From positions 8,164-72,163 of the forward strand of contig JAJEBT010000092.1 of assembly GCA_022822405.1 (NCBI GenBank): a DNA stretch of 64,000 nt. The letters run 5' to 3'. The translations under genes were made by a program, and so were the position numbers. Source of the DNA: Alphaproteobacteria bacterium. Lineage in GTDB: Bacteria; Pseudomonadota; Alphaproteobacteria; MPNO01; UBA830. The notes beneath the pieces are model-generated. The model was not told where the DNA came from and did no database searches. It worked only from the letters and a program-made list of their open reading frames with translations. This document shows positions 1 to 64,000 of this stretch, piece by piece. The first letter of the stretch is position 1. Every line of letters begins with the position of its first letter.

Positions 1-510
1 AAGAAGGACGATCCTCCGGGCGCTGCCGTCGCCCTCGACGGGATCCGGCGCGTGGTCGCCCATGTCGACCGGGCTGTCAAGGATGGCTCGGACCGGGAGG
101 CGCGCTGGCACATGGCAATGGCAGCGCTCCAGGGCGGGATCGCGATTTACAAGGGGCTTGGCCCCGTGCACGCCCTGGCCAACACCTTCGGCGATGCCGA
201 CCTCCACCACGGCATGCTCGTCACCGCGAGCGCGCCCGCGGTCGTCCGCTTCTACGAGCCGCATCTTGCGCCACGGCTGGCCGAGATTGCCGCTGCCATG
301 GGACTTTCCGGAAAACCCGACGTCGCCGCCGGTATCGAGGAGATCAACGACCGGCTCGGCCTTCCGGCATCGCTTCGCGAGATGGGTTACGACGGGAGCG
401 ATCTCGAGGAGATGAGCGAGGACGCGCTTGCCAGCCACTTCAATCTCGCCGCCCCGGTGGTGCCGACGCGGGAGGAGTACCGCCAGATCATCGCCGAGGT
501 CCTCGGATGA
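1..510 (+). CDS. Iron-containing (group III) alcohol dehydrogenase family protein, C-terminal part; 5' end lies outside the window
   Basis: Frame 1 is open from base 1. The C-terminal region GLGPVHALANTFGDADLHHGMLV matches the metal-binding His region of Fe-ADH / maleylacetate-reductase type enzymes. Confidence 0.8.
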   Translation, partial: KKDDPPGAAVALDGIRRVVAHVDRAVKDGSDREARWHMAMAALQGGIAIYKGLGPVHALANTFGDADLHHGMLVTASAPAVVRFYEPHLAPRLAEIAAAMGLSGKPDVAAGIEEINDRLGLPASLREMGYDGSDLEEMSEDALASHFNLAAPVVPTREEYRQIIAEVLG

Positions 511-605
511 AGCCGCGGCCGCGCGCGAATTGCCATCCGTGACCGAGCCGATAGAATGATGCCGGCCGCGGACGATCCTGCCCGCGCCCCAAGAAGGAAA
601 GCTAT

Positions 606-1301
606 ATGACCGACGGACCGCACGAGCGGGAGGATGTTGCCGTCTACGAGCGCCAGGGCTTCGGCGCCCGCGTCGGCTTCGGGACATCGCCCGCGCTCCT
701 GATCATCGACTTCATCAACGGATTCAGCGATCCCGACCAGTTCGGCGGCGGCAATATCGGTGAGGCGATAGACCGCACCGCGGAACTTCTCGACGTCGCC
801 CGCCACATGGACCTTCCCGTCGTCTACACGACCCATGTCTATGCCGAGGACGGCAGCGACGACGGAATCTTCAACCTCAAGTCTCCGGGCCTCGCGAAGC
901 TGAAGCCGGGGTCCCGCGAGACCGAGGTCGTCGATGAGCTGGCGCCGCGCGAGGGCGAGAGGATCATCGCCAAGCACTATCCGTCGGGCTTCGCCCACAC
1001 TGACCTCGCGGCGTGGCTGGCGCGCCGGGGTGTCGACACAGCGATCGTCACCGGCTGCACGACATCCGGCTGCGTGCGGGCCACCGTCGTCGACGCTATG
1101 TCGAACGGTTTCAGGCCGATCGTGCCGCGCGAATGCTCGGGCGACCGGGCCGCCGGTCCGCACGAGGCCAACCTCTTCGACATCGACCAGAAATACGGCG
1201 ACGTGATGTCGCTCGAAGAGGTTCTCGACGAGCTCGAGAAGCTGGCGCCGGGCCAGGCGCGCATACGTTCGGGCCGCGACAAGGGAGACGCCGAGAAATG
1301 A
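606..1301 (+). CDS. Cysteine hydrolase / isochorismatase-family amidase (maleamate amidohydrolase NicF-like or N-carbamoylsarcosine amidase-like)
   Basis: LLIIDFINGF and VTGCTTSGCVRATVVDA (catalytic Cys region) are typical of the family. SD AAGGAAAG lies upstream of the ATG. The stop overlaps the next start (ATGA). Confidence 0.8.
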   Translation: MTDGPHEREDVAVYERQGFGARVGFGTSPALLIIDFINGFSDPDQFGGGNIGEAIDRTAELLDVARHMDLPVVYTTHVYAEDGSDDGIFNLKSPGLAKLKPGSRETEVVDELAPREGERIIAKHYPSGFAHTDLAAWLARRGVDTAIVTGCTTSGCVRATVVDAMSNGFRPIVPRECSGDRAAGPHEANLFDIDQKYGDVMSLEEVLDELEKLAPGQARIRSGRDKGDAEK

Positions 1302-2101
1302 CCGATTCCCTCGGATACAGGGCCAACTGGGCCGTTATCATACCTTCCACCAACACCGCCGTGCAGCCCGAATTCGACGACATGCGCCCGCGCGGCGTGA
1401 CCAACCATACCGTACGCATCTGGATCCCCGATGATCCGGTGAATTCGGACGAGGAATTCAACGCGCTGATGGACAACATCCGCGGCGAGTTCGACAACGC
1501 GATCCTGCGCGTCATCACCTGTAACCCCGACTACATCGTGATGGGCATGTCGGCCGAGACCTTCTGGGACGGGCTCGCCCAGTCCATCGAACTCCGCGAA
1601 CGCGTCAAGGAGCTGGCGGGGCGCGGCGTTGCAATGGGCTCGGACGCCTGCCAGGCGGCGCTCCGGTGTTACGGCGACATCCGCCGAATCTGCGTTCTCA
1701 CGCCCTATTGGCCGGTCGGCGACCGCAACGTCCAGAAGTTCTTCGAAGATTGCGGTTTCGAGGTCGTCGCGATCAAGGGCCTCAAGTGTGACAGCCCGGC
1801 CAACATCGCGCAGGTGACCGAGAGCGAGCTGCGCGAAGGGCTGATCGAGCTCAACGAGCACAATCCCGAGGCCATCGTCCAGGTCGGTACCAATCTGGCC
1901 ATGGCAGCGCTCGCTGGAGAAGCCGAAAAATGGCTGAAAAAGCCAGTACTTGCGATCAATACCGCAACCTATTGGTACGCCATGCGTGCGAATGGATTCG
2001 ACGACATCGTCGAGGGTTTCGGATCGCTGATGACCGATTTCCGAGAACTGCCGGCGAGCTATCTCGAGACGGATGCTGGGCGGAACGCGCTCGCCGCCTA
2101 G
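1298..2101 (+). CDS. Maleate cis-trans isomerase / Asp-Glu racemase (arylmalonate decarboxylase) superfamily protein
   Basis: N-terminus WAVIIPSTNTAVQPEFDDM and the later VLTPYWP / VQVGTNL pattern fit maleate isomerase-like proteins. ATG 1298 forms an ATGA overlap with the upstream amidase. The longer ORF call from 1013 is an out-of-context extension. Confidence 0.75.
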   Translation: MTDSLGYRANWAVIIPSTNTAVQPEFDDMRPRGVTNHTVRIWIPDDPVNSDEEFNALMDNIRGEFDNAILRVITCNPDYIVMGMSAETFWDGLAQSIELRERVKELAGRGVAMGSDACQAALRCYGDIRRICVLTPYWPVGDRNVQKFFEDCGFEVVAIKGLKCDSPANIAQVTESELREGLIELNEHNPEAIVQVGTNLAMAALAGEAEKWLKKPVLAINTATYWYAMRANGFDDIVEGFGSLMTDFRELPASYLETDAGRNALAA

Positions 2102-2113
2102 ACCCTGCTCACG

Positions 2114-2330
2114 CTAACGCACTGCATCGTGGATGAGTGCCAAGTGGATGAGGCCAGGTAACAACGCATCGAGTTTCTCGAAGCGGCAGAAGATGCGCCG
2201 GAAGCCCAGCCGTCGGAACTTTAGCTGCACACTTGAAGTGGAGCCACCGAGTCAAAATAGCGGAGGCAAGGTCTCGATAGCCGATTTTATGGCACAGATA
2301 TTTTCCCGAATTCGGAGCCCCGATGCACCT
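2114..2330 (-). pseudogene. Remnant of the C-terminus of an IS5/IS4-type DDE transposase
   Basis: Minus-strand translation gives VQLKFRRLGFRRIFCRFEKLDALLPGLIHLALIHDAVR*, which resembles the conserved LK.FRRIATRYEKL....L.L tail of IS5-family transposases. An in-frame stop and a frame change lie just upstream, and no intact ORF is present. Confidence 0.35.
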
Positions 2331-2484
2331 CCAGTTTGAGAAATCCGCGTCTGGAGGCCGGGCTATAGCGAGGACGAGGGTAGCCGTATCGGCGTAATTT
2401 GCAGGAGAGGCCTGAACAGCTCGACACGAGTGCGAGCGACTGGCTTTTATTCTCGCTGGAAATCCTTTCAGGCCTTCTGTTCGA

Positions 2485-3468
2485 GTGCGGGCATGGTCCG
2501 ACGTGGGAAAAACGAAGCAACGTGATGACGTAGTGAAACACCAACAAGAAGAGGCCGGGTTCGTCCTGCCCGAACCCTCCGCGATCCTCGACCTCACGAT
2601 GGACGACGGTGCGCCGATACGCGTAGTGCGCCATGGAAACTCGTCCGGCCCGCGCGTCGTGCTGAGCCATGGCAATGGCTTTGCGAGCGATTCCTACTTT
2701 CCATTCTGGCGGCTGATGCTGGAGCGGTTCGACCTCGCCCTGTTCGATATTCGCAACTGCGGACGCAACCCGTTTCACACGGCCGAGGCGCACCATTATC
2801 CTCGCTTTGCGCGCGACAACGCGGCGGTGCATGGCGCCATCGCCGGGGAATGGGGCGAGAAGGTTACCATCGGCGTCTTCCACTCCATGTCGGCGATCGC
2901 GGCGCTGCTCTCGACCATAGAAGATGCCTGGCACTGGGATGCGCTGGTGCTGTTCGACCCGCCGGTGGTTCCGCCGGAAGGCACGCCGCAGCGCGGCGCT
3001 CTGATGACCGAGGGCACGGCGCTGCGCGACGCCGCCCTGATCCGTAAGAACCGATTCCCGAGCCCCAACGAGCTGGCCGACATATTCCGTCACCTGCACC
3101 GGTTCCGGCGCTTGCGGAAGGGGGTGGCGGAACTCAACGCACGCTCGGTGCTGCGCTTCGATCCCGTGTGCGGAGAATGGCTGCTCTGCTGCCCGGGGCC
3201 GGTCGAGGCCGGTCTCTACACGGAGGTCGCTGAGCTGCCGATCTGGGAGAAGGCGGGTCCGCCGGCCCGCCCACTCCTGATCGTCGGCTCCGACCCGGAA
3301 TCCCGGGACGCGTCGAAGAGCGCACCCTGTTGCAAGTTATTCTGCGAGACGTTCGGCATCGATTATGCCTTCGTCCCTGATACCAGTCATCTCCTGCAGT
3401 TCGAGGAGCCGGAACGGTGTTTCGCTGCGTTCGATGATTTCCTTGCCGACAATGGGATCGTCGCATGA
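2485..3468 (+). CDS. Alpha/beta hydrolase fold protein (paralog of 17377..18243)
   Basis: SHGNGF, FDIRNCGRN and the nucleophile elbow GVFHSMSA are present, with a C-terminal SHLLQFEEPE His region. About 40% identity by eye to the second copy. The start is uncertain (GTG 2485, ATG 2599 or an internal non-ATG codon). Confidence 0.8.
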   Translation: MRAWSDVGKTKQRDDVVKHQQEEAGFVLPEPSAILDLTMDDGAPIRVVRHGNSSGPRVVLSHGNGFASDSYFPFWRLMLERFDLALFDIRNCGRNPFHTAEAHHYPRFARDNAAVHGAIAGEWGEKVTIGVFHSMSAIAALLSTIEDAWHWDALVLFDPPVVPPEGTPQRGALMTEGTALRDAALIRKNRFPSPNELADIFRHLHRFRRLRKGVAELNARSVLRFDPVCGEWLLCCPGPVEAGLYTEVAELPIWEKAGPPARPLLIVGSDPESRDASKSAPCCKLFCETFGIDYAFVPDTSHLLQFEEPERCFAAFDDFLADNGIVA

Positions 3469-3499
3469 CCGCATTGCAAGAAGAGCGAAGGAGAACGAA

Positions 3500-3553
3500 A
3501 TGTGTTTGAGTAGACGAATCGCCGCGGCACTGCTCGCCGTCCCACTTTCCTAA
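3500..3553 (+). other. 17-codon ORF (MCLSRRIAAALLAVPLS) with a strong SD, terminating at the IS left boundary; possibly the severed 5' end of a gene
   Basis: AAGGAG at 3487-3492 lies 7 nt before ATG 3500. The hydrophobic start resembles a signal peptide. TAA at 3551-3553 sits 2 nt before the IS inverted repeat. Confidence 0.3.
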
Positions 3554-3565
3554 AGCCTGTTCATA

Positions 3566-3584
3566 CTAACCCATGTTTAACATT
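3566..3584. repeat. IS left inverted-repeat core
   Basis: CTAACCCATGTTTAACATT matches the reverse complement of 5692-5710 at 18/19 positions. The outer 8-mer CCTGTTCA (3556-3563) pairs with TGAACAGG (5721-5728). Confidence 0.6.
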
Positions 3585-3761
3585 TTTGCGGCCAGGAGGG
3601 GTGATTTTGGTGGTTTTGAGGCGTCTGGCGTCATCATGTATATGTGAATAGTGTTGAATTACATGAGGTTAGCTGATTGGGCGTTTTTCGAATCGCGATT
3701 GTAGTGCCATCTTTTATCCTCAGGCTCTTGCGCCGGGCCGCGGTCTGCCTACAGTGGTCCC

Positions 3762-5585
3762 ATGTTCATCCGCGCCACCAGAACGGGCACCGCCAGGGAC
3801 GGCTCTGCGCGGCTTTCCCATCGCCTCGTCGAGAACCAGCGCCGTGACGGCAAGGTCCGCCAGTCGACTCTGCTCAACCTGGGCCGGCACTTCGCCATCG
3901 AACGGGACGCCTGGCCCTTGTTGTGCCAACGCATCGGAGAGTTGCTTGACGACCAGTCGACACTGGGTCTCCGGTCTCCGCCGCCACAGATCGAGGCCGA
4001 GGCCCGCCGGATTGCGGCACGGCTTCTGGAGCGTCGGGCAGAGGAGGCGGTCGTGGCGGACTGGGAGACCGTCGATATCGGGTCTGTCCGCGACATGGAC
4101 GGGCGCACCATCGGTATCGAGCATGCCGCCTTGTCGGCCCTCGAGGTTCTGGGCCTTCCCGCGTTGTTCGACGAGCTGGGCTTCAACCGGCGCCAGCGCT
4201 GCTGCGCCCTGGGGTCCATCATCGCCCGCATGGCGCACCCGGGATCGGAACGCGAGACCAACCGCTGGCTGCGCAAGACGAGCGCGGCCGGCGAGCTGCT
4301 CGGCTTTGACTTCGGCGCTGTCAGCGCCATGGCGCTCTACCGGGCATCCGATCAGCTTCTTCGCCACCAGGAGCGGATCGAGGACCATGTCTTCGACACG
4401 GTGGAGAGCTTCTTTGGCCTGAAGCCCACGATCACGCTCTACGATCTCACCAACACCTTCTACGAGGGCAAGGCTGAGGCGCAACCCAAGGCCAGGCGGG
4501 GTCATTCGAAGGAGGGGCGCACGGATGCACCCCTGTTGACCCTGGGTCTGGTTCTCGACGGCTCGGGCTTTGTCCGTCGCTCTTGCGTCTTTGCCGGCAA
4601 CGTCACCGAGGCTCATACGCTGGGCTCGATGCTGGCCTCCCTGGGGGCGCCCCGGGGCGGCGTGGTCATCATGGACCGCGGCATTGCGACGAAGGCCAAC
4701 CTCGCCTGGCTGCGTCGTGAGGGCTACCGCTATCTCGTGGTCTCCCGCGACGCCACCCGGGTCTTCGACACACAGAGGACGGCCACGAGGGTGGTCACCT
4801 CGTCCCGCCAGGCGGTGGATGTCTACACCGACGAGGTCGGTTGTGCGGAAGACGACGGCACGCCCTACCGGGAGGTTCTCCTGCGCTGTCACTCCGCAGC
4901 CCGGGAGACCAAGGAACGGAGCATCCTGGAGCGCTTCCGGAAACGCTTCGAGGACGGGCTGAGGGATCTCCACGAGGGCCTCTCCAGACCCCGCACCCGC
5001 AAGAGCCTCGACCACGTCGAGCGCCGCATCGGGCGCCTTGAGAAGGCCAACGCCCGCGTCGCCCGGCACTACGAGATCACCGTCACTCCCGACGATGACG
5101 GCGCCAGGGCGGTTGCCGTCTCCTGGACCCTCAGGACGGTCGAGGGATCCATGATGAGCCACCCGGGGGTCTACTGCCTGCGTTCCAACATCCTCGACCT
5201 CGATGCCGAAACCCTGTGGCGCACATACGTTACATTGACCGACGTCGAGGCCGTGTTCCGTTCCTTGAAATCCGAGCTCGGCCTGCGCCCCATCTTCCAT
5301 CACAAACAGCACCGTGCTGACGGCCACCTCTTCATCTCCGTCCTCGCCTACCAGGCCGCGCAGGTCCTGCGCACCCGCATGAAACGGGCCGGCGCTTCGG
5401 ACAGCTGGTCCTCCATCCGACACTCTCTCAACCCCCTGCAGCGCACCACAACCACCTTCACCCGCAGGGACGCAAGAACCCTGCATGTGCGAAAGACGGC
5501 GCTCTGCGACGACCAGCAGGCCGCCATCTATCACGCCATGGGCATCACCCCGCCGCCGCCCAACGTCCGCAAGACCGTGGTCTGA
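3762..5585 (+). CDS. IS1634-family transposase
   Basis: YDLTNTFYEG, RRGHSKEGRTDAPLLTLGLVLD, VIMDRGIATKANL and the C-terminal DVEAVFRSLKSELGLRPIFHH ... GHLFISVLAY are the characteristic IS1634/IS4 DDE blocks. Confidence 0.9.
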   Translation: MFIRATRTGTARDGSARLSHRLVENQRRDGKVRQSTLLNLGRHFAIERDAWPLLCQRIGELLDDQSTLGLRSPPPQIEAEARRIAARLLERRAEEAVVADWETVDIGSVRDMDGRTIGIEHAALSALEVLGLPALFDELGFNRRQRCCALGSIIARMAHPGSERETNRWLRKTSAAGELLGFDFGAVSAMALYRASDQLLRHQERIEDHVFDTVESFFGLKPTITLYDLTNTFYEGKAEAQPKARRGHSKEGRTDAPLLTLGLVLDGSGFVRRSCVFAGNVTEAHTLGSMLASLGAPRGGVVIMDRGIATKANLAWLRREGYRYLVVSRDATRVFDTQRTATRVVTSSRQAVDVYTDEVGCAEDDGTPYREVLLRCHSAARETKERSILERFRKRFEDGLRDLHEGLSRPRTRKSLDHVERRIGRLEKANARVARHYEITVTPDDDGARAVAVSWTLRTVEGSMMSHPGVYCLRSNILDLDAETLWRTYVTLTDVEAVFRSLKSELGLRPIFHHKQHRADGHLFISVLAYQAAQVLRTRMKRAGASDSWSSIRHSLNPLQRTTTTFTRRDARTLHVRKTALCDDQQAAIYHAMGITPPPPNVRKTVV

Positions 5586-5691
5586 CGCAACCTGCAATCA
5601 CAAGACCAAAGCGCGGCAGGTCAGCCGCAAAACCCACTTGTAGTGCCACTCGGATTCTTACTCCCTTGACTCTACGCCGCTTTTTGCACTC

Positions 5692-5710
5692 AATGTTAAA
5701 GATGGGTTAG
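5692..5710. repeat. IS right inverted-repeat core
   Basis: AATGTTAAAGATGGGTTAG is the reverse complement of the left core with one mismatch. Confidence 0.6.
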
Positions 5711-5779
5711 CTTGGGTTGGTGAACAGGCCTTCGCAAACTGATCGGAGAGGCTGCGTGTCGGACGACCAGAATCTGGGA

Positions 5780-7081
5780 ATGTTTCAGTCGAGCCCGGAA
5801 GAATGGGCTGCGAGTCGCGAGCCGCGGCCTGCGTGCCCGGTCACCGGAATGGCAGCCGAGTTCGACCCTTTTGGCGCTTCCCATGTTGCCGATCCCTTCG
5901 AGTTCTTCAGGCGCGCCCGGGACGAGGAACCTGTCTTCTACGATCCTGAGTCCGGCTACTGGGTCGTTCTCAACTATGACGATATCGTGGCCGTCCTGCG
6001 CGATCCGGCAACGTTTTCGGCCGCGCTCGCCAGGCATCCGGTGACTCCGCTGTGTCCGGCGGCGGCAGAGATGCGCGACAGCCTCGACATCTCGATCGAG
6101 CCGTCGCTCGTGGACGAGGAGCAGGAAACGCACCTCCGCCACCGCAAGATATTCGGCGATGCGTTCACGCCGAAGCGCGTGGCCGAGATCGAGCCCAGGA
6201 TCCGCGAGATTGTCAGCGACTACATTGACCGCTTCGTCGATGACGGCTGCGCGGAACTGGTAGGCCAGATGCTCTACGAAGTTCCCGCGCTCGCCATCTT
6301 CATCTTTCTCGGCGCGGACGACGACAAGGCGGTCATGGTCAAGAGGCTCGGCTCCTCCAGGGCCGTGGTCAACTGGGGCCGGCCGACCGAAGCCGAACAG
6401 GTTCGGATGATGGCGCAGATGGGAGAACATTGGGCCTTCACGAAGAAACTGGTCGATGACGCGCTGGCCGATCCCGGGGACAACTATCTGGGAGACCTGG
6501 TCCGCCTCCACCGCGAGGATCCTGGCATCTTCACGGTCAACTATCTCTGCAACGTGATGTTCCTGATGCAGTTTGCCGGCCATGAAACGACCACCCAGAC
6601 TGCCGCCAACGGCATGAAGGCGCTGCTTGCCGACCGCAGGCAGTGGGAGGCGATCTGCGAGGATCCCAGCCTGATTCCCGCTGCGGTCGAGGAGATACTG
6701 CGCTACGATTCATCGATCTTCACTTGGCGGCGCATTGCCACGAGGGACACCAGGATCGGCGGGTTGGACATTCCCAAGGGAGCCAGGATCCTGGTTGCAC
6801 TCGGTTCGGGCAGCCGCGACGGGAAGGTCTTCGCCGACGGCGACGGTTTCAATATCTTTCGGAAGCAGGCAAAGAGGCATCTGGCATTCGGCCACGGTGC
6901 GCATTTCTGCATGGGCGCACCGCTCGCGCGGCTGGAGTTGAGGATCGTCCTCGAGGAACTGGCGCGGCGGCTGCCGCACATGCGGTTGGTGCCCGGCCAG
7001 CAATGGGAGTACATTCCCACCCTGACATTTCGGGGCGTGCAGAAGTTGCTCGTCGAATGGGATGTTTCCGGAAACCCGTGA
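5780..7081 (+). CDS. Cytochrome P450
   Basis: Heme-binding loop FGHGAHFCMGAPLA, I-helix FAGHETT and EEILRY (ExxR) are present. The start is uncertain. Candidates are GTG 5756 (preceded by GGAGAGG), ATG 5780 and ATG 5849. The ORF is open back into the IS right end. Confidence 0.9.
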   Translation: MFQSSPEEWAASREPRPACPVTGMAAEFDPFGASHVADPFEFFRRARDEEPVFYDPESGYWVVLNYDDIVAVLRDPATFSAALARHPVTPLCPAAAEMRDSLDISIEPSLVDEEQETHLRHRKIFGDAFTPKRVAEIEPRIREIVSDYIDRFVDDGCAELVGQMLYEVPALAIFIFLGADDDKAVMVKRLGSSRAVVNWGRPTEAEQVRMMAQMGEHWAFTKKLVDDALADPGDNYLGDLVRLHREDPGIFTVNYLCNVMFLMQFAGHETTTQTAANGMKALLADRRQWEAICEDPSLIPAAVEEILRYDSSIFTWRRIATRDTRIGGLDIPKGARILVALGSGSRDGKVFADGDGFNIFRKQAKRHLAFGHGAHFCMGAPLARLELRIVLEELARRLPHMRLVPGQQWEYIPTLTFRGVQKLLVEWDVSGNP

Positions 7082-7370
7082 AAACGCAGGCTGAGCGGCT
7101 CTTCGAGAGACCACCGCAGGCCAATACGGCACGGCCAGGGGATGAATGGGAACAGACCGGAAGACATACCGGTCGTTTCGATCGCCGCGGTAACAGCCAA
7201 GACTCGGTGGTCCGGGCAATTCTCTAGCCAAACGGTTCAATGTTGCGGGACGGCAGGCAGTCTCGCACCGCTCGAGCAGTCTTCTGAAGCCGCAATGGCG
7301 CGCCCGCGTTGGAGCCGGCCCGGCCCGTTGGTATCGTGCACCATTCTGCAACCGGCTGTGGAGAGTTCGA

Positions 7371-8363
7371 ATGCCGATGGCGGCAGTAATTCATGAGAAG
7401 GGCGCTCCCGACGTCTTTTGCTGGGAAGAAGTCGAGGTCGGGGCGCCTGGAAGAGGAGAGGTGCGCGTCCGCAACGAGGCGGTGGGAGTGAATTATGTGG
7501 ATACATACCACCGCCGCGGAATGCCGCACCCCTGGCCGGTGCCTGCATTGCCTCTCGTCCTCGGTTTCGAGGGCGCGGGCGTGGTTACCGATATTGGCGA
7601 AGATGTCGAGGGCTTGTCTTCGGGCGACAGGATTGCGTACGCGATGCCGCCGCACGGCGCTTACAGTCAGGAACGGATCTATCCGGCGGAAAAAGTGGTT
7701 CGGGTGCCAGACGGGATCGGGGCACGGGATGTTGCGGCCCTGATGCTCAAGGGACTGACCGCGCAATATCTCCTGCGGCGGACCTACCGGGTCGAGCCCG
7801 GCGACGTGATCCTGGTGCATGCCGCTGCGGGCGGTATGGGCCAGATCCTTTGCCAGTGGGGCAAGCATCTTGGCGCCATCGTGATCGGGACTGTAAGCAC
7901 TTCAGAAAAGGCGGAACAGGCCCGCGCGGCTGGTTGCGATCACGCGGTGGTTCATGGCGAGGGAGACTTCGTTGCAACCGTCCGGGATGTGACCGGCGGC
8001 GAGGGGTGTGCCGTGGTCTATGAATCGATCGGAAGGGACACGTTTCGCCGTTCTATGGATTGCCTGCGTCCGCTCGGCATGATGGCAAGCTACGGTCATG
8101 CTTCCGGCCCGTCCGATCCGGTCGACGTGATCGAGCTCGGTGCACGCGGCTCGCTGTTCCTCACGCGGCCTGCCATCATGCACTACATGGCCAGGCGGGA
8201 GGACCTCGTTTCAGGGTCCGGGGAGCTGTTCGAGGTGGTCCAGAGCGGAGCAGTCAGGGCCGCCGTCAATCACGTTTACCCGCTCCGCGAAGCGGCCGAG
8301 GCCCATCGCATGATCGAGGCGCGGCGAACGACCGGGGCAACGGTTCTGCTGCCGTTCGAGTAG
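7371..8363 (+). CDS. qor: NADPH:quinone oxidoreductase (zeta-crystallin-like MDR family)
   Basis: GVNYVDTYHRRG, LGFEGAGVV and the AAAGGMGQ nucleotide-binding motif are present. SD GGAGAG lies 5 nt before the ATG. Confidence 0.85.
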   Translation: MPMAAVIHEKGAPDVFCWEEVEVGAPGRGEVRVRNEAVGVNYVDTYHRRGMPHPWPVPALPLVLGFEGAGVVTDIGEDVEGLSSGDRIAYAMPPHGAYSQERIYPAEKVVRVPDGIGARDVAALMLKGLTAQYLLRRTYRVEPGDVILVHAAAGGMGQILCQWGKHLGAIVIGTVSTSEKAEQARAAGCDHAVVHGEGDFVATVRDVTGGEGCAVVYESIGRDTFRRSMDCLRPLGMMASYGHASGPSDPVDVIELGARGSLFLTRPAIMHYMARREDLVSGSGELFEVVQSGAVRAAVNHVYPLREAAEAHRMIEARRTTGATVLLPFE

Positions 8364-8588
8364 GAACGTCGGGGCGGTTCTGGCGCCCATCCATCCGATC
8401 GCGGTATCGACCCGGATCTTGGGGTTCCTGTGCAGCCCGCCGGTCAACCGCTTCCGGAAGTCGCCGAAATGTCGGTTGTGCAACTCTGGCCTGTCGGTAT
8501 GATCGGGTCCTTGCCAACCTGACGGCGCGGCCGCGACGGTGCCGAGTCTCCGTCACCGGCGGTCCCGCTCCAGTGCGGGGGTCCGGAC

Positions 8589-9449
8589 ATGCAGGAATTT
8601 CTTGCCGCCAGAAGATTGGGAATCCGCTTGCGTGGGTGGCTGTTCCACCTGTTGCTCTCTTGCTGCCTTGTCATGGGTGCGGCGCCCCAAGTATTGGCGT
8701 CCTGTGCAGGGATGGTCGAGCGCCAGCGTGGGCCGTCATTCTTTCATCCCCATGTTCGCCTTGCTTCCACTGGTAACGCTGCGACGGGCCTTGCCCGAGA
8801 CCAGCTTCGCATCCGCTTCATTGGACACTCGACGTTCGAGGTCGAGAGTCCGGAAGGCGCACTCGTCCATACCGACTACAACGACTACGTGCAGGGTGCG
8901 CGGACGCCGCATATCGTGACCATGAACAACGCGCATGACACGCACTACTCGGTCTCTCCGGACAGTGCGATTCCCCATGTCTTGCGAGGTTGGGATCCGG
9001 CGGGAGGAATTGCTCGCCACGATCTCCGTTTTCGCGACATCCGGGTGCGCAATGTACCGACCAACCTCCGCGATATTGGAGGCGGGCGGCTCGCCAACGG
9101 TAATTCGATGTTCGTGATCGAGGCCGTCGGCTTGTGCGTCGTGCATATCAGCCATCTGCATCACTACCTGTCAAAGGACCAGCTGCGCGAACTCGGGATC
9201 ATCGACGTGGCGTTCGCCCCGATCGACGGTATGTGGACCATGAGCCATGACGAGCTATTCCGCGTGCTGACAGATCTCCGCGCCCGGCTTGTGATACCGA
9301 TGCATTACGGTTCGATGACAGGCGTCGAGGCCTTTGTTGCGCGGGCCAAGAAGAACTGGCCGGTGCGGTGGCATGACAGCGACACGATCACGGTGAGTCT
9401 GCGGACGGTGCCGAGAAAACCGGAAGTGCTCTTTCTGCAGGGCCGGTAG
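8589..9449 (+). CDS. MBL-fold metallo-hydrolase (Lactamase_B_3 / UlaG-like), with N-terminal signal peptide
   Basis: IRFIGHSTFEVESPEGALVHTDY is the typical N-terminal strand pattern. The hydrophobic leader is WLFHLLLSCCLVMGAAPQVLA. Confidence 0.7.
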   Translation: MQEFLAARRLGIRLRGWLFHLLLSCCLVMGAAPQVLASCAGMVERQRGPSFFHPHVRLASTGNAATGLARDQLRIRFIGHSTFEVESPEGALVHTDYNDYVQGARTPHIVTMNNAHDTHYSVSPDSAIPHVLRGWDPAGGIARHDLRFRDIRVRNVPTNLRDIGGGRLANGNSMFVIEAVGLCVVHISHLHHYLSKDQLRELGIIDVAFAPIDGMWTMSHDELFRVLTDLRARLVIPMHYGSMTGVEAFVARAKKNWPVRWHDSDTITVSLRTVPRKPEVLFLQGR

Positions 9450-9490
9450 GATCGGAGGAACTTCCGGCGCAGCGACGACGAACCGCCCGT

Positions 9491-10321
9491 TCAGGCGTTG
9501 TAGGGCGGCTTGTCGAACCCCTTGGGGGACAGCGTAAATATCTCGCAGCCGTCAGCAGTTACCGCGATCGTGTGCTCGAACTGCGCGCTCAGGGAACGGT
9601 CCCGCGTTACTGCCGTCCAGCCGTCCTTGAGAATCTTGGTTTCCGGGCGGCCGGCATTGATCATCGGTTCGATCGTGAAGAACATGCCCTCGCGGAGCTT
9701 GAGGCCTTCGCCGGGATTACCGTAGTGAAGAACGCTGGGCGCTGTGTGGAAGATCCGGCCGAGGCCGTGGCCGCAGAAATCGCGGACGACGCTGAAGCGC
9801 TGCTCCTCGACAAAATGCTGGATGGTATGACCAATGTCGCCGAGCGTTGTCCCCGGCCGAACGATTTCGATCGCCCGCATCAGCGCCTCGTGGGTGATGT
9901 CGATCAGGCGCTGCGCTCTGACGCCGATATGTCCGACTGCATACATGCGCGACGAGTCGCCGTGCCAGCCGTCGACGATCGGCGTGACGTCTATGTTGAT
10001 GATGTCGCCGTTCCGCAGGACGCGGTCTCCGGGTATGCCGTGACAGACAACATGATTGACCGAAGTGCAGATGGACTTGGGAAACCCGCGATAACCCAGT
10101 GGCGCCGGTATCGCGTTGTGGCTGGCGGTGAACTCATGACAGATGCGGTCAAGTTCGGCGGTGGTCACGCCCGGGACCACGTGCTCGGTGATCATGTCGA
10201 GGCATTCCGCGGCCAGGCGGCCGGCCTTGCGCATGGCGGCGAACTCGTCGGGCCCGTGAAGGATGATTCCCGGGGGCATGGCGTCGTCGGGTTCACGGAA
10301 TGCGGCGGGTGCTTCGTTCAT
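9491..10321 (-). CDS. map: Type I methionine aminopeptidase
   Basis: VCHGIPG, DIINIDVT, HGLGRIFH, FTIEPM and QFEHT are the metal-ligand blocks. Confidence 0.95.
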   Translation of the reverse strand: MNEAPAAFREPDDAMPPGIILHGPDEFAAMRKAGRLAAECLDMITEHVVPGVTTAELDRICHEFTASHNAIPAPLGYRGFPKSICTSVNHVVCHGIPGDRVLRNGDIINIDVTPIVDGWHGDSSRMYAVGHIGVRAQRLIDITHEALMRAIEIVRPGTTLGDIGHTIQHFVEEQRFSVVRDFCGHGLGRIFHTAPSVLHYGNPGEGLKLREGMFFTIEPMINAGRPETKILKDGWTAVTRDRSLSAQFEHTIAVTADGCEIFTLSPKGFDKPPYNA

Positions 10322-10373
10322 ATGGACCGGATATTGCTGTGATAGGTGCCAACCACGCGTCGGCCAGCGGCAT

Positions 10374-11075
10374 TCACGTTGTGAGCGGAAGCGCCTTGCC
10401 GATGGAAATCGCCTTCGGCGTCAGTATACATCCATAGCAGAGGGCTTCCACACCCCTGTCACGGGCCGTTCGCACGGCCTTCGCATAGGCAAGGTCGATA
10501 TCGCTGGCGATGCGGAAGCTGCCGCAGTCCTGGCGCTGGCATAGATAGAAGGTCACCGCGCGGTGACCCGCCTCGACCATGTCGGCCAGCTCGCCTTGGT
10601 GCTTTGCCGCACGCGCCGATACGGCATCGGGAAATTCCGCGATGCCATCCTCCCGCATGAGGTGAACGTTCTTGATCTCCACATAGCAGTCCGGTTTTTC
10701 CGGTTCCTGCAGCAGGATGTCGATCCGCGAGTTCCTGCCGTATTTCACTTCCCGCCGGATGGCGCCGTAGCCGGCCAGTTCCGGAATCCGGAAGTTCCTG
10801 ATCGCTTCCTCGACAATGCGGTTGGGATTCTGAGTATTGATTCCGACAAGATGGTCGCCTACGCGAATCATCTGCCAGCTATAGCGCAGCTTGCGCGCGG
10901 GGTTCGTGGCCGGCGACAGCCAGACCTCGGAACCGGGTTCGCAGACGCCGAGCATTGTGCCGGTATTCGGGCAATGGGCGGTCACGGTTTCGCCGCTGTC
11001 GAGCTCGACATCGGCCAGGAAGCGCTTGTAGCGTCGGATCAGGGTGCCGCGGACCAGCGGATCGGGAAAATCCAT
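10374..11075 (-). CDS. sfsA: Sugar fermentation stimulation protein SfsA (DNA/RNA nuclease SfsA family)
   Basis: The N-terminus GTLIRRYKRFLADVELDSGETVTAHCPNTG and the overall length are typical. Confidence 0.9.
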   Translation of the reverse strand: MDFPDPLVRGTLIRRYKRFLADVELDSGETVTAHCPNTGTMLGVCEPGSEVWLSPATNPARKLRYSWQMIRVGDHLVGINTQNPNRIVEEAIRNFRIPELAGYGAIRREVKYGRNSRIDILLQEPEKPDCYVEIKNVHLMREDGIAEFPDAVSARAAKHQGELADMVEAGHRAVTFYLCQRQDCGSFRIASDIDLAYAKAVRTARDRGVEALCYGCILTPKAISIGKALPLTT

Positions 11076-11156
11076 CGCCGGAACATAGCCGTGCGCTCCC
11101 GCGCTTTCAACGTTTTCCGGGCTCGGCTATACAGGTGCAGCTATTGTGGAGGACCG

Positions 11157-11960
11157 ATGTCCGGGGACAGAACCGTTACTGCATGTCTGATTCTGATCGG
11201 CAACGAGATCCTTTCCGGTCGGACACAGGACAAGAATCTGTCCTATCTGGCCGGCGGCCTCAACGAGGTTGGCGTGCAGATGCGGGAGGCCCGCGTCATT
11301 CCGGACATCAGGAAGACCATCGTGGATACGGTCAACGAATGCCGCGCAAAGTTCGACTACGTGTTCACCACGGGCGGCATCGGCCCGACGCATGACGACA
11401 TAACCTCAGAGTGTATCGCCGAGGCGTTCGGCGTCGGGATGTACCGCGATCAGGAAATCGTCGATCTCCTGCAGAGCTACATGGCAAGGCGCGGCCGGTC
11501 CGAAATGAACGAGGCGCGGCTCCGCATGGCAACCTTCCCCGAAGGCGCGGTACTGCTCAGGAACGAGGTCAGCGCGGCACCGGGCTACAAGCTCGGCAAC
11601 GTCTTCGTGATGGCGGGCGTGCCGCGCATCATGCACGCGATGTTCGAGGAGGCGAAGCGCTATCTGCAGGGCGGCGCTGTCGTACGCTCGAGAGGCATCG
11701 TCGTCGACCTTCCGGAAGGCACGATCGCGGAACCGCTGGGGGATCTTCAGGCGCGTTTTCCGGAGATCGACATCGGATCCTATCCGCAAATGCGCGAAGA
11801 GGGTTTCCGGGTCTCGGTGGTGGCGCGTGGGACCGATCCGGCGCGCCTGAACCAGGTCATCAGCGAGCTGATGCAGTCGCTGGCCGATCTCGGCGGCCAC
11901 CCCTCGGAGGAAGACCTGGCCAATGCCCAGAGCCAGTCCCATCCTGACGAGCAGCCATGA
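11157..11960 (+). CDS. Molybdopterin-binding (MoCF biosynthesis / CinA N-terminal domain-like) protein
   Basis: ACLILIGNEILSGRTQDKNL and FTTGGIGPTHDDIT are present. SD GTGGAGGA lies upstream of ATG 11157. The longer ORF call from 10563 runs antisense through sfsA. Confidence 0.85.
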   Translation: MSGDRTVTACLILIGNEILSGRTQDKNLSYLAGGLNEVGVQMREARVIPDIRKTIVDTVNECRAKFDYVFTTGGIGPTHDDITSECIAEAFGVGMYRDQEIVDLLQSYMARRGRSEMNEARLRMATFPEGAVLLRNEVSAAPGYKLGNVFVMAGVPRIMHAMFEEAKRYLQGGAVVRSRGIVVDLPEGTIAEPLGDLQARFPEIDIGSYPQMREEGFRVSVVARGTDPARLNQVISELMQSLADLGGHPSEEDLANAQSQSHPDEQP

Positions 11961-12145
11961 ATGCGGGACCGCTGATCCTTGGCGCCATGCTGGGCGCCGG
12001 TGTGCTGCTGGTGGTGATGGGGCTTCGGATGCTGGCCGACAGGAAACTCGATGACCGGGCCCGCCGACGCGGCTTCTGGCCGCTCAACGGCGGGCTGATC
12101 CTGACCGCCGTTTCCGTCTATCTGTTCATGACGTCGGGAGGCTGA
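11957..12145 (+). CDS. Small membrane protein (two predicted TM helices), function unknown
   Basis: ATGA overlap with the preceding gene. Two hydrophobic segments, LILGAMLGAGVLLVVMGL and GGLILTAVSVYLF, are present. Confidence 0.45.
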   Translation: MNAGPLILGAMLGAGVLLVVMGLRMLADRKLDDRARRRGFWPLNGGLILTAVSVYLFMTSGG

Positions 12146-12165
12146 GGCATGCGCCGCCGCCGCGG

Positions 12166-12453
12166 TCAGATACCCTCGACGACCATCATGTTGAAGTCCG
12201 CGGCTCCCTCGCGCTTGGCCTTGGCTGCCTGATACTCGGGGGAGTTGTACATCGTCTTCGCCTGTTCGACGCTGTCGAAGCGCACGACGACGACCCGGTG
12301 TGCGGTCCAGCTTCCCTCCAGAACCTCGGCCGCGCCGCCACGCGTGAGGAATTCACCGCCGTATTTCCGGATCGCGTCGGGGGCGAGTTTGCCGTATTCG
12401 CCATAGGCATCGTTGTCGAAGACTTCGGTGTTGGTGATGATGTATGCAGCCAT
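12166..12453 (-). CDS. DUF1330 domain protein
   Basis: MAAYIITNTEVFD...YGGEFLTRGG...VVVVRFDS...A..YNSPEYQ is the classic DUF1330 pattern. SD GGAGAA lies before ATG 12453. Confidence 0.8.
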   Translation of the reverse strand: MAAYIITNTEVFDNDAYGEYGKLAPDAIRKYGGEFLTRGGAAEVLEGSWTAHRVVVVRFDSVEQAKTMYNSPEYQAAKAKREGAADFNMMVVEGI

Positions 12454-12467
12454 GGCTGGTTCTCCGC

Positions 12468-12508
12468 TTGTCGCCGGACGGCGAATTTGGTGATTGTCGC
12501 CGGACGGC
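12468..12508. promoter_or_regulatory. Two perfect 15-bp direct repeats (TTGTCGCCGGACGGC) spaced 26 bp start to start, upstream of the DUF1330 gene
   Basis: Copies lie at 12468-12482 and 12494-12508. Copy 1 contains the small palindrome TCGCC-GGAC-GGCGA. They sit 15-55 nt upstream of start codon 12453 (minus strand). Confidence 0.4.
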
Positions 12509-12924
12509 AACGGCTGTGAGTCGCCTGCCGGACTGACCGGTCCCGTCTCGGTTTCGGGGTGCGAAGGAGGGCCTGAGCAGGACCTCCCAGTGTGGCGGTC
12601 ATGCTAGTACCGGCCGGGCGGGGGCGCAACCATGTCGGTGCGTGACCGCGGAGCGTGGGACAGGGCGGAGACCGCATCGGGCGCCCCGCCGGAATGCCGC
12701 CGGGGGAATGTTACCGAACAGGTCCGGCGCGGCCCGCGGCGAACAAGAATCTTCCGTTCGGCCTCGGCGCAACGGCGCGCGCCCGTTGCATGCGTCTCGG
12801 GAAAGATGCGCAATCATGCCGTAGCGCAGCTTCTTGCCATTACCGGGCGCAAAAGCCATATCATGGCATTCGGTGTGCCGCCTGGCGACAAACCCTCAAT
12901 CCGTCCGGCAGCAGGAGTAACGAC

Positions 12925-15234
12925 ATGCCCGAGTCAGCTGCAGAACCTGCCAGATCCTTTCCCGGGCGGAAACGCCGAAACAGGCTTCCGCCGGTCGGTT
13001 CCGCCATTGCCGGCAGCTTGCTTTGCGGCTGTGCCCTGATTGCGCCGTTGCCGGAACCGACCACTGTCGAAGAGCGCTTGGCCGTCTTCCCCACAACCGG
13101 CCTGTCGCTTCAGGGGCGCGTGGTCGTTCACTGGAATGAAAACCAGATTCCGTTCATCGAGGCCGACCATGACGGCGACGCCGCATTCGTTCTTGGTCTC
13201 GTGCATGCCCACCTGCGGCTCGGCCAGATGGAAATCTACCGACGCATTTCCCAGGGCCGCATCGCCGAGATGGGCGGCATGCTCGCAACCGATATTGATC
13301 ATGGTCTCCGCATCCTCGATTTCGGCCGCGCGTCGGCGAAGGTCGAGGCGATGCTCCCGCAGGAGACGAAGGAGTGGCTCACACGATTTGTTCAAGGAAT
13401 CAATCATTATCAGCAAGAAATTCATAAACTCCCTCATGAATTCGGCCTGCTGGGCCTGAAGCGCGAACCATGGACGATTCGCGATGTCCTCACCTTCGGC
13501 CGCCTGACGGGGACCGATGTCAACTGGCTGGTCTGGTTCAATCTCCTCCGCCTTCGCGACCGCGCCGACTGGCCGGCCCTGTGGGCGCGACTGGTCGAGC
13601 ACGGATCGGATTCGCTGACCAGCTTCGGCTCCGACGGTGAAGGCGGGCGCCTGAATGCGTTGCTCGGCTCGCTGAGCCGGTCCGGCAGCAACAGCCTTGC
13701 CGTGGCATCGGCCCGAAGCGCCACCGGCGCTGCGATCATGGCCAACGATCCGCATCTCGGGATCTTCCTGCCTAATACCTGGCTGCTCGCGGGGATCAAA
13801 TCTCCCTCCTACCACGCGGTCGGACTCATGGTGCCCGGGCTTCCCTTCTTTGCGATCGGCCGCAACCCCTGGATGGCCTGGGGCGGCACCAACATGCGCG
13901 CTGCGTCCAGCGATCTTTACGAGGTCGGAACTGCCGAGATCACAACCCGGCGCGAACGCATTGGCGTGCGCTGGTGGTTCGACCGCGAGATCGAGATTCG
14001 CGAAACCGAATGGGGCCCGGTCCTGAGCGACGCGCCCCAGCTGGCGGGCAAGGTGTCGCACCCATTTGCGCTGCGCTGGACCGGCCACGAGGCCAGCGAC
14101 GAGGTCACGGCCATGCTCCGGGTCAGCCGCGCGCGCAACTTCGCGGACTTCCGTGATGCATTTTCCACCTTTGCCGTGCCGGGCCAGAACATGCTCTACG
14201 CCGACACTGACGGCAATATCGGCCAGGTGATGGCGGTGAGCCTGCCGGATCGCCGGGGCCCGCTTCCCGGGGATATCGTTATCGAGAGGGGGCAGCGCGA
14301 GGCCGCATGGAGCAGAATACTGGGGGCGGACGAGCTTCCTTTCAGCTTTAATCCGGAGCAGGGTTTCTTGGTGTCGGCCAACAATCGACCTGTGCAGACC
14401 GATATCCATGTCGGTTATTTCTTCTCGCCGGACGACCGGGTGGAGCGCATGACCGAACTGCTGGGTGGCGGCCCCGTCGGAATCGACGATATCAAGGCGC
14501 TTCAGCAGGATGTCTACATGCCGTCTTCGGTGGCATTGCGCGACGCGCTGCTGGACAGGCTCGATCGGTCGGGTTTGGCCGTCGGCGCCGGCAGCGCCGG
14601 GGCGAAGGCCATCGCGGCGATGCGAGGCTGGGATGGCCACTATCGCCGCGGATCGCAGGGTGCCGTGGCCTTCGAGGCGTTTCGCGATGCGTTCGCGCGG
14701 GCATTCTACGGGGCAGCGATGGGCGAGGAGGACTGGGCTGCGTTTGCCAATATTGCCGGAATCCGGAAGCTGATGATTGCCGACACGGAGCGCGCCGGCG
14801 AGGAGGATCTCGCCCCGGCCCTGGAACTGGCGCTGTCGGCCGCTGCCCGGGCGGCCGCTGAATTCCCGGAATGGGGCGCCATGCACCGGCTTGGCCTTGC
14901 CCATCCGCTCTCCTTCGTTCCGCTGATCGGCGATCGCTACCGTTTTGCCGACGTTCCGGTCGGCGGCAGCAGTGACACGCTGATGAAGACCGCCCATGGG
15001 GCCACCGGTGAGCGCCATTTCACGCGCTATGGGTCCAACGCCCGCCACATCTCGGACATGTCCGATCCCGATCGCAACTATTTCGTGCTGCTTGGCGGCC
15101 AGGACGGTCACTTCAACAGCGCGTCCTTTCTCGACCAAGCTGAACTCTGGCTGTCCGGCGCCTATATCGAGATGCCGCTTCGCATCGAGACGGTGCGCGA
15201 ACGGTTTGCGCACCGTATCGAGCTTGGCCCGTAG
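12925..15234 (+). CDS. Penicillin acylase family (peptidase S45, Ntn-hydrolase; AHL-acylase-like) protein, probable lipoprotein or secreted
   Basis: The autoprocessing / nucleophile region is SGSNSLAVAS, followed by ANDPHLG. SD GCAGGAG lies before ATG 12925. The leader SAIAGSLLCGCALIAP is lipobox-like. Confidence 0.9.
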   Translation: MPESAAEPARSFPGRKRRNRLPPVGSAIAGSLLCGCALIAPLPEPTTVEERLAVFPTTGLSLQGRVVVHWNENQIPFIEADHDGDAAFVLGLVHAHLRLGQMEIYRRISQGRIAEMGGMLATDIDHGLRILDFGRASAKVEAMLPQETKEWLTRFVQGINHYQQEIHKLPHEFGLLGLKREPWTIRDVLTFGRLTGTDVNWLVWFNLLRLRDRADWPALWARLVEHGSDSLTSFGSDGEGGRLNALLGSLSRSGSNSLAVASARSATGAAIMANDPHLGIFLPNTWLLAGIKSPSYHAVGLMVPGLPFFAIGRNPWMAWGGTNMRAASSDLYEVGTAEITTRRERIGVRWWFDREIEIRETEWGPVLSDAPQLAGKVSHPFALRWTGHEASDEVTAMLRVSRARNFADFRDAFSTFAVPGQNMLYADTDGNIGQVMAVSLPDRRGPLPGDIVIERGQREAAWSRILGADELPFSFNPEQGFLVSANNRPVQTDIHVGYFFSPDDRVERMTELLGGGPVGIDDIKALQQDVYMPSSVALRDALLDRLDRSGLAVGAGSAGAKAIAAMRGWDGHYRRGSQGAVAFEAFRDAFARAFYGAAMGEEDWAAFANIAGIRKLMIADTERAGEEDLAPALELALSAAARAAAEFPEWGAMHRLGLAHPLSFVPLIGDRYRFADVPVGGSSDTLMKTAHGATGERHFTRYGSNARHISDMSDPDRNYFVLLGGQDGHFNSASFLDQAELWLSGAYIEMPLRIETVRERFAHRIELGP

Positions 15235-15266
15235 CTGCGGGTGTCCGCCGTGGAGCCGCGCCGGCC

Positions 15267-16850
15267 ATGATTGACGCCACCGGCCTTCTGCGGCTCTACG
15301 CGCGCCAGCGTGCAGCCCGGCTTGCTCGCCAGAACGCGGCGCGCGAGCAGGAGCGGCTGCTGCTCCGCCTCGTGAAGCAGGCGCGCGACACGCGGTTTGG
15401 GCGCGACCACGATTTCCGGGCAATCGACAGCGTAGCGGCGTTTCAGGCCCGGGTGCCGCTCCGGCGGTTCGAGGATACGTGGAGCGCTTATTGGCGGGAT
15501 CTGTTCCCAGTGCTCGACAACGTCACTTGGCCCGGCGCCGTGCCATTCTTCGCCGTGACCTCGGGCACGACCTCCGGCCGGACCAAACACATTCCGCTTA
15601 CCACGGCGATGATGGCGGCGAACAGGCGGGCGGGACTCGATCTCTACGCCCATCATGTGGCGAACCGGCCGCGGTCGCGCATTCTCGCGGGCCGGAGCTT
15701 CCTGCTTGGCGGCAGCACGGCGCTCGTCTCGCAGGCGCCGGGGGTAGCAAGCGGCGATCTCAGCGGCATCGCGGCGCGCGAGCTCCCATGGTGGGCGCGA
15801 CGGCGCTATTTTCCGCCTGACGAGATCGGCGGAATCGCAGACTGGGAAAGCAAGGTCGAGGCGATAGCCGCGTCAATCCTCGACAAGGACATCCGCGCGA
15901 TCAGCGGCACGCCTAGCTGGCTCCTGATTCTTTTCGACCACCTCGACGCGCTCAATCCCGGCGCGGGCGACTGCCTTGACACCCACTTCCCGCGGCTCGA
16001 AATGCTGGCGCATGGTGGCGTCAATTTCGCGCCCTATCGCAAGCGTTTCGCGCGGCTTCTCAAGGACAGCCGGGCGGAGACCCGGGAGGTCTATGCCGCG
16101 AGCGAAGGCTATTTCGCCAACGCCGATCGGGGAGACGGCGAGGGCATGCGGCTGATCGTCGATACCGGGCAGTTCTACGAATTCGTCACGCCTGAAGCCC
16201 TCGGGCGCGACGATCCGCCGCGCTGCTGGCTCGCCGACGTGGAGACGGGCGTGAACTACGCGATTGTCGTCAGCACGTGCGCTGGCTTGTGGGGCCATGT
16301 CATCGGCGACACAGTTATATTCACCGATCTCGATCCGCCGCGCGTTCTCGTCACCGGCCGCACGGCCTACACGCTTTCGGCGTTTGGCGAACACCTGATC
16401 GAGGAGGAAATCGCGGATGCGGTGGCCGCCGCCGCAGGCGCCGTCGGTGGCGACGTCAGCGATTATGCCGTCGCGCCGGTGTTTCCCGCGCGCCCTGGCG
16501 AGCTCGGCGGCCATGCCTACGTCCTGGAATTCGCGGGTGGGGTGCCGTCGATCGATCTTCTCGAACATTTCGCGGCTGTGCTCGACCAGGTGCTTTCGGA
16601 GGCCAACGAGGACTACGGAGCCCACCGCGCCGGCGGCTACGGTCTTGCTGCGCCGCGCGTCCACGCGGTTCCGCCCGGCACGTTTGCGAGCTGGATGAAG
16701 CGGCGCGGCCAGCTGGGCGGCCAGCACAAGGTGCCGCGTATCGTCAACGACACGAATCTGTTTCATGATCTCACGGCATTTGCCGGCATATCGCCTTCGG
16801 ACTGGTTCGCGAATCTTGAACAGTCCGGCGGTCCCTCCCGGAACGCGTAG
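15267..16850 (+). CDS. GH3 auxin-responsive-promoter family protein (acyl-acid amido synthetase fold)
   Basis: FFAVTSGTTSGRTKHIPLT (adenylation P-loop-like), YAASEGYF and the C-terminal KVPRIVN fit bacterial GH3 proteins. Confidence 0.85.
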   Translation: MIDATGLLRLYARQRAARLARQNAAREQERLLLRLVKQARDTRFGRDHDFRAIDSVAAFQARVPLRRFEDTWSAYWRDLFPVLDNVTWPGAVPFFAVTSGTTSGRTKHIPLTTAMMAANRRAGLDLYAHHVANRPRSRILAGRSFLLGGSTALVSQAPGVASGDLSGIAARELPWWARRRYFPPDEIGGIADWESKVEAIAASILDKDIRAISGTPSWLLILFDHLDALNPGAGDCLDTHFPRLEMLAHGGVNFAPYRKRFARLLKDSRAETREVYAASEGYFANADRGDGEGMRLIVDTGQFYEFVTPEALGRDDPPRCWLADVETGVNYAIVVSTCAGLWGHVIGDTVIFTDLDPPRVLVTGRTAYTLSAFGEHLIEEEIADAVAAAAGAVGGDVSDYAVAPVFPARPGELGGHAYVLEFAGGVPSIDLLEHFAAVLDQVLSEANEDYGAHRAGGYGLAAPRVHAVPPGTFASWMKRRGQLGGQHKVPRIVNDTNLFHDLTAFAGISPSDWFANLEQSGGPSRNA

Positions 16851-16858
16851 CGCCTTCC

Positions 16859-17250
16859 GTGCGACCGGAGCGAGACCGGGAGTTGATGATCGGCGCGTTC
16901 CTGACCACCGCGACCAGGTCGCACGATTCGGCCTTTTTCCGCTCGCCGGAGAAGGGCGTCTTCGCTACGCCTCGTCCTTCACCGAAGTCCCGGCCCGCAT
17001 CCAGCCCTCGGCAGACCTCATTGCCAAGCATAGGGTGTCGTTCGATATCGGACCGATCCGGCACGGGATCACATGCGGCGGGACGGTCCGGTTCTTCGGC
17101 CCTGCGGGCAACCGCGACGAGGACTTCGACAGCGGCTACATCTCTCATACCGACTGGCCGGTGCTCACCTGGGCCGAAACCGATACCGGGCGCGCGGTTT
17201 TCTGGTACGGCTCCAAGATCAGCGAGAATTTCCTGTCGGTGACGACCTGA
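16859..17250 (+). pseudogene. Truncated and frameshifted remnant of a catechol 2,3-dioxygenase-type (VOC, type I extradiol) dioxygenase
   Basis: Frame 2 gives FLTTATRSHDSAFFRSPEKG. Frame 1 continues RLRYASSFTEV...DIGPIRHGITCGGTVRFFGPAGNRDEDF...WPVLTW...GRAVFWYGSKISENFLSV. This parallels the XylE C-terminal half ([20 protein letters not shown]...IDIGPTRHG...YFFDPSGNRNEVF). There is a 1-nt frame change near 16955-16957, the N-terminal half is absent, and the His pair is replaced (RY). Confidence 0.6.
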
Positions 17251-17376
17251 TCCGTTTGGCCGACGTGCGCCGTTCGAGTATAGAGAACCCGCCGCGCATC
17301 CGTCGCGTGGAGTAGGGAGTATCGTCCGCTGAGCATTCTCGAAGTTCCAGAGCCTGTCGCTGTCGCGAACCTGACG

Positions 17377-18243
17377 ATGGCCGACGGGGCTCAGATCGTC
17401 GTGCGCCGTCACGGCGACCCTGATGCCCGCCTGCGCGTCTTTGCCAGCCACGGAAACGGATTCGCCATAGACGGCTACTTGCCGTTCTGGCAACTCCTCT
17501 GTCCGCGCTACGATGTCGTCGTGTTCGACATGCGGAACCATGGCCGCAACCCTCCGTCCGAGACGCCCAACCATGACTACGACCACATGGCGCGCGACAT
17601 AGGGGAGGTTCACACCGCGATTTCCGAACAGTTTGGCGCCAAGCCTTCGGTGGGCGCCTTCCATTCGATGTCTGGCCGCGCCGCCATGAAGGACGCCGTC
17701 GAGGCTGAATGGCGATGGGACGCGCTGGTGCTGTTCGACCCGCCGGACATCCCGCCCGAAGGCCACCGGTTGTACGACATGATGGTCAAGTTCGAATACC
17801 GGCTCGCCGACTGGGCGAAGGCGCGGCCCTCGCTGTTCTCCGACCCTTCCGAACAGGAGGCCGAATACGCCAACGGGCGGACGGCCCGGAAATGGGTTGC
17901 GGGAGCCCACGGTCTGATGGCCCGCTCGATCCTGCGTCCCGCCGAAGATGGCTGGGAGCTCCGCTACCCGGGCGGGATCGAGGCGGAGACCTATGTTGCG
18001 AACATCCCGATGAACCTCTGGCCGAAGGCGTCGGAGTTCGGCGGTCCCGTTCTCCTCGTCGGAGCCGACCCCGATGTTGAGCGGCCTTCACCCACGGCGA
18101 CCGCCAACAAGGCGATGGCGGAAGAAGGCGGCTACGACTACATCACGATCCCCGGCACCAGCCACATGCTGCAGCTTGAGGAACCTGAAGCCTGTGTCCG
18201 GGTGATGGAGAACTATCTCGCCGATCACGGGTTCGCCGCCTGA
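17377..18243 (+). CDS. Alpha/beta hydrolase fold protein (paralog of 2485..3468)
   Basis: SHGNGF, FDMRNHGRN, GAFHSMSG and SHMLQLEEPE are present. Similarity to the paralog continues upstream of ATG 17377 (EVPEPVAVANLT vs LPEPSAILDLT), so the true start may be a non-ATG codon near 17329. Confidence 0.8.
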   Translation: MADGAQIVVRRHGDPDARLRVFASHGNGFAIDGYLPFWQLLCPRYDVVVFDMRNHGRNPPSETPNHDYDHMARDIGEVHTAISEQFGAKPSVGAFHSMSGRAAMKDAVEAEWRWDALVLFDPPDIPPEGHRLYDMMVKFEYRLADWAKARPSLFSDPSEQEAEYANGRTARKWVAGAHGLMARSILRPAEDGWELRYPGGIEAETYVANIPMNLWPKASEFGGPVLLVGADPDVERPSPTATANKAMAEEGGYDYITIPGTSHMLQLEEPEACVRVMENYLADHGFAA

Positions 18244-18394
18244 GGCCACGGCGAGCCTCCTGCCGGTCCCGGAGCGGGTCGTCGAAAGTCAGATCGGGAA
18301 CCTGCGGAACAGCGAATGCGCGCCGACTGTTCGAGCGGACTGCTGCCTTGAGCCTTGTTGGCTCTACTCCAGCAGTCTTGCGGCTCGTTGGCGC

Positions 18395-19474
18395 TCAGTC
18401 GCGCACGTCCTGAAGGAACCAGTCTGTCGGGAGGTTGCGCCCGGCGCCAGCTGATCTGGCCTTTTCGAGAACGAGGCCTCCAACCGCGGCAAACTGGAGA
18501 CCCTGATTGCCCATGTTGTAGTAGAAGGTGACCTGTTCCTGGGTCTCGCGTCCCCGCGCGCGCCCGGAAACGAGATCGTTGAAATCCGCGGACCCGGCAT
18601 CGCGCCCAGGATGCGGCCGCGATGCCGGAAGCCTCCTGCGCTCCTCCGGAGTTCCGGCGATGAACGCCATGGGGCTCGAGGCAACTCCGGCCCGGGCGTT
18701 CTCGGATTCGGCGAGCTTGAGGCCGCCCGTACCCTGCCGAATGGCGACATCGACGCGGTCGAGAACGGCTTCGCTGAATTCGAACGGCCCCACATTCGTC
18801 AGATGCATGCCCGGTTCGACCCAGGACGGTTCGATCGTCGGCGTCATGGAATCGGTCGCGGATGCAAGGATGTCGGCGCCCGCGGCCGCTTCTTCCGGCG
18901 TGTCGACCGGGAGGATCTCTATATCGAGCTTGCCGGCCATCTCCCGGGCGAAAGCCTCCCGGTTGGCCCGGGTTGGGCTGAACACCCGGATCAGTTCGAT
19001 GTCCCGGACCGCCTTGATTGCCATGGCGTAGGTCCGCGCCATGCCTCCGGAGCCGATCATGCCGACGATTCGAGAATCTTCGCGCGACAGGTGGCGGGCA
19101 CCGATTCCGGCGCCGGCGCCCACGCGCATGTGCTGGATCACGCCGTCATTGATGAACGCGAGAGGTTCGCCGTTGCGGGCGGAAAACAGCATCACGAGGC
19201 CGCACCACGTCCCCGGTTCGACACAATACTTGTCGGCGGTCCAGTTTCCCGCGTCGTCGACCGGCCATGTCATGACGTCGGATTTCATGCGGATGGCGAA
19301 AATGCCGTTCCACACGCCCTCCATCGTGCCCCAGCGCCAGTAGCCGTCTTCGCGTTCGCAGGGTGCGTAGAAATCGAGTCGGGGACGGTGCATCGCGCTG
19401 CCGTCTTCGAGATCGCGGAACGCCTGCTCGAGGACTTCGATCGTCTCTGACATCGACAGAAGTTCCTCGACCAT
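18395..19474 (-). CDS. Ornithine cyclodeaminase / mu-crystallin family protein
   Basis: The Rossmann segment VGMIGSGGMARTYAMAI, the family length and the N-terminal M.E.I..LE.AF are present. Confidence 0.85.
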   Translation of the reverse strand: MVEELLSMSETIEVLEQAFRDLEDGSAMHRPRLDFYAPCEREDGYWRWGTMEGVWNGIFAIRMKSDVMTWPVDDAGNWTADKYCVEPGTWCGLVMLFSARNGEPLAFINDGVIQHMRVGAGAGIGARHLSREDSRIVGMIGSGGMARTYAMAIKAVRDIELIRVFSPTRANREAFAREMAGKLDIEILPVDTPEEAAAGADILASATDSMTPTIEPSWVEPGMHLTNVGPFEFSEAVLDRVDVAIRQGTGGLKLAESENARAGVASSPMAFIAGTPEERRRLPASRPHPGRDAGSADFNDLVSGRARGRETQEQVTFYYNMGNQGLQFAAVGGLVLEKARSAGAGRNLPTDWFLQDVRD

Positions 19475-19653
19475 CTCATTGTGAATAAAGAGAATTATTC
19501 AATCTCCCTTCTCAGGTTCAGTGCCGATCTCCAAGCAAGCTACACTCGAAGCCACGCCCACAGGGCGGGCAGGTGGCGTTGCATGTCGACGCGCCGCCAA
19601 TTCGCCGTCCGCCCGCGAACGACTCCGGATGCGGCGTTGCCCGCGCCCCGGGA

Positions 19654-21705
19654 TCAGATTCCGGGAACGGCGGCCTTCAGTTCGGGTGACAGGTTCCCCA
19701 GCAGCGAGTTCGGCCATGGCAGCGCGAGAAGTTCGTTGAAGAGATACCAGCAGAAAACCGTCAGCCCGGCAGCGATGGCGAGCGCCGGAGGCCAGCGCTC
19801 GCCTTCGACGATCATGAAAGCGAGGGTGAAGAGGAAGATCGTCGGAAGCATGCCGACCAGGAAGGTCAACGCCAGAAAACAGGCGATCCATGCCGCGAAG
19901 CCGAGCGCGCGCCGGCGCACGAGCGCGCGGTCGAACTCTCCGCTGTCGTCGGAAGAGATATCGAGCCGCGCTTGGTTGAGCATGCGCTCGCGGATGCCTG
20001 AAGCCGCCCCCGCTTCCGGCGCTCGGACAACCGTGTGCCAGGCGAAGCTCACGATCGCGATCGCCAGCGCCGCCCAGCCGAAGACCTGCGGTACGAAACG
20101 CGCGTCAAATCGCCATTCCGATGCCTCGCTGACTGCGAATACGAACACGGCGATGAAGGCCGCATAGATCCAGCTGTTCACGTCCAGTCGGGGCCTGCCG
20201 ATCCGGCTGATGACGCCGCGAAACCCGCTCTCGCCGCGCATGTCGCGGATCAGCGGCAACGCCAGCACGACGACCGCGATGAGGAACAGGATGATCACGA
20301 GCCAGTTGGACATCCATTCGAGGCCGTAGCGTTTGGTCGAGATCCACAGATAGCGCTCGATGATGCCGCCCAGAACGACGCCGAGAATGACCGGCGGCCG
20401 CGGCCAGCCGTTGCGCTTCATGACCCAGCCGATGATGCCGAAGACGATCAGGATGACGAGATCGCCCCAGTCGCGGTTGCCCTGGAAGGCGCCGACGAAC
20501 AGCACGGCAAGTATGAGCGGCAAGATTATCGAATGGCGGACAACGGAGATACGGGCAAACTGGTTGGAAAACAGGAAACACACCCCGGCGCCGAGAATGT
20601 TCGCGAGCGCGACCGACCAGACCATGGAGTAGGTGACTTCGAGATTGGTGGTCAGCATCGACGGGCCGGGTACAAGGCCCTGGATCAGGAAAGCGCCGAG
20701 GAGAATGGCCATCTGGGCGCTGCCGGGAACGCCGAAGGCGATGGTTGGAACCAGGGCGCCGCCCTCCTTGGCGTTGTTCGAGCCCTCGGAGGCGAGAACA
20801 CCGCGGATATCGCCGGTGCCGAACGTTTTTGCTGCCTCCTTCTCGGTGCCGAGCGCGTGGCCGTAGGCTATCCAGTCGATGACGGCGCTTCCCATGCCCG
20901 GAAGCGAGCCGAGGCCGGCGCCGATGGCGCCGCAGCGCAGCACCAGGAACCAGTTGCGGAACGTGTCCTTGACGCCTTGCCATTGGCCGGCCCGGGTGTC
21001 GACAGCGCCCTCCCGGGCGATCGAACGTCGGGCGATGGCCATGTCGGCGAGTTCGGGCAGGGCGAACAGGCCGAGCGTGATCGGTATGATTGAAAGTCCG
21101 TCCCAGAGATAGAGCCAGCCATAGGTGTAGCGGTGGACACCGATCTGGGGGTCCTGTCCGATAAACGCGACCAGGAGTCCAAATCCGGCCGCCACCAGGC
21201 CGCGAAGCGGCGAACCGCCCGAGAGTGCGGAGACCATGCAGAGTCCGAAGACGGCAAATGCCGTCAGTTCCGGGGATCCGACCTCGAGCATCACGGGCCG
21301 CAGGATCGGCACCGAGGCGCCGAGCATCAGCGCGCCGAACACGCCGCCGGCGAGTGACGCGGTGTAGGCGGCTCCGAAGGCGCGCCCGGCCTGGCCCTGC
21401 TTGGCGAGGGGATGGCCGTCGAGGACGGTGGCCGCCGAGCCCGCGGTCCCCGGAACGCCGAACAGAACGGCCGGGATCGTGTCCGATGTCGTCGTCACCG
21501 AGCCCATGCCGAGGAGAAAGGCGAACGCCGAATAGGAATCCATGTCGAAGGTGAACGGCAACAGCAGGGCCATCCCGACGATTCCCCCGAGTCCGGGAAT
21601 GACGCCGAGCGCCAAGCCAATCAGAACGCCGGCGAACAGGTAGCCGAGACGTTCGAGCTCGAGCATTACCAGTAGCGCGTCGGCTGCCGTGCCAAGTATT
21701 TCCAT
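19654..21705 (-). CDS. Tripartite tricarboxylate transporter permease TctA with a fused C-terminal TctB-like four-helix domain
   Basis: N-terminus GVLIGLALGVIPGLGGIVGMALLLPFTF and roughly the first 500 aa are typical TctA. An additional ~180 aa hydrophobic tail follows, and no separate tctB ORF is present. Confidence 0.85.
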   Translation of the reverse strand: MEILGTAADALLVMLELERLGYLFAGVLIGLALGVIPGLGGIVGMALLLPFTFDMDSYSAFAFLLGMGSVTTTSDTIPAVLFGVPGTAGSAATVLDGHPLAKQGQAGRAFGAAYTASLAGGVFGALMLGASVPILRPVMLEVGSPELTAFAVFGLCMVSALSGGSPLRGLVAAGFGLLVAFIGQDPQIGVHRYTYGWLYLWDGLSIIPITLGLFALPELADMAIARRSIAREGAVDTRAGQWQGVKDTFRNWFLVLRCGAIGAGLGSLPGMGSAVIDWIAYGHALGTEKEAAKTFGTGDIRGVLASEGSNNAKEGGALVPTIAFGVPGSAQMAILLGAFLIQGLVPGPSMLTTNLEVTYSMVWSVALANILGAGVCFLFSNQFARISVVRHSIILPLILAVLFVGAFQGNRDWGDLVILIVFGIIGWVMKRNGWPRPPVILGVVLGGIIERYLWISTKRYGLEWMSNWLVIILFLIAVVVLALPLIRDMRGESGFRGVISRIGRPRLDVNSWIYAAFIAVFVFAVSEASEWRFDARFVPQVFGWAALAIAIVSFAWHTVVRAPEAGAASGIRERMLNQARLDISSDDSGEFDRALVRRRALGFAAWIACFLALTFLVGMLPTIFLFTLAFMIVEGERWPPALAIAAGLTVFCWYLFNELLALPWPNSLLGNLSPELKAAVPGI

Positions 21706-21810
21706 GCCTGCTCGAGTCCGTGATCCGGGATTGTCGGATTGGTATGACGGGAGAGGAGGGCCGGGAGCCGCCTCGGGCGGCCCCCGGCCGTAGAGTTGAG
21801 GACGCGGTGC

Positions 21811-23100
21811 CTAGTTGCAGTCGAACGCCTTGGCGGCCGTGCCTTGATAAGTCAGCTTGCAGGACATGCCGACCTTGAGCGCACTGCGCTTGGCTTTCTC
21901 GCCTGCGATGACGACCTTGGTCCTCCTTCCGGAGACGCTGACGGCCCATTTCTTGCCGCCGCCTTCCACCGTGACCTTGCGCCCGCCGCGCTTGATCACT
22001 GTGATCTTGCCGGCGAGAGTCTCGATGGGGATGACGGCCTTCGAGATTTCGATCTTGGTCTCATCCGAGGCCGCCGTCGATGCGAGCTGGATGATGTTCT
22101 GCGGCGTCGCGTAGAGGTCCTTCACGAGGGCCGCGACCTTGGGTCCGGAGAGCGGAGCTATCTCCATCTTCTGTTTCTTCGCGTCGGCGAGGAACTTGGG
22201 ATCCTTCATGGTTGCCATGAAGGCGTCCTGCAGGGCCTTGGCGCGGTCTGCCGGCACGCCCGGAGGGGCGAGGTAGGGGCGGCCCCAGGCCTGGCGCGAA
22301 TAGATGAAGTTCAAAATCGCCTTCTGATCGTCGGTCTTCGCGTAATCCATGATGAACGGAACGCCAAGTTTTGTCAGTTCCGGATGCGGTTGCGTCGACA
22401 TCTGGACCAAGAGGTTGATCTTTTTGTCCTTGAGCCATTGCGGCCGGGTTGTCTTCACCGACGACCACGACCATCCGCAACGCCCTTCCACCTCGCCGCG
22501 TTCGATTGCGAAGTTCGTATCATTGCCGCCGGGATAGCCGGTGATCAGCTTCATCTTCCCGCCAAGCACGTAGTTGAGGACCGTGGGGAAGGTGTCGGTG
22601 TCGGCGCCCGGGCCAAGTCCGCCGACCACGAACTGTTTGGTCAGCATGTCGTCCATGGTCTTGATTTTCGAGGTGTGCCAGGACACGCACAGGCTGACCT
22701 CGTTGTTCATCGTGCCGAGCCAGGTGAACTTGGTGGCGTCGAATTTCGCTTCCTTGGTGCCGAGCAGCGGTTCGTGAGTCTGGCCGCGGGCCACGGTGGC
22801 GAACACAGAGCCGTCCTTCGGAAGCGAGTTGTAGAGTTCGTTCGTGAGAATCATCGAGCCCGCACCGGTGCGGTTCTTGACGACGATCCTCGGATTGCCG
22901 GGAATGTGGCGGTGGATATGTCGCGCCAGGGTCCGGGAATAGCGGTCATATCCGCCGCCGGCCGACAGCCCGACATAGAGCGTCATCCGCTTTTTCTTGT
23001 AGAAATCGGCAACGGCGTCGGCAGCTGCCGGCGCTGTCGTGAGTGTCGCGGCCGCGAACGCGGCGATCGAAAGCGACACTGCCAAGGCTGGGAGTTTCAT
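21811..23100 (-). CDS. TTT-family periplasmic substrate-binding protein (TctC/Bug-like) with a C-terminal extension
   Basis: Signal peptide MKLPALAVSLSIAAFAAA is present. FYKKKRMTLYVGLSAGGGYDRYSRTLARHIHRHIPGNPRIVVKNRTGAGS matches TctC-like receptors. It lies adjacent to tctA. Confidence 0.75.
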   Translation of the reverse strand: MKLPALAVSLSIAAFAAATLTTAPAAADAVADFYKKKRMTLYVGLSAGGGYDRYSRTLARHIHRHIPGNPRIVVKNRTGAGSMILTNELYNSLPKDGSVFATVARGQTHEPLLGTKEAKFDATKFTWLGTMNNEVSLCVSWHTSKIKTMDDMLTKQFVVGGLGPGADTDTFPTVLNYVLGGKMKLITGYPGGNDTNFAIERGEVEGRCGWSWSSVKTTRPQWLKDKKINLLVQMSTQPHPELTKLGVPFIMDYAKTDDQKAILNFIYSRQAWGRPYLAPPGVPADRAKALQDAFMATMKDPKFLADAKKQKMEIAPLSGPKVAALVKDLYATPQNIIQLASTAASDETKIEISKAVIPIETLAGKITVIKRGGRKVTVEGGGKKWAVSVSGRRTKVVIAGEKAKRSALKVGMSCKLTYQGTAAKAFDCN

Positions 23101-23219
23101 GGATATTGTCTCCTTGTGGGGATTTTTGCAGTCCGAGAGGTGGTGCTAGAATAGCAAAAGACATGATGGCGTAAACGGCAAGCCCGAATTATCGCCGCAC
23201 AGCGACCGGAGGCAAAATC

Positions 23220-23690
23220 ATGGTCGAAACAGGTACCATGCCGACGCGCAAGTCGGCCCGAGCCAGGAACGCGCCGCCGCGTGAGCCCCAGAAATTCTCC
23301 TATGCCAAGCCAGGGAGCCAACAGACGGAAAAGGCGATCGTGTCGCTGTGTCAGACCGACATCATCCGCGGTGCCGTACAGGTCGTGAGGGAAGGCGGCG
23401 ACAACAACCTCCATTCACACACCGGGATGGACGGTTTCTGGATGGTGCTGCAGGGCAGGGTGCGCTTCTACGGGCCCGGCGACGAGGTGCTCGGAGAATT
23501 CGGACGCCACGAAGGAATCGTGATGCCGCGAAACGCACAGTACTGGTTCGAGAGCTGCGGCGACGAGGATCTCGAACTCCTCCAGGTGGTGGCCTTCGAC
23601 CGCGAGGTGAAGAATGCGCGCGTCGACGTCAATCCGCGCAAGCTCGACATCGATGCGGTTGACCGCTTCGACGGGCGCGCGCGCGGCTGA
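23220..23690 (+). CDS. Cupin domain protein
   Basis: The monocupin motif is GGDNNLHSHTGMDGFWMVLQG ... IVMPRNAQYWF. Confidence 0.7.
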   Translation: MVETGTMPTRKSARARNAPPREPQKFSYAKPGSQQTEKAIVSLCQTDIIRGAVQVVREGGDNNLHSHTGMDGFWMVLQGRVRFYGPGDEVLGEFGRHEGIVMPRNAQYWFESCGDEDLELLQVVAFDREVKNARVDVNPRKLDIDAVDRFDGRARG

Positions 23691-23720
23691 CCTTGTACGA
23701 CGCGCCGCCTGTCCGCCCGC

Positions 23721-24323
23721 TCAGTCGTCGCGGGTGTCCGGAACCCATCCGGGCCCGGCCAGCATTGGCTCAAGATCGCCGTCATACTCCGGCGCATTCT
23801 CGATCTGTTCGAGCCAGTTGAGCCCCATCGCCTTGAAGATGCGGTTGGTGATCACGATCAGCCGTGCTTCGTTGTCGGGATCGGAATTGAAGTGCTGCTG
23901 GATGCAGTAGGCCGGCACGAAGATGAAGTCGCCGCGTTCCCATTCGAACTTTCTCGGCTCCTCCTTCCACGACCAGTGGAAGTCGATGTCGACCTCGTAC
24001 TCGACGTCCCAGTGGAGATCGTAGCCGCGCCCGTCGAGTACGAACAGAATCTGCTCGGCGAGGATGCGGCGCTTGCCGGTATGGCTGCCGGGAGGGATGA
24101 ACTGCATGTAGGACTCGACGCAGTTTTCGGTGGTGTTCTGCTTCTCATGGACCATGTGCTTGATGAGGCCGTCCGGAGAATTCTCGAACGGCATGTCCGC
24201 AGCCTTCACCACCGAAAGGCGCTTGCGGTAGGTCCTGCGGAACTCCGCCGAGTCCTCTAGCTCCTCGGCATACCAGTTGCATTGGTTGTCGCCCGTATGG
24301 GCCATATCGCGTTCATGCGCCAT
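23721..24323 (-). CDS. Cupin protein resembling the metal-free C-terminal domain of gentisate 1,2-dioxygenase-type bicupins
   Basis: PPGSHTGKRRILAEQILFVLDG (only one His in motif 1) and GDFIFVPAYCIQQHFN are present. Confidence 0.7.
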   Translation of the reverse strand: MAHERDMAHTGDNQCNWYAEELEDSAEFRRTYRKRLSVVKAADMPFENSPDGLIKHMVHEKQNTTENCVESYMQFIPPGSHTGKRRILAEQILFVLDGRGYDLHWDVEYEVDIDFHWSWKEEPRKFEWERGDFIFVPAYCIQQHFNSDPDNEARLIVITNRIFKAMGLNWLEQIENAPEYDGDLEPMLAGPGWVPDTRDD

Positions 24324-24375
24324 GGGTGCTTCTCTCGTCGCTCTGTCGGGGTTCGGGTTCGGGCGGGGCTGTCGG

Positions 24376-24978
24376 TCAGAGATCCGTCGGCGGCTCCCAG
24401 TGTTCCCATCCCGGAACGGGTTCCTTGGGCGGATACTTCGCCACCTTCTGGAACAGCATGTGCATGAACAGGAACAGCGGCTTGGCCTTCATCACCAGGC
24501 ACACGAGATCCTCGGTGTCCGAGGCGTTGAAGTGCTGATGCACGCAACCGTTCTCGACGATGATGATGTCGCCAGCCTCGTAGTCGTAGCGCTTGCCGTC
24601 GTGGATGTCGTAGCCCTTTCCGGAGATCACGTAGAACAGGGCCGAATTCATGTGGCCGTGGCGCTGGCCGGTGCCGCCGGGCGCGATGACAGAGAGGTGG
24701 GTTTCGATGGACTGCGCGATGTCGGTGCGCTGCGGGTTGACGATCGGCTTGTCAAAGAACTGCGGTCCACCCTTCCACTGCCAGTCTGTGGACTTGTAGA
24801 TCCGGGGCTGGTCCATGAGGCCCTGCTGGAGTTCTCCGTAGGTGCCCTCAAGCGCACGGACGAAGGTGCGCTTTCTCTGCCAGCGCTCCCAGACGACTTC
24901 CTTGGGCTGGTTGTGCCCGACGCCCGGGTTCTTTTCCTCGACGATAACGCCGCCGACATTGTCCGGTGTTTCGGCCAT
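24376..24978 (-). CDS. Cupin protein resembling the catalytic (3-His) N-terminal domain of gentisate 1,2-dioxygenase-type bicupins
   Basis: GGTGQRHGHMNSALFYVISG and GDIIIVENGCVHQHFN parallel the GDO HRHTQSALRFVVEG / GDFIITP..WHDHGN blocks. SD GGGGGA lies 4 nt before ATG 24978. ATG 25014 lacks an SD. Confidence 0.7.
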   Translation of the reverse strand: MAETPDNVGGVIVEEKNPGVGHNQPKEVVWERWQRKRTFVRALEGTYGELQQGLMDQPRIYKSTDWQWKGGPQFFDKPIVNPQRTDIAQSIETHLSVIAPGGTGQRHGHMNSALFYVISGKGYDIHDGKRYDYEAGDIIIVENGCVHQHFNASDTEDLVCLVMKAKPLFLFMHMLFQKVAKYPPKEPVPGWEHWEPPTDL

Positions 24979-25175
24979 GCTGTCCCCCGCGAATTCCCGT
25001 TCGATGCCCATCATTAGGACAACTGCGGTCGAACGTCAAAGGGAGTCGCCCGAGCCTTCTCATCACGGTCGGACAGCCGCATGCCGGTCCCGGCCAACTT
25101 CTGAACGGTGCGCGATCGCCGGACGCGGCCGCGCTGCAGGCCGTGATTCCGGTCGCGGGATCTCGCCGGCGGGCG

Positions 25176-26012
25176 CTATCCGGAGCGGGCGGCTCCCGTC
25201 CAGTCAGGCGGGTCCGTCGCCTTGATCTTTCGCCCGTCCTTGACCAATTCCTTGATGACGCCGGCGAGCGGCAGGGTCATTCCGGCGCCGTCCGAGAGGC
25301 GCTCCATCATCTGCATGTCCTTGAGCGCCCATGTAAACGTCATGCGGTCCCAGTCGCGGAGCGCGGCGCTCTCCCCAGAACTCATCATCAGGGCGTCGCG
25401 GAGCCGCGGCAGATCGATTCCGGTGGTCTCTGCAAGACGGCCGGCTTCGATCAGCGCGCAACCGTTCACCCACAGGAGATAGTTGTTCATCATCTTGGCA
25501 ACCTGGCCGTGGCCGACGTCGCCCATATGCTCGATATCGGAGCAGAAGGTTTCGAAGACCGGCCGCGAGCGTTCAACGATCTCGGGCGCGCCGCCGACCA
25601 GCGCCAGCAGCGTGCCGTCATCGGCAGCCCAGCGCCCGCGGGCGATCGGGGCATCGAGAAATCCGACGCCGCGTTCGGCGCACATCTCCTCAAAGCGCCG
25701 CACCCCGTCGAAGGACGCCGTCGAACAGACGGCGACGCAGTCCCCGGCCGACAGTCCCGCGAGGGCGCCGTTATCGCCGGCAAGGCAGGCCTGGACCTCG
25801 GGTTCGAACCCGACGCCGATGATCACGTAGTCGCTGTTCTCCCCGACTTCCCGCGCGCTCGACGCCCTCGTGCCGCCGGCTTCGGCCGCCCGCGCGAGCT
25901 GCGCTTCATCGATGTCGAAGGCCGTCACCTCGAAGCCGTTGCTCCGGAGATGCCTGAGCATGGCGAGTCCCATGCGTCCGGGGCCGATTATGCCTACACG
26001 ATCCCTTGACAT
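25176..26012 (-). CDS. NAD(P)-dependent oxidoreductase, 3-hydroxyisobutyrate dehydrogenase (HIBADH / 6PGDH-NAD-binding) family
   Basis: The N-terminal dinucleotide fold is VGIIGPGRMGLAMLRHL. SD GGAGGA lies upstream. Confidence 0.85.
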   Translation of the reverse strand: MSRDRVGIIGPGRMGLAMLRHLRSNGFEVTAFDIDEAQLARAAEAGGTRASSAREVGENSDYVIIGVGFEPEVQACLAGDNGALAGLSAGDCVAVCSTASFDGVRRFEEMCAERGVGFLDAPIARGRWAADDGTLLALVGGAPEIVERSRPVFETFCSDIEHMGDVGHGQVAKMMNNYLLWVNGCALIEAGRLAETTGIDLPRLRDALMMSSGESAALRDWDRMTFTWALKDMQMMERLSDGAGMTLPLAGVIKELVKDGRKIKATDPPDWTGAARSG

Positions 26013-26081
26013 GCCGTGTCCTCCATCTTTTTGCCGAACTCTCGGAACCGTCCGCCCGGGCTGGTGCCGCGTCCTCGTCCG

Positions 26082-27755
26082 TCAACCCTTCTTCGGGTCG
26101 AGCCCGTAGACTCCGCTGGCCGCCTGCGCGGTGACGTATCCTTCCGCGACATCCCGCGCCAGGCGCTCGGGGTCGCGTTTCCCGGGATCCCCGAAACCGC
26201 CGCCGCCCGCGGTCTCCAGGTAGAAAACCTGCCCGGCTTCCAGCTCGAACTTCCCCGCCGACGGCGTCTCGAGTTCGTCGTCCCGTCCCGCGCGGATCAC
26301 GAACCTGCTGCCGCCGCCGTCCTGTCCGCCGTGGCTGCCGGGCGGCGGAAATTTCCAGCGGTCGTAGCGGCGCACTACCGAGCAGTCCTGCAGCACCTCG
26401 TAGCGCCGCCGGAAGGAGACGCCGCCGCGGAACTCGCCGGCGCCGCCGGAATCCGCAACCATGTCGAATTCGGTGATGCGACACGGATACTCGCTTTCGA
26501 GGATCTCGATCGGCGTCACGTGGAGGTTCGAGAGATGGGTGGCGGTCGCGTTGCAGCCGTCATTGCCGTTGCCGCCGCCATAGGCCGAGCCGAGAATCTC
26601 GTATTGCAGCGTGTTATGGCCGGGCTTGCCACCCTTGTACCAGTTGATCGACAGCGACCCCGACGAGCCGGAACCGGCGATCGCGCGCATCGGATTGAAG
26701 GTTGCGAGGGCTTCGAGGATGACGTCGGTAAGCCGGAGATTTGCCTTCTGGTAGGACGACACCGGTGCCGGGCTCTCGGCATTGGTGATGGTGCGCGGTG
26801 CATAGACGAACTCCACCACGTCGCGCATGCCGTCGTTGAACTGCATCGTCGGTCCGAGGCAGCCGATCAGCGAGTAGAACACGCATGCCTCGACCATCGA
26901 CGGGCGCAGGTTGACCGGCCCCCGAGCTTGGGCCTGGGACTTCGAGAAGTCGAAGCTGATGCTGTGGCCCTTCTTGCGCACCGTCACCGCGAAATACACC
27001 CCTCGGTCGAGATCGACGCCGTCATCGTCCATGTAGCCGTCGGCGGATGCCTCGCCGTCGGGCAGCGCAGCGATCGCTCCGCGCATTTCCTCGGCTGCGG
27101 ATTGGAGAATGGCGGCGAAGGCCCCCGTCACCGTCGCGACCCCGAAGCGCGCGCAATGGTCCTGCATGCGCCGGACTCCCATCAGGGTTGCCGCGATCTG
27201 TGCGCGCATGTCGCCGCGCACCAGTTCCGGCTGGCGGCTGTTGGTGAGGATGAGGCGTTCGAGATCGTCGTCATAGTCGTGGCTGGCGGCGATCTTGACC
27301 GGCGGAAGCACGAGTCCCTCGTGGTAGATCTCGGTCGCGCTGGCCGAGGTCGAACCCGGGATCATGCCGCCGATATCGGCTTTGTGGGCGCAGGAGCCGG
27401 AGAATCCGACGAGCTCGCCGCCGGAGAAGATCGGCGAGATGAATGCCATGTCGGAGACATGCGGCACCCCGGCCTCGTAAGGATGGTTTGACACCACGAC
27501 GTCTCCGTCGGCCAGCCCGTCGATGCCGTAGAGCGCGACGGTACGATCGACGAAGTGCTTGTAGAACGGGGCGTGGAAGAACATCGGCGGCGGCACGATC
27601 AGCCGCCCCTCGCGGTCGAGGATCACGCACGAGAAGTCGCGGCTTTCGCGAATGATCGTCGAATAGCCCGACCGGTAGAAATGGTAGTGCATTTCGTCGA
27701 CGAGGCTTGCGACCTTGTTCCTGATGATCTGGATGGTTATCGGGTCGACGGCCAT
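26082..27755 (-). CDS. Hydantoinase B / oxoprolinase family protein (HyuB-like subunit)
   Basis: DPITIQIIRNKVASLVDEM and RSGYSTIIRESRDFSCVILD are typical Hydantoinase_B N-terminal blocks. Confidence 0.9.
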   Translation of the reverse strand: MAVDPITIQIIRNKVASLVDEMHYHFYRSGYSTIIRESRDFSCVILDREGRLIVPPPMFFHAPFYKHFVDRTVALYGIDGLADGDVVVSNHPYEAGVPHVSDMAFISPIFSGGELVGFSGSCAHKADIGGMIPGSTSASATEIYHEGLVLPPVKIAASHDYDDDLERLILTNSRQPELVRGDMRAQIAATLMGVRRMQDHCARFGVATVTGAFAAILQSAAEEMRGAIAALPDGEASADGYMDDDGVDLDRGVYFAVTVRKKGHSISFDFSKSQAQARGPVNLRPSMVEACVFYSLIGCLGPTMQFNDGMRDVVEFVYAPRTITNAESPAPVSSYQKANLRLTDVILEALATFNPMRAIAGSGSSGSLSINWYKGGKPGHNTLQYEILGSAYGGGNGNDGCNATATHLSNLHVTPIEILESEYPCRITEFDMVADSGGAGEFRGGVSFRRRYEVLQDCSVVRRYDRWKFPPPGSHGGQDGGGSRFVIRAGRDDELETPSAGKFELEAGQVFYLETAGGGGFGDPGKRDPERLARDVAEGYVTAQAASGVYGLDPKKG

Positions 27756-27756
27756 G

Positions 27757-29844
27757 TCACGAATTCCGGACGAGGACGAGATTGCGGTGGGCGTCGACCT
27801 CGGCCCGCCAGTCGGCCGTCACCACCGTCGTGGCGTCGAGCTGTTCGATGATAGCGGGACCGGAAACAACGGCGCCCGGCGGCAGCTCGCGGCGTGCCCA
27901 GATCGCGGTTCGCACCGGGGCGCCGACACCGAACCAAACGTCGCGCTCGCCCTTGCGCGCGCCCTCTGGCGCGGGCGACGCGGCGAACGCGGCCGCCGGT
28001 ACCGGTTCGTATTTGGGAACGGGCACGCGCACCCGGACGCGAAAGCTCACGATTTCGACCGGCTTCTCGGTCGCGGCATGGCCGTGGATGCGGGCATGGA
28101 TGCCGTCAAAACGCTCCCGCGCCGCCGCCAGCGCATCGCTGTCGAGCCCCGCATCGCTGCCAAGGCCGGCGAGGGGAACCCGCAATTCGTAGCCCTGGCC
28201 GGTGTAGCGCAGGTCGAGCTCGCGGTCGAAAAGCCCCGCATCGGGGTCGAGCCCCTCGTTCGCGAGTTCACGTCGCCCGCGCTCCTCAAGGTCCGCGAAG
28301 ACGCCTTCCGCGTGCGCAGCCGGCATCTGTTCGAGCGGGCGCAGTTCCGAGCGGATGTAGTCGTGGATGACATCGGTGCACAGCAGGCCGAGCGCCGAGA
28401 AGGCGCCGGGGCGCGGTGGCACGCGGATTCGTGTCATGTTGATTTCGTCGGCGACCGCTGCGGCGTGTACGGCGCCAGCACCGCCGAACGGCAGCAGGGA
28501 GAACTCCTGCGGATCGACGCCGCGCTTGGCTCCGAAAATGCGGATTTCATCGGCCATGCGCATGTCGACGATGCGGCGTATGCCGCAGGCCGCTTCGATG
28601 CCGGACATGCCGAGCGGTCCGCCGATCTTCTCCTCAAGTGCCGCGAGCGCGGCCTTGCGATCCAGAGACTGCGCACCGCCGAGGAAATACTCGGGATTGA
28701 GAAAACCGCACGCGATGTCTGCGTCGGTAACCGTCGGTTCGGTGCCGCCCTTGCCGTAGCAGACCGGTCCCGGCTCGGCGCCGGCGGAGTGCGGGCCCAC
28801 AGCCAGGAGCCCGCCGCCGTCGATCCAGGCGATCGAACCTCCGCCGGCCGAAATCGTCGTCAGGTCGAGCGCGGGAACGTCGAGACGCCGACGCGCGACC
28901 TCACTCTCGGCCACTTCGAGTGGAACGCCGCCCTCGATGAACGCGATGTCGCAGGATGTGCCGCCCATGTCGAGCGTGACCAGCCCGTGACTGTCCTCGG
29001 ATGCAAGATAGGCCGCCGCCTGCGCGCCCGCGGCCGGTCCCGAGAACAGGGTATGAACGGTCTTGGCTCCCGCGACCGCGGCCGAGAACGGCATGACGCC
29101 GCCGTTCGATTGCATCAGGAAGCGTTGCGGCGTGGTCGCACCGCCCCCGTCGAGGCCATCCGAGAGGTCTCCGATGTAGCCGATCAGGGTGGGTTCCAGA
29201 TAGGCGTTCAAAAGAGTGGTGGACATGCGGGGCCATTCGCGGATGCGCGGCAGCACGTCCGACGATAGCGACACATGACCCTCGGGCCACTCCTCGGCAA
29301 TGATTTCCCGGGAGCGCTGCTCGTGCGACGGGTTCATGTAGGAGAACAGGTAGACGATGGCGATCGAATCGACGCCCTTCTCCCGGAGAGTGCGTGCCGC
29401 CAAGCGCACCGCGTCCTCGTCGAGTGGCTCGAGCTCGTTGCCTTCGTAGTCGATTCGTCCGCCGATATCGTGGGTCAGGCTTTGCGGCGCGAGATGCGGC
29501 GGCCGCTGAAAGAAATAGTCGAACGGATTGCCGTCGCGCGCCTGTTGCTGGATCTCCTGGATGGCGCGGTATCCCCTTGTGATGAGCATGCCGACCCGCG
29601 CGCCTTTCATCTCGAGAAGGGCGTTGGTGGTGATGGTGGTGCCGTGGGCGAAAAACTCGATCGCTCCGGGATCTCTGCCCCTGGCAGCGAAGCGGTCGAT
29701 TCCCGCAAGCACTCCGAGCGCCGGATTGGCGGAAGTGGACGACACCTTCTCGATCTCGATCGAACCGTCGGTCACATCGAGAAGAATCAGGTCGGTGTGG
29801 GTGCCGCCGACATCGACGCCGAGGCGGTAGCGCGCGCCGCTCAT
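27757..29844 (-). CDS. Hydantoinase / oxoprolinase family protein (HyuA-like subunit)
   Basis: YRLGVDVGGTHTDLILLD (ASKHA-type ATPase start) and LTLDMGGTSCDIA are present. The stop lies 1 nt from the HyuB start. Confidence 0.9.
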   Translation of the reverse strand: MSGARYRLGVDVGGTHTDLILLDVTDGSIEIEKVSSTSANPALGVLAGIDRFAARGRDPGAIEFFAHGTTITTNALLEMKGARVGMLITRGYRAIQEIQQQARDGNPFDYFFQRPPHLAPQSLTHDIGGRIDYEGNELEPLDEDAVRLAARTLREKGVDSIAIVYLFSYMNPSHEQRSREIIAEEWPEGHVSLSSDVLPRIREWPRMSTTLLNAYLEPTLIGYIGDLSDGLDGGGATTPQRFLMQSNGGVMPFSAAVAGAKTVHTLFSGPAAGAQAAAYLASEDSHGLVTLDMGGTSCDIAFIEGGVPLEVAESEVARRRLDVPALDLTTISAGGGSIAWIDGGGLLAVGPHSAGAEPGPVCYGKGGTEPTVTDADIACGFLNPEYFLGGAQSLDRKAALAALEEKIGGPLGMSGIEAACGIRRIVDMRMADEIRIFGAKRGVDPQEFSLLPFGGAGAVHAAAVADEINMTRIRVPPRPGAFSALGLLCTDVIHDYIRSELRPLEQMPAAHAEGVFADLEERGRRELANEGLDPDAGLFDRELDLRYTGQGYELRVPLAGLGSDAGLDSDALAAARERFDGIHARIHGHAATEKPVEIVSFRVRVRVPVPKYEPVPAAAFAASPAPEGARKGERDVWFGVGAPVRTAIWARRELPPGAVVSGPAIIEQLDATTVVTADWRAEVDAHRNLVLVRNS

Positions 29845-29892
29845 CCGCTGTCCGCCGGCATGAAACTCCGCTCCGGACTCATCCGTGCCGGG

Positions 29893-30675
29893 CTACCTGG
29901 CCTTCGGCGCATCGGCAAAAGAGGCAAGCGCCATCGTGCCGCCGTCGACAAACAGGTTGGCGCCGGCGATGAAGGACGCGTCTTCGGAGGCGAGGAACAG
30001 TACCGCCTTGGCCTGTTCTTCCGGCTCGCCCGGGCGTCCGAGGAGGTTGTTCACCTTGCGGTTACGGTCGAAGACCTCGCGGCCGACCGGGGATCCGCTC
30101 ATGTTCGGCGAAACCTGGTTGACGATGATGCCGTAGGGCGCGAGCTGGACCGCAAGGGACTGGGTGAGGTTGAAGACGCCGCTCTTGGCCGCGGTATAGG
30201 CGAGCGCCGTCGGCCGGCCCTTGAAGCCGGAGGTCGATCCGATGTTGATGACGCGGCCGCCGCGCCCGTTGTCGACCATCCACCGAGCCACCTGCTTGGT
30301 CACGTAGAACGGCGAGGACAGGGTGACGTCGATGGTCTTCCGCCATTCGTCCTCGCTGAGCTCGAAAATGTCCTTGTTGTCCGAGATCGCGACATTGTTG
30401 ACTAGGATGTCGATGCCGCCGAAGGCGCCGACGGTGGCGGAGACCATGTCCGCGATGTCGTCGGTGCGCGAGACGTCGCAGACGATGGCGACGGCGCGGC
30501 CGCCGCTCTTCTCGATGGCGGCGGCCACCGATTCGGCGCGTCCGCTGTCCATGTCGACCACTGCCACCATGGCGCCTTCCGAGGCAAAGAGCTTCGCGAT
30601 CTCCTCGCCGATATTGCGTCCCGCACCGGTCACGATCGCAGACTTGCCGCCGAGCCGCCCCCTGTCTTCCACCAT
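29893..30675 (-). CDS. SDR family oxidoreductase
   Basis: TGAGRNIG, NNVA and YTAAKSG (YxxxK) are present. ATG 30675 is preferred (AGGAAG SD) over GTG 30711. Confidence 0.85.
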   Translation of the reverse strand: MVEDRGRLGGKSAIVTGAGRNIGEEIAKLFASEGAMVAVVDMDSGRAESVAAAIEKSGGRAVAIVCDVSRTDDIADMVSATVGAFGGIDILVNNVAISDNKDIFELSEDEWRKTIDVTLSSPFYVTKQVARWMVDNGRGGRVINIGSTSGFKGRPTALAYTAAKSGVFNLTQSLAVQLAPYGIIVNQVSPNMSGSPVGREVFDRNRKVNNLLGRPGEPEEQAKAVLFLASEDASFIAGANLFVDGGTMALASFADAPKAR

Positions 30676-30754
30676 TCGCCGCTTCCTGTTTTGCGCTGTC
30701 CGGGTTTCCACTATAACGCGGGCAATAGACTTGGATTCGGGAGGAAAAGCAAGA

Positions 30755-33061
30755 ATGGGTGAGTTCGATGTCGGTCAGCCGATTCCACGCACGGAAGATC
30801 CGCGGCTTCTGATGGGAGGCGGGCGTTACGCGGACGATATCTCGCTTCCGCGCCAGGCTTGCGCGCTTGTCGTCAGGTCGCCGCATGCACATGCCCGGAT
30901 CCTGTCAATCGACACCTCGCAGGCCGAATCGATGCCAGGCGTCCTTGCGGTTCTCACCGGCGAGGACTATGTCGCCGACGGTTTGGGCGACCTCCGGTGC
31001 CTGACCAGGTGGAATGACGGACAGTACCAGAACCCGTGCCCGGCGCTTGCCGTCGGCAGGGTCCGTTTCGTCGGCGATCCGGTCGTCTTCATCGTTGCGG
31101 AAACCGTGAATCAGGCCCGCGATGCGGCGGAAGCCATCGACATCGCGTATGATCCGCTGCCGGCCGTGGTGTCGACCGCGGATGCCGCGGGGGAAGACGC
31201 GCCGCTGATCTGGGACGACTGCCCGGGCAATGCCTGCTTCACTGTCGAGCGCGGTTATCGGGAAGAGACCGCGGCTGCATTCGAGGTCGCGGATCATGTC
31301 GTCGAACGGACCTTTCACATCTCGCGCATGGTTGCCAACACGCTAGAGCCGCGCGCCTATGTCGGCGTTTACGACGCCACCGACAGGCGCTACACGCTCC
31401 ATACGGCGCTCCATTATCCGCACAAGCTGCGCGAACAGCTTGCGAGCGAGATCCTGCATGTCGGCGAACGTGACGTCCGGGTGATAGCGGGTGACATTGG
31501 CGGAAGCTTCGGACTGCGCGGTGGGACCTATCCCGAGCAGGTACTCGTGCTGTGGGCATCGCGGCGCATAGGGCGCCCGGTGAAATGGACGGGCGAACGT
31601 TCAGAAGGCCATCTTGCCGACTACCAGGGTCGCGACAACGTCTCGACGGCCCGTCTCGCACTTGACGGTGACGGGAATTTCCTGGCTCTCCAGGTGCGCA
31701 CCCTTGCGGCGCTTGGCGCCTATATCACGACCGCGGGCAGCGGGCCGCCGGTGAACAATCTCGGCACTTTGGCCGGCACCTACAGGACGCCGGCAATCCA
31801 TGTCGAGGTCACCGGCATCTATACCAACACCACGCCGACTTCTCCGTATCGCGGAGCGGGACGGCCCGAAGCCGCCTACATCATTGAGACGCTGGTTGAC
31901 GATGCTGCCCGCGCGCTCGGACGCGATCCCGCGGAACTCCGGCGACAGAACACGATTCCGCCCGAGGCGATGCCGTTCAAGACCGGTCTCGTATTCACCT
32001 ACGATTGCGGCGAGTTCGAGAAAAATCTGGATGACGGGCTCGCGATGATCGATCACGCCGGCTTCGAGTCTCGGCGGCGGGATTCCGAGGCGTGCGGGCG
32101 CCTTCGCGGCCTTGGGCTGTCGAACACCATCGAACGCGCCGGCGCGCCATCGATGGAGGAGGCAACCGTCCGCATCGACAGCGGCGGCGGCGTTACCGTA
32201 CTGGCCGGCACCATCAGCCAGGGTCAGGGGCATGAGACTGTTTACAAGCAAATCGTTTCGCAACAGCTCGGTGTGCCCATCGACGATATCCGGGTGCGGG
32301 AAGGGGACACAGACCTCCAGGGTGTCGGCGGGGGAACCGGGGGGTCGAGATCGGCGACCTGCGGCGGTTCGGCCGTCTACCGCGCAGTCGAGGCGGCCGT
32401 CGCCAAGGGCAAGGTCCTTGCGGCGCACCGACTGGAGGCGAGCATCGAGGATATCGAGTTTTCCGATGGCATGTTCGTCATCGGCGGTACCGACCGTTCG
32501 ATCGCGCTGAGCGAAGTTGCGCGGAAGTCCTACATGCCGTCGGAACTCCCTGAAGGAGTCAGCGCCGGCATCGATGAGCGTGCGACGTTTTCGCCCAAGG
32601 CGGCGAACTATCCAAACGGCTGCCATGCCTGCGAGGTCGAGATAGATCCCGAGACCGGCGAGGTCGAGATCCTCGCCTATGTGATCGTCGACGACGTGGG
32701 CACGGTCTTGAATCCGTCTCTGCTCAAGGGTCAGATCCACGGCGGCGTTGCGCAGGGGGTCGGACAGGCGGTGATGGAACGGGCGGTTTATGCTGCCGAC
32801 GGCCAGAACCTGGCGGCATCGTTCATGGATTACGCCATGCCGCGGGCAGAGGATTTCTGCATGTTCGAAGTCAAGTCGAACCCGGTTCCGACGCAACAGA
32901 ATCCGCTGGGTGTGAAGGGAGCGGGCGAAGCCGGGACGGTCGGCGCGTTGCCCGCGGTGATGAATGCGATCGAGAACGCACTGAACCGGGCGGGGATATC
33001 GTCAATCGAAATGCCTGCGACGCCCGAGAGGATATGGCGGGCTTTGCGGCAGGCGGCCTGA
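30755..33061 (+). CDS. Xanthine dehydrogenase family molybdopterin-binding (large) subunit, orphan
   Basis: VGQPIPRTEDPRLLMGGGRYADD, GDIGGSFG and the C-terminal VKGAGEAGTVGA are present. SD GGGAGGA lies before ATG 30755. No adjacent Fe-S or FAD subunit gene is present. Confidence 0.9.
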   Translation: MGEFDVGQPIPRTEDPRLLMGGGRYADDISLPRQACALVVRSPHAHARILSIDTSQAESMPGVLAVLTGEDYVADGLGDLRCLTRWNDGQYQNPCPALAVGRVRFVGDPVVFIVAETVNQARDAAEAIDIAYDPLPAVVSTADAAGEDAPLIWDDCPGNACFTVERGYREETAAAFEVADHVVERTFHISRMVANTLEPRAYVGVYDATDRRYTLHTALHYPHKLREQLASEILHVGERDVRVIAGDIGGSFGLRGGTYPEQVLVLWASRRIGRPVKWTGERSEGHLADYQGRDNVSTARLALDGDGNFLALQVRTLAALGAYITTAGSGPPVNNLGTLAGTYRTPAIHVEVTGIYTNTTPTSPYRGAGRPEAAYIIETLVDDAARALGRDPAELRRQNTIPPEAMPFKTGLVFTYDCGEFEKNLDDGLAMIDHAGFESRRRDSEACGRLRGLGLSNTIERAGAPSMEEATVRIDSGGGVTVLAGTISQGQGHETVYKQIVSQQLGVPIDDIRVREGDTDLQGVGGGTGGSRSATCGGSAVYRAVEAAVAKGKVLAAHRLEASIEDIEFSDGMFVIGGTDRSIALSEVARKSYMPSELPEGVSAGIDERATFSPKAANYPNGCHACEVEIDPETGEVEILAYVIVDDVGTVLNPSLLKGQIHGGVAQGVGQAVMERAVYAADGQNLAASFMDYAMPRAEDFCMFEVKSNPVPTQQNPLGVKGAGEAGTVGALPAVMNAIENALNRAGISSIEMPATPERIWRALRQAA

Positions 33062-33328
33062 GCATCGCTGCCGTTCGCGTGGGCGCTTATTGAAAAGCAC
33101 TGCCGTTCATGCTCCGCCGATCTCTGGTTGCGCGCCTCTATACCGGCCGGCCATGAATGATCGTGCCGTTGTGGACTGTCGGGTGCGGTGCAGGGAGATG
33201 CTTCTTGTCCCCGCAATATCCGCCTTGCAGGTTGCCGGTTGACCGCTTCGTGAAATTTCTTGCGCCGGGACACCAGAGGGCGGATGGCGTGCGCTGCGGC
33301 CGGCCCGGTTGCAGCAACGGCCAGGTGG

Positions 33329-34171
33329 TCAGTAACGTTGCCCCCGCCCGGCGTCCGCATTTTCATAGAGTATCTTTCGCTTGAGTGCGGAATCTTCACG
33401 GCAGAGCGCAATGTCCTCGTCGGCCAGCCGACCGCGGGGTGGTCCCGCGATCCGGAAATGCCCGTAATCGTCGAAGCCGCTCACATGCGCTACCAGGGAG
33501 CGGTCTCCGGTGCGCTGCCGCATGGAGGGTTTGATGTAGCGGATCGCGGCGCCAAGGCGCCGATCAGCGGTCGTGTTTGCCCCGGAGGAGTGAAACAGGT
33601 GGCCATGGTGCAATGATGCCTGCCCGGCTCGCAGAATCACGTCTACACTTTCGCTGTCGTCAAACTCGAAGGCGATTTTTTGACCGCGGGTAAGCAGGTT
33701 GTTGTCATTGAACGTGTCGACGTGAGGCACCATCCCGCGGCGATGGCTACCCGGAACAAAACGCATGCAGCCGCTTGCAACGGTCGACGGAGACAGGGCG
33801 ACCCACGCCGTTACCTCGTCGACGTCATCGAGTCCCCAGTACGTGAGATCTTGGTGCCAGGTAACGATTTGGGTCGATAGGGGTTCCTTGATGAACAGGC
33901 CGCAACTCCAGACCAGGAGATCCGGCCCGAGGATCGGTCTGACGGCATCGAGCAGATTCGGATTGCGGATCATGCGGTCGAAGGAAGGCAGCAGACGATC
34001 GGCATAGGATCGCGCAAGCATCAGTTTTTCCGGATCGTCAGCAAGTTCGGTTTCGGCCCGCTCAAGATCGGCACGAACCGCCCCGGCTTCTGCGTCGTCC
34101 ATCACGTCGACGGGAAAGACGAATCCGTTCCGGGCAAAAGTCTCCGCTGCGTTGTCCGCTGAAAGAGACAC
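33329..34171 (-). CDS. Phytanoyl-CoA dioxygenase (PhyH) family Fe(II)/2OG oxygenase
   Basis: WHQDLTYW (HxD) and HHGHLFHSSGANTTADRR are present, at typical PhyH length. Confidence 0.85.
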   Translation of the reverse strand: MSLSADNAAETFARNGFVFPVDVMDDAEAGAVRADLERAETELADDPEKLMLARSYADRLLPSFDRMIRNPNLLDAVRPILGPDLLVWSCGLFIKEPLSTQIVTWHQDLTYWGLDDVDEVTAWVALSPSTVASGCMRFVPGSHRRGMVPHVDTFNDNNLLTRGQKIAFEFDDSESVDVILRAGQASLHHGHLFHSSGANTTADRRLGAAIRYIKPSMRQRTGDRSLVAHVSGFDDYGHFRIAGPPRGRLADEDIALCREDSALKRKILYENADAGRGQRY

Positions 34172-34566
34172 GGGAAGTCCTTTCTGTCGTGGTGCTTTGC
34201 GCCGTGCAGGAGCAGTCCGCGCGCTGCCGGGGTCGACACGTCAGAGGATGATTGCCGATATCGGATTTCAGCGCAATGAGAGGCCGGCTCCGGATCGGGT
34301 CTTGCGCCTGCAGCAATTCTTCGCATGTCCCGATTTCGGCCTGCTTTGCTTCCGACCGGACTCCAGCGATGAAATGTCGTTCGCCTACGAACTGTCGGGG
34401 GCATCAGCCAGCGATGCTATAGTGGGGTCCTTACGGCAGCGTACAGGGTGCCAGCCCGGCAAGACGATCTCACCGGGATACCGGCATGTCCGGTCGCTCC
34501 GCCGCCTTCCGGCGGATGTCTTTTAACACCATGCAAGCCGTTCACCGAACGCGAGGACTGCCTTCC

Positions 34567-35625
34567 ATGAAATTCGGCCTGTTCTATCTTCCGACCCATC
34601 TGCCTGACAAGCGCGACGTGCATGTTCACATGCAGAACATCGTCGAACAGGTCGAGTATGCCGACAGCATCGGCATCGACTACGCATGGATGGTCGAGCA
34701 CCATTTCGTGCGCCATGGCGGATTCCTGCCGGCCCACTACGCATTCCTGTCCTTTCTCGCCGCTCGTACAGAGAACATCCGTCTCGGCACCGGTGCGACC
34801 GTGCTGCCGCTCAATGATCCGCTCCGGGTGGCGGAGCAGGCGGCTACGCTCGACCAGCTCTCGAAGGGACGGCTCGACTTTGGCGTGGGCAGAGGCTTCA
34901 TCCGCGACGAGTTCGACGCTTTCGGCGTACCGATGCGGGAAAGCCGCGAGCGGGTGGAAGAGGGGGTCGAGTTTGTCCTCCAGGCATGGACCGGGGAACC
35001 GCTCGAGTTCGAATCGAAATTCCGGCCGAGGGTGTCCGGCCTCAGGGTCTTGCCGCCGGTTTACCAGAAACCGCACCCGCCGATCTGGAACGCGTGCCTG
35101 ATGTCGCCCGAGAGCTTCGAGTGGACCGCGCGCGAAGGCCACAATCTCCTCTATGTTGCCTATCATGTCGATCATCCTGTCGCTGTGGAGCGGATCGGCT
35201 GGTACCAAGATGCCCTGGAAAAATACGGACGGCCTGCGTCCGACCACGAGATCTGCTGCGTCTATCACGCGCATTTCCTCGAACAGACGGACGATGCCGC
35301 GCTCAAGGCCGTGGTCGATGGTCCGATGGCCGAATACGCCCGGGCCGGCATCGAGGCGGCGAGCAAACCGCCCGACCCGGAAGCCTACAAGGGGTATCAG
35401 CGCCGCGAATCTGGCCAGCAGGAACTCACCTTCGAGCGCTATTTTCCCGGCCGCGTACTGATGGGCGGACCCGAACAGGCGGTCGAACGCATCGAGGTGT
35501 TGCGGGAAATCGGGATAACCCAGATCGCAATGCTGGTCGATTTCGGTTCGCTTGCTCAGCAGGAGATCATGCGGTCGCTCGAGATCTTCGGGCGCGAGAT
35601 TCTGCCGAAGGTGCGCGACCTCTGA
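34567..35625 (+). CDS. LLM-class (luciferase-like) flavin-dependent oxidoreductase
   Basis: MKFGLFYLP...AWMVEHHF... and the LDQLSKGRLDFGVGRG pattern are present. Confidence 0.85.
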   Translation: MKFGLFYLPTHLPDKRDVHVHMQNIVEQVEYADSIGIDYAWMVEHHFVRHGGFLPAHYAFLSFLAARTENIRLGTGATVLPLNDPLRVAEQAATLDQLSKGRLDFGVGRGFIRDEFDAFGVPMRESRERVEEGVEFVLQAWTGEPLEFESKFRPRVSGLRVLPPVYQKPHPPIWNACLMSPESFEWTAREGHNLLYVAYHVDHPVAVERIGWYQDALEKYGRPASDHEICCVYHAHFLEQTDDAALKAVVDGPMAEYARAGIEAASKPPDPEAYKGYQRRESGQQELTFERYFPGRVLMGGPEQAVERIEVLREIGITQIAMLVDFGSLAQQEIMRSLEIFGREILPKVRDL

Positions 35626-35701
35626 CGGCTACGGTCGCTGGGTTTCCCGGGACCGCCGACGTGGCCGCAACATTTTGACCGGTATTGTTCGCCGTGCCAC
35701 T

Positions 35702-36196
35702 ATGCTGCAAATGCCGAATGAAGACTCAGCTGAAATCACCCTGGATGTGAATGGTGAGACGGTGACGCGGACGGTTCCCGTCCGTCGTCATCTCGTGGAT
35801 TTCCTGCGCCTCGACCTTGGCCTTACGGGCTCGCATCTGGGTTGCGAACACGGTGTGTGCGGTGCGTGCACGGTCAGGGTAGATGGGGTCGTGGTCCGAG
35901 GTTGTCTCATTCTTGCTGCCCAGGTGGACGGCGCGGAGGTTGTTACCATCGAGGGGTTGTCGCGGTCGGGCGAGTTTGCGGTCCTCCAGCGGGAATTCGA
36001 GCAGCGGAACGCCGCCCAGTGCGGGTTCTGCACTCCGGGCATGGTTCTGACGGCTGCCGAACTGCTGGAATCCGGGGTCGTGCTGGATCGCGACGGAATT
36101 CGCGACCACCTCTCGGGCAATCTCTGCAGATGTACCGGGTATCAGTCCATCATCGATGCGGTGGAGGCCGCCTCGAAGGCGCAGTCGGCGCCATGA
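35702..36196 (+). CDS. (2Fe-2S)-binding small subunit of a molybdenum hydroxylase (CoxS/IorA-like)
   Basis: CEHGVCGACTV, QCGFCTPG and LCRCTGY cysteine clusters are present. ATGA overlap with the following large subunit. Confidence 0.9.
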   Translation: MLQMPNEDSAEITLDVNGETVTRTVPVRRHLVDFLRLDLGLTGSHLGCEHGVCGACTVRVDGVVVRGCLILAAQVDGAEVVTIEGLSRSGEFAVLQREFEQRNAAQCGFCTPGMVLTAAELLESGVVLDRDGIRDHLSGNLCRCTGYQSIIDAVEAASKAQSAP

Positions 36197-38565
36197 GTGG
36201 TTCGGGCGATGGGGCTTTCGGTCCCGACTCCCTGGTCGGAAAGCGGGTGGCGCGCCCGAACGTGCGCCGCCTGATTCACGGCAAGGGTCGCTATACGGAT
36301 GACATTTCGGTTCCGCACATGCTGCATGTGGCGTTCGTACGGAGCCCCTACGGCCATGCGAGAATCCTGAACGTCGATACCGCCGCCGCTGCGGCGGCGG
36401 GCGGAGTCGTCCGCATCGTCACCGGCGCTGATCTTGCGGACATCTGCCAGCCCCTGCATGCCGTGGCCGCGCACCGGCCCGGTCACAAGTCCGCCGTCCA
36501 GCATGTCCTGGCCGTCGACAGAGCCTGTTTCCAGGGCGAGCCCGTGGTCGCCGTGGTTGCCACGAGCCGGGCGGAGGCGGAGGACGCGGCGGAACTCGTC
36601 GCAATCGAATGGGAAGAGCTGCCCGTGGTCACCGACACGGAGGCGGCTCTCTCTTCCGCAAGTCCGGTCATCCATCCCGACCTCGGCGACAATCTGTGCT
36701 TTCAGCATGAAATCGACAATGGCGATGCCGGAACCGTACTCGCCAACGCAGCCCATGTCGTCGAACACCGGTTCGCGTTCGGCCGCCACACTGCCGTCAC
36801 GCTGGAAGGGCGTGTGATCCTTGCGGATTGGGATCCGGTCGAAGAACGCCTGACCGTTCACCAGTCCCATCAGTCTCCGTTCCAGATGCAGGACGTCTAT
36901 TGCCGCCATCTCGGGGTCCCCGAACACAGGGTGCGGGTGATCACGCCGGATATTGGCGGCGGGTTCGGATTGAAGATCAACGTTCACGGCGAGGAATTGG
37001 CGGTGGTCGCGATCGCGAAGCTGCTGGGGCGTCCGGTCAAGTTCACGGCCGACCGCCTCGAATCCTTCGCCGCTGACTGCCAGACCCGTGACCATGTCGT
37101 CACCGCCCGGATGGGGGTGGATGCTGATGGCAGGCTGGTTGCGATGGATATGGACAATGTCCTGTCGGTCGGACCCTACACGGCTTATATCCGCTTCGGC
37201 CTTGCCGAAGGCATGATGGCGATCATGAGCGCGGGGGCGCCGTACAGCCTGACGGACTATCGCGGCAGGACGCGGGTAGCGTATGTCAACAAGGGCATCG
37301 TAGGCATGTTCCGCGGCGTCGGCGTACCGATCGGCTGTGCGGTGACCGAACTCATGGTCGACCAGGCTGCGGCCGCAGCCGGAATCGATCCGGTTGCCTT
37401 CCGGCGCCAAAACTTTCACGCCGAAGAAGACTATCCGCTGACCACGATCGGTGGCTACGAGGCGAGGCATATGTCGATGCGCCAGTGCCTCGATGCCTGC
37501 GTCGAGATCATGGATTATCAGGCTTTGCGCACCGAGCAGCTGCGTTTGCGGAACGAAGGCGTGATCCGTGGTATCGGCGTGGCCGCGTTCGTCGAGGGTG
37601 CGGCCTTCGGGCCTGGCTACTACGGCCCGTCCGGTGCGAGGGTCTCCACCCAGGACGGATGCACGGTAAAGCTGGAACCGTCAGGCGTCGTTCGTTGCCT
37701 TACCAGCATCACCGATCAGGGGCAGGGGACTCTGACGGCGATCGCACAAGTCGTTGCCGACCAGCTCGGTGTCGGGATGGACGATATCGATATCGTGGCC
37801 GGCGACAGCGCGGTAACCCCCTATGGCGGTGGCGCGTGGGCCTCCCGGGGCATGGCGATCGGCGGCGAGGCCGCATTGCAGGCGGGCCGGGCTCTCAAGG
37901 CGAACATACTCGACCTGGCGGGTTCGGTTCTCCAGGCCGAGCCCGGGACTCTCACTCTTGCCGATGGCGAGATACGCGACGCCGCAACGGGCGAGGCGCG
38001 CATGGATCTCGGCGAACTGGCGCGGATCGGGTATTTCCGGCAGGACACCCTGCCGCCAGGCGCACAGCCGGAACTCATGGTCACCAGGCATCATGTTCCG
38101 CCGGTCAATTACTATATTGCCAACGGCGTGCAGGGCGCCCATGTCGAGATCGATGTCGAGACCGGCTTCATCCGGATTCTCGGCTGGTGGGTGGCCGATG
38201 ACTGCGGGCGCGTGGTCAATCCTTTGTTGGTCGACGAACAGCTTCGGGGCGGGATCATTCAGGGGATCGGCAACAGTCTTTACGAGCACCTGATCTATGA
38301 CGATTACGGGCAGATCCAGAACGCGACGCTGGCCGACTACCTGTTACCGATGGCGACCGAAATGCCGGATATCAGCATTGCGCATATCGAAACGCCGACC
38401 GGGGTGACCGAGCTCGGCGCTAACGGTATCGGCGAATCCGGCACGATCGGTGCTATTGCCGCGCTCTGGTGCGCCGTGAACGACGCGTTGCGCCCGCTCG
38501 ACGTGCAGGTAAGCCGGCAGCCGTTCACGCCCGAGCATCTGCTTGAGGTGCTGGGAACGGCATAG
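36193..38565 (+). CDS. Xanthine dehydrogenase family molybdopterin-binding (large) subunit
   Basis: VGKRVARPNVRRLIHGKGRYTDD, PDIGGGFG and the C-terminal GIGESGTIGA are present. It is translationally coupled to the 2Fe-2S subunit. Confidence 0.9.
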   Translation: MSGSGDGAFGPDSLVGKRVARPNVRRLIHGKGRYTDDISVPHMLHVAFVRSPYGHARILNVDTAAAAAAGGVVRIVTGADLADICQPLHAVAAHRPGHKSAVQHVLAVDRACFQGEPVVAVVATSRAEAEDAAELVAIEWEELPVVTDTEAALSSASPVIHPDLGDNLCFQHEIDNGDAGTVLANAAHVVEHRFAFGRHTAVTLEGRVILADWDPVEERLTVHQSHQSPFQMQDVYCRHLGVPEHRVRVITPDIGGGFGLKINVHGEELAVVAIAKLLGRPVKFTADRLESFAADCQTRDHVVTARMGVDADGRLVAMDMDNVLSVGPYTAYIRFGLAEGMMAIMSAGAPYSLTDYRGRTRVAYVNKGIVGMFRGVGVPIGCAVTELMVDQAAAAAGIDPVAFRRQNFHAEEDYPLTTIGGYEARHMSMRQCLDACVEIMDYQALRTEQLRLRNEGVIRGIGVAAFVEGAAFGPGYYGPSGARVSTQDGCTVKLEPSGVVRCLTSITDQGQGTLTAIAQVVADQLGVGMDDIDIVAGDSAVTPYGGGAWASRGMAIGGEAALQAGRALKANILDLAGSVLQAEPGTLTLADGEIRDAATGEARMDLGELARIGYFRQDTLPPGAQPELMVTRHHVPPVNYYIANGVQGAHVEIDVETGFIRILGWWVADDCGRVVNPLLVDEQLRGGIIQGIGNSLYEHLIYDDYGQIQNATLADYLLPMATEMPDISIAHIETPTGVTELGANGIGESGTIGAIAALWCAVNDALRPLDVQVSRQPFTPEHLLEVLGTA

Positions 38566-38828
38566 GCTTCAATGGCCGGACGGCCGTTTGCCATGCCCGC
38601 GCTGCGGAGGCGCGAATTCGCGTCTCCATATCTGTTCTGGCGGAACAGATCGGCAATCCAGGCAGGAGCAAAGCGGTTCCACTGTCCGGTCCGCGCGTCA
38701 TGTTCGACCGTCCGGAAAGATAGGCAAGCAGTTGGCTGCCTCTTGTCGAGACGGGCGTTCATTTACGGCCCGGTCGTCGCGACATGGAAGCGAGCGGGCC
38801 CATCGGTTGTCCGTGTTCGGGGCGACCG

Positions 38829-39269
38829 TCAGGAATCCAGGGCGCCGCTTCCCCGATTCCGTTCAAAGCTTCCCCTGACGTCCTCTATGGGCGTATTTCG
38901 CCGATCGATGGACTTCACCGGCGAGTTGGCGGCGTCGAAGCCATCCAGGCAGCGGGTGTTGATTGCCCAGCCGGTAAAGGGTTTGACGCCGCGCGCGATT
39001 TCTTCTTCGGTTGGAAAGCTGGGCCGGCGGAAGGGGAGGATACCGCATTCGGGGCAGAAATAGTCTTCGCCCGTGAACGATCCCCATTGGTAAAGGGTGA
39101 GTTTATCCAGAGGCGTTAGCAGGCGAACGGCACCTTCCGGCACCCGATGTATGAGGGCGCCTCGCTTGTGGCAGACCGAACAATTGCAAACCCGCACGTG
39201 ATCGACATCGGCTTCGACCTCGAAGCGCACCCTTCCGCAATGACAGGAGCCCTGGTAGATCCGTTTCAT
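38829..39269 (-). CDS. GFA (glutathione-dependent formaldehyde-activating / CENP-V) family protein
   Basis: The zinc-cysteine pattern is GSCHCGRVRFE ... CNCSVC ... FCPECG. Confidence 0.85.
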   Translation of the reverse strand: MKRIYQGSCHCGRVRFEVEADVDHVRVCNCSVCHKRGALIHRVPEGAVRLLTPLDKLTLYQWGSFTGEDYFCPECGILPFRRPSFPTEEEIARGVKPFTGWAINTRCLDGFDAANSPVKSIDRRNTPIEDVRGSFERNRGSGALDS

Positions 39270-39283
39270 GCGATCCTCACTAT

Positions 39284-40342
39284 CTATAGGCGTCCCATCA
39301 GTTGCGGTGCGTCAGGGGGGTAGCGGTATGCACGGAACACCCAGTTGAGTTCAGCTTCAAGCACCCTCGAGTAGGCCAGATAGGGGGAAAGGTATTCCCA
39401 TACGACGTCTCCCTCCGGGGTGACTTCAAAAAGGCACCCTCTCGCTCCCTCGCAAATGAGCGTATTGCCGCTCCAGAGGCGCTGGACCCCGGAAATGTTG
39501 GCCGAATAAAAGCTTTGAGGTGGTTTGCCGTCAAAGCGCCAGACGATCTCCTTGGTGTCCGGATCGATCTCGAAGATATGCGAGAACATGTCGTCGGTAT
39601 GTCCGTGAAACCCGTTTGCAAAAACCAGGACGTTGCCGTTCTTCAGCATATGGCAGTCGTGCTGGTGGCCGAGTATCTGGTCGTGCATCTCCCAGATGAT
39701 CTGCTTGCTTTCCCTGTCCACGATGCAGATCAGGTTGAGTACCCTGAAGCTCAGCATCACGTTGCCGTCGTCAAGAGGCGCGCAGGTGTTTGCGTGACCG
39801 AATTCGACCCGATCGCAGATGCCGCAGATCGGATATTTTTCGACCTCGATGTCGCGAATCCGCCACTCCCAGACAGTGTTCCCCGACGGATCGATCTCGC
39901 GGACAAGATCGCCGTAGATCTTTCCGTCCTTTTCCGTGCCTGGCAGACCGCCCTGCACCCGCCTGGCGGTTGCATCGTCGAGGAGATCCCAGGCGATATA
40001 GAGCGTGTTTCCGTTCTTCAGTCGCCTCGCGTCGTGATGCTGGTTTTCGTCGTAGTGCTCCCAGACGATATTGCTGTCCCAATCATATTCTCTGAGCAAG
40101 CCGCCCTTGCCCGCCATTAGCGGAGGGCCGTCAAGGGTACATTGCGTCACAAACAGGTTGCCTTCATCCGTCAGTTGGCAGCGATTGATGCCGCCCAGAT
40201 CCTGGAGTCTCCACTCATGGACAGGCTGGCCGTCCATGTCGATCAGGAAGGCGCGGTTGCCCCGTAACGGCGAAAACAACGTGAAACCCGGTGTTGCGCG
40301 CGCCTTGTCATACGTCCTGAGCCCTGGTTCGGGTGGCTGCAT
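39284..40342 (-). CDS. Arylsulfotransferase (ASST)-like beta-propeller protein
   Basis: Repeated blades are seen (GNLFV, HHDARRLKNGNTLY, HANTCAPLDDGNVML, HQHDCHMLKNGNVLVF, GNTLICEG), as in ASST-family proteins. ATG 40342 has an AAGGAT SD. Confidence 0.55.
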   Translation of the reverse strand: MQPPEPGLRTYDKARATPGFTLFSPLRGNRAFLIDMDGQPVHEWRLQDLGGINRCQLTDEGNLFVTQCTLDGPPLMAGKGGLLREYDWDSNIVWEHYDENQHHDARRLKNGNTLYIAWDLLDDATARRVQGGLPGTEKDGKIYGDLVREIDPSGNTVWEWRIRDIEVEKYPICGICDRVEFGHANTCAPLDDGNVMLSFRVLNLICIVDRESKQIIWEMHDQILGHQHDCHMLKNGNVLVFANGFHGHTDDMFSHIFEIDPDTKEIVWRFDGKPPQSFYSANISGVQRLWSGNTLICEGARGCLFEVTPEGDVVWEYLSPYLAYSRVLEAELNWVFRAYRYPPDAPQLMGRL

Positions 40343-40638
40343 TCTGATCCTTGGTTTTCTTCGGACAGTCGTCGTCGACAAGACAGAATTCGTTGGGGGG
40401 ATCGTCATCTTGGCAGCGGCTGGAATAGCGATCAAGTTCGGAGACTCCCGGCAGGCCGAATCGGAACCTCAGGGGCACGGGGCCTCGCGGCGTGCCTCGA
40501 GGTATTGAGTTTGCGGGCAGGGCGCCACGCATACGGATCATGTCTGGACAAGAAAATGCGTCCTGATAAGGTCCGTGCTGTCCGGCGAAAGGGAAGTAAA
40601 GAGAAGCGGAAATGCGGGAAAGTCGACGTGATACGCGA

Positions 40639-41733
40639 ATGTACGGTCCGAACCGCTTCAAGCTCGGACTGTTTGCGCCCAACTGTTCGGGTGGGCTTAC
40701 GATGACCAAGGCGCCCGAGCACTGGGACGCCTCCTGGGACAACAACGTGGAAGCGGCGCGCCTCGCCGACGAGGCAGGCCTTGAATTCCTGCTTCCCGTC
40801 AGCCGCTGGCTCGGCTATGGCGGCGAAACCGATACCGAGGGAACCAGCTTCGAGACGCTGACCTGGGCCACCGGACTGCTCGGGGCCACCGAAGAAATCT
40901 ACATCTTCGGCACCGTTCATGTCGCGCTTGTCAATCCGGTCTTCGCCGCCAAACAGATGGTCACGGCGGATCATGTGGGGAAAGGCCGGTTCGGCCTCAA
41001 TATCGTTTCCGGCTGGAACGTCGATGAACACCAGATGTTCGGCGTCGGCATTCGCGACCACGACGAGCGCTACGCCTACAGCCGCGAATGGCTGGAAATC
41101 GTCAGGCGTCTGTGGGAAGGCGGGAAAGCATTCGATTTCAGCGGCCGTTTTTTCACGTTGAAGGGTGTGAAAGGCTCTCCGGGTCCGTATTTCGGGGACC
41201 GGCCGGTATTGATAAGTGCTGGCAATTCACCTGTTGGACGTGCGTTCGCTGTCGAGCAGACCGACTTCGTCTTCATGGGAATCCGCAGCCTCGATGCGCT
41301 TGCGGACGAGATCGACCACTCGCGCCGCGGGACGGGAAAGGACATCGGATTTTTCGGATGCGGGAACCTGATCTGTCGTCGGACCGCAAAGGAGGCAGAA
41401 GATTATTATCGCTATCTTGTCCATGAGCATGGGGATTGGGAAGGCGGAATGCGCGGACGTGCCATGCGCGCGCAAGGGCGGACACAATCCTCGAAACAGG
41501 TAAGCCAGACTGAGGAACGCATGGTGGCTGCGACCGGCACCCTTCCTATTGTCGGAAGCTATGACGACGTGGTCGATATCTTCGCCCGGATGTCGATGGC
41601 CGGCCTTGACGGCATCGCAATCGGCCTCGTCGATTACGTCCAGGAATTCCCGATGCTTCGTGACGAAGTGATGCCGCGGATGCAGCGTCTCGGATTGAGA
41701 GAGCGCCTTGGTCCTCAGGCCGTCAACTCATAG
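40639..41733 (+). CDS. LLM-class flavin-dependent monooxygenase, SfnG/RutA-like subgroup
   Basis: KLGLFAPNCSGGL near the N-terminus and GRFGLNIVSGWNVDE resemble the dimethylsulfone / pyrimidine monooxygenase subgroup. The start is ATG 40639 or 40612. Confidence 0.85.
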   Translation: MYGPNRFKLGLFAPNCSGGLTMTKAPEHWDASWDNNVEAARLADEAGLEFLLPVSRWLGYGGETDTEGTSFETLTWATGLLGATEEIYIFGTVHVALVNPVFAAKQMVTADHVGKGRFGLNIVSGWNVDEHQMFGVGIRDHDERYAYSREWLEIVRRLWEGGKAFDFSGRFFTLKGVKGSPGPYFGDRPVLISAGNSPVGRAFAVEQTDFVFMGIRSLDALADEIDHSRRGTGKDIGFFGCGNLICRRTAKEAEDYYRYLVHEHGDWEGGMRGRAMRAQGRTQSSKQVSQTEERMVAATGTLPIVGSYDDVVDIFARMSMAGLDGIAIGLVDYVQEFPMLRDEVMPRMQRLGLRERLGPQAVNS

Positions 41734-42036
41734 GGAAGCTGTGCCAGCCCCTCGATCCTCCTGTATTCGCCGGTTTCGGCATTGAAGGATCCCTGCTGCC
41801 TATGGCCGACGTCTTGTCGATGCTTCCGTTGCGTCGCAGAATCCATGGGGCGTGACCTTCTGTCATCTGCGGTGTTCGCGACCGAAGACCCGGGAAGGTT
41901 CCGGGCGTTGTGTTGACTGTCTTTTGCCCGATCGGCTGGAAACCTGGAGTTGGAGGCGCATCCGTGTCCTTCCGGCAAGCGGTCCGCGGCTAACCCCGGA
42001 AGATGAACGGGAGATTTCACGGCCACTCGAGGGGTG

Positions 42037-42903
42037 TCAGTTCTTGAGCTCTTCCATGTAGACAGGGACCTCGAAACACGCCCGGTGTATGCCGGGATGG
42101 TAATAGCGGGTACCGATGGACGTTGCCTCGAACCGGGTGCGGACGGTCTCGATCGGGGTGCTTCGCGCCCGCGCACTGTTGGCGCCCCAGCCGAGGGTCA
42201 TGTAACCGAAGCCGTAGGTGGGGACGTCAACGACGTAGAGCGACGCATCGACAAATATGTCCCGCAGCCGCCGATAGGTGTCGCAGGCCTCTGCCCGCTG
42301 AGGAAAGATGTTGCCGCTCTGGCAGACGACAATTCCGTCTTCTGTCAGGATCCGCCGGCAGTCGCGGTAGAAGCCGTCGGAAAAGAGTTCGACTGCCGGA
42401 CCCACGGGATCCGTGGAATCGATGATGATGATGTCAAAACGCCGCTCCGTCTCCGCGACGAACCGGATCCCGTCGGCAATGACGAGCTCCGTTCGCGGGT
42501 CGTCGAATGCGCCGTCGCTCAGGCCCGGCAGGTATTCCCGGCAGATGTCGACAACCCTGTCGTCGATCTCGACCAGCGTGGCAGTCCGGACCGCATCATG
42601 CTTGAGGACTTCGCGCAATGCACCACCGTCGCCGCCACCGATGATCGCTACGTCGCGGACACTGCCGTGCGCGAGTATCGGGACATGGGCCAGCATCTCG
42701 TGGTAGCAGTATTCGTCCCGCTCGGTGGTCTGGACAATGCCGTCGAGAGCCAGCACGCGGCCGAAGAGCGGGTTTTCGAAGATGATGATGTGCTGCAGGG
42801 AGGTCCGGGACTCGAACAGGGTGCGGGTGTTCCTGAGGCGCTGCTGGCAGTCTTCGTGGATGGTCTCCGTGAACCAGCCGCCATCGTCGGCGACGCTCGT
42901 CAC
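42037..42903 (-). CDS. speE: Spermidine synthase (polyamine aminopropyltransferase)
   Basis: YHEMLAHVP, IIGGGDGGALREVLKH and DIIIIDSTDPVGPA are present. The GTG start overlaps the upstream stop (GTGA). Confidence 0.9.
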   Translation of the reverse strand: MTSVADDGGWFTETIHEDCQQRLRNTRTLFESRTSLQHIIIFENPLFGRVLALDGIVQTTERDEYCYHEMLAHVPILAHGSVRDVAIIGGGDGGALREVLKHDAVRTATLVEIDDRVVDICREYLPGLSDGAFDDPRTELVIADGIRFVAETERRFDIIIIDSTDPVGPAVELFSDGFYRDCRRILTEDGIVVCQSGNIFPQRAEACDTYRRLRDIFVDASLYVVDVPTYGFGYMTLGWGANSARARSTPIETVRTRFEATSIGTRYYHPGIHRACFEVPVYMEELKN

Positions 42904-43382
42904 GTGACGAGGCCTCGCCAGATTTCGCGTACATCGAAACGGTCAGCCCGAAGCTCGCGTCTGAGATGTTCGACCGCGTCCTGTGGGGAACAGGTGCCGC
43001 ACATGAAGACATCGAACGCGGCATAGTCGATTTCGGGCCAGGTATGGACGCTGATGTGGCTTTCGGCGAGAACGGCTACCCCCGAAAGGCCGCCGCCATC
43101 GCCAAACTCGTGGACATGGACATGAAGAATCGTGGCACCGGCATGTTCGGCCGCTTCGCGCAGCAGGGTCTTGGTGGACTCGACATCCCTAATCCTGTCC
43201 AGGCCCCAGGCATCCACGAGCATATGGGTTCCGGCGAACTTGCGGCCATTCGCGCGGACAAGATAGTTATGAGGCGCATTGTCGCGCGTATTCGCGCACG
43301 GTTTTCGGGACGGCGGCGGGACCGAATCTTCGGCGGGATGACGCGCCGCGCTTCCCACGGCCGACAGGACAGTCTTGGTCAT
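42900..43382 (-). CDS. speH: S-adenosylmethionine decarboxylase proenzyme (small pyruvoyl type)
   Basis: The self-cleavage site region is VLAESHISVHTWPE. SD GGAG lies 8 nt before ATG 43382. Confidence 0.85.
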   Translation of the reverse strand: MTKTVLSAVGSAARHPAEDSVPPPSRKPCANTRDNAPHNYLVRANGRKFAGTHMLVDAWGLDRIRDVESTKTLLREAAEHAGATILHVHVHEFGDGGGLSGVAVLAESHISVHTWPEIDYAAFDVFMCGTCSPQDAVEHLRRELRADRFDVREIWRGLVT

Positions 43383-43489
43383 TCGAACTGCTCCAGGTCG
43401 ACATGTCACGTCGTGTCGATTTTTCGAGAGCGCCTTATGATCTGTTTTCCATAGCGTTGCAAGTGTCCCGGAGGCGCCGCCCGCGTACT

Positions 43490-45262
43490 TCAGAAAGCCT
43501 CGTCCGCCAGCGCCATGAGATCTGCCGAACCGGACATCGCGGTTGCAAGGGACGCTGAAGCTTGCGGGCAGAAAGTATCCGCATAAAACCGCGCAGAGGT
43601 GATCTTCGCCTCGTAGAACGGCGCGTCGTCGCCCGCACCGTTGGCAAGTTTATCGGAAGCGATGGCCGCCGAGCGCGCCATGAGCCAGCATCCCGTTATG
43701 GTGCCAAGCGCTGTCAGGTAGGGCGTAGCCCCTGCAAGCGCAGCGCGGGGGTCGTCGGTCGGCGGATCGACGAAGTAGGAGGTAGCCTGTTTGAGATCCG
43801 CGAGCGTCTGCAGGAACGGCGCTTCTATTCGAGAATCGGGAATCTCGGTATCCGCCATTTCCTCGATGAGCAACGCGACGCTCTGGCCGCCGTCGCCGAT
43901 GATCTTCCGGGTTACCAGGTCGATGGCCTGGATTCCGTTCGTGCCTTCATAAATCGGCGTGATGCGGCTGTCGCGGTAGTGTTGGGCGGCGCCGGTTTCC
44001 TCGATGAAGCCGGCGCCGCCGTGAACCTGCACGCCGATTGAAGCCACGGTCACGCCGCAGTCGGTCGACCAGGCCTTGACGACAGGCACCAGCAAGTCGA
44101 CACGGGCCTGTGCCTGTGCCCTGGTCTCGGCATCCGGGTGCTTGCGTGCCACATCGAGCTGGGCAGCAACATAGTAGCCGAGGGCCCTGGCCGCCTCGGT
44201 CAGGGTGCGCATCGTCATGAGGTTCCGGCGCACGTCGGGGTGACGAATGATGGCGACCTGGCCCGCTCCCGGATTGACCGCATCACGGCCCTGTATGCGC
44301 TCGCGGGCATAGGATGCCGCCTGCTGGTAGGCGCGGGTAGCGATGCCGACGCCCTCACGGCCGACCGCAAGGCGAGCGTTGTTCATCATCGAAAACATGT
44401 ACTGCATGCCGCGGCATTCCTCGCCGACGAGATAGCCGATCGCGCCCTCGTTCTCGCCGAACTGCATGACGCAGGTCGGGCTTGCGTGAATGCCGAGCTT
44501 GTGTTCGAGCGATACCGGGCGAAGGTCGTTGCGCGGTCCCAGGGTGCCGTCGTCATTGACCATGAACTTCGGCACGATGAAGAGCGAGATGCCGCGTGTG
44601 CCGGGAGGCGCATCTGGCGTGCGGGCGAGGACCATGTGGACAATGTTCTCGGTGAAATCGTGCTCGCCCCAGGTCGTGAAGATCTTCTGGCCGCTGATGC
44701 GGTAGTGGTTGCCTTCGGGCACGGCCCGCGTTTTGAGGGCGCCGACATCGGATCCGGCGCCGGGCTCGGTGAGGACCATTGTTCCGGTCCATTCGCCACT
44801 GACCAGTTTCGGTATCCATTTTTCCTTCTGTTCGTCGGTGCCGTATTTCTCGAGCATTTCCGCGCCGGCGATGCTCAACACGGGACACAGCGCGAAGCCG
44901 AGATTGGCCGAATCCCACATCTCGAAGACCGGTGTCGAGACCAGCATCGGAAGCCCCTGGCCGCCGAGTTCCGGTTCGAACTGCAGCGTGTTCCATCCGC
45001 CGTCCACGTAGGCCTTGTAAGCCTCCTTGAAGCCCTTCGGTGTGACGACTACCCCGTTCTCGAGGCGGGAGCCCTCGATGTCCCCTGACCTGTTGATCGG
45101 GGACAGCACCTCGCGTCCGAACTTGGCCGCCTCTTCGAGGATCGCGCGCACGGTATCCGATGTGAGGTCCTCATGGCCGGGCAGGGCAGCGACCTCCGAC
45201 AGCCCGACAAGTTCTTCGATCACGAACTGCATGTCGCGAAGAGGGGCATCATATTCGGTCAC
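43490..45262 (-). CDS. Large (about 590 aa) acyl-CoA dehydrogenase with extended N- and C-terminal domains (DmdC/FadE-like architecture)
   Basis: LTEPGAGSD, the ACAD middle and C-terminal blocks (YEGTNGIQ) and a ~150-aa C-terminal extension are present. Confidence 0.9.
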   Translation of the reverse strand: MTEYDAPLRDMQFVIEELVGLSEVAALPGHEDLTSDTVRAILEEAAKFGREVLSPINRSGDIEGSRLENGVVVTPKGFKEAYKAYVDGGWNTLQFEPELGGQGLPMLVSTPVFEMWDSANLGFALCPVLSIAGAEMLEKYGTDEQKEKWIPKLVSGEWTGTMVLTEPGAGSDVGALKTRAVPEGNHYRISGQKIFTTWGEHDFTENIVHMVLARTPDAPPGTRGISLFIVPKFMVNDDGTLGPRNDLRPVSLEHKLGIHASPTCVMQFGENEGAIGYLVGEECRGMQYMFSMMNNARLAVGREGVGIATRAYQQAASYARERIQGRDAVNPGAGQVAIIRHPDVRRNLMTMRTLTEAARALGYYVAAQLDVARKHPDAETRAQAQARVDLLVPVVKAWSTDCGVTVASIGVQVHGGAGFIEETGAAQHYRDSRITPIYEGTNGIQAIDLVTRKIIGDGGQSVALLIEEMADTEIPDSRIEAPFLQTLADLKQATSYFVDPPTDDPRAALAGATPYLTALGTITGCWLMARSAAIASDKLANGAGDDAPFYEAKITSARFYADTFCPQASASLATAMSGSADLMALADEAF

Positions 45263-45311
45263 GGGACAGCTCCTGTTGGATGTCGTTCACTCTGGTCACT
45301 TCGGCTGGGCT

Positions 45312-46745
45312 CTAGAGCACCTTGCCCGGATTCATGATTCCCCCGGGATCCAGGGCCGCCTTTATGGCCCGCATTACTTCGAGCGCTACCGGAGACTTGT
45401 AGGCCTTGAGCTCGTCGCGCCGCAACCGTCCGATGCCGTGTTCGGCGCTGATCGAGCCGCCCATGGCGACGGTACGGTCGTAGACCCGCTTGTGGATTTC
45501 AGGCCGGATTGCCAGGAATTCGGCATCCGTCATGCCTTCGGGGGCGCTGAGATTGAAGTGTATGTTGCCGTCGCCGACATGTCCGAAGGCGCAGGGGCGT
45601 ATGTTCGGAACCAGGCTGCTGAGGTCTGCGATCGCGTCGACCAGGAAGTCGGCGACCTTGGAGACTGGGACCGAAATGTCGTGCTTGATACTCGCGCCCT
45701 GGTGCCTCTGGGCCTCGGGAAGGACTTCGCGAATCTTCCAGAAATCTGCTGCCTGCCGTCCGCTTTCGGCAATCACGGCATCGAGAACCAGCCCGGTGGC
45801 AAACCCCTCGGTGAGAATGCCCTCGAGAAGATCGCGGAGGCCGTCCGCCGCCGCCTCGCCGGAGGCGATTTCCATCATCACATAGTGGTCATGACGCCCA
45901 TCCAGGGGGTCGCGGAGATCGTTGAAGTGGCCCAGCACGAAATCAAGGGCCTGACGCGAGATGTACTCGAACGTCACGACGCGGTCATCGGTCGCGCGCC
46001 GCGCTCGCGCCAGGAGTTCGACTGCCGCATGTTCGTCGCGCACGGCGAGAAAGGCGTTCCGGATATCGGCTGGCCGGGGAAAGAGCTTGAGGCAGGCGGC
46101 GGTGATGATGCCGAGCGTGCCCTCGGCCCCGATGAGCAGGTGCTTGAGATCGTATCCCGTGTTGTCCTTGCGCAACGCTGTCAGGCCGTTCCAGATGTCG
46201 CCGTTCGGCATGACAGCCTCAAGCCCGAGGCACAGATCCCGGGCCGGGCCGTAGCGCAAGACGCCGGTGCCGCCGGCATTGGTTGAGAGGTTGCCGCCGA
46301 TCCGTGCGGTGCCTTCGCCGCCAAGGCTGAGAGGAAAAAGACGGTCGGCCGCTTCGGCAGCCTGCTGGACCTCGGCGAGGATTACTCCGGCTTCAACAGT
46401 GATCGCGTAGTTGAGCGGGTCGATCTCACGGATCCGGTTCATGCGAGTGAGCGACAGCAAGATCTCGCCGCCGTGCTCGTGTGGCGTTGCCGCCCCGCAC
46501 AGGCCGGTGTTCCCGCCCTGCGGGACGATTGCGGTGCCGGTCTCGCAGCAGATTTTCACCACCGCCGAAACTTCGTCGACAGTGGCTGGGCGCACGACCA
46601 TGGGGGTGGCGCCTGTATAGTAACCGCGCTCGTCGGTGAGGTACGGCGCCTTGTCGGCGTCAGCGGTCAACACGCCCGCATCGCCTGTGACGGCGCGAAT
46701 GCGTTTCAGGACATCCTGCGGAATCGGCGCGGCAACAGCGGTCAT
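45312..46745 (-). CDS. FAD-binding oxidoreductase (GlcD / D-2-hydroxyacid dehydrogenase family)
   Basis: VVPQGGNTGLCG-type FAD-PCMH motif (IVPQGGNTGLCGAA) and C-terminal AEHGIG...LDPGGIMNPGKVL are present. SD GGTGGAGA lies before ATG 46745. Confidence 0.85.
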   Translation of the reverse strand: MTAVAAPIPQDVLKRIRAVTGDAGVLTADADKAPYLTDERGYYTGATPMVVRPATVDEVSAVVKICCETGTAIVPQGGNTGLCGAATPHEHGGEILLSLTRMNRIREIDPLNYAITVEAGVILAEVQQAAEAADRLFPLSLGGEGTARIGGNLSTNAGGTGVLRYGPARDLCLGLEAVMPNGDIWNGLTALRKDNTGYDLKHLLIGAEGTLGIITAACLKLFPRPADIRNAFLAVRDEHAAVELLARARRATDDRVVTFEYISRQALDFVLGHFNDLRDPLDGRHDHYVMMEIASGEAAADGLRDLLEGILTEGFATGLVLDAVIAESGRQAADFWKIREVLPEAQRHQGASIKHDISVPVSKVADFLVDAIADLSSLVPNIRPCAFGHVGDGNIHFNLSAPEGMTDAEFLAIRPEIHKRVYDRTVAMGGSISAEHGIGRLRRDELKAYKSPVALEVMRAIKAALDPGGIMNPGKVL

Positions 46746-46851
46746 GGGAATCTCCACCCCAAGAATTAGTGCATCCTGCCGCTCCGGGCAACGGCCTGGC
46801 GAGCGGAACCCTGTCGAAAAATGGTGCCGCTCGACTGGATAGGGATGTGCG

Positions 46852-47808
46852 TCAATCCCAGGGACCCGGCCGGCTGGCCCGACGCAGGCGGTCATTGATG
46901 GCCCGACCGAGCCCGTCCTCGGGAATCGCCATGACGGCTATGGCGCTGTGTTCCGGACGGTCGAGCGCACGCAGCATCGCGAAGAGATTGGCGGCGGCCT
47001 CGGTGAGGTCCCCGCCCGCGCTGAGGTTCAGCTCCTCCGATGCTCCGTCGATCTCATGGCGGCCGAATGCCAGCAGGGCCTCGCCGGGAGCGACTGAACG
47101 GGCTTCGAGCCGAACGGGAGAGCGGGGGGCGTAGTGCTGGCGCAACATGCCGGGCGACTGCACCGGCCCGTCGTCGTGTTCGCCGGCAACCTTCACGGGA
47201 CCGGCAATATCGGCAATGGCCTCGAAGGTAATGCCACCCGGCCTGAGGATCACGGGTTGACCGCCGCTGCAGGCTACCACGGTGGATTCGAGTCCGACGG
47301 GACAGGGACCATCATCGACGATCAGGAGCGCGTCGCCGAGCGAATCGGCCACATGCCGTGCCAGGGTCGGGCTCACTTCGCCGGAAGCATTGGCGCTCGG
47401 AGCTGCGATGGGGCATTGCGCTGCGGCAAGGATTGCTCGGGCAGTCTTGTGGGCGGGAACCCTTATGGCAACGGTGTCTAGCCCGGCGCAGGCAAGCAGG
47501 GAAATCTCGCAGTCCCGGCGGCGGGGTACGACGATCGAAAGCGCTCCGGGCCAGAAGGCATCCGCAAGCGCGTACGCCATCCGGTCGAAATCGCCGAGCA
47601 TGGCGGCCTCTTCAAAGCTTCCCACATGAACGATGAGAGGATTGAAGGCTGGCCGCCTCTTGATCTCGAAGATATGCGCAACGGCGGTATCCGAACAGGC
47701 GTTCGCGCCGAGGCCATAGACCGTCTCGGTGGGAAACGCGACGGCAGCGCCGCCGCGGATCAGCCGACCGGCCCGAGTGATGACCTCCGGTGAGGCGGGC
47801 TCGATCAT
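46852..47808 (-). CDS. tsaC: L-threonylcarbamoyladenylate synthase (Sua5/YwlC type, with C-terminal Sua5 domain)
   Basis: FPTETVYGLGA and KRRPAFNPLIVHV are present. ATGA overlap with the upstream cysQ-like stop. Confidence 0.9.
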   Translation of the reverse strand: MIEPASPEVITRAGRLIRGGAAVAFPTETVYGLGANACSDTAVAHIFEIKRRPAFNPLIVHVGSFEEAAMLGDFDRMAYALADAFWPGALSIVVPRRRDCEISLLACAGLDTVAIRVPAHKTARAILAAAQCPIAAPSANASGEVSPTLARHVADSLGDALLIVDDGPCPVGLESTVVACSGGQPVILRPGGITFEAIADIAGPVKVAGEHDDGPVQSPGMLRQHYAPRSPVRLEARSVAPGEALLAFGRHEIDGASEELNLSAGGDLTEAAANLFAMLRALDRPEHSAIAVMAIPEDGLGRAINDRLRRASRPGPWD

Positions 47809-48587
47809 TCCCGGCCGCGGGCGATGAATTCGGGATTGAGCCACCCCGGCTTGCCGTATTCGAGCGGATCTCCGTCCGCTGTCCAGACCGAGCCTCCGGC
47901 GCTGGCGAGCACGGCGTGGCCCGCAGCCGTGTCCCATTCGGAAGTCGGGCCATAACGGGGATAGATGTCCGCCACACCTTCAGCAATCAGGCAGAATTTA
48001 AGGGAGCTGTGGACATATCGATGCTCACGTGCTTGCAGTCCCCGAAGGAGGCCCTCAATTGCCGCCTTGTCGCCGTGGGATTTGCTCGATACGACGACAA
48101 CGCCGGCCTGTTGCGGTCTGCGCACGCCGATCGGGGTCCAGTCGCCGCCGGTTTCCCGTTTCTCCGCTGTCCCTGGCCCGCTGGCCCTGTAGAGGCGGCC
48201 CAATGCAGGAGCGGCGACCACGCCGAGCACTGGCCGGCAAGCGTGGATCAGCGCGATGTTCGTCGTGAATTCACCGCTGCCCTGGATGAAGCCCCGCGTC
48301 CCGTCGATCGGGTCAACAAGCCAGAAAGTTCCGTGGCTGCGCGCGTCGATCGCGCCTTGCGCCACTGTTTCCTCGCCTATTGCGGGTATGTCAGGCGTCA
48401 ACGCCGCGAGTTCGGCAAGGATCAGCTCTTCTGCACGTTCGTCGGCTTCGGTAACCGGCGTTGCATCCTCCTTCTCGCGCACATCGAGACCGGTCTCGTA
48501 GAGTTCGGTAATGAGGATGCCTGCGCGCTCCGCGATTTCCGTTGCGGCCAGCATCAGCGAACGGAAATGCTCCGCGTGAACTCCCAA
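47805..48587 (-). CDS. cysQ: Inositol monophosphatase family protein, probably 3'(2'),5'-bisphosphate nucleotidase CysQ
   Basis: WLVDPIDGTRGF and EWDTAAGHAVL are present. A TTG start immediately after the SDR stop has a GGGAG SD 8 nt upstream. The alternative is ATG 48554. Confidence 0.7.
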   Translation of the reverse strand: MGVHAEHFRSLMLAATEIAERAGILITELYETGLDVREKEDATPVTEADERAEELILAELAALTPDIPAIGEETVAQGAIDARSHGTFWLVDPIDGTRGFIQGSGEFTTNIALIHACRPVLGVVAAPALGRLYRASGPGTAEKRETGGDWTPIGVRRPQQAGVVVVSSKSHGDKAAIEGLLRGLQAREHRYVHSSLKFCLIAEGVADIYPRYGPTSEWDTAAGHAVLASAGGSVWTADGDPLEYGKPGWLNPEFIARGRE

Positions 48588-49436
48588 TCAGTTGGCTCCC
48601 GGCCACACGGCCTGGGTGCCGGCATCCGGCCAGGCTGCCGGAGCGCAAACAGCTCTCGCCGCTTCATCCGGGTCAAGCGAGGCATCCCAGTTGCTTGCGA
48701 CGAAACGGCTGTTCGTTATACCGTCCGAACGGTCGGAAGCGAGCCATACGACGGGGCCGGTCATCACCTCGGGCTGCACCAGCTTGTCGCGGTCGAAAGG
48801 AGCGCTTTCAGGAATGAATCCCGTATTGGTCGGGCCGCCCGGCACCAGGACGTTGACGCTGACGCCGCTGCCCTCAAGGTCCTTCGCCCATGTCGCGGTG
48901 CCGGATTCCAGCGCGGCCTTCGACTGGCCGTAGGGCGAGTAGTTGTGACGGATCATCGTATCGAGGCTCGTCGTGACGTTGATGATGCGGCCCCAGCCCT
49001 GTTCGACCATCGATTCGGCAACGAGCTTGGCCATCATGAACGGCCCTTTGAAGTTGATGTCCATCATCCGTTGCCAGCGGTCGAGATCGGCCAGCCAGAA
49101 TTTGGCCGGTTCGTTCATGTAGTTCTCGTTTATGGTCTGCATGCCGACGCCGGCATTGTTGACCAGGACGTTGACGGGACCGAGTTCCTTTCGGGTGACT
49201 TCGACGACGCGCGCGCAGTCGTCGAAGTCCGTCACGTCGAATGCGATCGGGAGTATGGTTCCGCTGTTTGTCGTCTTGTGCGCTTCGTCGGCGATCTTGT
49301 CGGCCGCATCCCGGTTCACGTCGGCGGCGCAGACGCTGGCACCGTGCGAGGCCAGGGCTAGCGACATCGCGCCACCCATTCCACCGCCGCCACCGGTGAC
49401 GATGGCAACCTTTCCCTCAAGATCGATATTGTGCAT
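48588..49436 (-). CDS. SDR family oxidoreductase
   Basis: TGGGGGMG, NNAG and YGQSKAA (YxxxK) are present. ATG 49436 was chosen because it places the TGGGGGMG cofactor motif at the usual distance from the N-terminus. Confidence 0.85.
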   Translation of the reverse strand: MHNIDLEGKVAIVTGGGGGMGGAMSLALASHGASVCAADVNRDAADKIADEAHKTTNSGTILPIAFDVTDFDDCARVVEVTRKELGPVNVLVNNAGVGMQTINENYMNEPAKFWLADLDRWQRMMDINFKGPFMMAKLVAESMVEQGWGRIINVTTSLDTMIRHNYSPYGQSKAALESGTATWAKDLEGSGVSVNVLVPGGPTNTGFIPESAPFDRDKLVQPEVMTGPVVWLASDRSDGITNSRFVASNWDASLDPDEAARAVCAPAAWPDAGTQAVWPGAN

Positions 49437-49660
49437 GTTTTCCGGCCCCTTTCTTCGGACGAGCATTCTAGTCTTGGGCTCCGCGGGCAGCAACGCCGTC
49501 TCCGGTCGTGCTGGTCCCGATTACGGTGCTGGCAGGTTCGATTCGAACGGGAACAAGCTCCAACGTGCTTTGGTCGGTGCAATAAACGTCCCGAACATGC
49601 GGCATATGATGACGGGTGTCCGGCGGCATATTTTCTGCGGCCTGGATGGTGCTTCGGGCC

Positions 49661-50404
49661 TCAGGCGATAGCCAGGGCAGCGGCGCTGGCAACAAGGAGG
49701 ACGGTGATGAGCCATCTGAAGATGCTTTCCGGCACCGCACGGCCAAGCAGGTATCCGGTCAGTGTTCCCGCGAGCGCCGGAAAAAGCAGTGCTGCACACA
49801 TCGGCGCCGCGCGCTCCGACACGCCGGACATCCCCGCCTGCATGGCCAGGGCGACCGGGTAGGCGAAGAGAAACGTTACAAGCGTCGTTGCTCGGATCGT
49901 TTCCTTGCCGTGCCGGAGGGCGGTAGCGTAGGCGGCAACCGGAGGGCCGGGCATCGCGAGGGTGGCCGTCAGCGCTCCGCTCAGTGCGCCGGTCGCGAGC
50001 CGGCGTACGTCGTTGTCGCGCCGAAAGAGCGGATGACGCTCGAGAAAGCCGGTGGAAATGGCCGCCATGGCCAGCACTGCCGCAGCTGCCCCCCATTTCA
50101 GATTCTGCAACGACACATGTGAATACGTCACCGCGCCGGCGATCGCGCCCAGGCATATGCCAAGAGACAGGGGTTTCAGTAGTGACCAGTCGACTCTTGG
50201 CAGGGTGCTCGGCGAGAGCGCCAGCGCGATCGCGAAGCTCAGGACGATCGTTACCTGAATGGCGGCGGAACTGTCCATGAAGACGAGCAGCGCCGGACCT
50301 GCGATCAGGCCGAAGCCGAGTCCCGTCACGGCCTGCAGAAGCGCTGCCGAGAAGACGATGGCAACAAGAAGCACGGAGACGTCGGGCAAGTCGATCGCCG
50401 GCAT
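49661..50404 (-). CDS. TauE/SafE family sulfite / organosulfonate exporter
   Basis: A polytopic membrane protein with the family N-terminal LLQAVTGLGFGLIAGPAL and an internal repeat (LSGALTATLAMPGPP). Confidence 0.85.
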   Translation of the reverse strand: MPAIDLPDVSVLLVAIVFSAALLQAVTGLGFGLIAGPALLVFMDSSAAIQVTIVLSFAIALALSPSTLPRVDWSLLKPLSLGICLGAIAGAVTYSHVSLQNLKWGAAAAVLAMAAISTGFLERHPLFRRDNDVRRLATGALSGALTATLAMPGPPVAAYATALRHGKETIRATTLVTFLFAYPVALAMQAGMSGVSERAAPMCAALLFPALAGTLTGYLLGRAVPESIFRWLITVLLVASAAALAIA

Positions 50405-50502
50405 CGGGCTACTCTTCCACTCCGCTTACGCCAGCCGGCCGCTGGTACGTACTGAGCCGGACGGGATGCCGTTCTCCGAAAACCGGTCGCCGCAATCCCG
50501 GT

Positions 50503-51927
50503 TCAGGAAAAGACAACCTGGATGTCCGTGTATTCCTGCAAGCCCTCTTCCGCGAATTCGACACCGAAGCCGGAGCGCTTGACGCCGCCGAACGGGGCAT
50601 TGGGCTGGATCATCCCGTGCTTGTTGATCCAGACGGAACCGCACTCCATGCGGCTGGCAATCTTTCTCGCCTTGTCGACATTGCGGCTCCAGACCGAACC
50701 ACCGAGACCGTTCGGGTTGTCGTTCGCCTTGTCGATTGCCTCCTCGACGCGGCGGTAGCGAATTACCGGGAGGACCGGGCCGAACTGTTCCTCGTCGACA
50801 AGGCGGTCTCCGTTGTCAAGATCGGCGATGATCGTTGGCGGGTAGAAATAACCCTTCTCGCCCAGTTTCCTGCGGAGCTTGGCGGGGTTGCCGCCGAGGA
50901 GCACGCGTCCCTTGCGTTTCGCGTTGCGCACCAGCCCGGCAACGATGTCATACTGCCTTTCGTTCTGGACCGGGCCGATCACGACATCTTCGGCACTCCC
51001 CTTGCCGATCTTCATCTTCCGGGCAAAGGCGACAAGTTCGTCGCAGACATCGTCATAGACATCGTCGTGAACATAGAGTCGCTTGAGCGCCGCGCAGGTT
51101 TGGCCACCGTTGATGAAGGCTCCCCAGAACAACCCCTCGGCGATCTCGCCCGGATCGACATCGCCAAGCACGATGCCGGCATCGTTGCCGCCGAGCTCGA
51201 GCGTCAGCCGCTTCATGGTCTCGGCCGCGTTCGCCATGATCTTCTGACCGGTGGCGCATGAGCCGGTGAAAACGATCTTGCCGATGCCCTCGTGCGAAGC
51301 CATAGCCGCGCCCAGCTTGTCCTTGCCGGCAATGCAGTTGACGACCCCTTTCGGCAGAACCTCGTTCATGAGTTCAATCAGGCGCAGCGTCGACAGGGGC
51401 GTAAAGGGCGAGGGCTTGCATATCACGGTGTTGCCCGAAAGCACGGCCGGGATGATGTGCCAGATCGCGATCAGGACGGGAAAGTTCCACGGCGTGATCG
51501 AGCCGACGACGCCGATCGGTTTGCGGTGGAGCTCGACCCTGCCTTCGTTGTTGTCCTGAAGGACCTTGACGGGCAGGGAAAGGCTCGCCGTGTAGCGGGT
51601 CCAGGCTACGGCGCCCCCGATCTCCCAGCGCGAACCGAGGCCGTTCAGGGGCTTGCCCTGTTCCCTGGTGAGTAGCTGGGCGAGTTCCTCTGCGTTCTTC
51701 TCGATCTTCGAAGCGATCTTCATGCAGGCAGCCTGCCTGCGAGCCTCGGGCACGTCGCGCCATTTCTCGAATGCCCTCTCGGCGGCGCCGACGGCGGCGT
51801 CAAGATCTTTCTTCCTTGCGAGCGGCGCAAGCCCGGCAACCTTCTCATCGGCCGGATTGAGAACCTCGAAGCACTTCCCGGTCGGAATTTTCTTGCCGTT
51901 AATGACGAGGCGGAACGGGTCCATCAT
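50503..51927 (-). CDS. NAD(P)-dependent aldehyde dehydrogenase
   Basis: ITPWNFP, LELGGND and the catalytic region NGGQTCAA are present. Confidence 0.9.
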   Translation of the reverse strand: MMDPFRLVINGKKIPTGKCFEVLNPADEKVAGLAPLARKKDLDAAVGAAERAFEKWRDVPEARRQAACMKIASKIEKNAEELAQLLTREQGKPLNGLGSRWEIGGAVAWTRYTASLSLPVKVLQDNNEGRVELHRKPIGVVGSITPWNFPVLIAIWHIIPAVLSGNTVICKPSPFTPLSTLRLIELMNEVLPKGVVNCIAGKDKLGAAMASHEGIGKIVFTGSCATGQKIMANAAETMKRLTLELGGNDAGIVLGDVDPGEIAEGLFWGAFINGGQTCAALKRLYVHDDVYDDVCDELVAFARKMKIGKGSAEDVVIGPVQNERQYDIVAGLVRNAKRKGRVLLGGNPAKLRRKLGEKGYFYPPTIIADLDNGDRLVDEEQFGPVLPVIRYRRVEEAIDKANDNPNGLGGSVWSRNVDKARKIASRMECGSVWINKHGMIQPNAPFGGVKRSGFGVEFAEEGLQEYTDIQVVFS

Positions 51928-51936
51928 CCAACTCCT

Positions 51937-53265
51937 TCAGTTTCTCTTCCGCGGCTCGACTCCGTCGTGCCAGTCGCGGAAGTGGTTCTTATGGGTCTCC
52001 AGATAGGCGCCCGGTTTCATGTGGGCGTCGTAGAAATCGAGATCGAGGTGGTGAGCCTGGATCATCAGCGTCATCTGGATCGCGTCGACCGTCGCGGGAA
52101 ACTTTCCGAACGTATCGAGGATATAACCGCAGATGTCCTTGACGCACTGCACACCCTCGGGCGATGCCTGCATCGTGGCTGCGTCGAATTCCGCGTTCGG
52201 CGCCGTGTGCGGCTTGAGCATGCCCCGCGCCTCCCAGTCATCCATGCTCATCGTTGCGCCCTCGATAGCGGCCTCGACGGCCGAATCCATGTCGGGATAG
52301 TAGGGCGGGCAGAACGCCTCGAAGACGCCGTCGCGACCGACCGGGGCGGGAAACGGGTCGGAGGCCGACTGCACGAAACGAAAACCTAGGCCGCGGCAGG
52401 TCGGCGTCCCGCCCAGCACCACGAGCGAGGAAAAGCCGCCATAGACCCAGCCTCCAAGTCCCGCCGCCTGCATTGCGAGCGCCATCAGCTGTCCCATGAA
52501 CGCGCCTTCGGCGAGCATGCCGTCCGAGAGCATTTTCTCAAGCCGCGACAACGGCATCACCTTGCGTTTCGAAAGGAAGCCGTTGTCCACCCATTTCTGG
52601 TTGCCGCAGGGACGCATGCCGTTGCGGTCGTCGACTATGTAGTAGCCGCCCTCTCGCGCGTAGCGGCCGGCCTTCGAATCGCAGAGGTTGAGGATCAGCT
52701 TGATCATGTCCTTGGTCACGTCGATGACCGGCATGAACAGCGTCGTTCCCTGCTTGTTGGTTACCCACTGGTTGTGCGGCCAGACACCGGGCTCGACACC
52801 CGGAAGGTCCATGCGGCCGTCCTCAAGCTTCTCGACGCAGGTTTCGTAGAAGCCAAGGATTTTGTCGCGGTCGCTGCGGTGTTCGTATTCGCGCATCTTC
52901 GTCATCGCCACCTGATCGGAACGGATGACATAGACACCGTTGTCGTCGGTGAAGAAGAGGCGGGCGCGGTGAGAGCCCATGGCCGACGGGTAGGGCTTGC
53001 CGATCGTCTTGACCATTCCGCCCGGCAGCTCGGTCTCCGCCAATATCGGACCGGTGGTCGCCGTTGCAGCGGCCACGAGCATCGCCGTCTCGAGGCTGTC
53101 AAGCCCCACCGGCTCCTTGTCGGAGCGATGCTGGAACGGGCCGCTCGACATTTCCATGCCGAGGCCGAAGCGCCGGGACCGCCGGCCCATGATCGCGTCG
53201 AACAGCGGATAGTCCCACATCGCCTCGGCATGCGGCGGCAGGCCGCCAGGTTTGCGCTCAACCAT
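51937..53265 (-). CDS. Hypothetical protein with nitroreductase-superfamily-like signatures (about 442 aa)
   Basis: RRSRRFG lies near the N-terminus and QLMALAMQAAGLGGWVYGGFS about 230 residues later. Codon bias is like neighbouring genes. ATG 53265 overlaps the stop of the 80-aa ORF (ATGGTTGA). I recognise no named family. Confidence 0.6.
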   Translation of the reverse strand: MVERKPGGLPPHAEAMWDYPLFDAIMGRRSRRFGLGMEMSSGPFQHRSDKEPVGLDSLETAMLVAAATATTGPILAETELPGGMVKTIGKPYPSAMGSHRARLFFTDDNGVYVIRSDQVAMTKMREYEHRSDRDKILGFYETCVEKLEDGRMDLPGVEPGVWPHNQWVTNKQGTTLFMPVIDVTKDMIKLILNLCDSKAGRYAREGGYYIVDDRNGMRPCGNQKWVDNGFLSKRKVMPLSRLEKMLSDGMLAEGAFMGQLMALAMQAAGLGGWVYGGFSSLVVLGGTPTCRGLGFRFVQSASDPFPAPVGRDGVFEAFCPPYYPDMDSAVEAAIEGATMSMDDWEARGMLKPHTAPNAEFDAATMQASPEGVQCVKDICGYILDTFGKFPATVDAIQMTLMIQAHHLDLDFYDAHMKPGAYLETHKNHFRDWHDGVEPRKRN

Positions 53266-53500
53266 CGGACCCGCCCCGCCGGCGTCCACCGAGCAATGCG
53301 TAGGGCAGGAGTTTCAGGGCATGAATCCAGAAGGACGGGCTGCAGGCGGTCAGTCGCAGGAGCGCCAGCATGTCATCACGATCCATCAGTGTTTCGGCCT
53401 CCCAGACGCCCATCTTTCCAGTCAGGACGACATCGGTTCCCGCGATCCTGAGATCGTCGATATGGAACTCGAACTCGCCGGCGGCTGACGCGATCTTCAT
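53258..53500 (-). CDS. Small hypothetical protein (80 aa)
   Basis: A strong SD (GGGGAGA) lies 4-5 nt before ATG 53500. The ORF fills the gap between the SnoaL-like gene and the 442-aa gene and is translationally coupled to the latter. Confidence 0.45.
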   Translation of the reverse strand: MKIASAAGEFEFHIDDLRIAGTDVVLTGKMGVWEAETLMDRDDMLALLRLTACSPSFWIHALKLLPYALLGGRRRGGSDG

Positions 53501-53522
53501 CCCTGTCTCCCCATCTGCGGTC

Positions 53523-53954
53523 TCATGGAATCATCTTCCAGTACGCGTCCTTGCGTGCGATCAAGCCGTCGCGGATCTTGTAGAGATCCATCCCTCTCGA
53601 TTTCCGCCATTTCCCGTCGGGCCCCATGTAGGAGACGCGGTAGGTCTGGATCACCGTGCGGCCGCGGAAGCGCCAGACGGAACGGCTGAATTTCGGGCCG
53701 TTCGGCATCGCGAACCGGCGCTCCATGGCGGCGATGGCGTTTTCCCGGCCATAGACGATCTCGCCGTTCGGGAGCCGCCATTCGAAGGAGGGCAGGAGGC
53801 ACTCGGCCATCAACTTCATGTCCTGGTTGAGAAAGGCCTCCTCGAACCGGGCAAACAGTTTCCGGTGAGCGAGTTCGGGAATCGCATCGACCGGCGTCGG
53901 ATCCTGGCGGATTTCCTCGATCTGCTGGCCCGATGTGTTTCTGACGATCTTCAT
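53523..53954 (-). CDS. SnoaL-like / NTF2-fold protein
   Basis: The size (143 aa) and pattern F.EAF...D...M...L...F.W..P.G....G......A ... D.Y.I.DG.I are typical of SnoaL-like polyketide-cyclase-fold proteins. Confidence 0.7.
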   Translation of the reverse strand: MKIVRNTSGQQIEEIRQDPTPVDAIPELAHRKLFARFEEAFLNQDMKLMAECLLPSFEWRLPNGEIVYGRENAIAAMERRFAMPNGPKFSRSVWRFRGRTVIQTYRVSYMGPDGKWRKSRGMDLYKIRDGLIARKDAYWKMIP

Positions 53955-54102
53955 CTTGGCCTCGCGAGACAGCGGAAGGGATCAACAGCGCCGCGTCCAC
54001 GCGAGCCGGGCGAAAGCGGCGCGAAGGCCGGGGCGGCCTCCTTTCCGGAGCGCCTGCCTGGCTTCGAGCGTAGTGTCACGGCGCTGTTCCCCCTCTTTCC
54101 GT

Positions 54103-55407
54103 TCACCGTCCGAGGGTCGGCAGGACGGTGACGATCTCGGGCACCGCGACCACGAGCGCAATGAGCGCAAGCAGTGCGGCGCAGAACGGCAGAACGCCCA
54201 TGAACACCTGGGCGAGCGGGATGTCGGCGGCGAGGCCGCGGATCACGAAGACATTGATGCCCATTGGCGGCGTTATCAGCGCGAGCTCGACGGCAATGAC
54301 AACGATGATGCCGAACCAGACCGCGTCGAGACCCATGGAGGAGACGATGGGGAAGAAGATGGGTATCGAAAGGATGATCATCGCCATCGTGTCGAGGAAG
54401 GCGCCGAGAAGAATGTAGATGCCGATGATCAACACCACCGTCATCAGGGGCGAGAGATCGAGGCCGACGATCCAGCCGCCGAGCAGAGCCGGCGTGCCGC
54501 TGAGCGACAGGAAGCCCGAAAACAGGATGGCGCCGATCAGGATCAGGAAGATCATGGACGTCGTCTGAACCGTGTCCATCAGGCACTCGAGGATTTCGGC
54601 AATGCCGAGCCGGCGCATCGCGGCGCCGATCGCCAGCGCCCCGACGGCGCCAATGCCCGCAGCTTCGGTGGGGGTGAATATCCCGGCATAGATTCCGCCG
54701 ATCACGAGAACGAAGAGCGCCAGCGTGGGCCAGATTTTGCGCAGAATGGCGGGATCGGAGACGGCAGCGGCTTCGCTGGACAATTGCGGAGCGCTCGACG
54801 GATCGATCCGGACGATCGCCAGAACCGCGATCATGAAGAACAGCGTGAGAAGGATTCCCGGTATCACGCCGGCGATGAACAGGTCGCCGATGCTGGTCTC
54901 GGTGAGGAGGCCGTAGATCAGCATGATCACGCTGGGTGGAATAAGGATGCCGATGGTCCCGCCGGCAGCTATCGCCCCGGTGGCAAGCCTGTCACCGTAT
55001 CCGAAACGGCGCATTTCGGGCAACGCCACGCGGCCCATCGTTGCCGCCGTGGCGAGTGAGGACCCGCACACCGCGCCGAAGGCGGCGCAGGCCGCTATGC
55101 TGGCCTGGGCAAGGCCCCCGCGGCTGCGCCGGAGCCAGACATTGAAGGCCGCGTAGAGATCGGAACTGATCCCGGACCTTGCGGCAAAGTCCCCCATCAG
55201 CACGAAAAGGGGGATGACGGCGAGATCGAAGCTCTGGGCGGATTCAAAGACCGATATTCCGGCAAGCGAGAGCGCGGCGTCGGGCCCGACGATCATGGCG
55301 GTGCCGAACATCGCCGCCCCGGACATTGCGAGCCCGAGATGCGCGCCGAGAAACAATGCACCGAACAGGAGTGCGAAAACGAGCGGCACCAGAACGCCGG
55401 TTTCCAT
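54103..55407 (-). CDS. dctM: TRAP transporter large permease
   Basis: A 434-aa polytopic protein with the typical DctM start and FVLMGDFAARSGISSDLY. Confidence 0.9.
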   Translation of the reverse strand: METGVLVPLVFALLFGALFLGAHLGLAMSGAAMFGTAMIVGPDAALSLAGISVFESAQSFDLAVIPLFVLMGDFAARSGISSDLYAAFNVWLRRSRGGLAQASIAACAAFGAVCGSSLATAATMGRVALPEMRRFGYGDRLATGAIAAGGTIGILIPPSVIMLIYGLLTETSIGDLFIAGVIPGILLTLFFMIAVLAIVRIDPSSAPQLSSEAAAVSDPAILRKIWPTLALFVLVIGGIYAGIFTPTEAAGIGAVGALAIGAAMRRLGIAEILECLMDTVQTTSMIFLILIGAILFSGFLSLSGTPALLGGWIVGLDLSPLMTVVLIIGIYILLGAFLDTMAMIILSIPIFFPIVSSMGLDAVWFGIIVVIAVELALITPPMGINVFVIRGLAADIPLAQVFMGVLPFCAALLALIALVVAVPEIVTVLPTLGR

Positions 55408-55413
55408 GCTTCT

Positions 55414-55914
55414 TCAGTCCCCGGACCGGTTCCGCACCGCCGACAGGTCCCCGATCAGGCGCACGAGCAGGACGATGAGGAACATGCCTATGCCGACGCA
55501 CATGACGATTGCGGTGGGCCAGAACGGCAATTCCCAGATCTGGGTGTATTCCTGTTCCTCGACGATCTCGCCGGTCTTGATCAGAAGCCTCCATGCGAGG
55601 AAACCGGTGACGACCACTGCGAGCAGGGAATTGACGATCTCCGACAGGCGGCGCGCCGGGCGCGGAAACAGCGTCTGGAAGGTTTCGACGACGATGTGCC
55701 GGCGATGGATTTCCGTGAGTGCGAGACCGCAGAACACGAGGATGCCCATCATCAGTTCGACGCTTTCGACGGTGCCGACGAGTGCGCGCCCGAAGAACGT
55801 CCTGCCTATGACGTCGAGGAACGTCATGACCATGATGGCGGCAAGCGCAAGGGAGGCGAAGCGGGCGAGCCACAGGGCGGCCCGCCCGATCGCCCCGCTC
55901 ATCGCCGGGAACAT
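55414..55914 (-). CDS. dctQ: TRAP transporter small permease
   Basis: 166 aa with four TM helices. FLDVIGRTFFGRAL is a DctQ-type motif. It lies between dctP and dctM. Confidence 0.8.
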   Translation of the reverse strand: MFPAMSGAIGRAALWLARFASLALAAIMVMTFLDVIGRTFFGRALVGTVESVELMMGILVFCGLALTEIHRRHIVVETFQTLFPRPARRLSEIVNSLLAVVVTGFLAWRLLIKTGEIVEEQEYTQIWELPFWPTAIVMCVGIGMFLIVLLVRLIGDLSAVRNRSGD

Positions 55915-55929
55915 GGCTGCCGCCGGGTA

Positions 55930-56943
55930 TCAGAGACCGGCGACGATCTTGCGGTAGTCCGCCAGCAGCGCCTTGCCGTCCAGGCCCGCCTTGTCGGCTT
56001 TTTCGATCCAGGCATCCGTTATCGGCTGCACCATCTGCTTCAGCTTGGCGGTTTCCGCATCGCTGAGCACCGTGATCGTGTTGCCGTTGGCCTTGGCGGC
56101 GTCGCGTCCCGATTTTTCGGCAGCATCCCATTTCCTGGAGATGAAGCGCGATCCCCATTCTCCACTGACCTTGTCGACTGCGGCTTTCTGGCCGGCGGAG
56201 AGCTTTGCCCATGTCTTGGGGCTCATCGTGAGAAAGAAGATGCCTGCATAGGTGCCGCCGGGAATCTTCAGGTGATGCGACGTCACGCCGGCAAGGCGGA
56301 AGCCCTTGACCGACTCCCACGGGAACTGCGACGCGTCGAGCGTGCCCTTGGCCAGCGCCTCGTTGGTGGCTCCTGGCGGCATGAAGACCGGGACGGCGCC
56401 GACAATCTTGGCGATCTTTACTCCGTTGCCGCCGGTCCGGATTTTCATGTTTTTGAAGTCCGCGAGCTTGGTCAGCGGCTTGGCGCTGTGATAGAGATGC
56501 GGTGCATGTGCGAACAGGGCAAGAAGCTTGGTGTCGGCCGTGTCCTTCGCCATGAAGCCGTGCTTCTTGTACCACTGCCAGGCGGCCACTCCGGCAGCCT
56601 CCGCGGTCGGCGCCGCGAACGGCGTCTCGACTGCCATCAGCTTCCAGAACCGCTTCGGATGGTATGCCGCAACACTCCAGGCGATGTCGACGATCCCTTT
56701 CTTGGCGAGATCGTATTGCCCGTCAGGCTTGGCGAGCGGAGCGGTCATCACTTCCACCTTGATTTCACCGCCCGAGGCTTTCTCGAGTTCGCTGGCCCAT
56801 GCGCCGAGCGTGGCCGACATGTGGTGAACCGGAGGCAGCCAGTTGGCCAGCCTCAATTTGGTGGCCGCCCGGCCGTCCTCTGCGGTCAGCAGCATCGCGG
56901 CAGCCATGAGGCCGGCGACAAGCATGCAGCATCTCTTCATCAA
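55930..56943 (-). CDS. dctP: TRAP transporter substrate-binding protein (DctP family)
   Basis: A signal peptide is present, then KLRLANWLPPVHH, a DctP-type fold and the expected length. Confidence 0.9.
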   Translation of the reverse strand: MMKRCCMLVAGLMAAAMLLTAEDGRAATKLRLANWLPPVHHMSATLGAWASELEKASGGEIKVEVMTAPLAKPDGQYDLAKKGIVDIAWSVAAYHPKRFWKLMAVETPFAAPTAEAAGVAAWQWYKKHGFMAKDTADTKLLALFAHAPHLYHSAKPLTKLADFKNMKIRTGGNGVKIAKIVGAVPVFMPPGATNEALAKGTLDASQFPWESVKGFRLAGVTSHHLKIPGGTYAGIFFLTMSPKTWAKLSAGQKAAVDKVSGEWGSRFISRKWDAAEKSGRDAAKANGNTITVLSDAETAKLKQMVQPITDAWIEKADKAGLDGKALLADYRKIVAGL

Positions 56944-57202
56944 TCTCTCCCTGGTTCTCGCGGCTGCAGTCCGGAACTCTCGCCGTCACCGGCGGGCCGG
57001 TATTGTGTCTTTGCAGCCGCAGGGTTGTCCGTACAGATTTCATGCTAGGTGAGAACGGTGCCAGCTGTCAATTTTTCCGGATCCGGGTTGTTGGCTGGCC
57101 GGTAATCCACAACCCCCTGTGGACAAGTATGCTCGGATGCCGACGGCTCCGTCCGGCCGAGCGAAATGTCGACAACGGCGGCCGGCGGACGATGCGCTCC
57201 GG

Positions 57203-57751
57203 TCAGAGCAGCAGAAAGGCGCCGCCAAACAGGCCAAGTGGCCAGTGGCCTGCCATGAAATGCCGGAGCTTGATGCGGAAGGGGTGGGTATCGGCTGTCC
57301 CGGCAAGGACCGCCAGCGAGGCCTGGTGAACTGCTTCCCCGGCAGCACCGGCAGCGCTTGCGGCAAGGCCCGGATCGGAGACAGCAGCGTGCGTCAACGA
57401 GGCGGTCGCATCGGTGAGCGCCCGGTCGCCGGCGGCGAGGAGGATCGCGGACAACCGCCGTGCGACGGAGCGTTCGGCAAGGACGGCGGCGATGCGCGCC
57501 GTCAGGGCCCGCTGCTCTGCCTGTTCGGCCGTCCACCAGGATCGGTTCCAGGCCTCGCGCCGAAGAGCGGCGCCCGCGGCCTTCCACTCCTCGACGGTTT
57601 CCACACGGCCGGCCGGTTGTCCGAGACCCTCGAGATAGAGCCCGATTTCCCGGATCGTGGCCGGAGGGGCGCCGGAGCCTGTGGCAGAGAACCAGCTGGC
57701 GCCGCCGAGATCCTCCTCGAAACGGGCAAGTATCAGGTCGGGACGGGACAT
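57203..57751 (-). CDS. Hypothetical protein (182 aa, Ala-rich, hydrophobic C-terminus)
   Basis: The start lies 12 nt after the stop of the diiron protein gene and in the same orientation. I recognise no motif. Confidence 0.5.
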   Translation of the reverse strand: MSRPDLILARFEEDLGGASWFSATGSGAPPATIREIGLYLEGLGQPAGRVETVEEWKAAGAALRREAWNRSWWTAEQAEQRALTARIAAVLAERSVARRLSAILLAAGDRALTDATASLTHAAVSDPGLAASAAGAAGEAVHQASLAVLAGTADTHPFRIKLRHFMAGHWPLGLFGGAFLLL

Positions 57752-57763
57752 GCGCGGGCGGTG

Positions 57764-58477
57764 TTAGCCGGCGATGGCGGGAAGCCGCAGCCCGAGCCGA
57801 TGCTCGACGAGTTCGCGCACGCGGCTCATGTAGTCGTCGCGCATCTCGTCATTGGTCCGCATCTTGATGCTCCACTTGCGGTAGATCTGGTTGTTGACGG
57901 ATCCGGATCGACCGAAAAAGGCAGGCATCGCGGGAAACATCCGGTCGAGGGCTTCCTGGACGGCTTGGCGGCCATCCTCGGTCTCGATGAGGTCCGAGCA
58001 GAAATCCTCGCCGAACTGCGAGTGGAAGCGCTCTTCGGGCATGGTCATGCGCGCCAGGTTTCGCAGCGGGTGGAACGAGCAGTGAAGCAGATCCTCGACC
58101 TGCAGGATTTCGGCAAGATCGCCGATCGCCTTGATGACGCAGAACTCGGGCCAGCTGTCGAGATCGTATTCGAAGATGCTTAGCGGGCGCTTGGCGCTGG
58201 TCTGAGGGATCATGTCCTCTTCCGCGATCCCGATCTCCCGGCCGAGCTCGAAGAACCGCACATGGTGGCCGTATTCCTCCATTGCAATTCGGCATGTGAG
58301 CCATTTGGCGTACGGGGTCGGCGCAAGGGCGATTGCGGGCTCGTCGAAGACCTGGGATCCATAGAGCTCGTTGATGGCGTGGCTGAGCACAATCTTCCGG
58401 ATGGCCGTCTGGTACTCCTCGGGCTGCTCGCGGAATTCCTCCGCGGTTCTGACTTCCGGCTTGCTTTCCTCGTTCAT
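57764..58477 (-). CDS. Ferritin-like diiron protein of the phenylacetate-CoA oxygenase PaaA/PaaC family, stand-alone
   Basis: Diiron ligand set: AINE, MEEYGHH (ExxH), GDLAE, PEERFH (ExxH). The length is 237 aa. Confidence 0.7.
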   Translation of the reverse strand: MNEESKPEVRTAEEFREQPEEYQTAIRKIVLSHAINELYGSQVFDEPAIALAPTPYAKWLTCRIAMEEYGHHVRFFELGREIGIAEEDMIPQTSAKRPLSIFEYDLDSWPEFCVIKAIGDLAEILQVEDLLHCSFHPLRNLARMTMPEERFHSQFGEDFCSDLIETEDGRQAVQEALDRMFPAMPAFFGRSGSVNNQIYRKWSIKMRTNDEMRDDYMSRVRELVEHRLGLRLPAIAG

Positions 58478-58486
58478 GGACTCTTC

Positions 58487-59428
58487 CTATACGTCCGGTT
58501 CGGTATTGAACCGTTCGAGATCGGTGGCAAGGTCGGCAAAATGACCGCGGAACCGCGCATTGACGATCTCGGTCAGGCCATCATGCGACCAGCGGCTGTC
58601 CGCGCATACCGTCGTGTGCTTGGCGTCCGCCTGCGAAAACAGCATGAGTTCCCGTCCGCGCACACCGAAGAGCTGGCCGGTGACGTCGCGGGCGTCCTCC
58701 GAACAGAGCCAACCCACGAAATCCGCGACATGGTTGGCGGGAACCTTCATCGCGCGCGCCTTGTAGCGTTCCTGGGCCTCATTGGCCGGCACGATCATTT
58801 CGGTGACGCGGGTGCGGGCGAAGGGAGCCACGGCGTTCGACGTGACGCCGGACCGCGCCATGTCGAGGGCGGCGATGCGCGTGAGCGACAGCAGCCCGCC
58901 CTTGGCGGCGGCATAGGGCGCTTGCCCGTAATTGCCCACGAATCCCGCGGTCGAGACGATATTGACGATCCTGCCCCAGTGACCCCCGCCGCGGCCGGCT
59001 CGCGCCTGTTCGCGCATGACCGGAGTGGCGGCGGCAAGCAGGTGATAGGGGCCGGAGAGATTGTTGCGGATCACGGCCTCCCAGTCGGCTCCACTGCCCT
59101 TGAAGATGAAGGCGTCGCGAAGAATCGCTGCGTTGTTGACGACAATGTCGAGGCCGCCGAACCGCTCCATGGCGAGCTCGACGACGGCCGCGGCTGCGGC
59201 CGGAACGGACATGTCTTCTGCATGGGCTACGGCGCGCTCCCCGAGACCCGCCGCAAACGTCGGTGCGACGGCCGGATCAGCATCGTTGCCGGAGATGTTG
59301 ACGCCGCTGTCGGCGATCACCACCGCCGCGCCGTCCGAGACCAGTCTCGTGCTGATCGCTGCGCCGATGCCGCGGGCGCCGCCGGTGACGACGGCAACCC
59401 GGCCTTCGAGCCGCGGGCCAGAGTTCAT
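58487..59428 (-). CDS. SDR family oxidoreductase with extended C-terminal region (multifunctional-enzyme-2 dehydrogenase-domain-like)
   Basis: TGGARGIG, NNAA and YAAAKGG (YxxxK) are present. A 313-aa protein with the GQLFGVRG tail typical of the MFE-2-like SDR subgroup. Confidence 0.85.
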   Translation of the reverse strand: MNSGPRLEGRVAVVTGGARGIGAAISTRLVSDGAAVVIADSGVNISGNDADPAVAPTFAAGLGERAVAHAEDMSVPAAAAAVVELAMERFGGLDIVVNNAAILRDAFIFKGSGADWEAVIRNNLSGPYHLLAAATPVMREQARAGRGGGHWGRIVNIVSTAGFVGNYGQAPYAAAKGGLLSLTRIAALDMARSGVTSNAVAPFARTRVTEMIVPANEAQERYKARAMKVPANHVADFVGWLCSEDARDVTGQLFGVRGRELMLFSQADAKHTTVCADSRWSHDGLTEIVNARFRGHFADLATDLERFNTEPDV

Positions 59429-59537
59429 GGCGAGTTATCCCGCAAGAGGCACTTTCCGATGCCCGCGAGCATCGGTCTTACTCCGCAATATCGGGCCATG
59501 GCAATACGCCCGACCGGCGCGTCGGTTCGGGAAGGCC

Positions 59538-60401
59538 TCAAGGCGCCGCGCGTTCGGGCCTTGTGCCCTTGCAGGTCGTGCGCCGAAGCAAGCGCCGTTC
59601 GTTGGCGCCGAAATCGGTCCGCGCGTGATTGGTGCAGCGGTTGTCCCACATCACGAGATCGCCCGGCGTCCACACGTGGCGGTAGACGTTTTCGGCACGT
59701 TCAGAGTGATCAAACAGGCGAAAGAGGAGGTCCCGTCCCCGGTCCTCGCCGAGCCCGATGAGGCGCCGCGTCAGCATGCGGCTGACATAAAGCACGGTCC
59801 TCGACGATTCCTCGTGGCGGATGAGCGCCGGGTGGCGGGCGGAACCGCTGTGACCGGTGACCCGCAGCGCGATCTTCATCTCCTCGGTCACGTCCGGTCC
59901 GGCGTAGAAGCCGTGTTCGGCATCGATGTCCGCCAGCAGTTCCTTCAGATCGTCGGGAAGCGTTTCGTATGCCGCGTACATGTTGGCGAACAGCGTGTCG
60001 CCGCCAGTCTTCGGGACCTCGATGGCGTAGAGGAAAGTATAGCGATACGGAACCGCCTCGTAGGAGCCGTCGGTGTGAAAGAACATCTCGCCGTCGGGGA
60101 TGGAGCCGATGACCTCGCCGTTCTCGCGGATGTTGGAGACCAGCATCACGGACTTGTGAAGTTGATCGTCCGCCTTTGTGCCGCGGGAATGTACGCCCCT
60201 GTCGGGCAGGTCGCCGAAACGCAGCGTGAATTCAACCTGCTCCTCGTCGGTCAGATCCTGATCCGGGAACACGAGGACAAGATGTTCCAGCATCGCGGAG
60301 TGAATGATCCCGAAAGCGTCGTCGCCGAGCGGCTTCGAGAGGTCGATGCCTGTGATCGAGGCGCCAAGCGCATCTGAAATAGGGGTTACGGCAATCGTCA
60401 T
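59538..60401 (-). CDS. TauD/TfdA family Fe(II)/2-oxoglutarate dioxygenase
   Basis: FHTDGSY (HxD), WDNRCTNHAR (distal His/Arg) and N-terminal ITGIDLS are present. ATG 60401 was chosen. The longer ORF call adds an Arg/Pro-rich extension. Confidence 0.9.
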   Translation of the reverse strand: MTIAVTPISDALGASITGIDLSKPLGDDAFGIIHSAMLEHLVLVFPDQDLTDEEQVEFTLRFGDLPDRGVHSRGTKADDQLHKSVMLVSNIRENGEVIGSIPDGEMFFHTDGSYEAVPYRYTFLYAIEVPKTGGDTLFANMYAAYETLPDDLKELLADIDAEHGFYAGPDVTEEMKIALRVTGHSGSARHPALIRHEESSRTVLYVSRMLTRRLIGLGEDRGRDLLFRLFDHSERAENVYRHVWTPGDLVMWDNRCTNHARTDFGANERRLLRRTTCKGTRPERAAP

Positions 60402-60664
60402 GTCGCGATCCGGTGGATGTGGATGGCAGGGTAGGGGATGCGGCCGCCGCCGTCCAGTTTTCGGATGCTGGCCGGCGCGGGCTGCACGGGTCGAAGACAG
60501 CGGCGCGATGTGGCGACCGTGGAGAGAACGGGACGTTTCCGTTATAAGAGTCTGATTCAGCGCGACGATGCGATCAGGTGGCGGATCGAGCGCATCATCG
60601 CGGAGCAGGGTCGGCATTGTTCGGCGGAGCGGCTGGAAGCGCGCCGCCGGATATGTCCGCGTGA

Positions 60665-62353
60665 ATGGATCGGAGAGAGCCGGTGGGCGTGGCCCGGCGA
60701 CCGTTTCCAGGAGGCGCCGGACCGTTGGGAGAGGATGACGCTTTGGGCGATTCGACTGCGAGAAAGCTCAAGTACTGGGGCTGGGGGTACGAGGGCGAAG
60801 GCCTCGACGTGGCCGAGACGAGGTCCCTGCTGACCACCTTCGCCGAGGGTTTCGGTATCGTGCCGAGCGACGACGGCAGAATGCCAGCGCTTGAGGAAAT
60901 CGAGCTCCCGGCGCCGCGTCTGGCATGGCCGGCGGCTTTGGCCGGTATCTGCACGAACGACAGGTATGAGCGCGTATTGCACGCGTTTGGCCAGTCGCAG
61001 CCCGATTCCATTCGTATCTGCATGGGCGATTTTACCCGTGCGCCCGATGTGGTCGCGTATCCGGAAAACGAGGCGGATATTGCCGCACTCTATGACTGGT
61101 GCGGGGATGCCGGGGCAGCCCTAGTTCCTTATGGCGGCGGCTCGTCGGTTGTGGGCGGCGTGACCGGCGATGTTGGTAACGGCTTCAACGGAACCGTGAC
61201 CGTCGATCTGGGGCGGATGAACAAAGTGCTTGAAATCGACGACGTGAGCCGCGCGGCGCGCATCCAGGGCGGGGCGCGCGGCCCGGAACTGGAAGCCCAG
61301 CTGAAGCCAAGCGGCCTGACCCTGCGCCATTTTCCGCAGAGTTTCGAGCATTCGACGCTGGGAGGCTGGATCGCGACGCGGTCCGGCGGCCATTTCGCCA
61401 CTCTCTACACCCATATCGACGATCTCGTCGAAAGCGTGACCATGGTGGCGCCCTCGGGAAAAATGACGTCGCGCCGGCTGCCCGGTTCCGGCGCTGGTCC
61501 CAGTCCCGACCGGTTCATGATCGGATCCGAGGGAGCGATGGGGATCATCACGGAGAGCTGGGTGCGGCTGCAGGGCAGGCCGGTCTTCAAGGCGACGGCC
61601 GGGTTTCGTTTCGCGGATTTCCTCTCTGCCGCCGCAGCCGTGAGGGCGGTCTCGCAGGCCGGGCTGTTTCCCGCCAACGTACGCATCGTCGATGGGGTCG
61701 AATTGCAGGTGAACGGGGCCGGCGACGGATCGTTCTCTCTCATGGTGGTGTCGTTCGAGAGTTCCGACCATCCGGTTGACGCATGGATGGCGCGTGCCGA
61801 GCAATGTTGCCTCGATCATGGTGGCGTCATCGACGTCGACTGGCGGGACAATCCTCGGGCCAACCTGGAGGGTGCGGTCGGCGCCTGGCGCACAGCCTTC
61901 ATCCGCATGCCGTACTGCCGCGAGGAACTTACGCCGCGCGGCATCATTTCCGACACCTTCGAGAGCGCGATCACATGGAACCGCTTCGAGGAGTTCTACC
62001 ATGCCATTCGCGAGGCAACGGGCGCAGCCATCCGAAAGGCGACAGGACGGGAGGGCGCGGTGTCGTGCCGGTTCAGCCATGCCTATCCGGACGGACCGGC
62101 GCCGTATTTCGCGTTCCACGGGCAGGGGCGAAAGGACGGTCTTCTCGAACAGTGGAAGGAGATCAAGAATGCCGCCTCCGACGCGGTCATCAGCGAGGGT
62201 GGCACCATCACTCATCACCATGCTGTGGGGCGTGATCACCAGAAATGGTATGAACGGCAACGTCCTGAAATTTTTGGAAAAGTACTGGCTGAGGCCAAGG
62301 GTTGTCTGGACCCGAAGGGAATTCTCAACCCCGGCGTGATCGTGAGCAGCTAA
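60665..62353 (+). CDS. FAD-linked oxidase resembling alkyldihydroxyacetonephosphate synthase (AGPS-like)
   Basis: N-terminal LKYWGWGYEGEG resembles the AGPS KWNGWGY motif. The FAD-PCMH block is LVPYGGGSSVVGG. The C-terminus is HHHAVGRDH...LDPKGILNPG. Confidence 0.8.
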   Translation: MDRREPVGVARRPFPGGAGPLGEDDALGDSTARKLKYWGWGYEGEGLDVAETRSLLTTFAEGFGIVPSDDGRMPALEEIELPAPRLAWPAALAGICTNDRYERVLHAFGQSQPDSIRICMGDFTRAPDVVAYPENEADIAALYDWCGDAGAALVPYGGGSSVVGGVTGDVGNGFNGTVTVDLGRMNKVLEIDDVSRAARIQGGARGPELEAQLKPSGLTLRHFPQSFEHSTLGGWIATRSGGHFATLYTHIDDLVESVTMVAPSGKMTSRRLPGSGAGPSPDRFMIGSEGAMGIITESWVRLQGRPVFKATAGFRFADFLSAAAAVRAVSQAGLFPANVRIVDGVELQVNGAGDGSFSLMVVSFESSDHPVDAWMARAEQCCLDHGGVIDVDWRDNPRANLEGAVGAWRTAFIRMPYCREELTPRGIISDTFESAITWNRFEEFYHAIREATGAAIRKATGREGAVSCRFSHAYPDGPAPYFAFHGQGRKDGLLEQWKEIKNAASDAVISEGGTITHHHAVGRDHQKWYERQRPEIFGKVLAEAKGCLDPKGILNPGVIVSS

Positions 62354-62561
62354 GAACCGGTCACATGTAGCTTCACCCCGGTCTCAGGGTGCCGAAAGTT
62401 CTAGGTTCATCGCATGATCATGCGGTGTCGCATGGGGATTCCCTCGGCGATATTGCCAGCCCTTCCCCGTGCTGCTCGGACAGTTTCCGACGTGCTATCT
62501 CGGGAAGTATCAAAGTGGAGATCCCGCCCCTGAATTCGCTAGGCAGGTAGTGTGCCAGCGC

Positions 62562-63032
62562 CTACGAGATCTCCGGCGCCATGAGCGTGGCTTCGCCCTC
62601 CAGCACGACCTTGTCGTCCACGGAGCAGATGGTGTGGAAGACGGCGAATTTCCGCTCCGGAAGAAGTTCGGTTACCTCGACCCGGGCGGTCACGGTGTCG
62701 CCGATATAGACCGGCGCACGGAACTTGAGCAATTGATTGACATAGGGCCAGCCTGGGCCGGGAAGGGTGCCTGCGAACGTGGCCGATATCAGTCCCGCGG
62801 TCAGAATGCCGTGGGTGATCCGTTTCTCAAATCTCGTGGTGCTGGCGAAATCGTCGTCGAGATGGAGCGGATTGCAGTCACCGGATGCGGTCGCGAACGC
62901 GCGTACGTCTTCATCGGTCAGCGTCTTGGTGAAGGTGTCCGTCATTCCGACCTCAAGGTCGCTGAAGCCGCGGAGTGTTGGCATGTTCGGGTTTCCCATT
63001 GCTTTGTGGAGGGGGCTGGTTGAGTGGGTCAT
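62562..63032 (-). CDS. MaoC-family (R)-specific enoyl-CoA hydratase (PhaJ-like)
   Basis: The hot-dog fold motif is ASGDCNPLHLDDDFA...RITHGIL. ATG 63032 forms an ATGA overlap with the phaR stop. Confidence 0.85.
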   Translation of the reverse strand: MTHSTSPLHKAMGNPNMPTLRGFSDLEVGMTDTFTKTLTDEDVRAFATASGDCNPLHLDDDFASTTRFEKRITHGILTAGLISATFAGTLPGPGWPYVNQLLKFRAPVYIGDTVTARVEVTELLPERKFAVFHTICSVDDKVVLEGEATLMAPEIS

Positions 63033-63640
63033 TTTGGCCCGGTGAGGGTGTCCAGACGCTGTTGCATCTCGGCCAGCTGCCTTTTCAGGTCTTCTATCTC
63101 CTCGTCCCTGGACGGCGACTGCCTATCCGCGGTGGGCGGCGGGCTGTTGCCATCCCGCCCGCGGCTTGCGGCCGGGGGTGTGAACATGTTCATTGATCTC
63201 TGGAAGATCTCGATGTTCCGACGGCCGATTTCAGCAAACTGCTCGACCGCTCCGCCGTCGCCGTCGCCGCCGAGCATGCGCTGCATCTGCTGGACGACCT
63301 GCTGCTGATTCGCGGTAAATGCGTCGACACTCTGCTCAAGATAGGCGCGGAACTGCGGGCCGAAGCCCGCGTCGTAGAGTTGCAACATCTGCCGGAGATA
63401 GTTGAGCGGCAGCATGTTGTGCCCCCGGTTTTCCTCTTCGGAAACGATCTGGGCGAGGATGGAGCAGGTGATGTCGCGACCCGATGTCGCGTCCTGCACC
63501 ACGAAGCTGATTCCCTGCTTGACCATGTCGTGGAGGTCTTCGAGGGTGACGAAGCTGGCAGTATCGGTGTTGTAGAGGCGCCGGTTGGCATATTTTCGGA
63601 TGACCGTCGCCTTTGCGCTCCCGGTTTCCTCGCTTGCCAA
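63029..63640 (-). CDS. phaR: Polyhydroxyalkanoate synthesis repressor PhaR
   Basis: IRKYANRRLYNTDTASFVTLEDL...GRDITCSILAQIV.EEE is the PhaR N-terminal DNA-binding signature. There is no in-frame ATG at the expected position. TTG 63640 has a GGAG SD 8 nt upstream and gives about 203 aa. Confidence 0.85.
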   Translation of the reverse strand: MASEETGSAKATVIRKYANRRLYNTDTASFVTLEDLHDMVKQGISFVVQDATSGRDITCSILAQIVSEEENRGHNMLPLNYLRQMLQLYDAGFGPQFRAYLEQSVDAFTANQQQVVQQMQRMLGGDGDGGAVEQFAEIGRRNIEIFQRSMNMFTPPAASRGRDGNSPPPTADRQSPSRDEEIEDLKRQLAEMQQRLDTLTGPK

Positions 63641-63726
63641 TTGAACTGCTCCATCTGTTATGGGAACCGTTGCCGGCGGGTCGCCCAAGGTTAATCCGCC
63701 CGGTTTTCGGTGTTGCAAAAAGATTA

Positions 63727-63844
63727 TGCAACGCAATGCATTCGATAGCAACTCCCTAAAATTTAGCAGAAAAATTTTTTGCATCGCAAAATATTCGGGT
63801 TGACAGGGAAGCCAGCGGCGCCTAGATATGTTTTTGCAACGCAA
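63727..63844. promoter_or_regulatory. Three copies of TGCA(A/T)CGCAA in the phaR-phasin intergenic region; candidate PhaR operators
   Basis: Copies lie at 63727-63736, 63780-63789 and 63835-63844, spaced 53 and 55 bp. The region is AT-rich. Confidence 0.5.
63800..63828 (+). promoter_or_regulatory. Sigma70-type promoter candidate for the phasin gene
   Basis: TTGACA (63800-63805), 17 nt spacer, TAGATA (63823-63828). The third TGCAACGCAA repeat lies just downstream of the -10. Confidence 0.5.
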
Positions 63845-63912
63845 AAATTTCCGGTCTTGCGGTCGGCAACGCCGGCCGGAAGCCGGGGCGAACACACTGG
63901 ATGGAGCGAAAG

Positions 63913-64000
63913 ATGACCGAGAATTCAGGACAGGCCGCAACCGAAGCGGCCGAAAAGATGGCAGTCGCGGGCAAGGAGACCCTTGAGACGGTCATGCAGA
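63913..64000 (+). CDS. Phasin family protein, N-terminal part (3' end outside the window)
   Basis: SD GGAG lies 6 nt before ATG 63913. The sequence is MTENSGQAATEAAEKMAVAGKETLETVMQ. It is divergent from phaR, as in many alphaproteobacteria. Confidence 0.55.
   Translation, partial: MTENSGQAATEAAEKMAVAGKETLETVMQ

Follow-up and report, generated by a model that had tools for sequence, protein, structure and literature searches.

A conserved gene pair encoding a putative two-subunit flavoenzyme of remote nitroreductase homology in an alphaproteobacterial TRAP-aldehyde dehydrogenase operon

A deeply conserved pair of genes, encoding proteins of 80 and 442 aa, lies on the minus strand of the DNA analyzed here, a stretch of 64,000 nucleotides from an alphaproteobacterial metagenome scaffold (the window). 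We propose that the two proteins are the small and large subunits of an uncharacterized flavoenzyme that would oxidize an imported anionic substrate to an aldehyde or to a formaldehyde-level product, a reading to which we give a probability of about 50%.

RESULTS

The gene pair lies in a TRAP importer-aldehyde dehydrogenase operon

The original prediction described an unnamed three-gene module situated between a TRAP importer and genes for an aldehyde dehydrogenase (ALDH) and a TauE permease. The features of this region, in the order of transcription, are as follows.

57042..57071, minus strand: promoter-like site TTGACA-18-TAGCAT, 10/12 in a consensus scan, ~100 nt upstream of dctP
55930..56943, minus strand: dctP, TRAP solute-binding subunit DctP, 337 aa (ORF; NCBIfam TRAP_S1; Pfam DctP, same scaffold)
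55414..55914, minus strand: dctQ, TRAP small membrane subunit DctQ, 166 aa (ORF; Pfam DctQ, gene calls of the source scaffold)
54103..55407, minus strand: dctM, TRAP large permease DctM, 434 aa (NCBIfam dctM, 321.7 bits versus a cutoff of 268)
53523..53954, minus strand: SnoaL_2/DUF4440 (NTF2-like) protein, 143 aa (Pfam SnoaL_2)
53258..53500, minus strand: conserved partner protein, 80 aa (ORF, homologs, HMM)
51937..53265, minus strand: divergent nitroreductase-superfamily-like protein, putative FMN-binding catalytic subunit, 442 aa (ORF, homologs, Foldseek, profile)
50503..51927, minus strand: NAD(P)-dependent aldehyde dehydrogenase (ALDH), 474 aa (Pfam Aldedh, E = 4e-146)
49661..50404, minus strand: TauE/SafE (TSUP) family anion permease, 247 aa (Pfam TauE, PF01925)
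48588..49493, minus strand: short-chain dehydrogenase, 301 aa (Pfam adh_short)

The gene positions, ribosome-binding site, overlap, intergenic gap, and motifs claimed for this region were all recovered on the minus strand. The sequence GGGGAGA stands 7 to 13 nt before the ATG of the 80-aa ORF at 53500; the ATG of the 442-aa ORF overlaps the TGA of the 80-aa ORF by 8 nt within ATGGTTGA; and 9 nt (AGGAGTTGG) separate the TGA of the 442-aa ORF from the ATG of the ALDH gene. In the 442-aa protein, RRSRRFG occupies residues 28 to 34 and QLMALAMQAAGLGGWVYGGFS residues 257 to 277. An alternative GTG start at 53289 would lengthen the large protein to 450 aa, and alignment of homolog N termini favors the ATG at 53265. 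Gene calls made independently for this metagenome scaffold include the same 80-aa and 442-aa genes.

The flanking genes were also as predicted. The relatives of DctP in the PDB are TRAP binding proteins (E = 1e-49 to 1e-40). The 143-aa protein, claimed to be NTF2/SnoaL-like, passed the gathering scores of Pfam SnoaL_2 (PF12680, 45.5 bits versus 27; E = 1.2e-11) and of DUF4440 (39.4 versus 25.2). For the ALDH no NCBIfam equivalog was reached; the models for aminobutyraldehyde, phenylacetaldehyde, and betaine-aldehyde dehydrogenases scored best, all under cutoff. PDB entry 8yen is a relative of this ALDH. The 247-aa permease belongs to the TauE/SafE family (PF01925, 83.4 bits versus a gathering score of 32.6; E = 2.5e-23), and no NCBIfam equivalog matched it; sulfite, a sulfo-acid, or another compound could be its substrate. 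The promoter-like site upstream of dctP is a possible start of the operon; the scan that found it is weak, with 2 sites in the region versus 1.5 expected by chance.

Loci of the family are referred to below by identity clade: at least 75% (the ≥75% clade), ~57%, and 40 to 46%. Membership of the short-chain dehydrogenase in the module is doubtful; the gene adjoins it only in the window, in locus L004, and in one other locus of the ≥75% clade (2/19 loci). The TauD, short-chain dehydrogenase, and PaaA-like genes upstream in the window show no conservation with the module and were dropped as parts of it.

The 442-aa protein is remotely homologous to the nitroreductase superfamily

What kind of protein is the large member of the pair? 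Direct searches of Pfam, NCBIfam, and the PDB returned no match, and in particular neither PF00881 nor an NCBIfam model matched the window protein at E ≤ 1. All 1,098 homologs that we collected are named hypothetical protein. At 50% identity, the family falls into 2,002 clusters; its members are present in over 585 species-representative genomes of at least eight phyla and have a consistent length of 420 to 480 aa, compared to ~170 to 250 aa for single-domain nitroreductases. A literature search for the 442-aa/80-aa family, or for a nitroreductase-fold demethylase or desulfonase, found no description. This is a large family that carries no Pfam or NCBIfam model, no name, and no experimental data, and the view that the two proteins lie outside named families has stood, with no confident match to a characterized family for either of them.

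Profiles built from the family were more informative. A profile of close homologs matched nitroreductases in the PDB at E values of ~1 only. A diverse profile of 56 sequences retrieved Frp (E = 2e-4), NfsA (1e-3), and AlbA (0.011), with Frp, NfsA, and NfrA1 spanning 2e-4 to 7e-3, and ~22 of its 26 PDB matches were nitroreductase superfamily proteins. Five distant members of the family gave sub-threshold matches to PF00881 (E = 0.002 to 0.08; 13.6 to 18.9 bits versus a cutoff of 23.5), which cover the same segment. Across the 56 sequences, which share 24 to 75% identity, R32 and G269 are invariant, R29 and G271 are nearly invariant (the glycines within GLGGW), and the whole QN..LA..GLGG segment is invariant or nearly so. 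This segment aligns to "...QN..LAAE.MGLGG" of Frp and NfsA and, together with the N-terminal RRSxRxF, is matched to their FMN-binding elements. In the structures of NfsA and Frp, the R-x-S-x-R-x-F and GLGG residues contact FMN.

The predicted structure agreed with the profile. In a Foldseek search with the AF2 model (pLDDT 81.9, pTM 0.84), the top ~45 PDB matches were nearly all members of the nitroreductase superfamily, the best being BF3017 (3hoi; E = 6.4e-3, probability 1.00, target-normalized TM 0.53). A search of a viral library found nothing. The predicted alpha+beta core superposes on NfsA, Frp, NfsB, BluB, iodotyrosine deiodinase, and BF3017. The structural E values are marginal (best 6e-3, with a TM of about 0.5), and the window protein itself has no significant nitroreductase sequence match. 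These data suggest that the 442-aa protein, in which both FMN-binding motifs are retained, belongs to the nitroreductase superfamily as a highly divergent member with the fold core preserved, so that the likeness originally proposed holds as remote homology. The protein would then probably bind FMN; flavin is, on the other hand, missing from certain nitroreductase-like proteins, the mycobacterial Acg family among them.

The double size of the protein had been attributed to a long insert and a C-terminal extension, and this proved correct. Tandem duplication, giving a pseudo-dimer, was rejected by hhalign (probability 1.4%), and the extra length consists of ~100 residues of insertions plus a C-terminal domain of ~140 residues. 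The insertions, this domain, and the failure to match PF00881 set the family apart from the rest of the superfamily. The C-terminal domain contains family-wide invariant P390, H406, and Y412. A candidate Cys/His metal site in the same domain (C374, C379) is kept only in close relatives and not family-wide.

Does this homology point to a reductase? Most characterized members of the superfamily are reductases, the best profile matches (Frp, NfsA, and NfrA1) are NAD(P)H:flavin and nitro reductases, and the module encodes no external electron acceptor. On these grounds the 442-aa protein could be a conventional NAD(P)H-dependent reductase of the nitroreductase type, acting on a nitro compound, quinone, enone, or flavin; it would reduce the imported compound or detoxify a by-product, and the ALDH and GcvT encoded beside it would catalyze unrelated steps. 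We consider this unlikely. Foldseek ranks the oxidase types BmdC, ThcOx, McbC, and AlbA as high as the reductases, and the segment matched by the profile is the FMN-binding helix and strand, which is silent on the direction of the reaction. A reductase would also leave unexplained why the immediate neighbor is an ALDH gene in one clade and a gene for a formaldehyde-capturing GcvT in another, and genomic context hints at oxidation of a transported metabolite rather than at nitro or quinone reduction.

The 80-aa ORF is a real gene and a candidate small subunit

The 80-aa ORF is genuine and far from what chance would produce: the first 40 residues of its 36 database homologs (70 to 82 aa) are near-invariant, and the ORF is intact at 18/18 loci of the ~57% clade and at 18/19 of the ≥75% clade. 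Searches of Pfam, NCBIfam, and the PDB gave no match to the protein, and its homologs are named hypothetical protein. With an HMM of the partner, we found a small gene within 10 kb of the large one in 56/80 loci across phyla (20/43 in the third identity tier), spanning Proteobacteria, Thermodesulfobacteriota, Dadabacteria, Binataceae, Myxococcota, and Chloroflexota. Gene order varies: the partner can precede the large gene, follow it, or lie on the opposite strand, no more than 1 to 2 kb away. That the association persists across phyla in spite of variable gene order suggests that the 80-aa protein is a second, small subunit of the 442-aa enzyme, with which it would form a complex. The 8-nt overlap of the two genes points the same way.

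AF2 predicts for the partner a four-strand beta-meander (residues 2 to 39) followed by two helices (pLDDT 76.5), of which the C-terminal helix is hydrophobic or amphipathic. Foldseek returned no significant structural relative. Resemblance to a biotinyl-domain-like carrier, with GKMG recalling the carrier lysine hairpin, was rejected, since many ~57% clade members carry Arg in place of K29.

The closest known parallel to this organization is AlbA/AlbB (CDOA/CDOB; PDB 8uc3), an O2-dependent dehydrogenase in which a nitroreductase-fold flavoprotein and a small protein that lacks other relatives are encoded by overlapping genes; part of the active site comes from the small subunit, AlbB, which folds as a four-helix bundle (PF19585) (PMC11055893). 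AlbA, of 196 aa, is among both the profile and the Foldseek matches of the large protein. The 80-aa partner, in contrast, has a largely beta predicted structure and shows no relationship to AlbB, so that the likeness to AlbAB appears to be one of organization and not of small-subunit homology.

Could the pair then resemble SagB/McbC/ThcOx or AlbAB in function and act as a dehydrogenase that modifies peptides or heterocycles, with the 80-aa protein as a precursor peptide, recognition element, or AlbB-like scaffold? BmdC, ThcOx, McbC, and AlbA do appear among the Foldseek and profile matches, and AlbAB likewise joins a nitroreductase-fold subunit to a small obligate partner through overlapping genes (PMC11055893). 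The structural likeness to the azoline dehydrogenases is weak (ThcOx, E = 0.16; McbC, E = 0.17), and the SagB-type model TIGR03605 and other NCBIfam models were unmatched. CDOs belong to biosynthetic clusters with a CDPS, and azoline dehydrogenases have YcaO or cyclodehydratase neighbors, whereas none of about 90 neighborhoods contained a CDPS, an NRPS, YcaO, a cyclodehydratase, or any further RiPP machinery, and the context there is one of transport and catabolism. The partner, with four strands, two helices, and no Pfam match, differs from the AlbB bundle, and its near-invariant first 40 residues are unlike a precursor-peptide core. A peptide-modifying role is largely refuted by context, and we regard it as highly improbable.

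The pair adjoins ALDH in one clade and GcvT in another

The three-gene module originally proposed recurs next to TRAP and ALDH genes. Its SnoaL member does not belong to the deeply conserved unit, which is the pair and not the trio: loci with a SnoaL gene beside the pair number 18/19 in the ≥75% clade and zero in the others. SnoaL, TRAP, ALDH, and TauE genes accompany the pair only in the ≥75% clade, where the large gene is followed 9 to 56 nt later by the start of the ALDH gene in 17/19 loci, TauE is found in 14/19 loci, and DctM is common to 17/19; close relatives of DctP are confined to 4/19 loci of this clade. The original prediction had listed three observations that would speak against it (a match to a characterized family, broken 80-aa ORFs, and absent TRAP or ALDH synteny), and none of these was seen.

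In the ~57% clade, a 375-aa GcvT takes the place of the ALDH, its gene starting 43 to 108 nt downstream in 16/18 loci, and in two Dehalococcoidia loci GcvT is encoded directly upstream. With ALDH and GcvT neighbors told apart by length, position, and Pfam, adjacency of one or the other recurs in 33/37 loci of the two upper clades. The models closest to the GcvT of the ~57% clade are those of GcvT proper and of the C-terminal domains of SoxA and Tdm, which capture formaldehyde or an iminium, rather than those of DmdA or LigM, and FolD or FTHFS genes lie near the GcvT-containing loci. An oxidase together with GcvT and folate genes is the standard arrangement for capture of formaldehyde or an iminium. 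The pair resembles SoxA, dimethylglycine oxidase, and Tdm in this respect; it differs from them in that its oxidizing part has no similarity to FAD (DAO-type) or DUF1989 domains and in that GcvT is a separate polypeptide. The claim that the pair acts before the ALDH step is strengthened by the replacement of ALDH by GcvT in the ~57% clade, and it continues to be an interpretation of gene context.

The transporters vary as well. The TauE of the ~57% clade (373 aa) is non-orthologous to that of the ≥75% clade, so two TauE/TSUP permeases have been recruited, one per clade. The ~57% clade also has an SsuA-like ABC importer, which at 72 bits falls below the curated threshold of 163, and locus L073 has another NMT1-type importer beside a PdxR/MocR-like regulator. 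The hint of a sulfonate that these transporters give is soft, as the substrate range of TauE/TSUP permeases is ill defined and SsuA falls short of its cutoff.

Many members of the 40 to 46% clade lie in housekeeping-like neighborhoods of anaerobes (2-hydroxyacid dehydrogenase, AroE, RibF, Trk, and DnaJ), and about half of the clade is without the 80-aa partner; given these contexts and this absence, neither O2 dependence nor a catabolic role can be generalized. Such contexts, the extreme divergence from PF00881, and a partner helix that could touch the membrane would also suit a flavin-free protein that has lost catalysis and acts as a structural or regulatory component or as a chaperone, perhaps of a transporter, in which case its linkage to ALDH and GcvT would be incidental. 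This seems quite improbable to us, given that neither the FMN-phosphate Arg motif nor GLGG varies across 24 to 75% identity, that ALDH translational coupling or GcvT adjacency prevails in the two upper clades, and that strong conservation of ~440 aa across phyla is typical of an enzyme.

DISCUSSION

How might a flavoenzyme formed by the pair work in these settings? In the operon of the window, the TRAP system would import a small anionic substrate. The flavoenzyme, aided in the ≥75% clade by the NTF2-like SnoaL protein, may then oxidize a carbon bearing a heteroatom (C-N or C-S), so that a leaving group would depart and an aldehyde would form. The ALDH would convert this aldehyde to an acid, and the TauE/SafE permease would export an anionic by-product or end product, such as sulfite or a sulfo-acid. 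For the sister clade, we envisage that this enzyme pair would act on a methyl-bearing substrate, with the adjacent GcvT capturing formaldehyde-level C1 on tetrahydrofolate. Oxidative chemistry, an aldehyde product, and a sulfonate substrate are each what gene context would predict. For the reaction itself, oxidative C-S desulfonation and oxidative C-N cleavage of an amino- or N-methyl-sulfonate are both tentative possibilities of equal standing; another substrate class is unlikely.

Desulfonation would yield the aldehyde, or formaldehyde on tetrahydrofolate, plus sulfite exported by TauE. Anion import, an aldehyde or formaldehyde, an ALDH, a TauE/SafE exporter, and, in the sister clade, an SsuA-like importer are features that the pair's loci share with the SsuD/MsuD, TauD, MsmABCD, and SafD/SafE systems. 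The proteins of the pair, however, are unrelated in sequence and fold to the luciferase-like, Fe/2-oxoglutarate, and Rieske enzymes of SsuD/MsuD, TauD, and MsmABCD, and, in contrast to alkanesulfonate desulfonation and the taurine-to-sulfoacetate route of SafD/SafE, the module contains no gene for Xsc, sulfite dehydrogenase, or flavin reductase. In this comparison, the link to sulfonates is transporter family membership, with SsuA below threshold. More generally, no electron acceptor or reductase gene occurs in the module.

We put forward only tentatively that the pair represents an unrecognized class of two-subunit nitroreductase-fold flavoenzyme for oxidative C-S/C-N cleavage, which could provide, for example, a fourth independent route of alkanesulfonate or methanesulfonate desulfonation. 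If so, the route would be widespread in marine and soil Alphaproteobacteria. Were the substrate an organosulfonate or a methylated amine, the family would supply a missing piece of marine sulfur or C1 cycling, one that is invisible to current gene-centric surveys. As an enzyme, it would extend a superfamily whose chemistries are already unusually diverse by a branch of double size whose small subunit is obligate; the 80-aa partner looks obligate, a further difference from NfsA, Frp, and their relatives.

A second ORF of 442 aa in the window (36142 to 37470) was considered as a paralog of the large protein and rejected. The methylotroph-like Alphaproteobacteria carry the folate-linked C1 version of the system. 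Cultured Ruegeria and Shimia strains offer it as a self-contained island of importer, enzyme, ALDH, and exporter, and in Ruegeria marina (CGMCC 1.9108), where WP_093037515 and WP_093037512 represent the pair, the whole block is self-contained, with IS and integrase genes on its flanks.

Gene order in the window and the conserved pair

On the minus strand of the window, the string of genes from dctP to a TauE-family permease reads as follows.

55930-56943, minus, dctP (ORF)
55414-55914, minus, dctQ (ORF)
54103-55407, minus, dctM (ORF)
53523-53954, minus, 143-aa ORF, SnoaL_2 (ORF and Pfam)
53258-53500, minus, 80-aa ORF, the small partner
51937-53265, minus, 442-aa ORF, the large gene
50503-51927, minus, aldehyde dehydrogenase, ALDH (ORF and Pfam Aldedh)
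49661-50404, minus, TauE-family permease (ORF and Pfam TauE)

An independent gene caller, on a metagenome scaffold with exactly the same protein, returned identical 80-aa and 442-aa genes, and comparison of homolog N termini placed the start of the large ORF at ATG 53265, not at the upstream GTG. The sequence details of the original prediction were recovered: a strong SD (GGGGAGA) lies just 5' of ATG 53500 of the 80-aa ORF, the stop of this ORF and the start of the large ORF overlap by 8 nt (within ATGGTTGA), and the ALDH start follows after a spacer of 9 nt (AGGAGTTGG). Its SnoaL-like, ALDH, and TauE calls agree with Pfam matches to SnoaL_2, Aldedh, and TauE. A promoter-like site upstream of dctP and the absence of a convincing terminator within the string in the window weakly suggest that dctP through TauE may be a single operon.

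The proposed three-gene module (SnoaL-like, 80-aa, and 442-aa ORFs) is present as described, but the conserved functional unit is the pair of 80-aa and 442-aa genes; judging from gene neighborhoods, SnoaL, TRAP, ALDH, and TauE form a clade-specific shell around it. Apart from this change from trio to pair, the overall interpretation holds.

Fold and distribution of the 442-aa protein

The 442-aa protein had been assigned to no named family, and our searches agree. Searches of Pfam-A and NCBIfam at a cutoff as loose as E ≤ 1 gave no match for it or for the 80-aa protein, a PDB sequence search returned nothing, and homologs in NCBI, UniRef, and JGI are all named "hypothetical protein." We found no description of the family in the literature. 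The protein has 1,098 matches in a 90%-clustered database (nearly all 420 to 450 aa), and the family comprises 2,002 clusters at 50% identity (E ≤ 1e-3; typically 400 to 480 aa) and >585 loci among species-representative genomes. Its hosts include Alpha- and Gammaproteobacteria, Chloroflexota/Dehalococcoidia, Thermodesulfobacteriota, Binataceae, Dadabacteria, Myxococcales, and Spirochaetia, with Ruegeria marina, R. sediminis, Shimia biformata, and Tropicibacter among the cultured ones. This matters because a large unnamed family, found in culturable marine bacteria, is directly testable.

Does the protein have the FMN nitroreductase fold that had been suggested from its motifs? Both motifs are in place, RRSRRFG at residues 28 to 34 and QLMALAMQAAGLGGWVYGGFS at residues 257 to 277. 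A confident AlphaFold2 model built on 37 homologs (pLDDT 81.9, pTM 0.84) was compared with the PDB by Foldseek, and the top ∼45 matches were almost all nitroreductase-superfamily structures, the best being 3hoi (E 6.4e-3, target-normalised TM 0.53), followed by 3hj9 and 8cqs; the list holds the oxidase-type BmdC, ThcOx, McbC, and AlbA as well as NfsA, BluB, and iodotyrosine deiodinase. Because these E-values are marginal, independent support was sought by profile searches. A profile of close homologs reached NfsA and Frp at E ∼1 to 2 only. A diverse family profile (56 members, 24 to 75% identity) matched Frp (E 2e-4), NfsA (1e-3 and 7e-3), NfrA1 (3e-3), and AlbA (0.011), with ∼22 of 26 listed matches in the nitroreductase superfamily. 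The nitroreductase model PF00881 gave sub-threshold matches in five distant family members over the same segment. Together, these results support the 442-aa protein, on its predicted structure, as a remote homolog of the nitroreductase superfamily.

Two positions, R32 and G269, never vary in the diverse alignment, and four more (R29, N260, L263, and G271) are almost invariant; all lie in two elements that contact FMN in NfsA and Frp, the RRSxRxF motif and the QN..LA..GLGG segment. A flavin-free structural protein would conflict with these invariant cofactor motifs, and we consider it very unlikely. Profile-profile self-comparison detected no internal repeat in the protein; its double size is therefore explained by insertions (roughly residues 134 to 244) and a C-terminal domain that starts near residue 300, in which P390, H406, and Y412 are invariant family-wide.

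Among the 50%-identity representatives, one 863-aa protein (P0222) joins the family domain (residues 427 to 859) in a natural fusion to an MPAB_Lcp_cat domain at its N terminus (rubber-oxygenase/MpaB oxygenase type; E 8e-27), a hint that the family may take part in oxidative chemistry.

The 80-aa partner

Judging from its 36 database homologs (70 to 82 aa, identity down to 41%), the 80-aa ORF is a real, conserved gene; the N-terminal 40 residues of the homologs are nearly invariant (M-K-I-x-S-A-A-G-E-F ... G-K-M-G-V-W-E-A-E-T). An HMM built from them was used to seek the partner near the large gene in loci tiered by identity to the 442-aa protein.

Partner gene by identity tier
At least 75% identity: 18/19 loci, directly upstream of the large gene
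∼57% identity: 18/18 loci, directly upstream in 17 and 5 kb off in one (L025)
40 to 46% identity: 20/43 loci, directly downstream (as in L067, L075, L078, and L082) or 1 to 2 kb away on the opposite strand

Because this linkage outlasts changes in gene order across phyla, and because of the translational coupling in the window, the 80-aa protein fits the pattern usual for a second subunit of the putative enzyme. It is modeled (pLDDT 76.5) as a beta-meander of four strands with two helices after it, of which the second is hydrophobic or amphipathic, and no significant structural relative of the model was found. On the predicted structures, the pair would represent a new two-subunit form within the nitroreductase superfamily, of double size.

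The cyclodipeptide oxidase AlbAB likewise joins a nitroreductase-fold subunit to a small orphan subunit encoded by an overlapping gene, and its active site is lined by the small subunit (PMC11055893). However, AlbB is a four-helix bundle (PMC11055893), so AlbB and the 80-aa protein, as modeled, would not be homologous. That the pair is a RiPP- or diketopiperazine-type dehydrogenase is contradicted by all neighborhoods examined and is extremely improbable.

In the sole partnerless locus of the ≥75% clade (L011, 1-1160), the upstream position is taken by an oppositely oriented HlyD-like gene. The large gene may be a decaying copy, given this replaced upstream region and unusual substitutions in its protein (e.g., GSLRTRLFF).

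Neighborhoods of the pair

The ≥75% clade (19 loci plus the window) has the module (TetR)-DctPQM-SnoaL-small-large-ALDH-TauE, with SnoaL in 18/19 loci, ALDH and DctM each in 17/19, TetR in 16/19, and TauE in 14/19. The TetR gene is missing from the window and from L004, its nearest relative (96% identity), and in both the DctP and DctQ differ in lineage from most of the clade. Close relatives of the window's DctP/DctQ occur in 4 of the 19 loci, those of DctM in 17. It seems that one binding-protein lineage has replaced another while the rest of the module stayed conserved; subclades may therefore differ in substrate specificity.

In Ruegeria marina (FMZV01000025.1; L001), a phage-type integrase and DDE/IS transposase fragments (465-3219 and 11804-12937) bracket the full TetR-to-TauE block, which therefore looks self-contained, and the module may move as an island. 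In a Rhodospirillales-like MAG (L088), the ALDH is a 75-aa fragment and TauE lies beside the TetR gene (4898-5623 and 12528-12755), reflecting either module decay or an assembly artifact.

None of the 18 loci of the ∼57% clade has SnoaL, TRAP, or ALDH. Their operon encodes an NMT1-type binding protein, permease, ATPase, permease, TauE (373 aa), ATPase, two unannotated small ORFs, the small partner, the large gene, GcvT, and a Crp-family regulator, with FolD or FTHFS genes nearby. Of the 18 loci, 16 have GcvT directly 3' of the large gene; in two Dehalococcoidia loci (45% identity) it is directly 5'. Among NCBIfam models, GcvT proper is nearest to the GcvT of the ∼57% clade (279 bits), followed by the C-terminal domains of SoxA and Tdm (∼213), which capture formaldehyde or iminium, and at lower scores by DmdA (144 bits) and LigM and DesA (∼75 bits). 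The best named relatives of the binding protein are SsuA-family aliphatic-sulfonate binders, below threshold (61 to 72 versus 163.5 bits). Since the TauE proteins of the ≥75% and ∼57% clades show no pairwise similarity (E 0.3), TSUP permeases were recruited twice independently. The two small ORFs that separate the small partner from the second ABC ATPase are conserved (141 to 143 aa and 69 to 88 aa; L086 7105-7787, L085 19747-20413), matched nothing in Pfam or NCBIfam, and are possibly membrane proteins.

Among 40 to 46% members, those of Thermodesulfobacteriota and Dadabacteria have a housekeeping-like neighborhood, with a D-2-hydroxyacid dehydrogenase adjoining the large gene and the partner, AroE, RibF, and Trk genes on the other strand. 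An alphaproteobacterial subgroup without the partner adjoins a PdxR/MocR-like regulator and another NMT1-type ABC importer.

Proposed chemistry

The slot adjoining the large gene holds an ALDH or a folate enzyme that captures formaldehyde-level carbon, as expected if the pair releases an aldehyde or formaldehyde equivalent. This slot gives the strongest inference, that the pair would oxidize a heteroatom-bearing carbon; the product would be an aldehyde if the substrate is C2 or larger, and a formaldehyde equivalent if it is a methyl compound. Within the nitroreductase superfamily, AlbA, ThcOx, BmdC, and McbC are O2-dependent dehydrogenases and BluB performs flavin-dependent O2 activation, so there are precedents for oxidative reactions on this fold. 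We assign a probability of roughly 0.5 to the general model of a flavoenzyme pair oxidizing an imported substrate to the aldehyde/formaldehyde level. A classical NAD(P)H reductase would leave the ALDH/GcvT pattern unexplained and is unlikely.

For the flavoenzyme pair, organosulfonate is the leading candidate substrate class, on soft transporter evidence: the TauE/SafE permeases recruited twice independently and the SsuA-like importer. One tentative route is oxidative desulfonation, in which R-CH2-SO3- would yield R-CHO and sulfite, or methanesulfonate would yield formaldehyde and sulfite. Equally speculative is C-N oxidation of an amino- or N-methyl-sulfonate, in which the sulfo-acid would be exported as in the SafD/SafE route.

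Surrounding genes

The TauD-like, SDR, and PaaA-like genes upstream in the window lie outside the conserved module. Upstream of dctP, 57203-60617 (minus) encodes a 182-aa ORF without a Pfam match and the following proteins.

within 57203-60617, minus, PaaA/PaaC-like ferritin-type protein, 237 aa
within 57203-60617, minus, SDR, 313 aa
within 57203-60617, minus, TauD/TfdA-family dioxygenase, 359 aa (scoring under the cutoffs of its closest NCBIfam models, PtlD and taurine dioxygenase)

These genes are not conserved with the module, the sole exception being the TauD-like gene in L004, and may form a separate small oxidative cluster. On the other side, an inositol-monophosphatase/CysQ-like ORF (47805-48587, minus) starts exactly at the stop of an SDR gene (48588-49493, minus), which suggests that the two may be translationally coupled; a Sua5/TsaC gene (46852-47937) comes next. 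Two FAD-linked oxidase genes (FAD_binding_4/FAD-oxidase_C, GlcD-like) flank the wider region at 45312-46895 (minus) and 60665-62353 (plus), and 43490-45262 encodes a large AidB-like acyl-CoA dehydrogenase.

What the first reader, a model, noticed from the sequence alone, without database searches (positions are those of the whole stretch)
57203..60401. Operon of TauD-family dioxygenase, MFE-2-like SDR, stand-alone PaaA-like diiron protein and an unknown 182-aa protein
Four co-directional genes are separated by gaps of 109, 9 and 12 nt:
- a TauD/TfdA Fe(II)/2OG dioxygenase (HTD ... H);
- a 313-aa SDR of the subgroup usually acting on CoA esters;
- a 237-aa ferritin-like protein that keeps the complete PaaA-type diiron ligand set (NE, MEEYGHH, GDLAE, PEERFH);
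- a 182-aa Ala-rich protein with no motif I recognise.

In the characterised phenylacetyl-CoA epoxidase the diiron subunit works with PaaB, PaaC, PaaD and the reductase PaaE. None of these is visible anywhere in the 64 kb.

A diiron oxygenase subunit with intact ligands but no partners or reductase, coupled to a 2OG dioxygenase, suggests an undescribed oxygenation pathway. It may act on an acyl-CoA or a sulfonated/aminated acid. A MaoC hydratase, an ACAD and PHA genes lie nearby.
Basis: partly seen in the sequence, partly recalled or inferred. Interest (0 to 1): 0.62.

Follow-up and report, generated by a model that had tools for sequence, protein, structure and literature searches.

The report
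Rearranged PaaA-like diiron oxygenase cluster
Three of the four genes are the core of a widespread, uncharacterised iron-dependent oxygenase system that in most related bacteria sits inside a pathway for breaking down aromatic acids via gentisate. Its "missing" reductase partner is encoded just outside the window.

Summary
The four minus-strand genes exist exactly as described, with gaps of 109, 9 and 12 nt and intact motifs.

- **Conserved unit.** In 80 species-level relatives, mostly Alphaproteobacteria, the order is a [2Fe-2S]-FNR reductase, then the MFE-2-type SDR, then the PaaA-like diiron protein, usually then a p182 homologue.
  - SDR directly upstream: 74 of 75 loci. Reductase upstream of that: 69 of 70. 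p182 homologue somewhere in the locus: 64 of 80.
- **Gentisate context.** A bona fide gentisate 1,2-dioxygenase follows the PaaA-like gene on the same strand in 51 of 80 loci. MarR, CoA ligases, a 4HBT thioesterase and an FAH-family hydrolase are frequent neighbours.
- **TauD.** It is absent from all 80 loci and is specific to this lineage.
- **The reductase.** In the sponge-symbiont contig that extends the window, the orthologous reductase (57-63% identical to the cluster reductases) lies about 3.6 kb past the window end. A PHA gene block separates it from the cluster.
- **The two smaller proteins.** The 237-aa protein keeps all six PaaA iron ligands and is structurally closest to catalytic PaaA. 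p182 folds confidently (pLDDT 95) but matches no solved structure.

**Best reading.** This is a new variant of the PaaA/BoxB aryl-CoA oxygenases, probably producing gentisyl-CoA in relatives, and rearranged here. The substrate is unknown.

The parts
57764..58477 (-). PaaA-like diiron oxygenase subunit (237 aa), the probable catalytic component
   Evidence: Family scores: Pfam PF05138 94.6 bits; NCBIfam PaaA equivalog only 85.9 bits against a cutoff of 280.

Ligands: E37, E68, H71, D120, E149 and H152 are invariant in 54 homologues. They align to PaaA E42, E72, H75, D126, E155 and H158.

Structure: AF2 model with pLDDT 94.9. Foldseek ranks PaaA first (TM 0.85, rmsd 1.6 A), then SSO1313, PaaC and BoxB.
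58487..59428 (-). MFE-2/17beta-HSD4-type SDR (313 aa), probably an NAD-dependent (3R)-hydroxyacyl-CoA-type dehydrogenase
   Evidence: Pfam adh_short. Best solved relatives are 2et6 (MFE-2 (3R)-hydroxyacyl-CoA dehydrogenase, 1e-56), 3qlj, 7lg9, 3oml and 1gz6.

The TGGARGIG and YxxxK motifs and the Asp after beta-2 (VVIAD) are read from the sequence.

It lies directly upstream of the PaaA-like gene in 74 of 75 related loci.
57203..57751 (-). p182, a member of the conserved stand-alone 'p18x' family of unknown fold; probable accessory or catalytic partner of the oxygenase
   Evidence: No Pfam, NCBIfam or PDB sequence hit.

Homologues occur in 64 of 80 related loci, downstream of the PaaA-like or GDO gene.

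503 representatives at 50% identity were found, all stand-alone.

AF2 model: pLDDT 95.3, pTM 0.91. No Foldseek PDB hit at E <= 0.001. No profile relation to PaaA/PaaC.
59538..60401 (-). TauD/TfdA-family Fe(II)/2-oxoglutarate dioxygenase (287 aa); a lineage-specific neighbour, not part of the conserved system
   Evidence: Pfam TauD 211 bits, with no NCBIfam equivalog reached.

Nearest structures: RdpA/AAD-1 6d1o (4e-40), TfdA 5bke, TauD 1gqw.

Absent from all 80 related loci. Present next to the SDR only in the window contigs and the 91%-identical relative L091.
55930..56943 (-). TRAP transporter solute-binding protein DctP
   Evidence: Pfam DctP 108.7 bits. It lies 259 nt downstream of p182.

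It is only 30-33% identical to the DctP genes found beside the cluster in other lineages.
55414..55914 (-). TRAP small permease DctQ
   Evidence: Pfam DctQ 87 bits.
54103..55407 (-). TRAP large permease DctM
   Evidence: Pfam DctM 309 bits; TIGR00786 321.7 bits, above its cutoff.
57042..57071 (-). Sigma-70-like promoter match between p182 and dctP (TTGACA-18-TAGCAT); it suggests the TRAP genes may be a separate transcription unit
   Evidence: Consensus scan, 10 of 12 matches. Only 2 sites were found in 7.1 kb, against 1.0 expected by chance, so this is weak evidence.

Best explanation
**What it is.** SDR, PaaA-like protein and p182 are three of the four components of a conserved, so far uncharacterised multicomponent diiron oxygenase system. 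The fourth is a BenC/MmoC-type reductase with an N-terminal [2Fe-2S] domain followed by FAD and NAD(P)H domains.

**Inferred mechanism.**
1. The reductase passes electrons from NAD(P)H to the diiron centre of the PaaA-like subunit.
2. That subunit oxygenates the ring of an aromatic acyl-CoA bound in a PaaA-like pocket.
3. The MFE-2-type SDR then oxidises a beta-hydroxyl on the oxygenated, probably dearomatised, CoA ester.
4. p182 either assists assembly and electron transfer or processes the intermediate.

**In relatives.** The product is most likely gentisyl-CoA. A 4HBT thioesterase would release gentisate, which is then cleaved by the gentisate 1,2-dioxygenase encoded in the same operon.

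**In this organism.** It is a sponge-associated alphaproteobacterium and the cluster has been rearranged.
- The reductase gene now sits about 7 kb upstream of TauD, beyond a PHA gene block and outside the window.
- The gentisate dioxygenase, MarR, CoA ligase and thioesterase genes are not nearby.
- A TauD/TfdA-family dioxygenase gene and a TRAP transporter flank the triad.
- TauD is a lineage-specific neighbour and not a component of the system.

**Shown.** Gene content, synteny statistics, retained ligands, fold assignments, the orthologous reductase and purifying selection.

**Inferred.** CoA-ester substrate, aromatic substrate, gentisyl-CoA product, and the roles of the SDR and p182.
For: **Synteny in 80 species-representative loci**
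- SDR directly upstream of the PaaA-like gene: 74 of 75 loci.
- Reductase upstream of the SDR: 69 of 70 loci.
- p18x present: 64 of 80 loci.
- GDO on the same strand right after the PaaA-like gene: 51 of 80 loci.
- Among the 40 loci with at least 6 kb on both flanks: GDO 32, MarR 32, any CoA ligase 29, FAH hydrolase 17, 4HBT thioesterase 10, TauD 0.

**Identity of the neighbours**
- The bicupin is gentisate 1,2-dioxygenase: TIGR02272, 552.7 bits against a cutoff of 442.
- The reductase is BenC/MmoC-like.
- Reductase and SDR genes overlap by 1-4 nt in relatives, which suggests translational coupling.

**This organism's reductase**
- It is 57-63% identical to the cluster reductases.
- It lies on a contig that is 100% identical to the window over 16,237 nt.

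**The PaaA-like protein**
- All six iron ligands are invariant.
- Equivalents of the PaaA substrate-pocket residues K103 and F108 (K96 and F102 here) are conserved.
- Its nearest fold is catalytic PaaA.

**Other**
- The SDR's nearest relatives act on 3-hydroxyacyl-CoA.
- dN/dS is 0.09-0.35 for all genes.
Against: - No biochemical or genetic data exist for any member of the family.
- The substrate is not identified.
- An MFE-2-type SDR is not needed for a simple aromatic hydroxylation, so the chemistry is uncertain.
- In the window lineage the gentisate context is absent. No GDO, FAH, ligase or thioesterase homologue is in the 64 kb, only a distant monocupin. The local function may therefore differ.
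- About 20% of full-flank loci lack GDO.
- Some loci (L092, L093) lack p18x altogether.
- Sponge metatranscriptome contigs from the same study show no transcript of the triad. This is weak evidence, because contigs do not show absence.
Confidence: 0.6

Rival explanations
1. **The first reader's model.** A self-sufficient diiron oxygenase without a reductase works together with the TauD-family 2OG dioxygenase in a four-gene operon. The pathway would be new and act on an acyl-CoA or a sulfonated or aminated acid.
For: - Spacing is tight: 109, 9 and 12 nt.
- TauD-SDR linkage is kept in the 91%-identical relative L091.
- TauD is under strong purifying selection (dN/dS 0.086).
- An ALDH and a TauE-family exporter lie downstream on the same strand.
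- A 41%-identical TauD lies 5 kb from the cluster in L092 and L093.
Against: - TauD is absent from all 80 related loci.
- A dedicated reductase is present in 69 of 70 loci, and its orthologue is present in this organism.
- In L091 the TauD-SDR gap is 274 nt and the region upstream of TauD carries an IS66 transposase, which points to recent rearrangement.
Confidence: 0.1
2. **Aliphatic or alicyclic substrate.** The system would hydroxylate an aliphatic or alicyclic acyl-CoA at the beta-carbon, with the SDR then producing a 3-oxoacyl-CoA. The adjacent gentisate genes would belong to a separate pathway.
For: - The SDR belongs to the (3R)-hydroxyacyl-CoA dehydrogenase class.
- The window has MaoC and PHA genes nearby.
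- The AMP-forming ligases beside some clusters score best as fatty-acid ligases.
Against: - GDO is inserted between the PaaA-like and p18x genes, or directly follows the PaaA-like gene, on the same strand in 51 of 80 loci.
- MarR regulators of the aromatic-sensing type, an FAH hydrolase and a 4HBT thioesterase complete a gentisate route.
- No thiolase is conserved in the neighbourhood.
Confidence: 0.12
3. **Non-catalytic scaffold.** The 237-aa protein would be a PaaC-like structural or iron-storage ferritin-like protein, and the cluster would have no oxygenase function.
For: - It is the same length as PaaC (about 240 aa).
- It gives a weak PaaC HMM hit of 27 bits.
Against: - All six diiron ligands are invariant across the family.
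- PaaA outranks PaaC in sequence (86 against 27 bits).
- PaaA also outranks PaaC in structure (TM 0.85 at 27-28% identity against 0.78 at 15-16%).
- A dedicated reductase is always adjacent in relatives.
Confidence: 0.03
4. **Decaying remnant.** In this lineage the triad would have lost its function after losing its reductase and gentisate neighbours.
For: - The reductase, GDO, MarR and ligase genes are no longer adjacent.
- No transcript contigs of the triad were found in three sponge metatranscriptomes.
Against: - The ORFs are intact in two diverged species.
- dN/dS is 0.12-0.35 at dS of about 0.4-0.6.
- The reductase orthologue is intact over the 280 residues visible.
Confidence: 0.05

Closest known systems
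Phenylacetyl-CoA 1,2-epoxidase PaaABC(D)E (E. coli, Pseudomonas sp. Y2)
   Same: - The catalytic subunit has the same fold and the same six diiron ligands.
- The K103 and F108 pocket equivalents are kept.
- Electrons come from a [2Fe-2S] flavoprotein reductase.
- The substrate is presumably a CoA thioester.
   Different: - Only 25-28% identical, and it fails the PaaA equivalog cutoff (86 against 280 bits).
- It lacks the C-terminal ~70 residues of PaaA.
- There are no PaaB, PaaC or PaaD partners.
- The reductase has the opposite domain order: Fer2 is N-terminal (BenC/MmoC-like), whereas PaaE is class IA.
- The partners are instead an MFE-2-type SDR and p18x.
- The downstream pathway is gentisate ring cleavage, not PaaG/PaaZ oxepin hydrolysis.
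Benzoyl-CoA 2,3-epoxidase BoxAB
   Same: It is a diiron enzyme that oxygenates an aryl-CoA, works with a separate reductase and has no PaaB/PaaC-type subunits.
   Different: - BoxB is about 475 aa and only a distant structural match (TM 0.67-0.70; sequence E = 0.014).
- BoxA is a [4Fe-4S]/FAD protein.
- The next step there is the BoxC ring hydrolase, not an SDR plus gentisate dioxygenase.
CoA-dependent routes to gentisate: PhgABC (4-hydroxybenzoate NIH shift, Brevibacillus) and SdgABC (salicylyl-CoA 5-hydroxylase, Streptomyces)
   Same: Both follow the logic inferred for the relatives: acid to aryl-CoA, then ring hydroxylation to gentisyl-CoA, then thioesterase, then gentisate 1,2-dioxygenase (described in PMC7862547 and PMC13215587).
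   Different: To my recollection, which I could not verify here, the hydroxylases of those pathways are not PaaA-like diiron proteins. Neither pathway includes an SDR or a p18x protein.
SSO1313 (PDB 4MUD), a stand-alone PaaA-like protein from Sulfolobus solfataricus
   Same: It is a stand-alone PaaA/PaaC-family protein of similar length (about 235 aa) with a similar structure (TM 0.81).
   Different: It is only 21% identical, is a structural-genomics entry with no known function, and its genomic context was not examined.
Bacterial multicomponent monooxygenases (sMMO, toluene and phenol hydroxylases)
   Same: They combine a diiron carboxylate hydroxylase, an MmoC-type Fer2-FNR reductase and a small accessory protein.
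   Different: - The hydroxylase here is a single small subunit of the PaaA clade.
- p18x shows no structural match to MmoB or DmpM-type effectors in the PDB search.
- The SDR partner has no equivalent in those systems.

Membership tests
PaaA, catalytic subunit of phenylacetyl-CoA epoxidase | Ferritin-like fold with the six diiron ligands E42, E72, H75, D126, E155 and H158 | tested here: met
   E37, E68, H71, D120, E149 and H152 are aligned and invariant. Foldseek top hit is PaaA, TM 0.85.
PaaA, catalytic subunit of phenylacetyl-CoA epoxidase | Scores above the curated equivalog threshold (TIGR02156) | tested here: not met
   85.9 bits against a cutoff of 280.
PaaA, catalytic subunit of phenylacetyl-CoA epoxidase | Works with PaaC (structural), PaaB (bridging) and PaaD, encoded in the same operon | tested here: not met
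   There is no second PaaA/PaaC-family ORF in the window. None of the neighbour families found in six or more of the 80 loci that I annotated or could assign was PaaB-, PaaC- or PaaD-like; several of the rarer ones were left unannotated. PaaB and PaaD were not searched for directly by HMM.
PaaA, catalytic subunit of phenylacetyl-CoA epoxidase | Class IA reductase PaaE (FNR-like N-terminus, [2Fe-2S] C-terminus) | tested here: not met
   The associated reductase has Fer2 at the N-terminus. It scores best as BenC (211 bits) and MmoC (187 bits). PaaE scores 128 bits against a cutoff of 421.
PaaA, catalytic subunit of phenylacetyl-CoA epoxidase | Phenylacetyl-CoA as substrate and the 1,2-epoxide as product | not testable with these tools
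   This needs an enzyme assay.
PaaC, non-catalytic structural subunit | Ferritin-like fold lacking the full ligand set; pairs with PaaA | tested here: not met
   The full ligand set is present. The PaaC HMM gives 27 bits against a cutoff of 133. Structural identity is 15-16%.
BoxB, benzoyl-CoA epoxidase | Diiron protein of about 475 aa, paired with BoxA and BoxC | tested here: not met
   PDB 3per gives E = 0.014 over 150 residues. TM is 0.67-0.70 with rmsd about 5 A. No BoxA or BoxC homologue was seen among the neighbour families I annotated; BoxA and BoxC were not searched for by name.
TauD/TfdA Fe(II)/2-oxoglutarate dioxygenases (first gene) | Pfam TauD domain with the HxD...H facial triad | tested here: met
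   211 bits over the full length. HTD and the distal His are read from the sequence. No equivalog cutoff is reached, so specificity is unknown.
MFE-2/17beta-HSD4-type (3R)-hydroxyacyl-CoA dehydrogenase SDRs (second gene) | Classical SDR core plus the C-terminal extension shared with MFE-2 dehydrogenase domains | tested here: met
   Best PDB hits are 2et6, 3qlj, 7lg9, 4kzp, 3oml and 1gz6, with alignments running to residues 281-300. Best NCBIfam models are PRK07792 and PRK07791, both below their cutoffs. Substrate was not tested.
Known oxygenase accessory proteins (PaaB, PaaC, PaaD, MmoB/DmpM effectors) for p182 | Sequence or fold similarity to one of these | tested here: not met
   No Pfam or NCBIfam hit. 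No PDB sequence hit. No Foldseek PDB hit at E <= 0.001, despite a model with pLDDT 95. hhalign against the PaaA-like profile gives probability 0.2%.
Gentisate pathway gene cluster | Gentisate 1,2-dioxygenase and a maleylpyruvate- or fumarylpyruvate-processing enzyme encoded with the genes | tested here: not met
   Met in relatives: GDO is above the equivalog cutoff, on the same strand in 51 of 80 loci, with FAH in 17 of 40. Not met in the window: no GDO or FAH homologue, only a distant monocupin at 24376-25014.

The most novel reading that the evidence does not exclude
Reductase, PaaA-like protein, p18x and SDR would form a third type of aryl-CoA dearomatising oxygenase pathway that performs a redox-neutral para-dihydroxylation.

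1. The diiron subunit epoxidises benzoyl-CoA, or a close analogue.
2. p18x, a protein of a previously unseen fold, opens the epoxide by adding water at the para position.
3. The MFE-2-type SDR oxidises the ring beta-hydroxyl, which re-aromatises the ring to gentisyl-CoA.

This would give a genetic basis for CoA-dependent benzoate or hydroxybenzoate-to-gentisate routes in Proteobacteria.
Probability: 0.15. Interest if true: 0.78.

Novelty: new variant of a known kind. Interest (0 to 1): 0.55.

Why it matters
Only two diiron aryl-CoA oxygenase systems are understood: PaaABCE and BoxAB. Both lead to hydrolytic, non-oxygenolytic ring opening.

A third system would show a new way of combining CoA-thioester "hybrid" chemistry with a classical ring-cleavage pathway. 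It has a different partner set (BenC-type reductase, MFE-2-type SDR, a protein of unknown fold) and is wired to gentisate 1,2-dioxygenase in hundreds of alphaproteobacterial species from soil, freshwater, ocean and sponges.

It could account for CoA-dependent formation of gentisate in Gram-negative bacteria, whose genes are largely unknown (PMC3572157). It would also assign a function to a family now annotated only as "phenylacetic acid catabolic protein", and to the p18x family (about 500 clusters at 50% identity, all "hypothetical").

For genome scanning there is a practical lesson. The apparent lack of partners was partly an effect of the window edge and of a lineage-specific rearrangement.

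Tried and rejected
- **p182 as a PaaB, PaaC, PaaD or effector analogue.** Rejected. There is no sequence, profile or fold match.
- **A p18x fusion as Rosetta-stone evidence.** The single long hit, P0277 (320 aa, a PaaA-like C-terminus plus p18x), has an Arg-rich out-of-frame middle section. It is a frameshift artefact.
- **TauD as a conserved partner.** Rejected. It is in 0 of 80 loci. A 41%-identical TauD lies 5 kb away in L092 and L093 and looks coincidental.
- **The window TRAP transporter as the orthologue of TRAP systems beside other clusters.** Rejected. DctP is only 30-33% identical.
- **The downstream SnoaL, 80-aa, 442-aa, ALDH and TauE genes as part of the conserved system.** Rejected. 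Only distant ALDH paralogues (32-34% identical, in three loci) appear in other lineages.
- **Literature.** Searches for a characterised PaaA-like enzyme in gentisate, salicylyl-CoA or hydroxybenzoyl-CoA metabolism found nothing relevant. The PhgABC paper (Zhao 2018) is not held.
- **Expression.** Three sponge metatranscriptomes gave only scattered low-depth contigs (DctP, phasin, MaoC, ALDH region) and none for the triad. This is uninformative about absence.
- **RNA elements.** The Rfam and tRNA scans of the window were empty.
- **Terminators.** The terminator scan was at background level.

Full report
**1. Observation**

The region holds four co-directional ORFs on the minus strand:
- a TauD-family protein, 59538-60401, 287 aa;
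- an SDR, 58487-59428, 313 aa;
- a PaaA_PaaC-family protein, 57764-58477, 237 aa;
- a 182-aa protein, p182, 57203-57751.

The gaps are 109, 9 and 12 nt. Pfam and NCBIfam confirm the first three assignments and find nothing for p182.

After a 259-nt gap that contains one promoter-like match, a TRAP transporter follows on the same strand: dctP 55930-56943, dctQ 55414-55914 and dctM 54103-55407.

HMMs built from the family found no second PaaA/PaaC-type ORF and no cluster-type reductase in the 64 kb.

**2. The diiron protein**

It passes the Pfam PaaA_PaaC threshold (94.6 bits) but is far below the PaaA equivalog cutoff (85.9 against 280). The PaaC model gives only 27 bits.

In the alignment to E. 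coli and Klebsiella PaaA, E37, E68, H71, D120, E149 and H152 correspond to the published ligands Glu42, Glu72, His75, Asp126, Glu155 and His158 (PMC4498308). All six are invariant in 54 homologues.

Equivalents of the pocket residues Lys103 and Phe108 (K96 and F102) are kept. The "lysine bridge" Lys68 is not: it is I64 here, with an invariant R63 next to it.

The AlphaFold model (pLDDT 94.9) is closest to catalytic PaaA (TM 0.85, rmsd 1.6 A, 27-28% identity). SSO1313/4MUD follows at 0.81, then PaaC at 0.78 with 15-16% identity, then BoxB at 0.67-0.70.

It is therefore a probably catalytic member of a clade distinct from PaaA. It also lacks PaaA's C-terminal ~70 residues.

**3. Synteny**

A scan of one genome per GTDB species found 436 loci that encode relatives. 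Eighty were fetched, nearly all alphaproteobacterial MAGs. The protein database holds 2,133 clusters at 90% identity.

tblastn, ORF clustering and HMM searches on the 80 loci gave the following:

| Feature | Count |
|---|---|
| SDR directly upstream of the PaaA-like gene | 74 of 75 |
| Fer2-FAD_binding_6-NAD_binding_1 reductase upstream of the SDR | 69 of 70 |
| p182 homologue (p18x) in the locus | 64 of 80 |
| Bicupin on the same strand right after the PaaA-like gene | 51 of 80 |
| Bicupin elsewhere in the locus | 10 of 80 |
| TauD | 0 of 80 |

The bicupin is gentisate 1,2-dioxygenase by the curated equivalog (552.7 bits against a cutoff of 442).

Among the 40 loci with at least 6 kb on both flanks:
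- MarR occurs in 32;
- some CoA ligase in 29 (ADP-forming in 18, AMP-forming in 11, and a few PaaK-like);
- an FAH-family hydrolase in 17;
- a 4HBT thioesterase in 10;
- DctP in 7.

In the clade nearest the window (73-77% identity) the operon reads reductase, SDR, PaaA-like, p18x, sometimes followed by a 4HBT thioesterase (seen in L007). MarR and a convergent GDO come next.

Reductase and SDR genes overlap by 1-4 nt in relatives.

**4. The missing reductase**

The window's own contig was recovered from sponge metagenomes. Locus L081 is 100% identical to window 47764-64000 and extends 4,477 nt further.

At its far end, on the same strand as the cluster, is a 349-aa Fer2/FAD/NAD reductase gene at window-equivalent position 67,633 or beyond. 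The visible 280 residues are 57-63% identical to the cluster reductases of other species. That is the same range as those reductases show to the reference reductase of L062 (50-66% for most). I therefore take it to be the orthologue.

Between it and TauD lie DUF6489, phaC, a phaB-like SDR, phasin, phaR, MaoC and a divergent FAD-linked oxidase.

In a 91%-identical relative with a 5.25-Mb contig (L091):
- TauD, SDR, PaaA-like protein and p182 are kept, with a 274-nt TauD-SDR gap;
- an IS66 transposase and other mobile-element genes lie upstream of TauD;
- three small ORFs separate p182 from dctP.

The lineage has clearly rearranged this region. All genes remain under purifying selection, with dN/dS of 0.086 (TauD), 0.155 (SDR), 0.115 (PaaA-like) and 0.345 (p182).

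**5. p182**

The family is real and conserved. Conserved features include a WF...G motif near the N-terminus, an AAGAA helix segment and a C-terminal GRWPLG...F tail.

A profile search of 1.84 billion representatives found 503 members. All listed members are short (117-232 aa) apart from two, and none carries a second domain. The 271-aa one has no Pfam domain, and the 320-aa one, the only apparent fusion, is a frameshift artefact.

The AlphaFold model is very confident (pLDDT 95.3, pTM 0.91) and mostly helical with a small C-terminal hairpin. It has no significant match among PDB chains; the best is E = 0.23. It is unrelated to the PaaA/PaaC profile.

It is therefore not PaaB, PaaC, PaaD or an MmoB-type effector. 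Its role is open: assembly or electron-transfer partner, or an enzyme acting on the oxygenated intermediate.

**6. SDR and TauD**

The SDR's best solved relatives are MFE-2/17beta-HSD4-type (3R)-hydroxyacyl-CoA dehydrogenases and their mycobacterial cousins, and the similarity includes the C-terminal extension. The Asp after beta-strand 2 (VVIAD) suggests NAD dependence; this is read from the sequence.

TauD is about equally close to aryloxyalkanoate dioxygenases (RdpA/AAD-1, TfdA) and to taurine dioxygenase, so its specificity is unknown.

**7. Mechanism (inference)**

The conserved set comprises a CoA ligase, a reductase, a diiron PaaA-like protein, a beta-hydroxyacyl-CoA-type dehydrogenase, p18x, a thioesterase, gentisate dioxygenase and an FAH hydrolase.

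This set is best explained by activation of an aromatic acid to its CoA ester, ring oxygenation, and delivery of gentisyl-CoA and then gentisate to ring cleavage.

An SDR is unnecessary for a plain hydroxylation. One attractive possibility is therefore:
1. epoxidation of the ring;
2. water addition to the epoxide;
3. oxidation of the ring C2 hydroxyl, which is beta to the thioester, to re-aromatise the ring.

Direct hydroxylation of a hydroxybenzoyl-CoA, or an ipso attack with an NIH shift as in PhgABC (PMC7862547), remain alternatives. None of this has been tested.

In the window lineage the gentisate genes are not nearby, so the local substrate and the fate of the product are unknown. The neighbours there (TauD, the TRAP transporter, SnoaL-like, 80-aa and 442-aa proteins, ALDH, TauE) are specific to the lineage.

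**8. Known or new**

NCBIfam (June 2026) has no model for this clade or for p18x. Sources name the proteins "phenylacetic acid catabolic protein" or "hypothetical".

Full-text searches found no study linking a PaaA-like protein to gentisate or hydroxybenzoyl-CoA metabolism.

I rate it a new variant of a known kind (PaaA/BoxB-type aryl-CoA diiron oxygenases) and not a categorically new system.

**9. Verdict**

- What lies underneath is still a worthwhile lead: an uncharacterised four-component oxygenase, widespread in Alphaproteobacteria, with a partner of unknown fold.

Interest: 0.55.

Noticed in passing
window 49661-53954 (minus strand): A tightly spaced co-directional array follows the TRAP genes: a SnoaL/DUF4440-like protein (53523-53954), an 80-aa ORF, a ~442-aa protein (51937-53265), an aldehyde dehydrogenase (50503-51927) and a TauE/SafE-family permease (49661-50404). 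The ~442-aa protein has no Pfam, NCBIfam or PDB sequence match. The array is conserved in the 91%-identical relative L091 but absent from other lineages.
   Followed up: partly
window 23721-25014 (minus strand): Two tandem single-cupin proteins of 200 and 212 aa. The second (24376-25014, Cupin_2 58.7 bits) is 27-41% identical over 70-110 residues to one cupin domain of the gentisate 1,2-dioxygenases in related loci. They may form a split or monocupin ring-cleavage-type dioxygenase, 33 kb from the cluster.
   Followed up: partly
window 60665-62353 (plus strand): A 562-aa FAD-linked oxidase (FAD_binding_4 plus FAD-oxidase_C, GlcD-like but far below the equivalog cutoff) is transcribed divergently from TauD across a 263-nt spacer. 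It is also kept near TauD in L091, although mobile-element genes are inserted between them there.
   Followed up: no
window 62562-64000 and L081 1000-5916: A PHA gene block (MaoC hydratase, PhaR, phasin, a PhaB-like reductase, PhaC, DUF6489) lies between the cluster and its displaced reductase. The phasin gene crosses the window end and is the most abundant transcript fragment in one sponge metatranscriptome (depth about 35).
   Followed up: partly
L092/L093 8081-11329: A variant of the system has reductase, SDR, PaaA-like protein and then MarR, with no p18x gene anywhere within 10 kb. p18x is therefore not universally required, or it is encoded elsewhere. A 41%-identical TauD-family gene lies 5 kb downstream, next to GlcDEF-like genes.
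   Followed up: partly
L002 6350-9266: In this long-read MAG the reductase and p18x matches are fragmented: a partial reductase at 36% identity and p18x split into two pieces. These are either assembly frameshifts or pseudogenes.
   Followed up: no
L085 5166-6053, and 12 of the 80 loci (cluster c11): A Peptidase_C26/GATase (gamma-glutamyl hydrolase-like) gene recurs about 4.6 kb upstream of the cluster. L092 has a glutamine-synthetase-like gene and a VanA-type Rieske oxygenase upstream. This is reminiscent of gamma-glutamylation pathways for aromatic amines and may hint at the substrates.
   Followed up: no
window 1-64000: No tRNA genes and no Rfam family above gathering score were found in the whole window. 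The sequence recurs in sponge metagenomes from several studies, so the organism is probably a sponge-associated alphaproteobacterium.
   Followed up: yes
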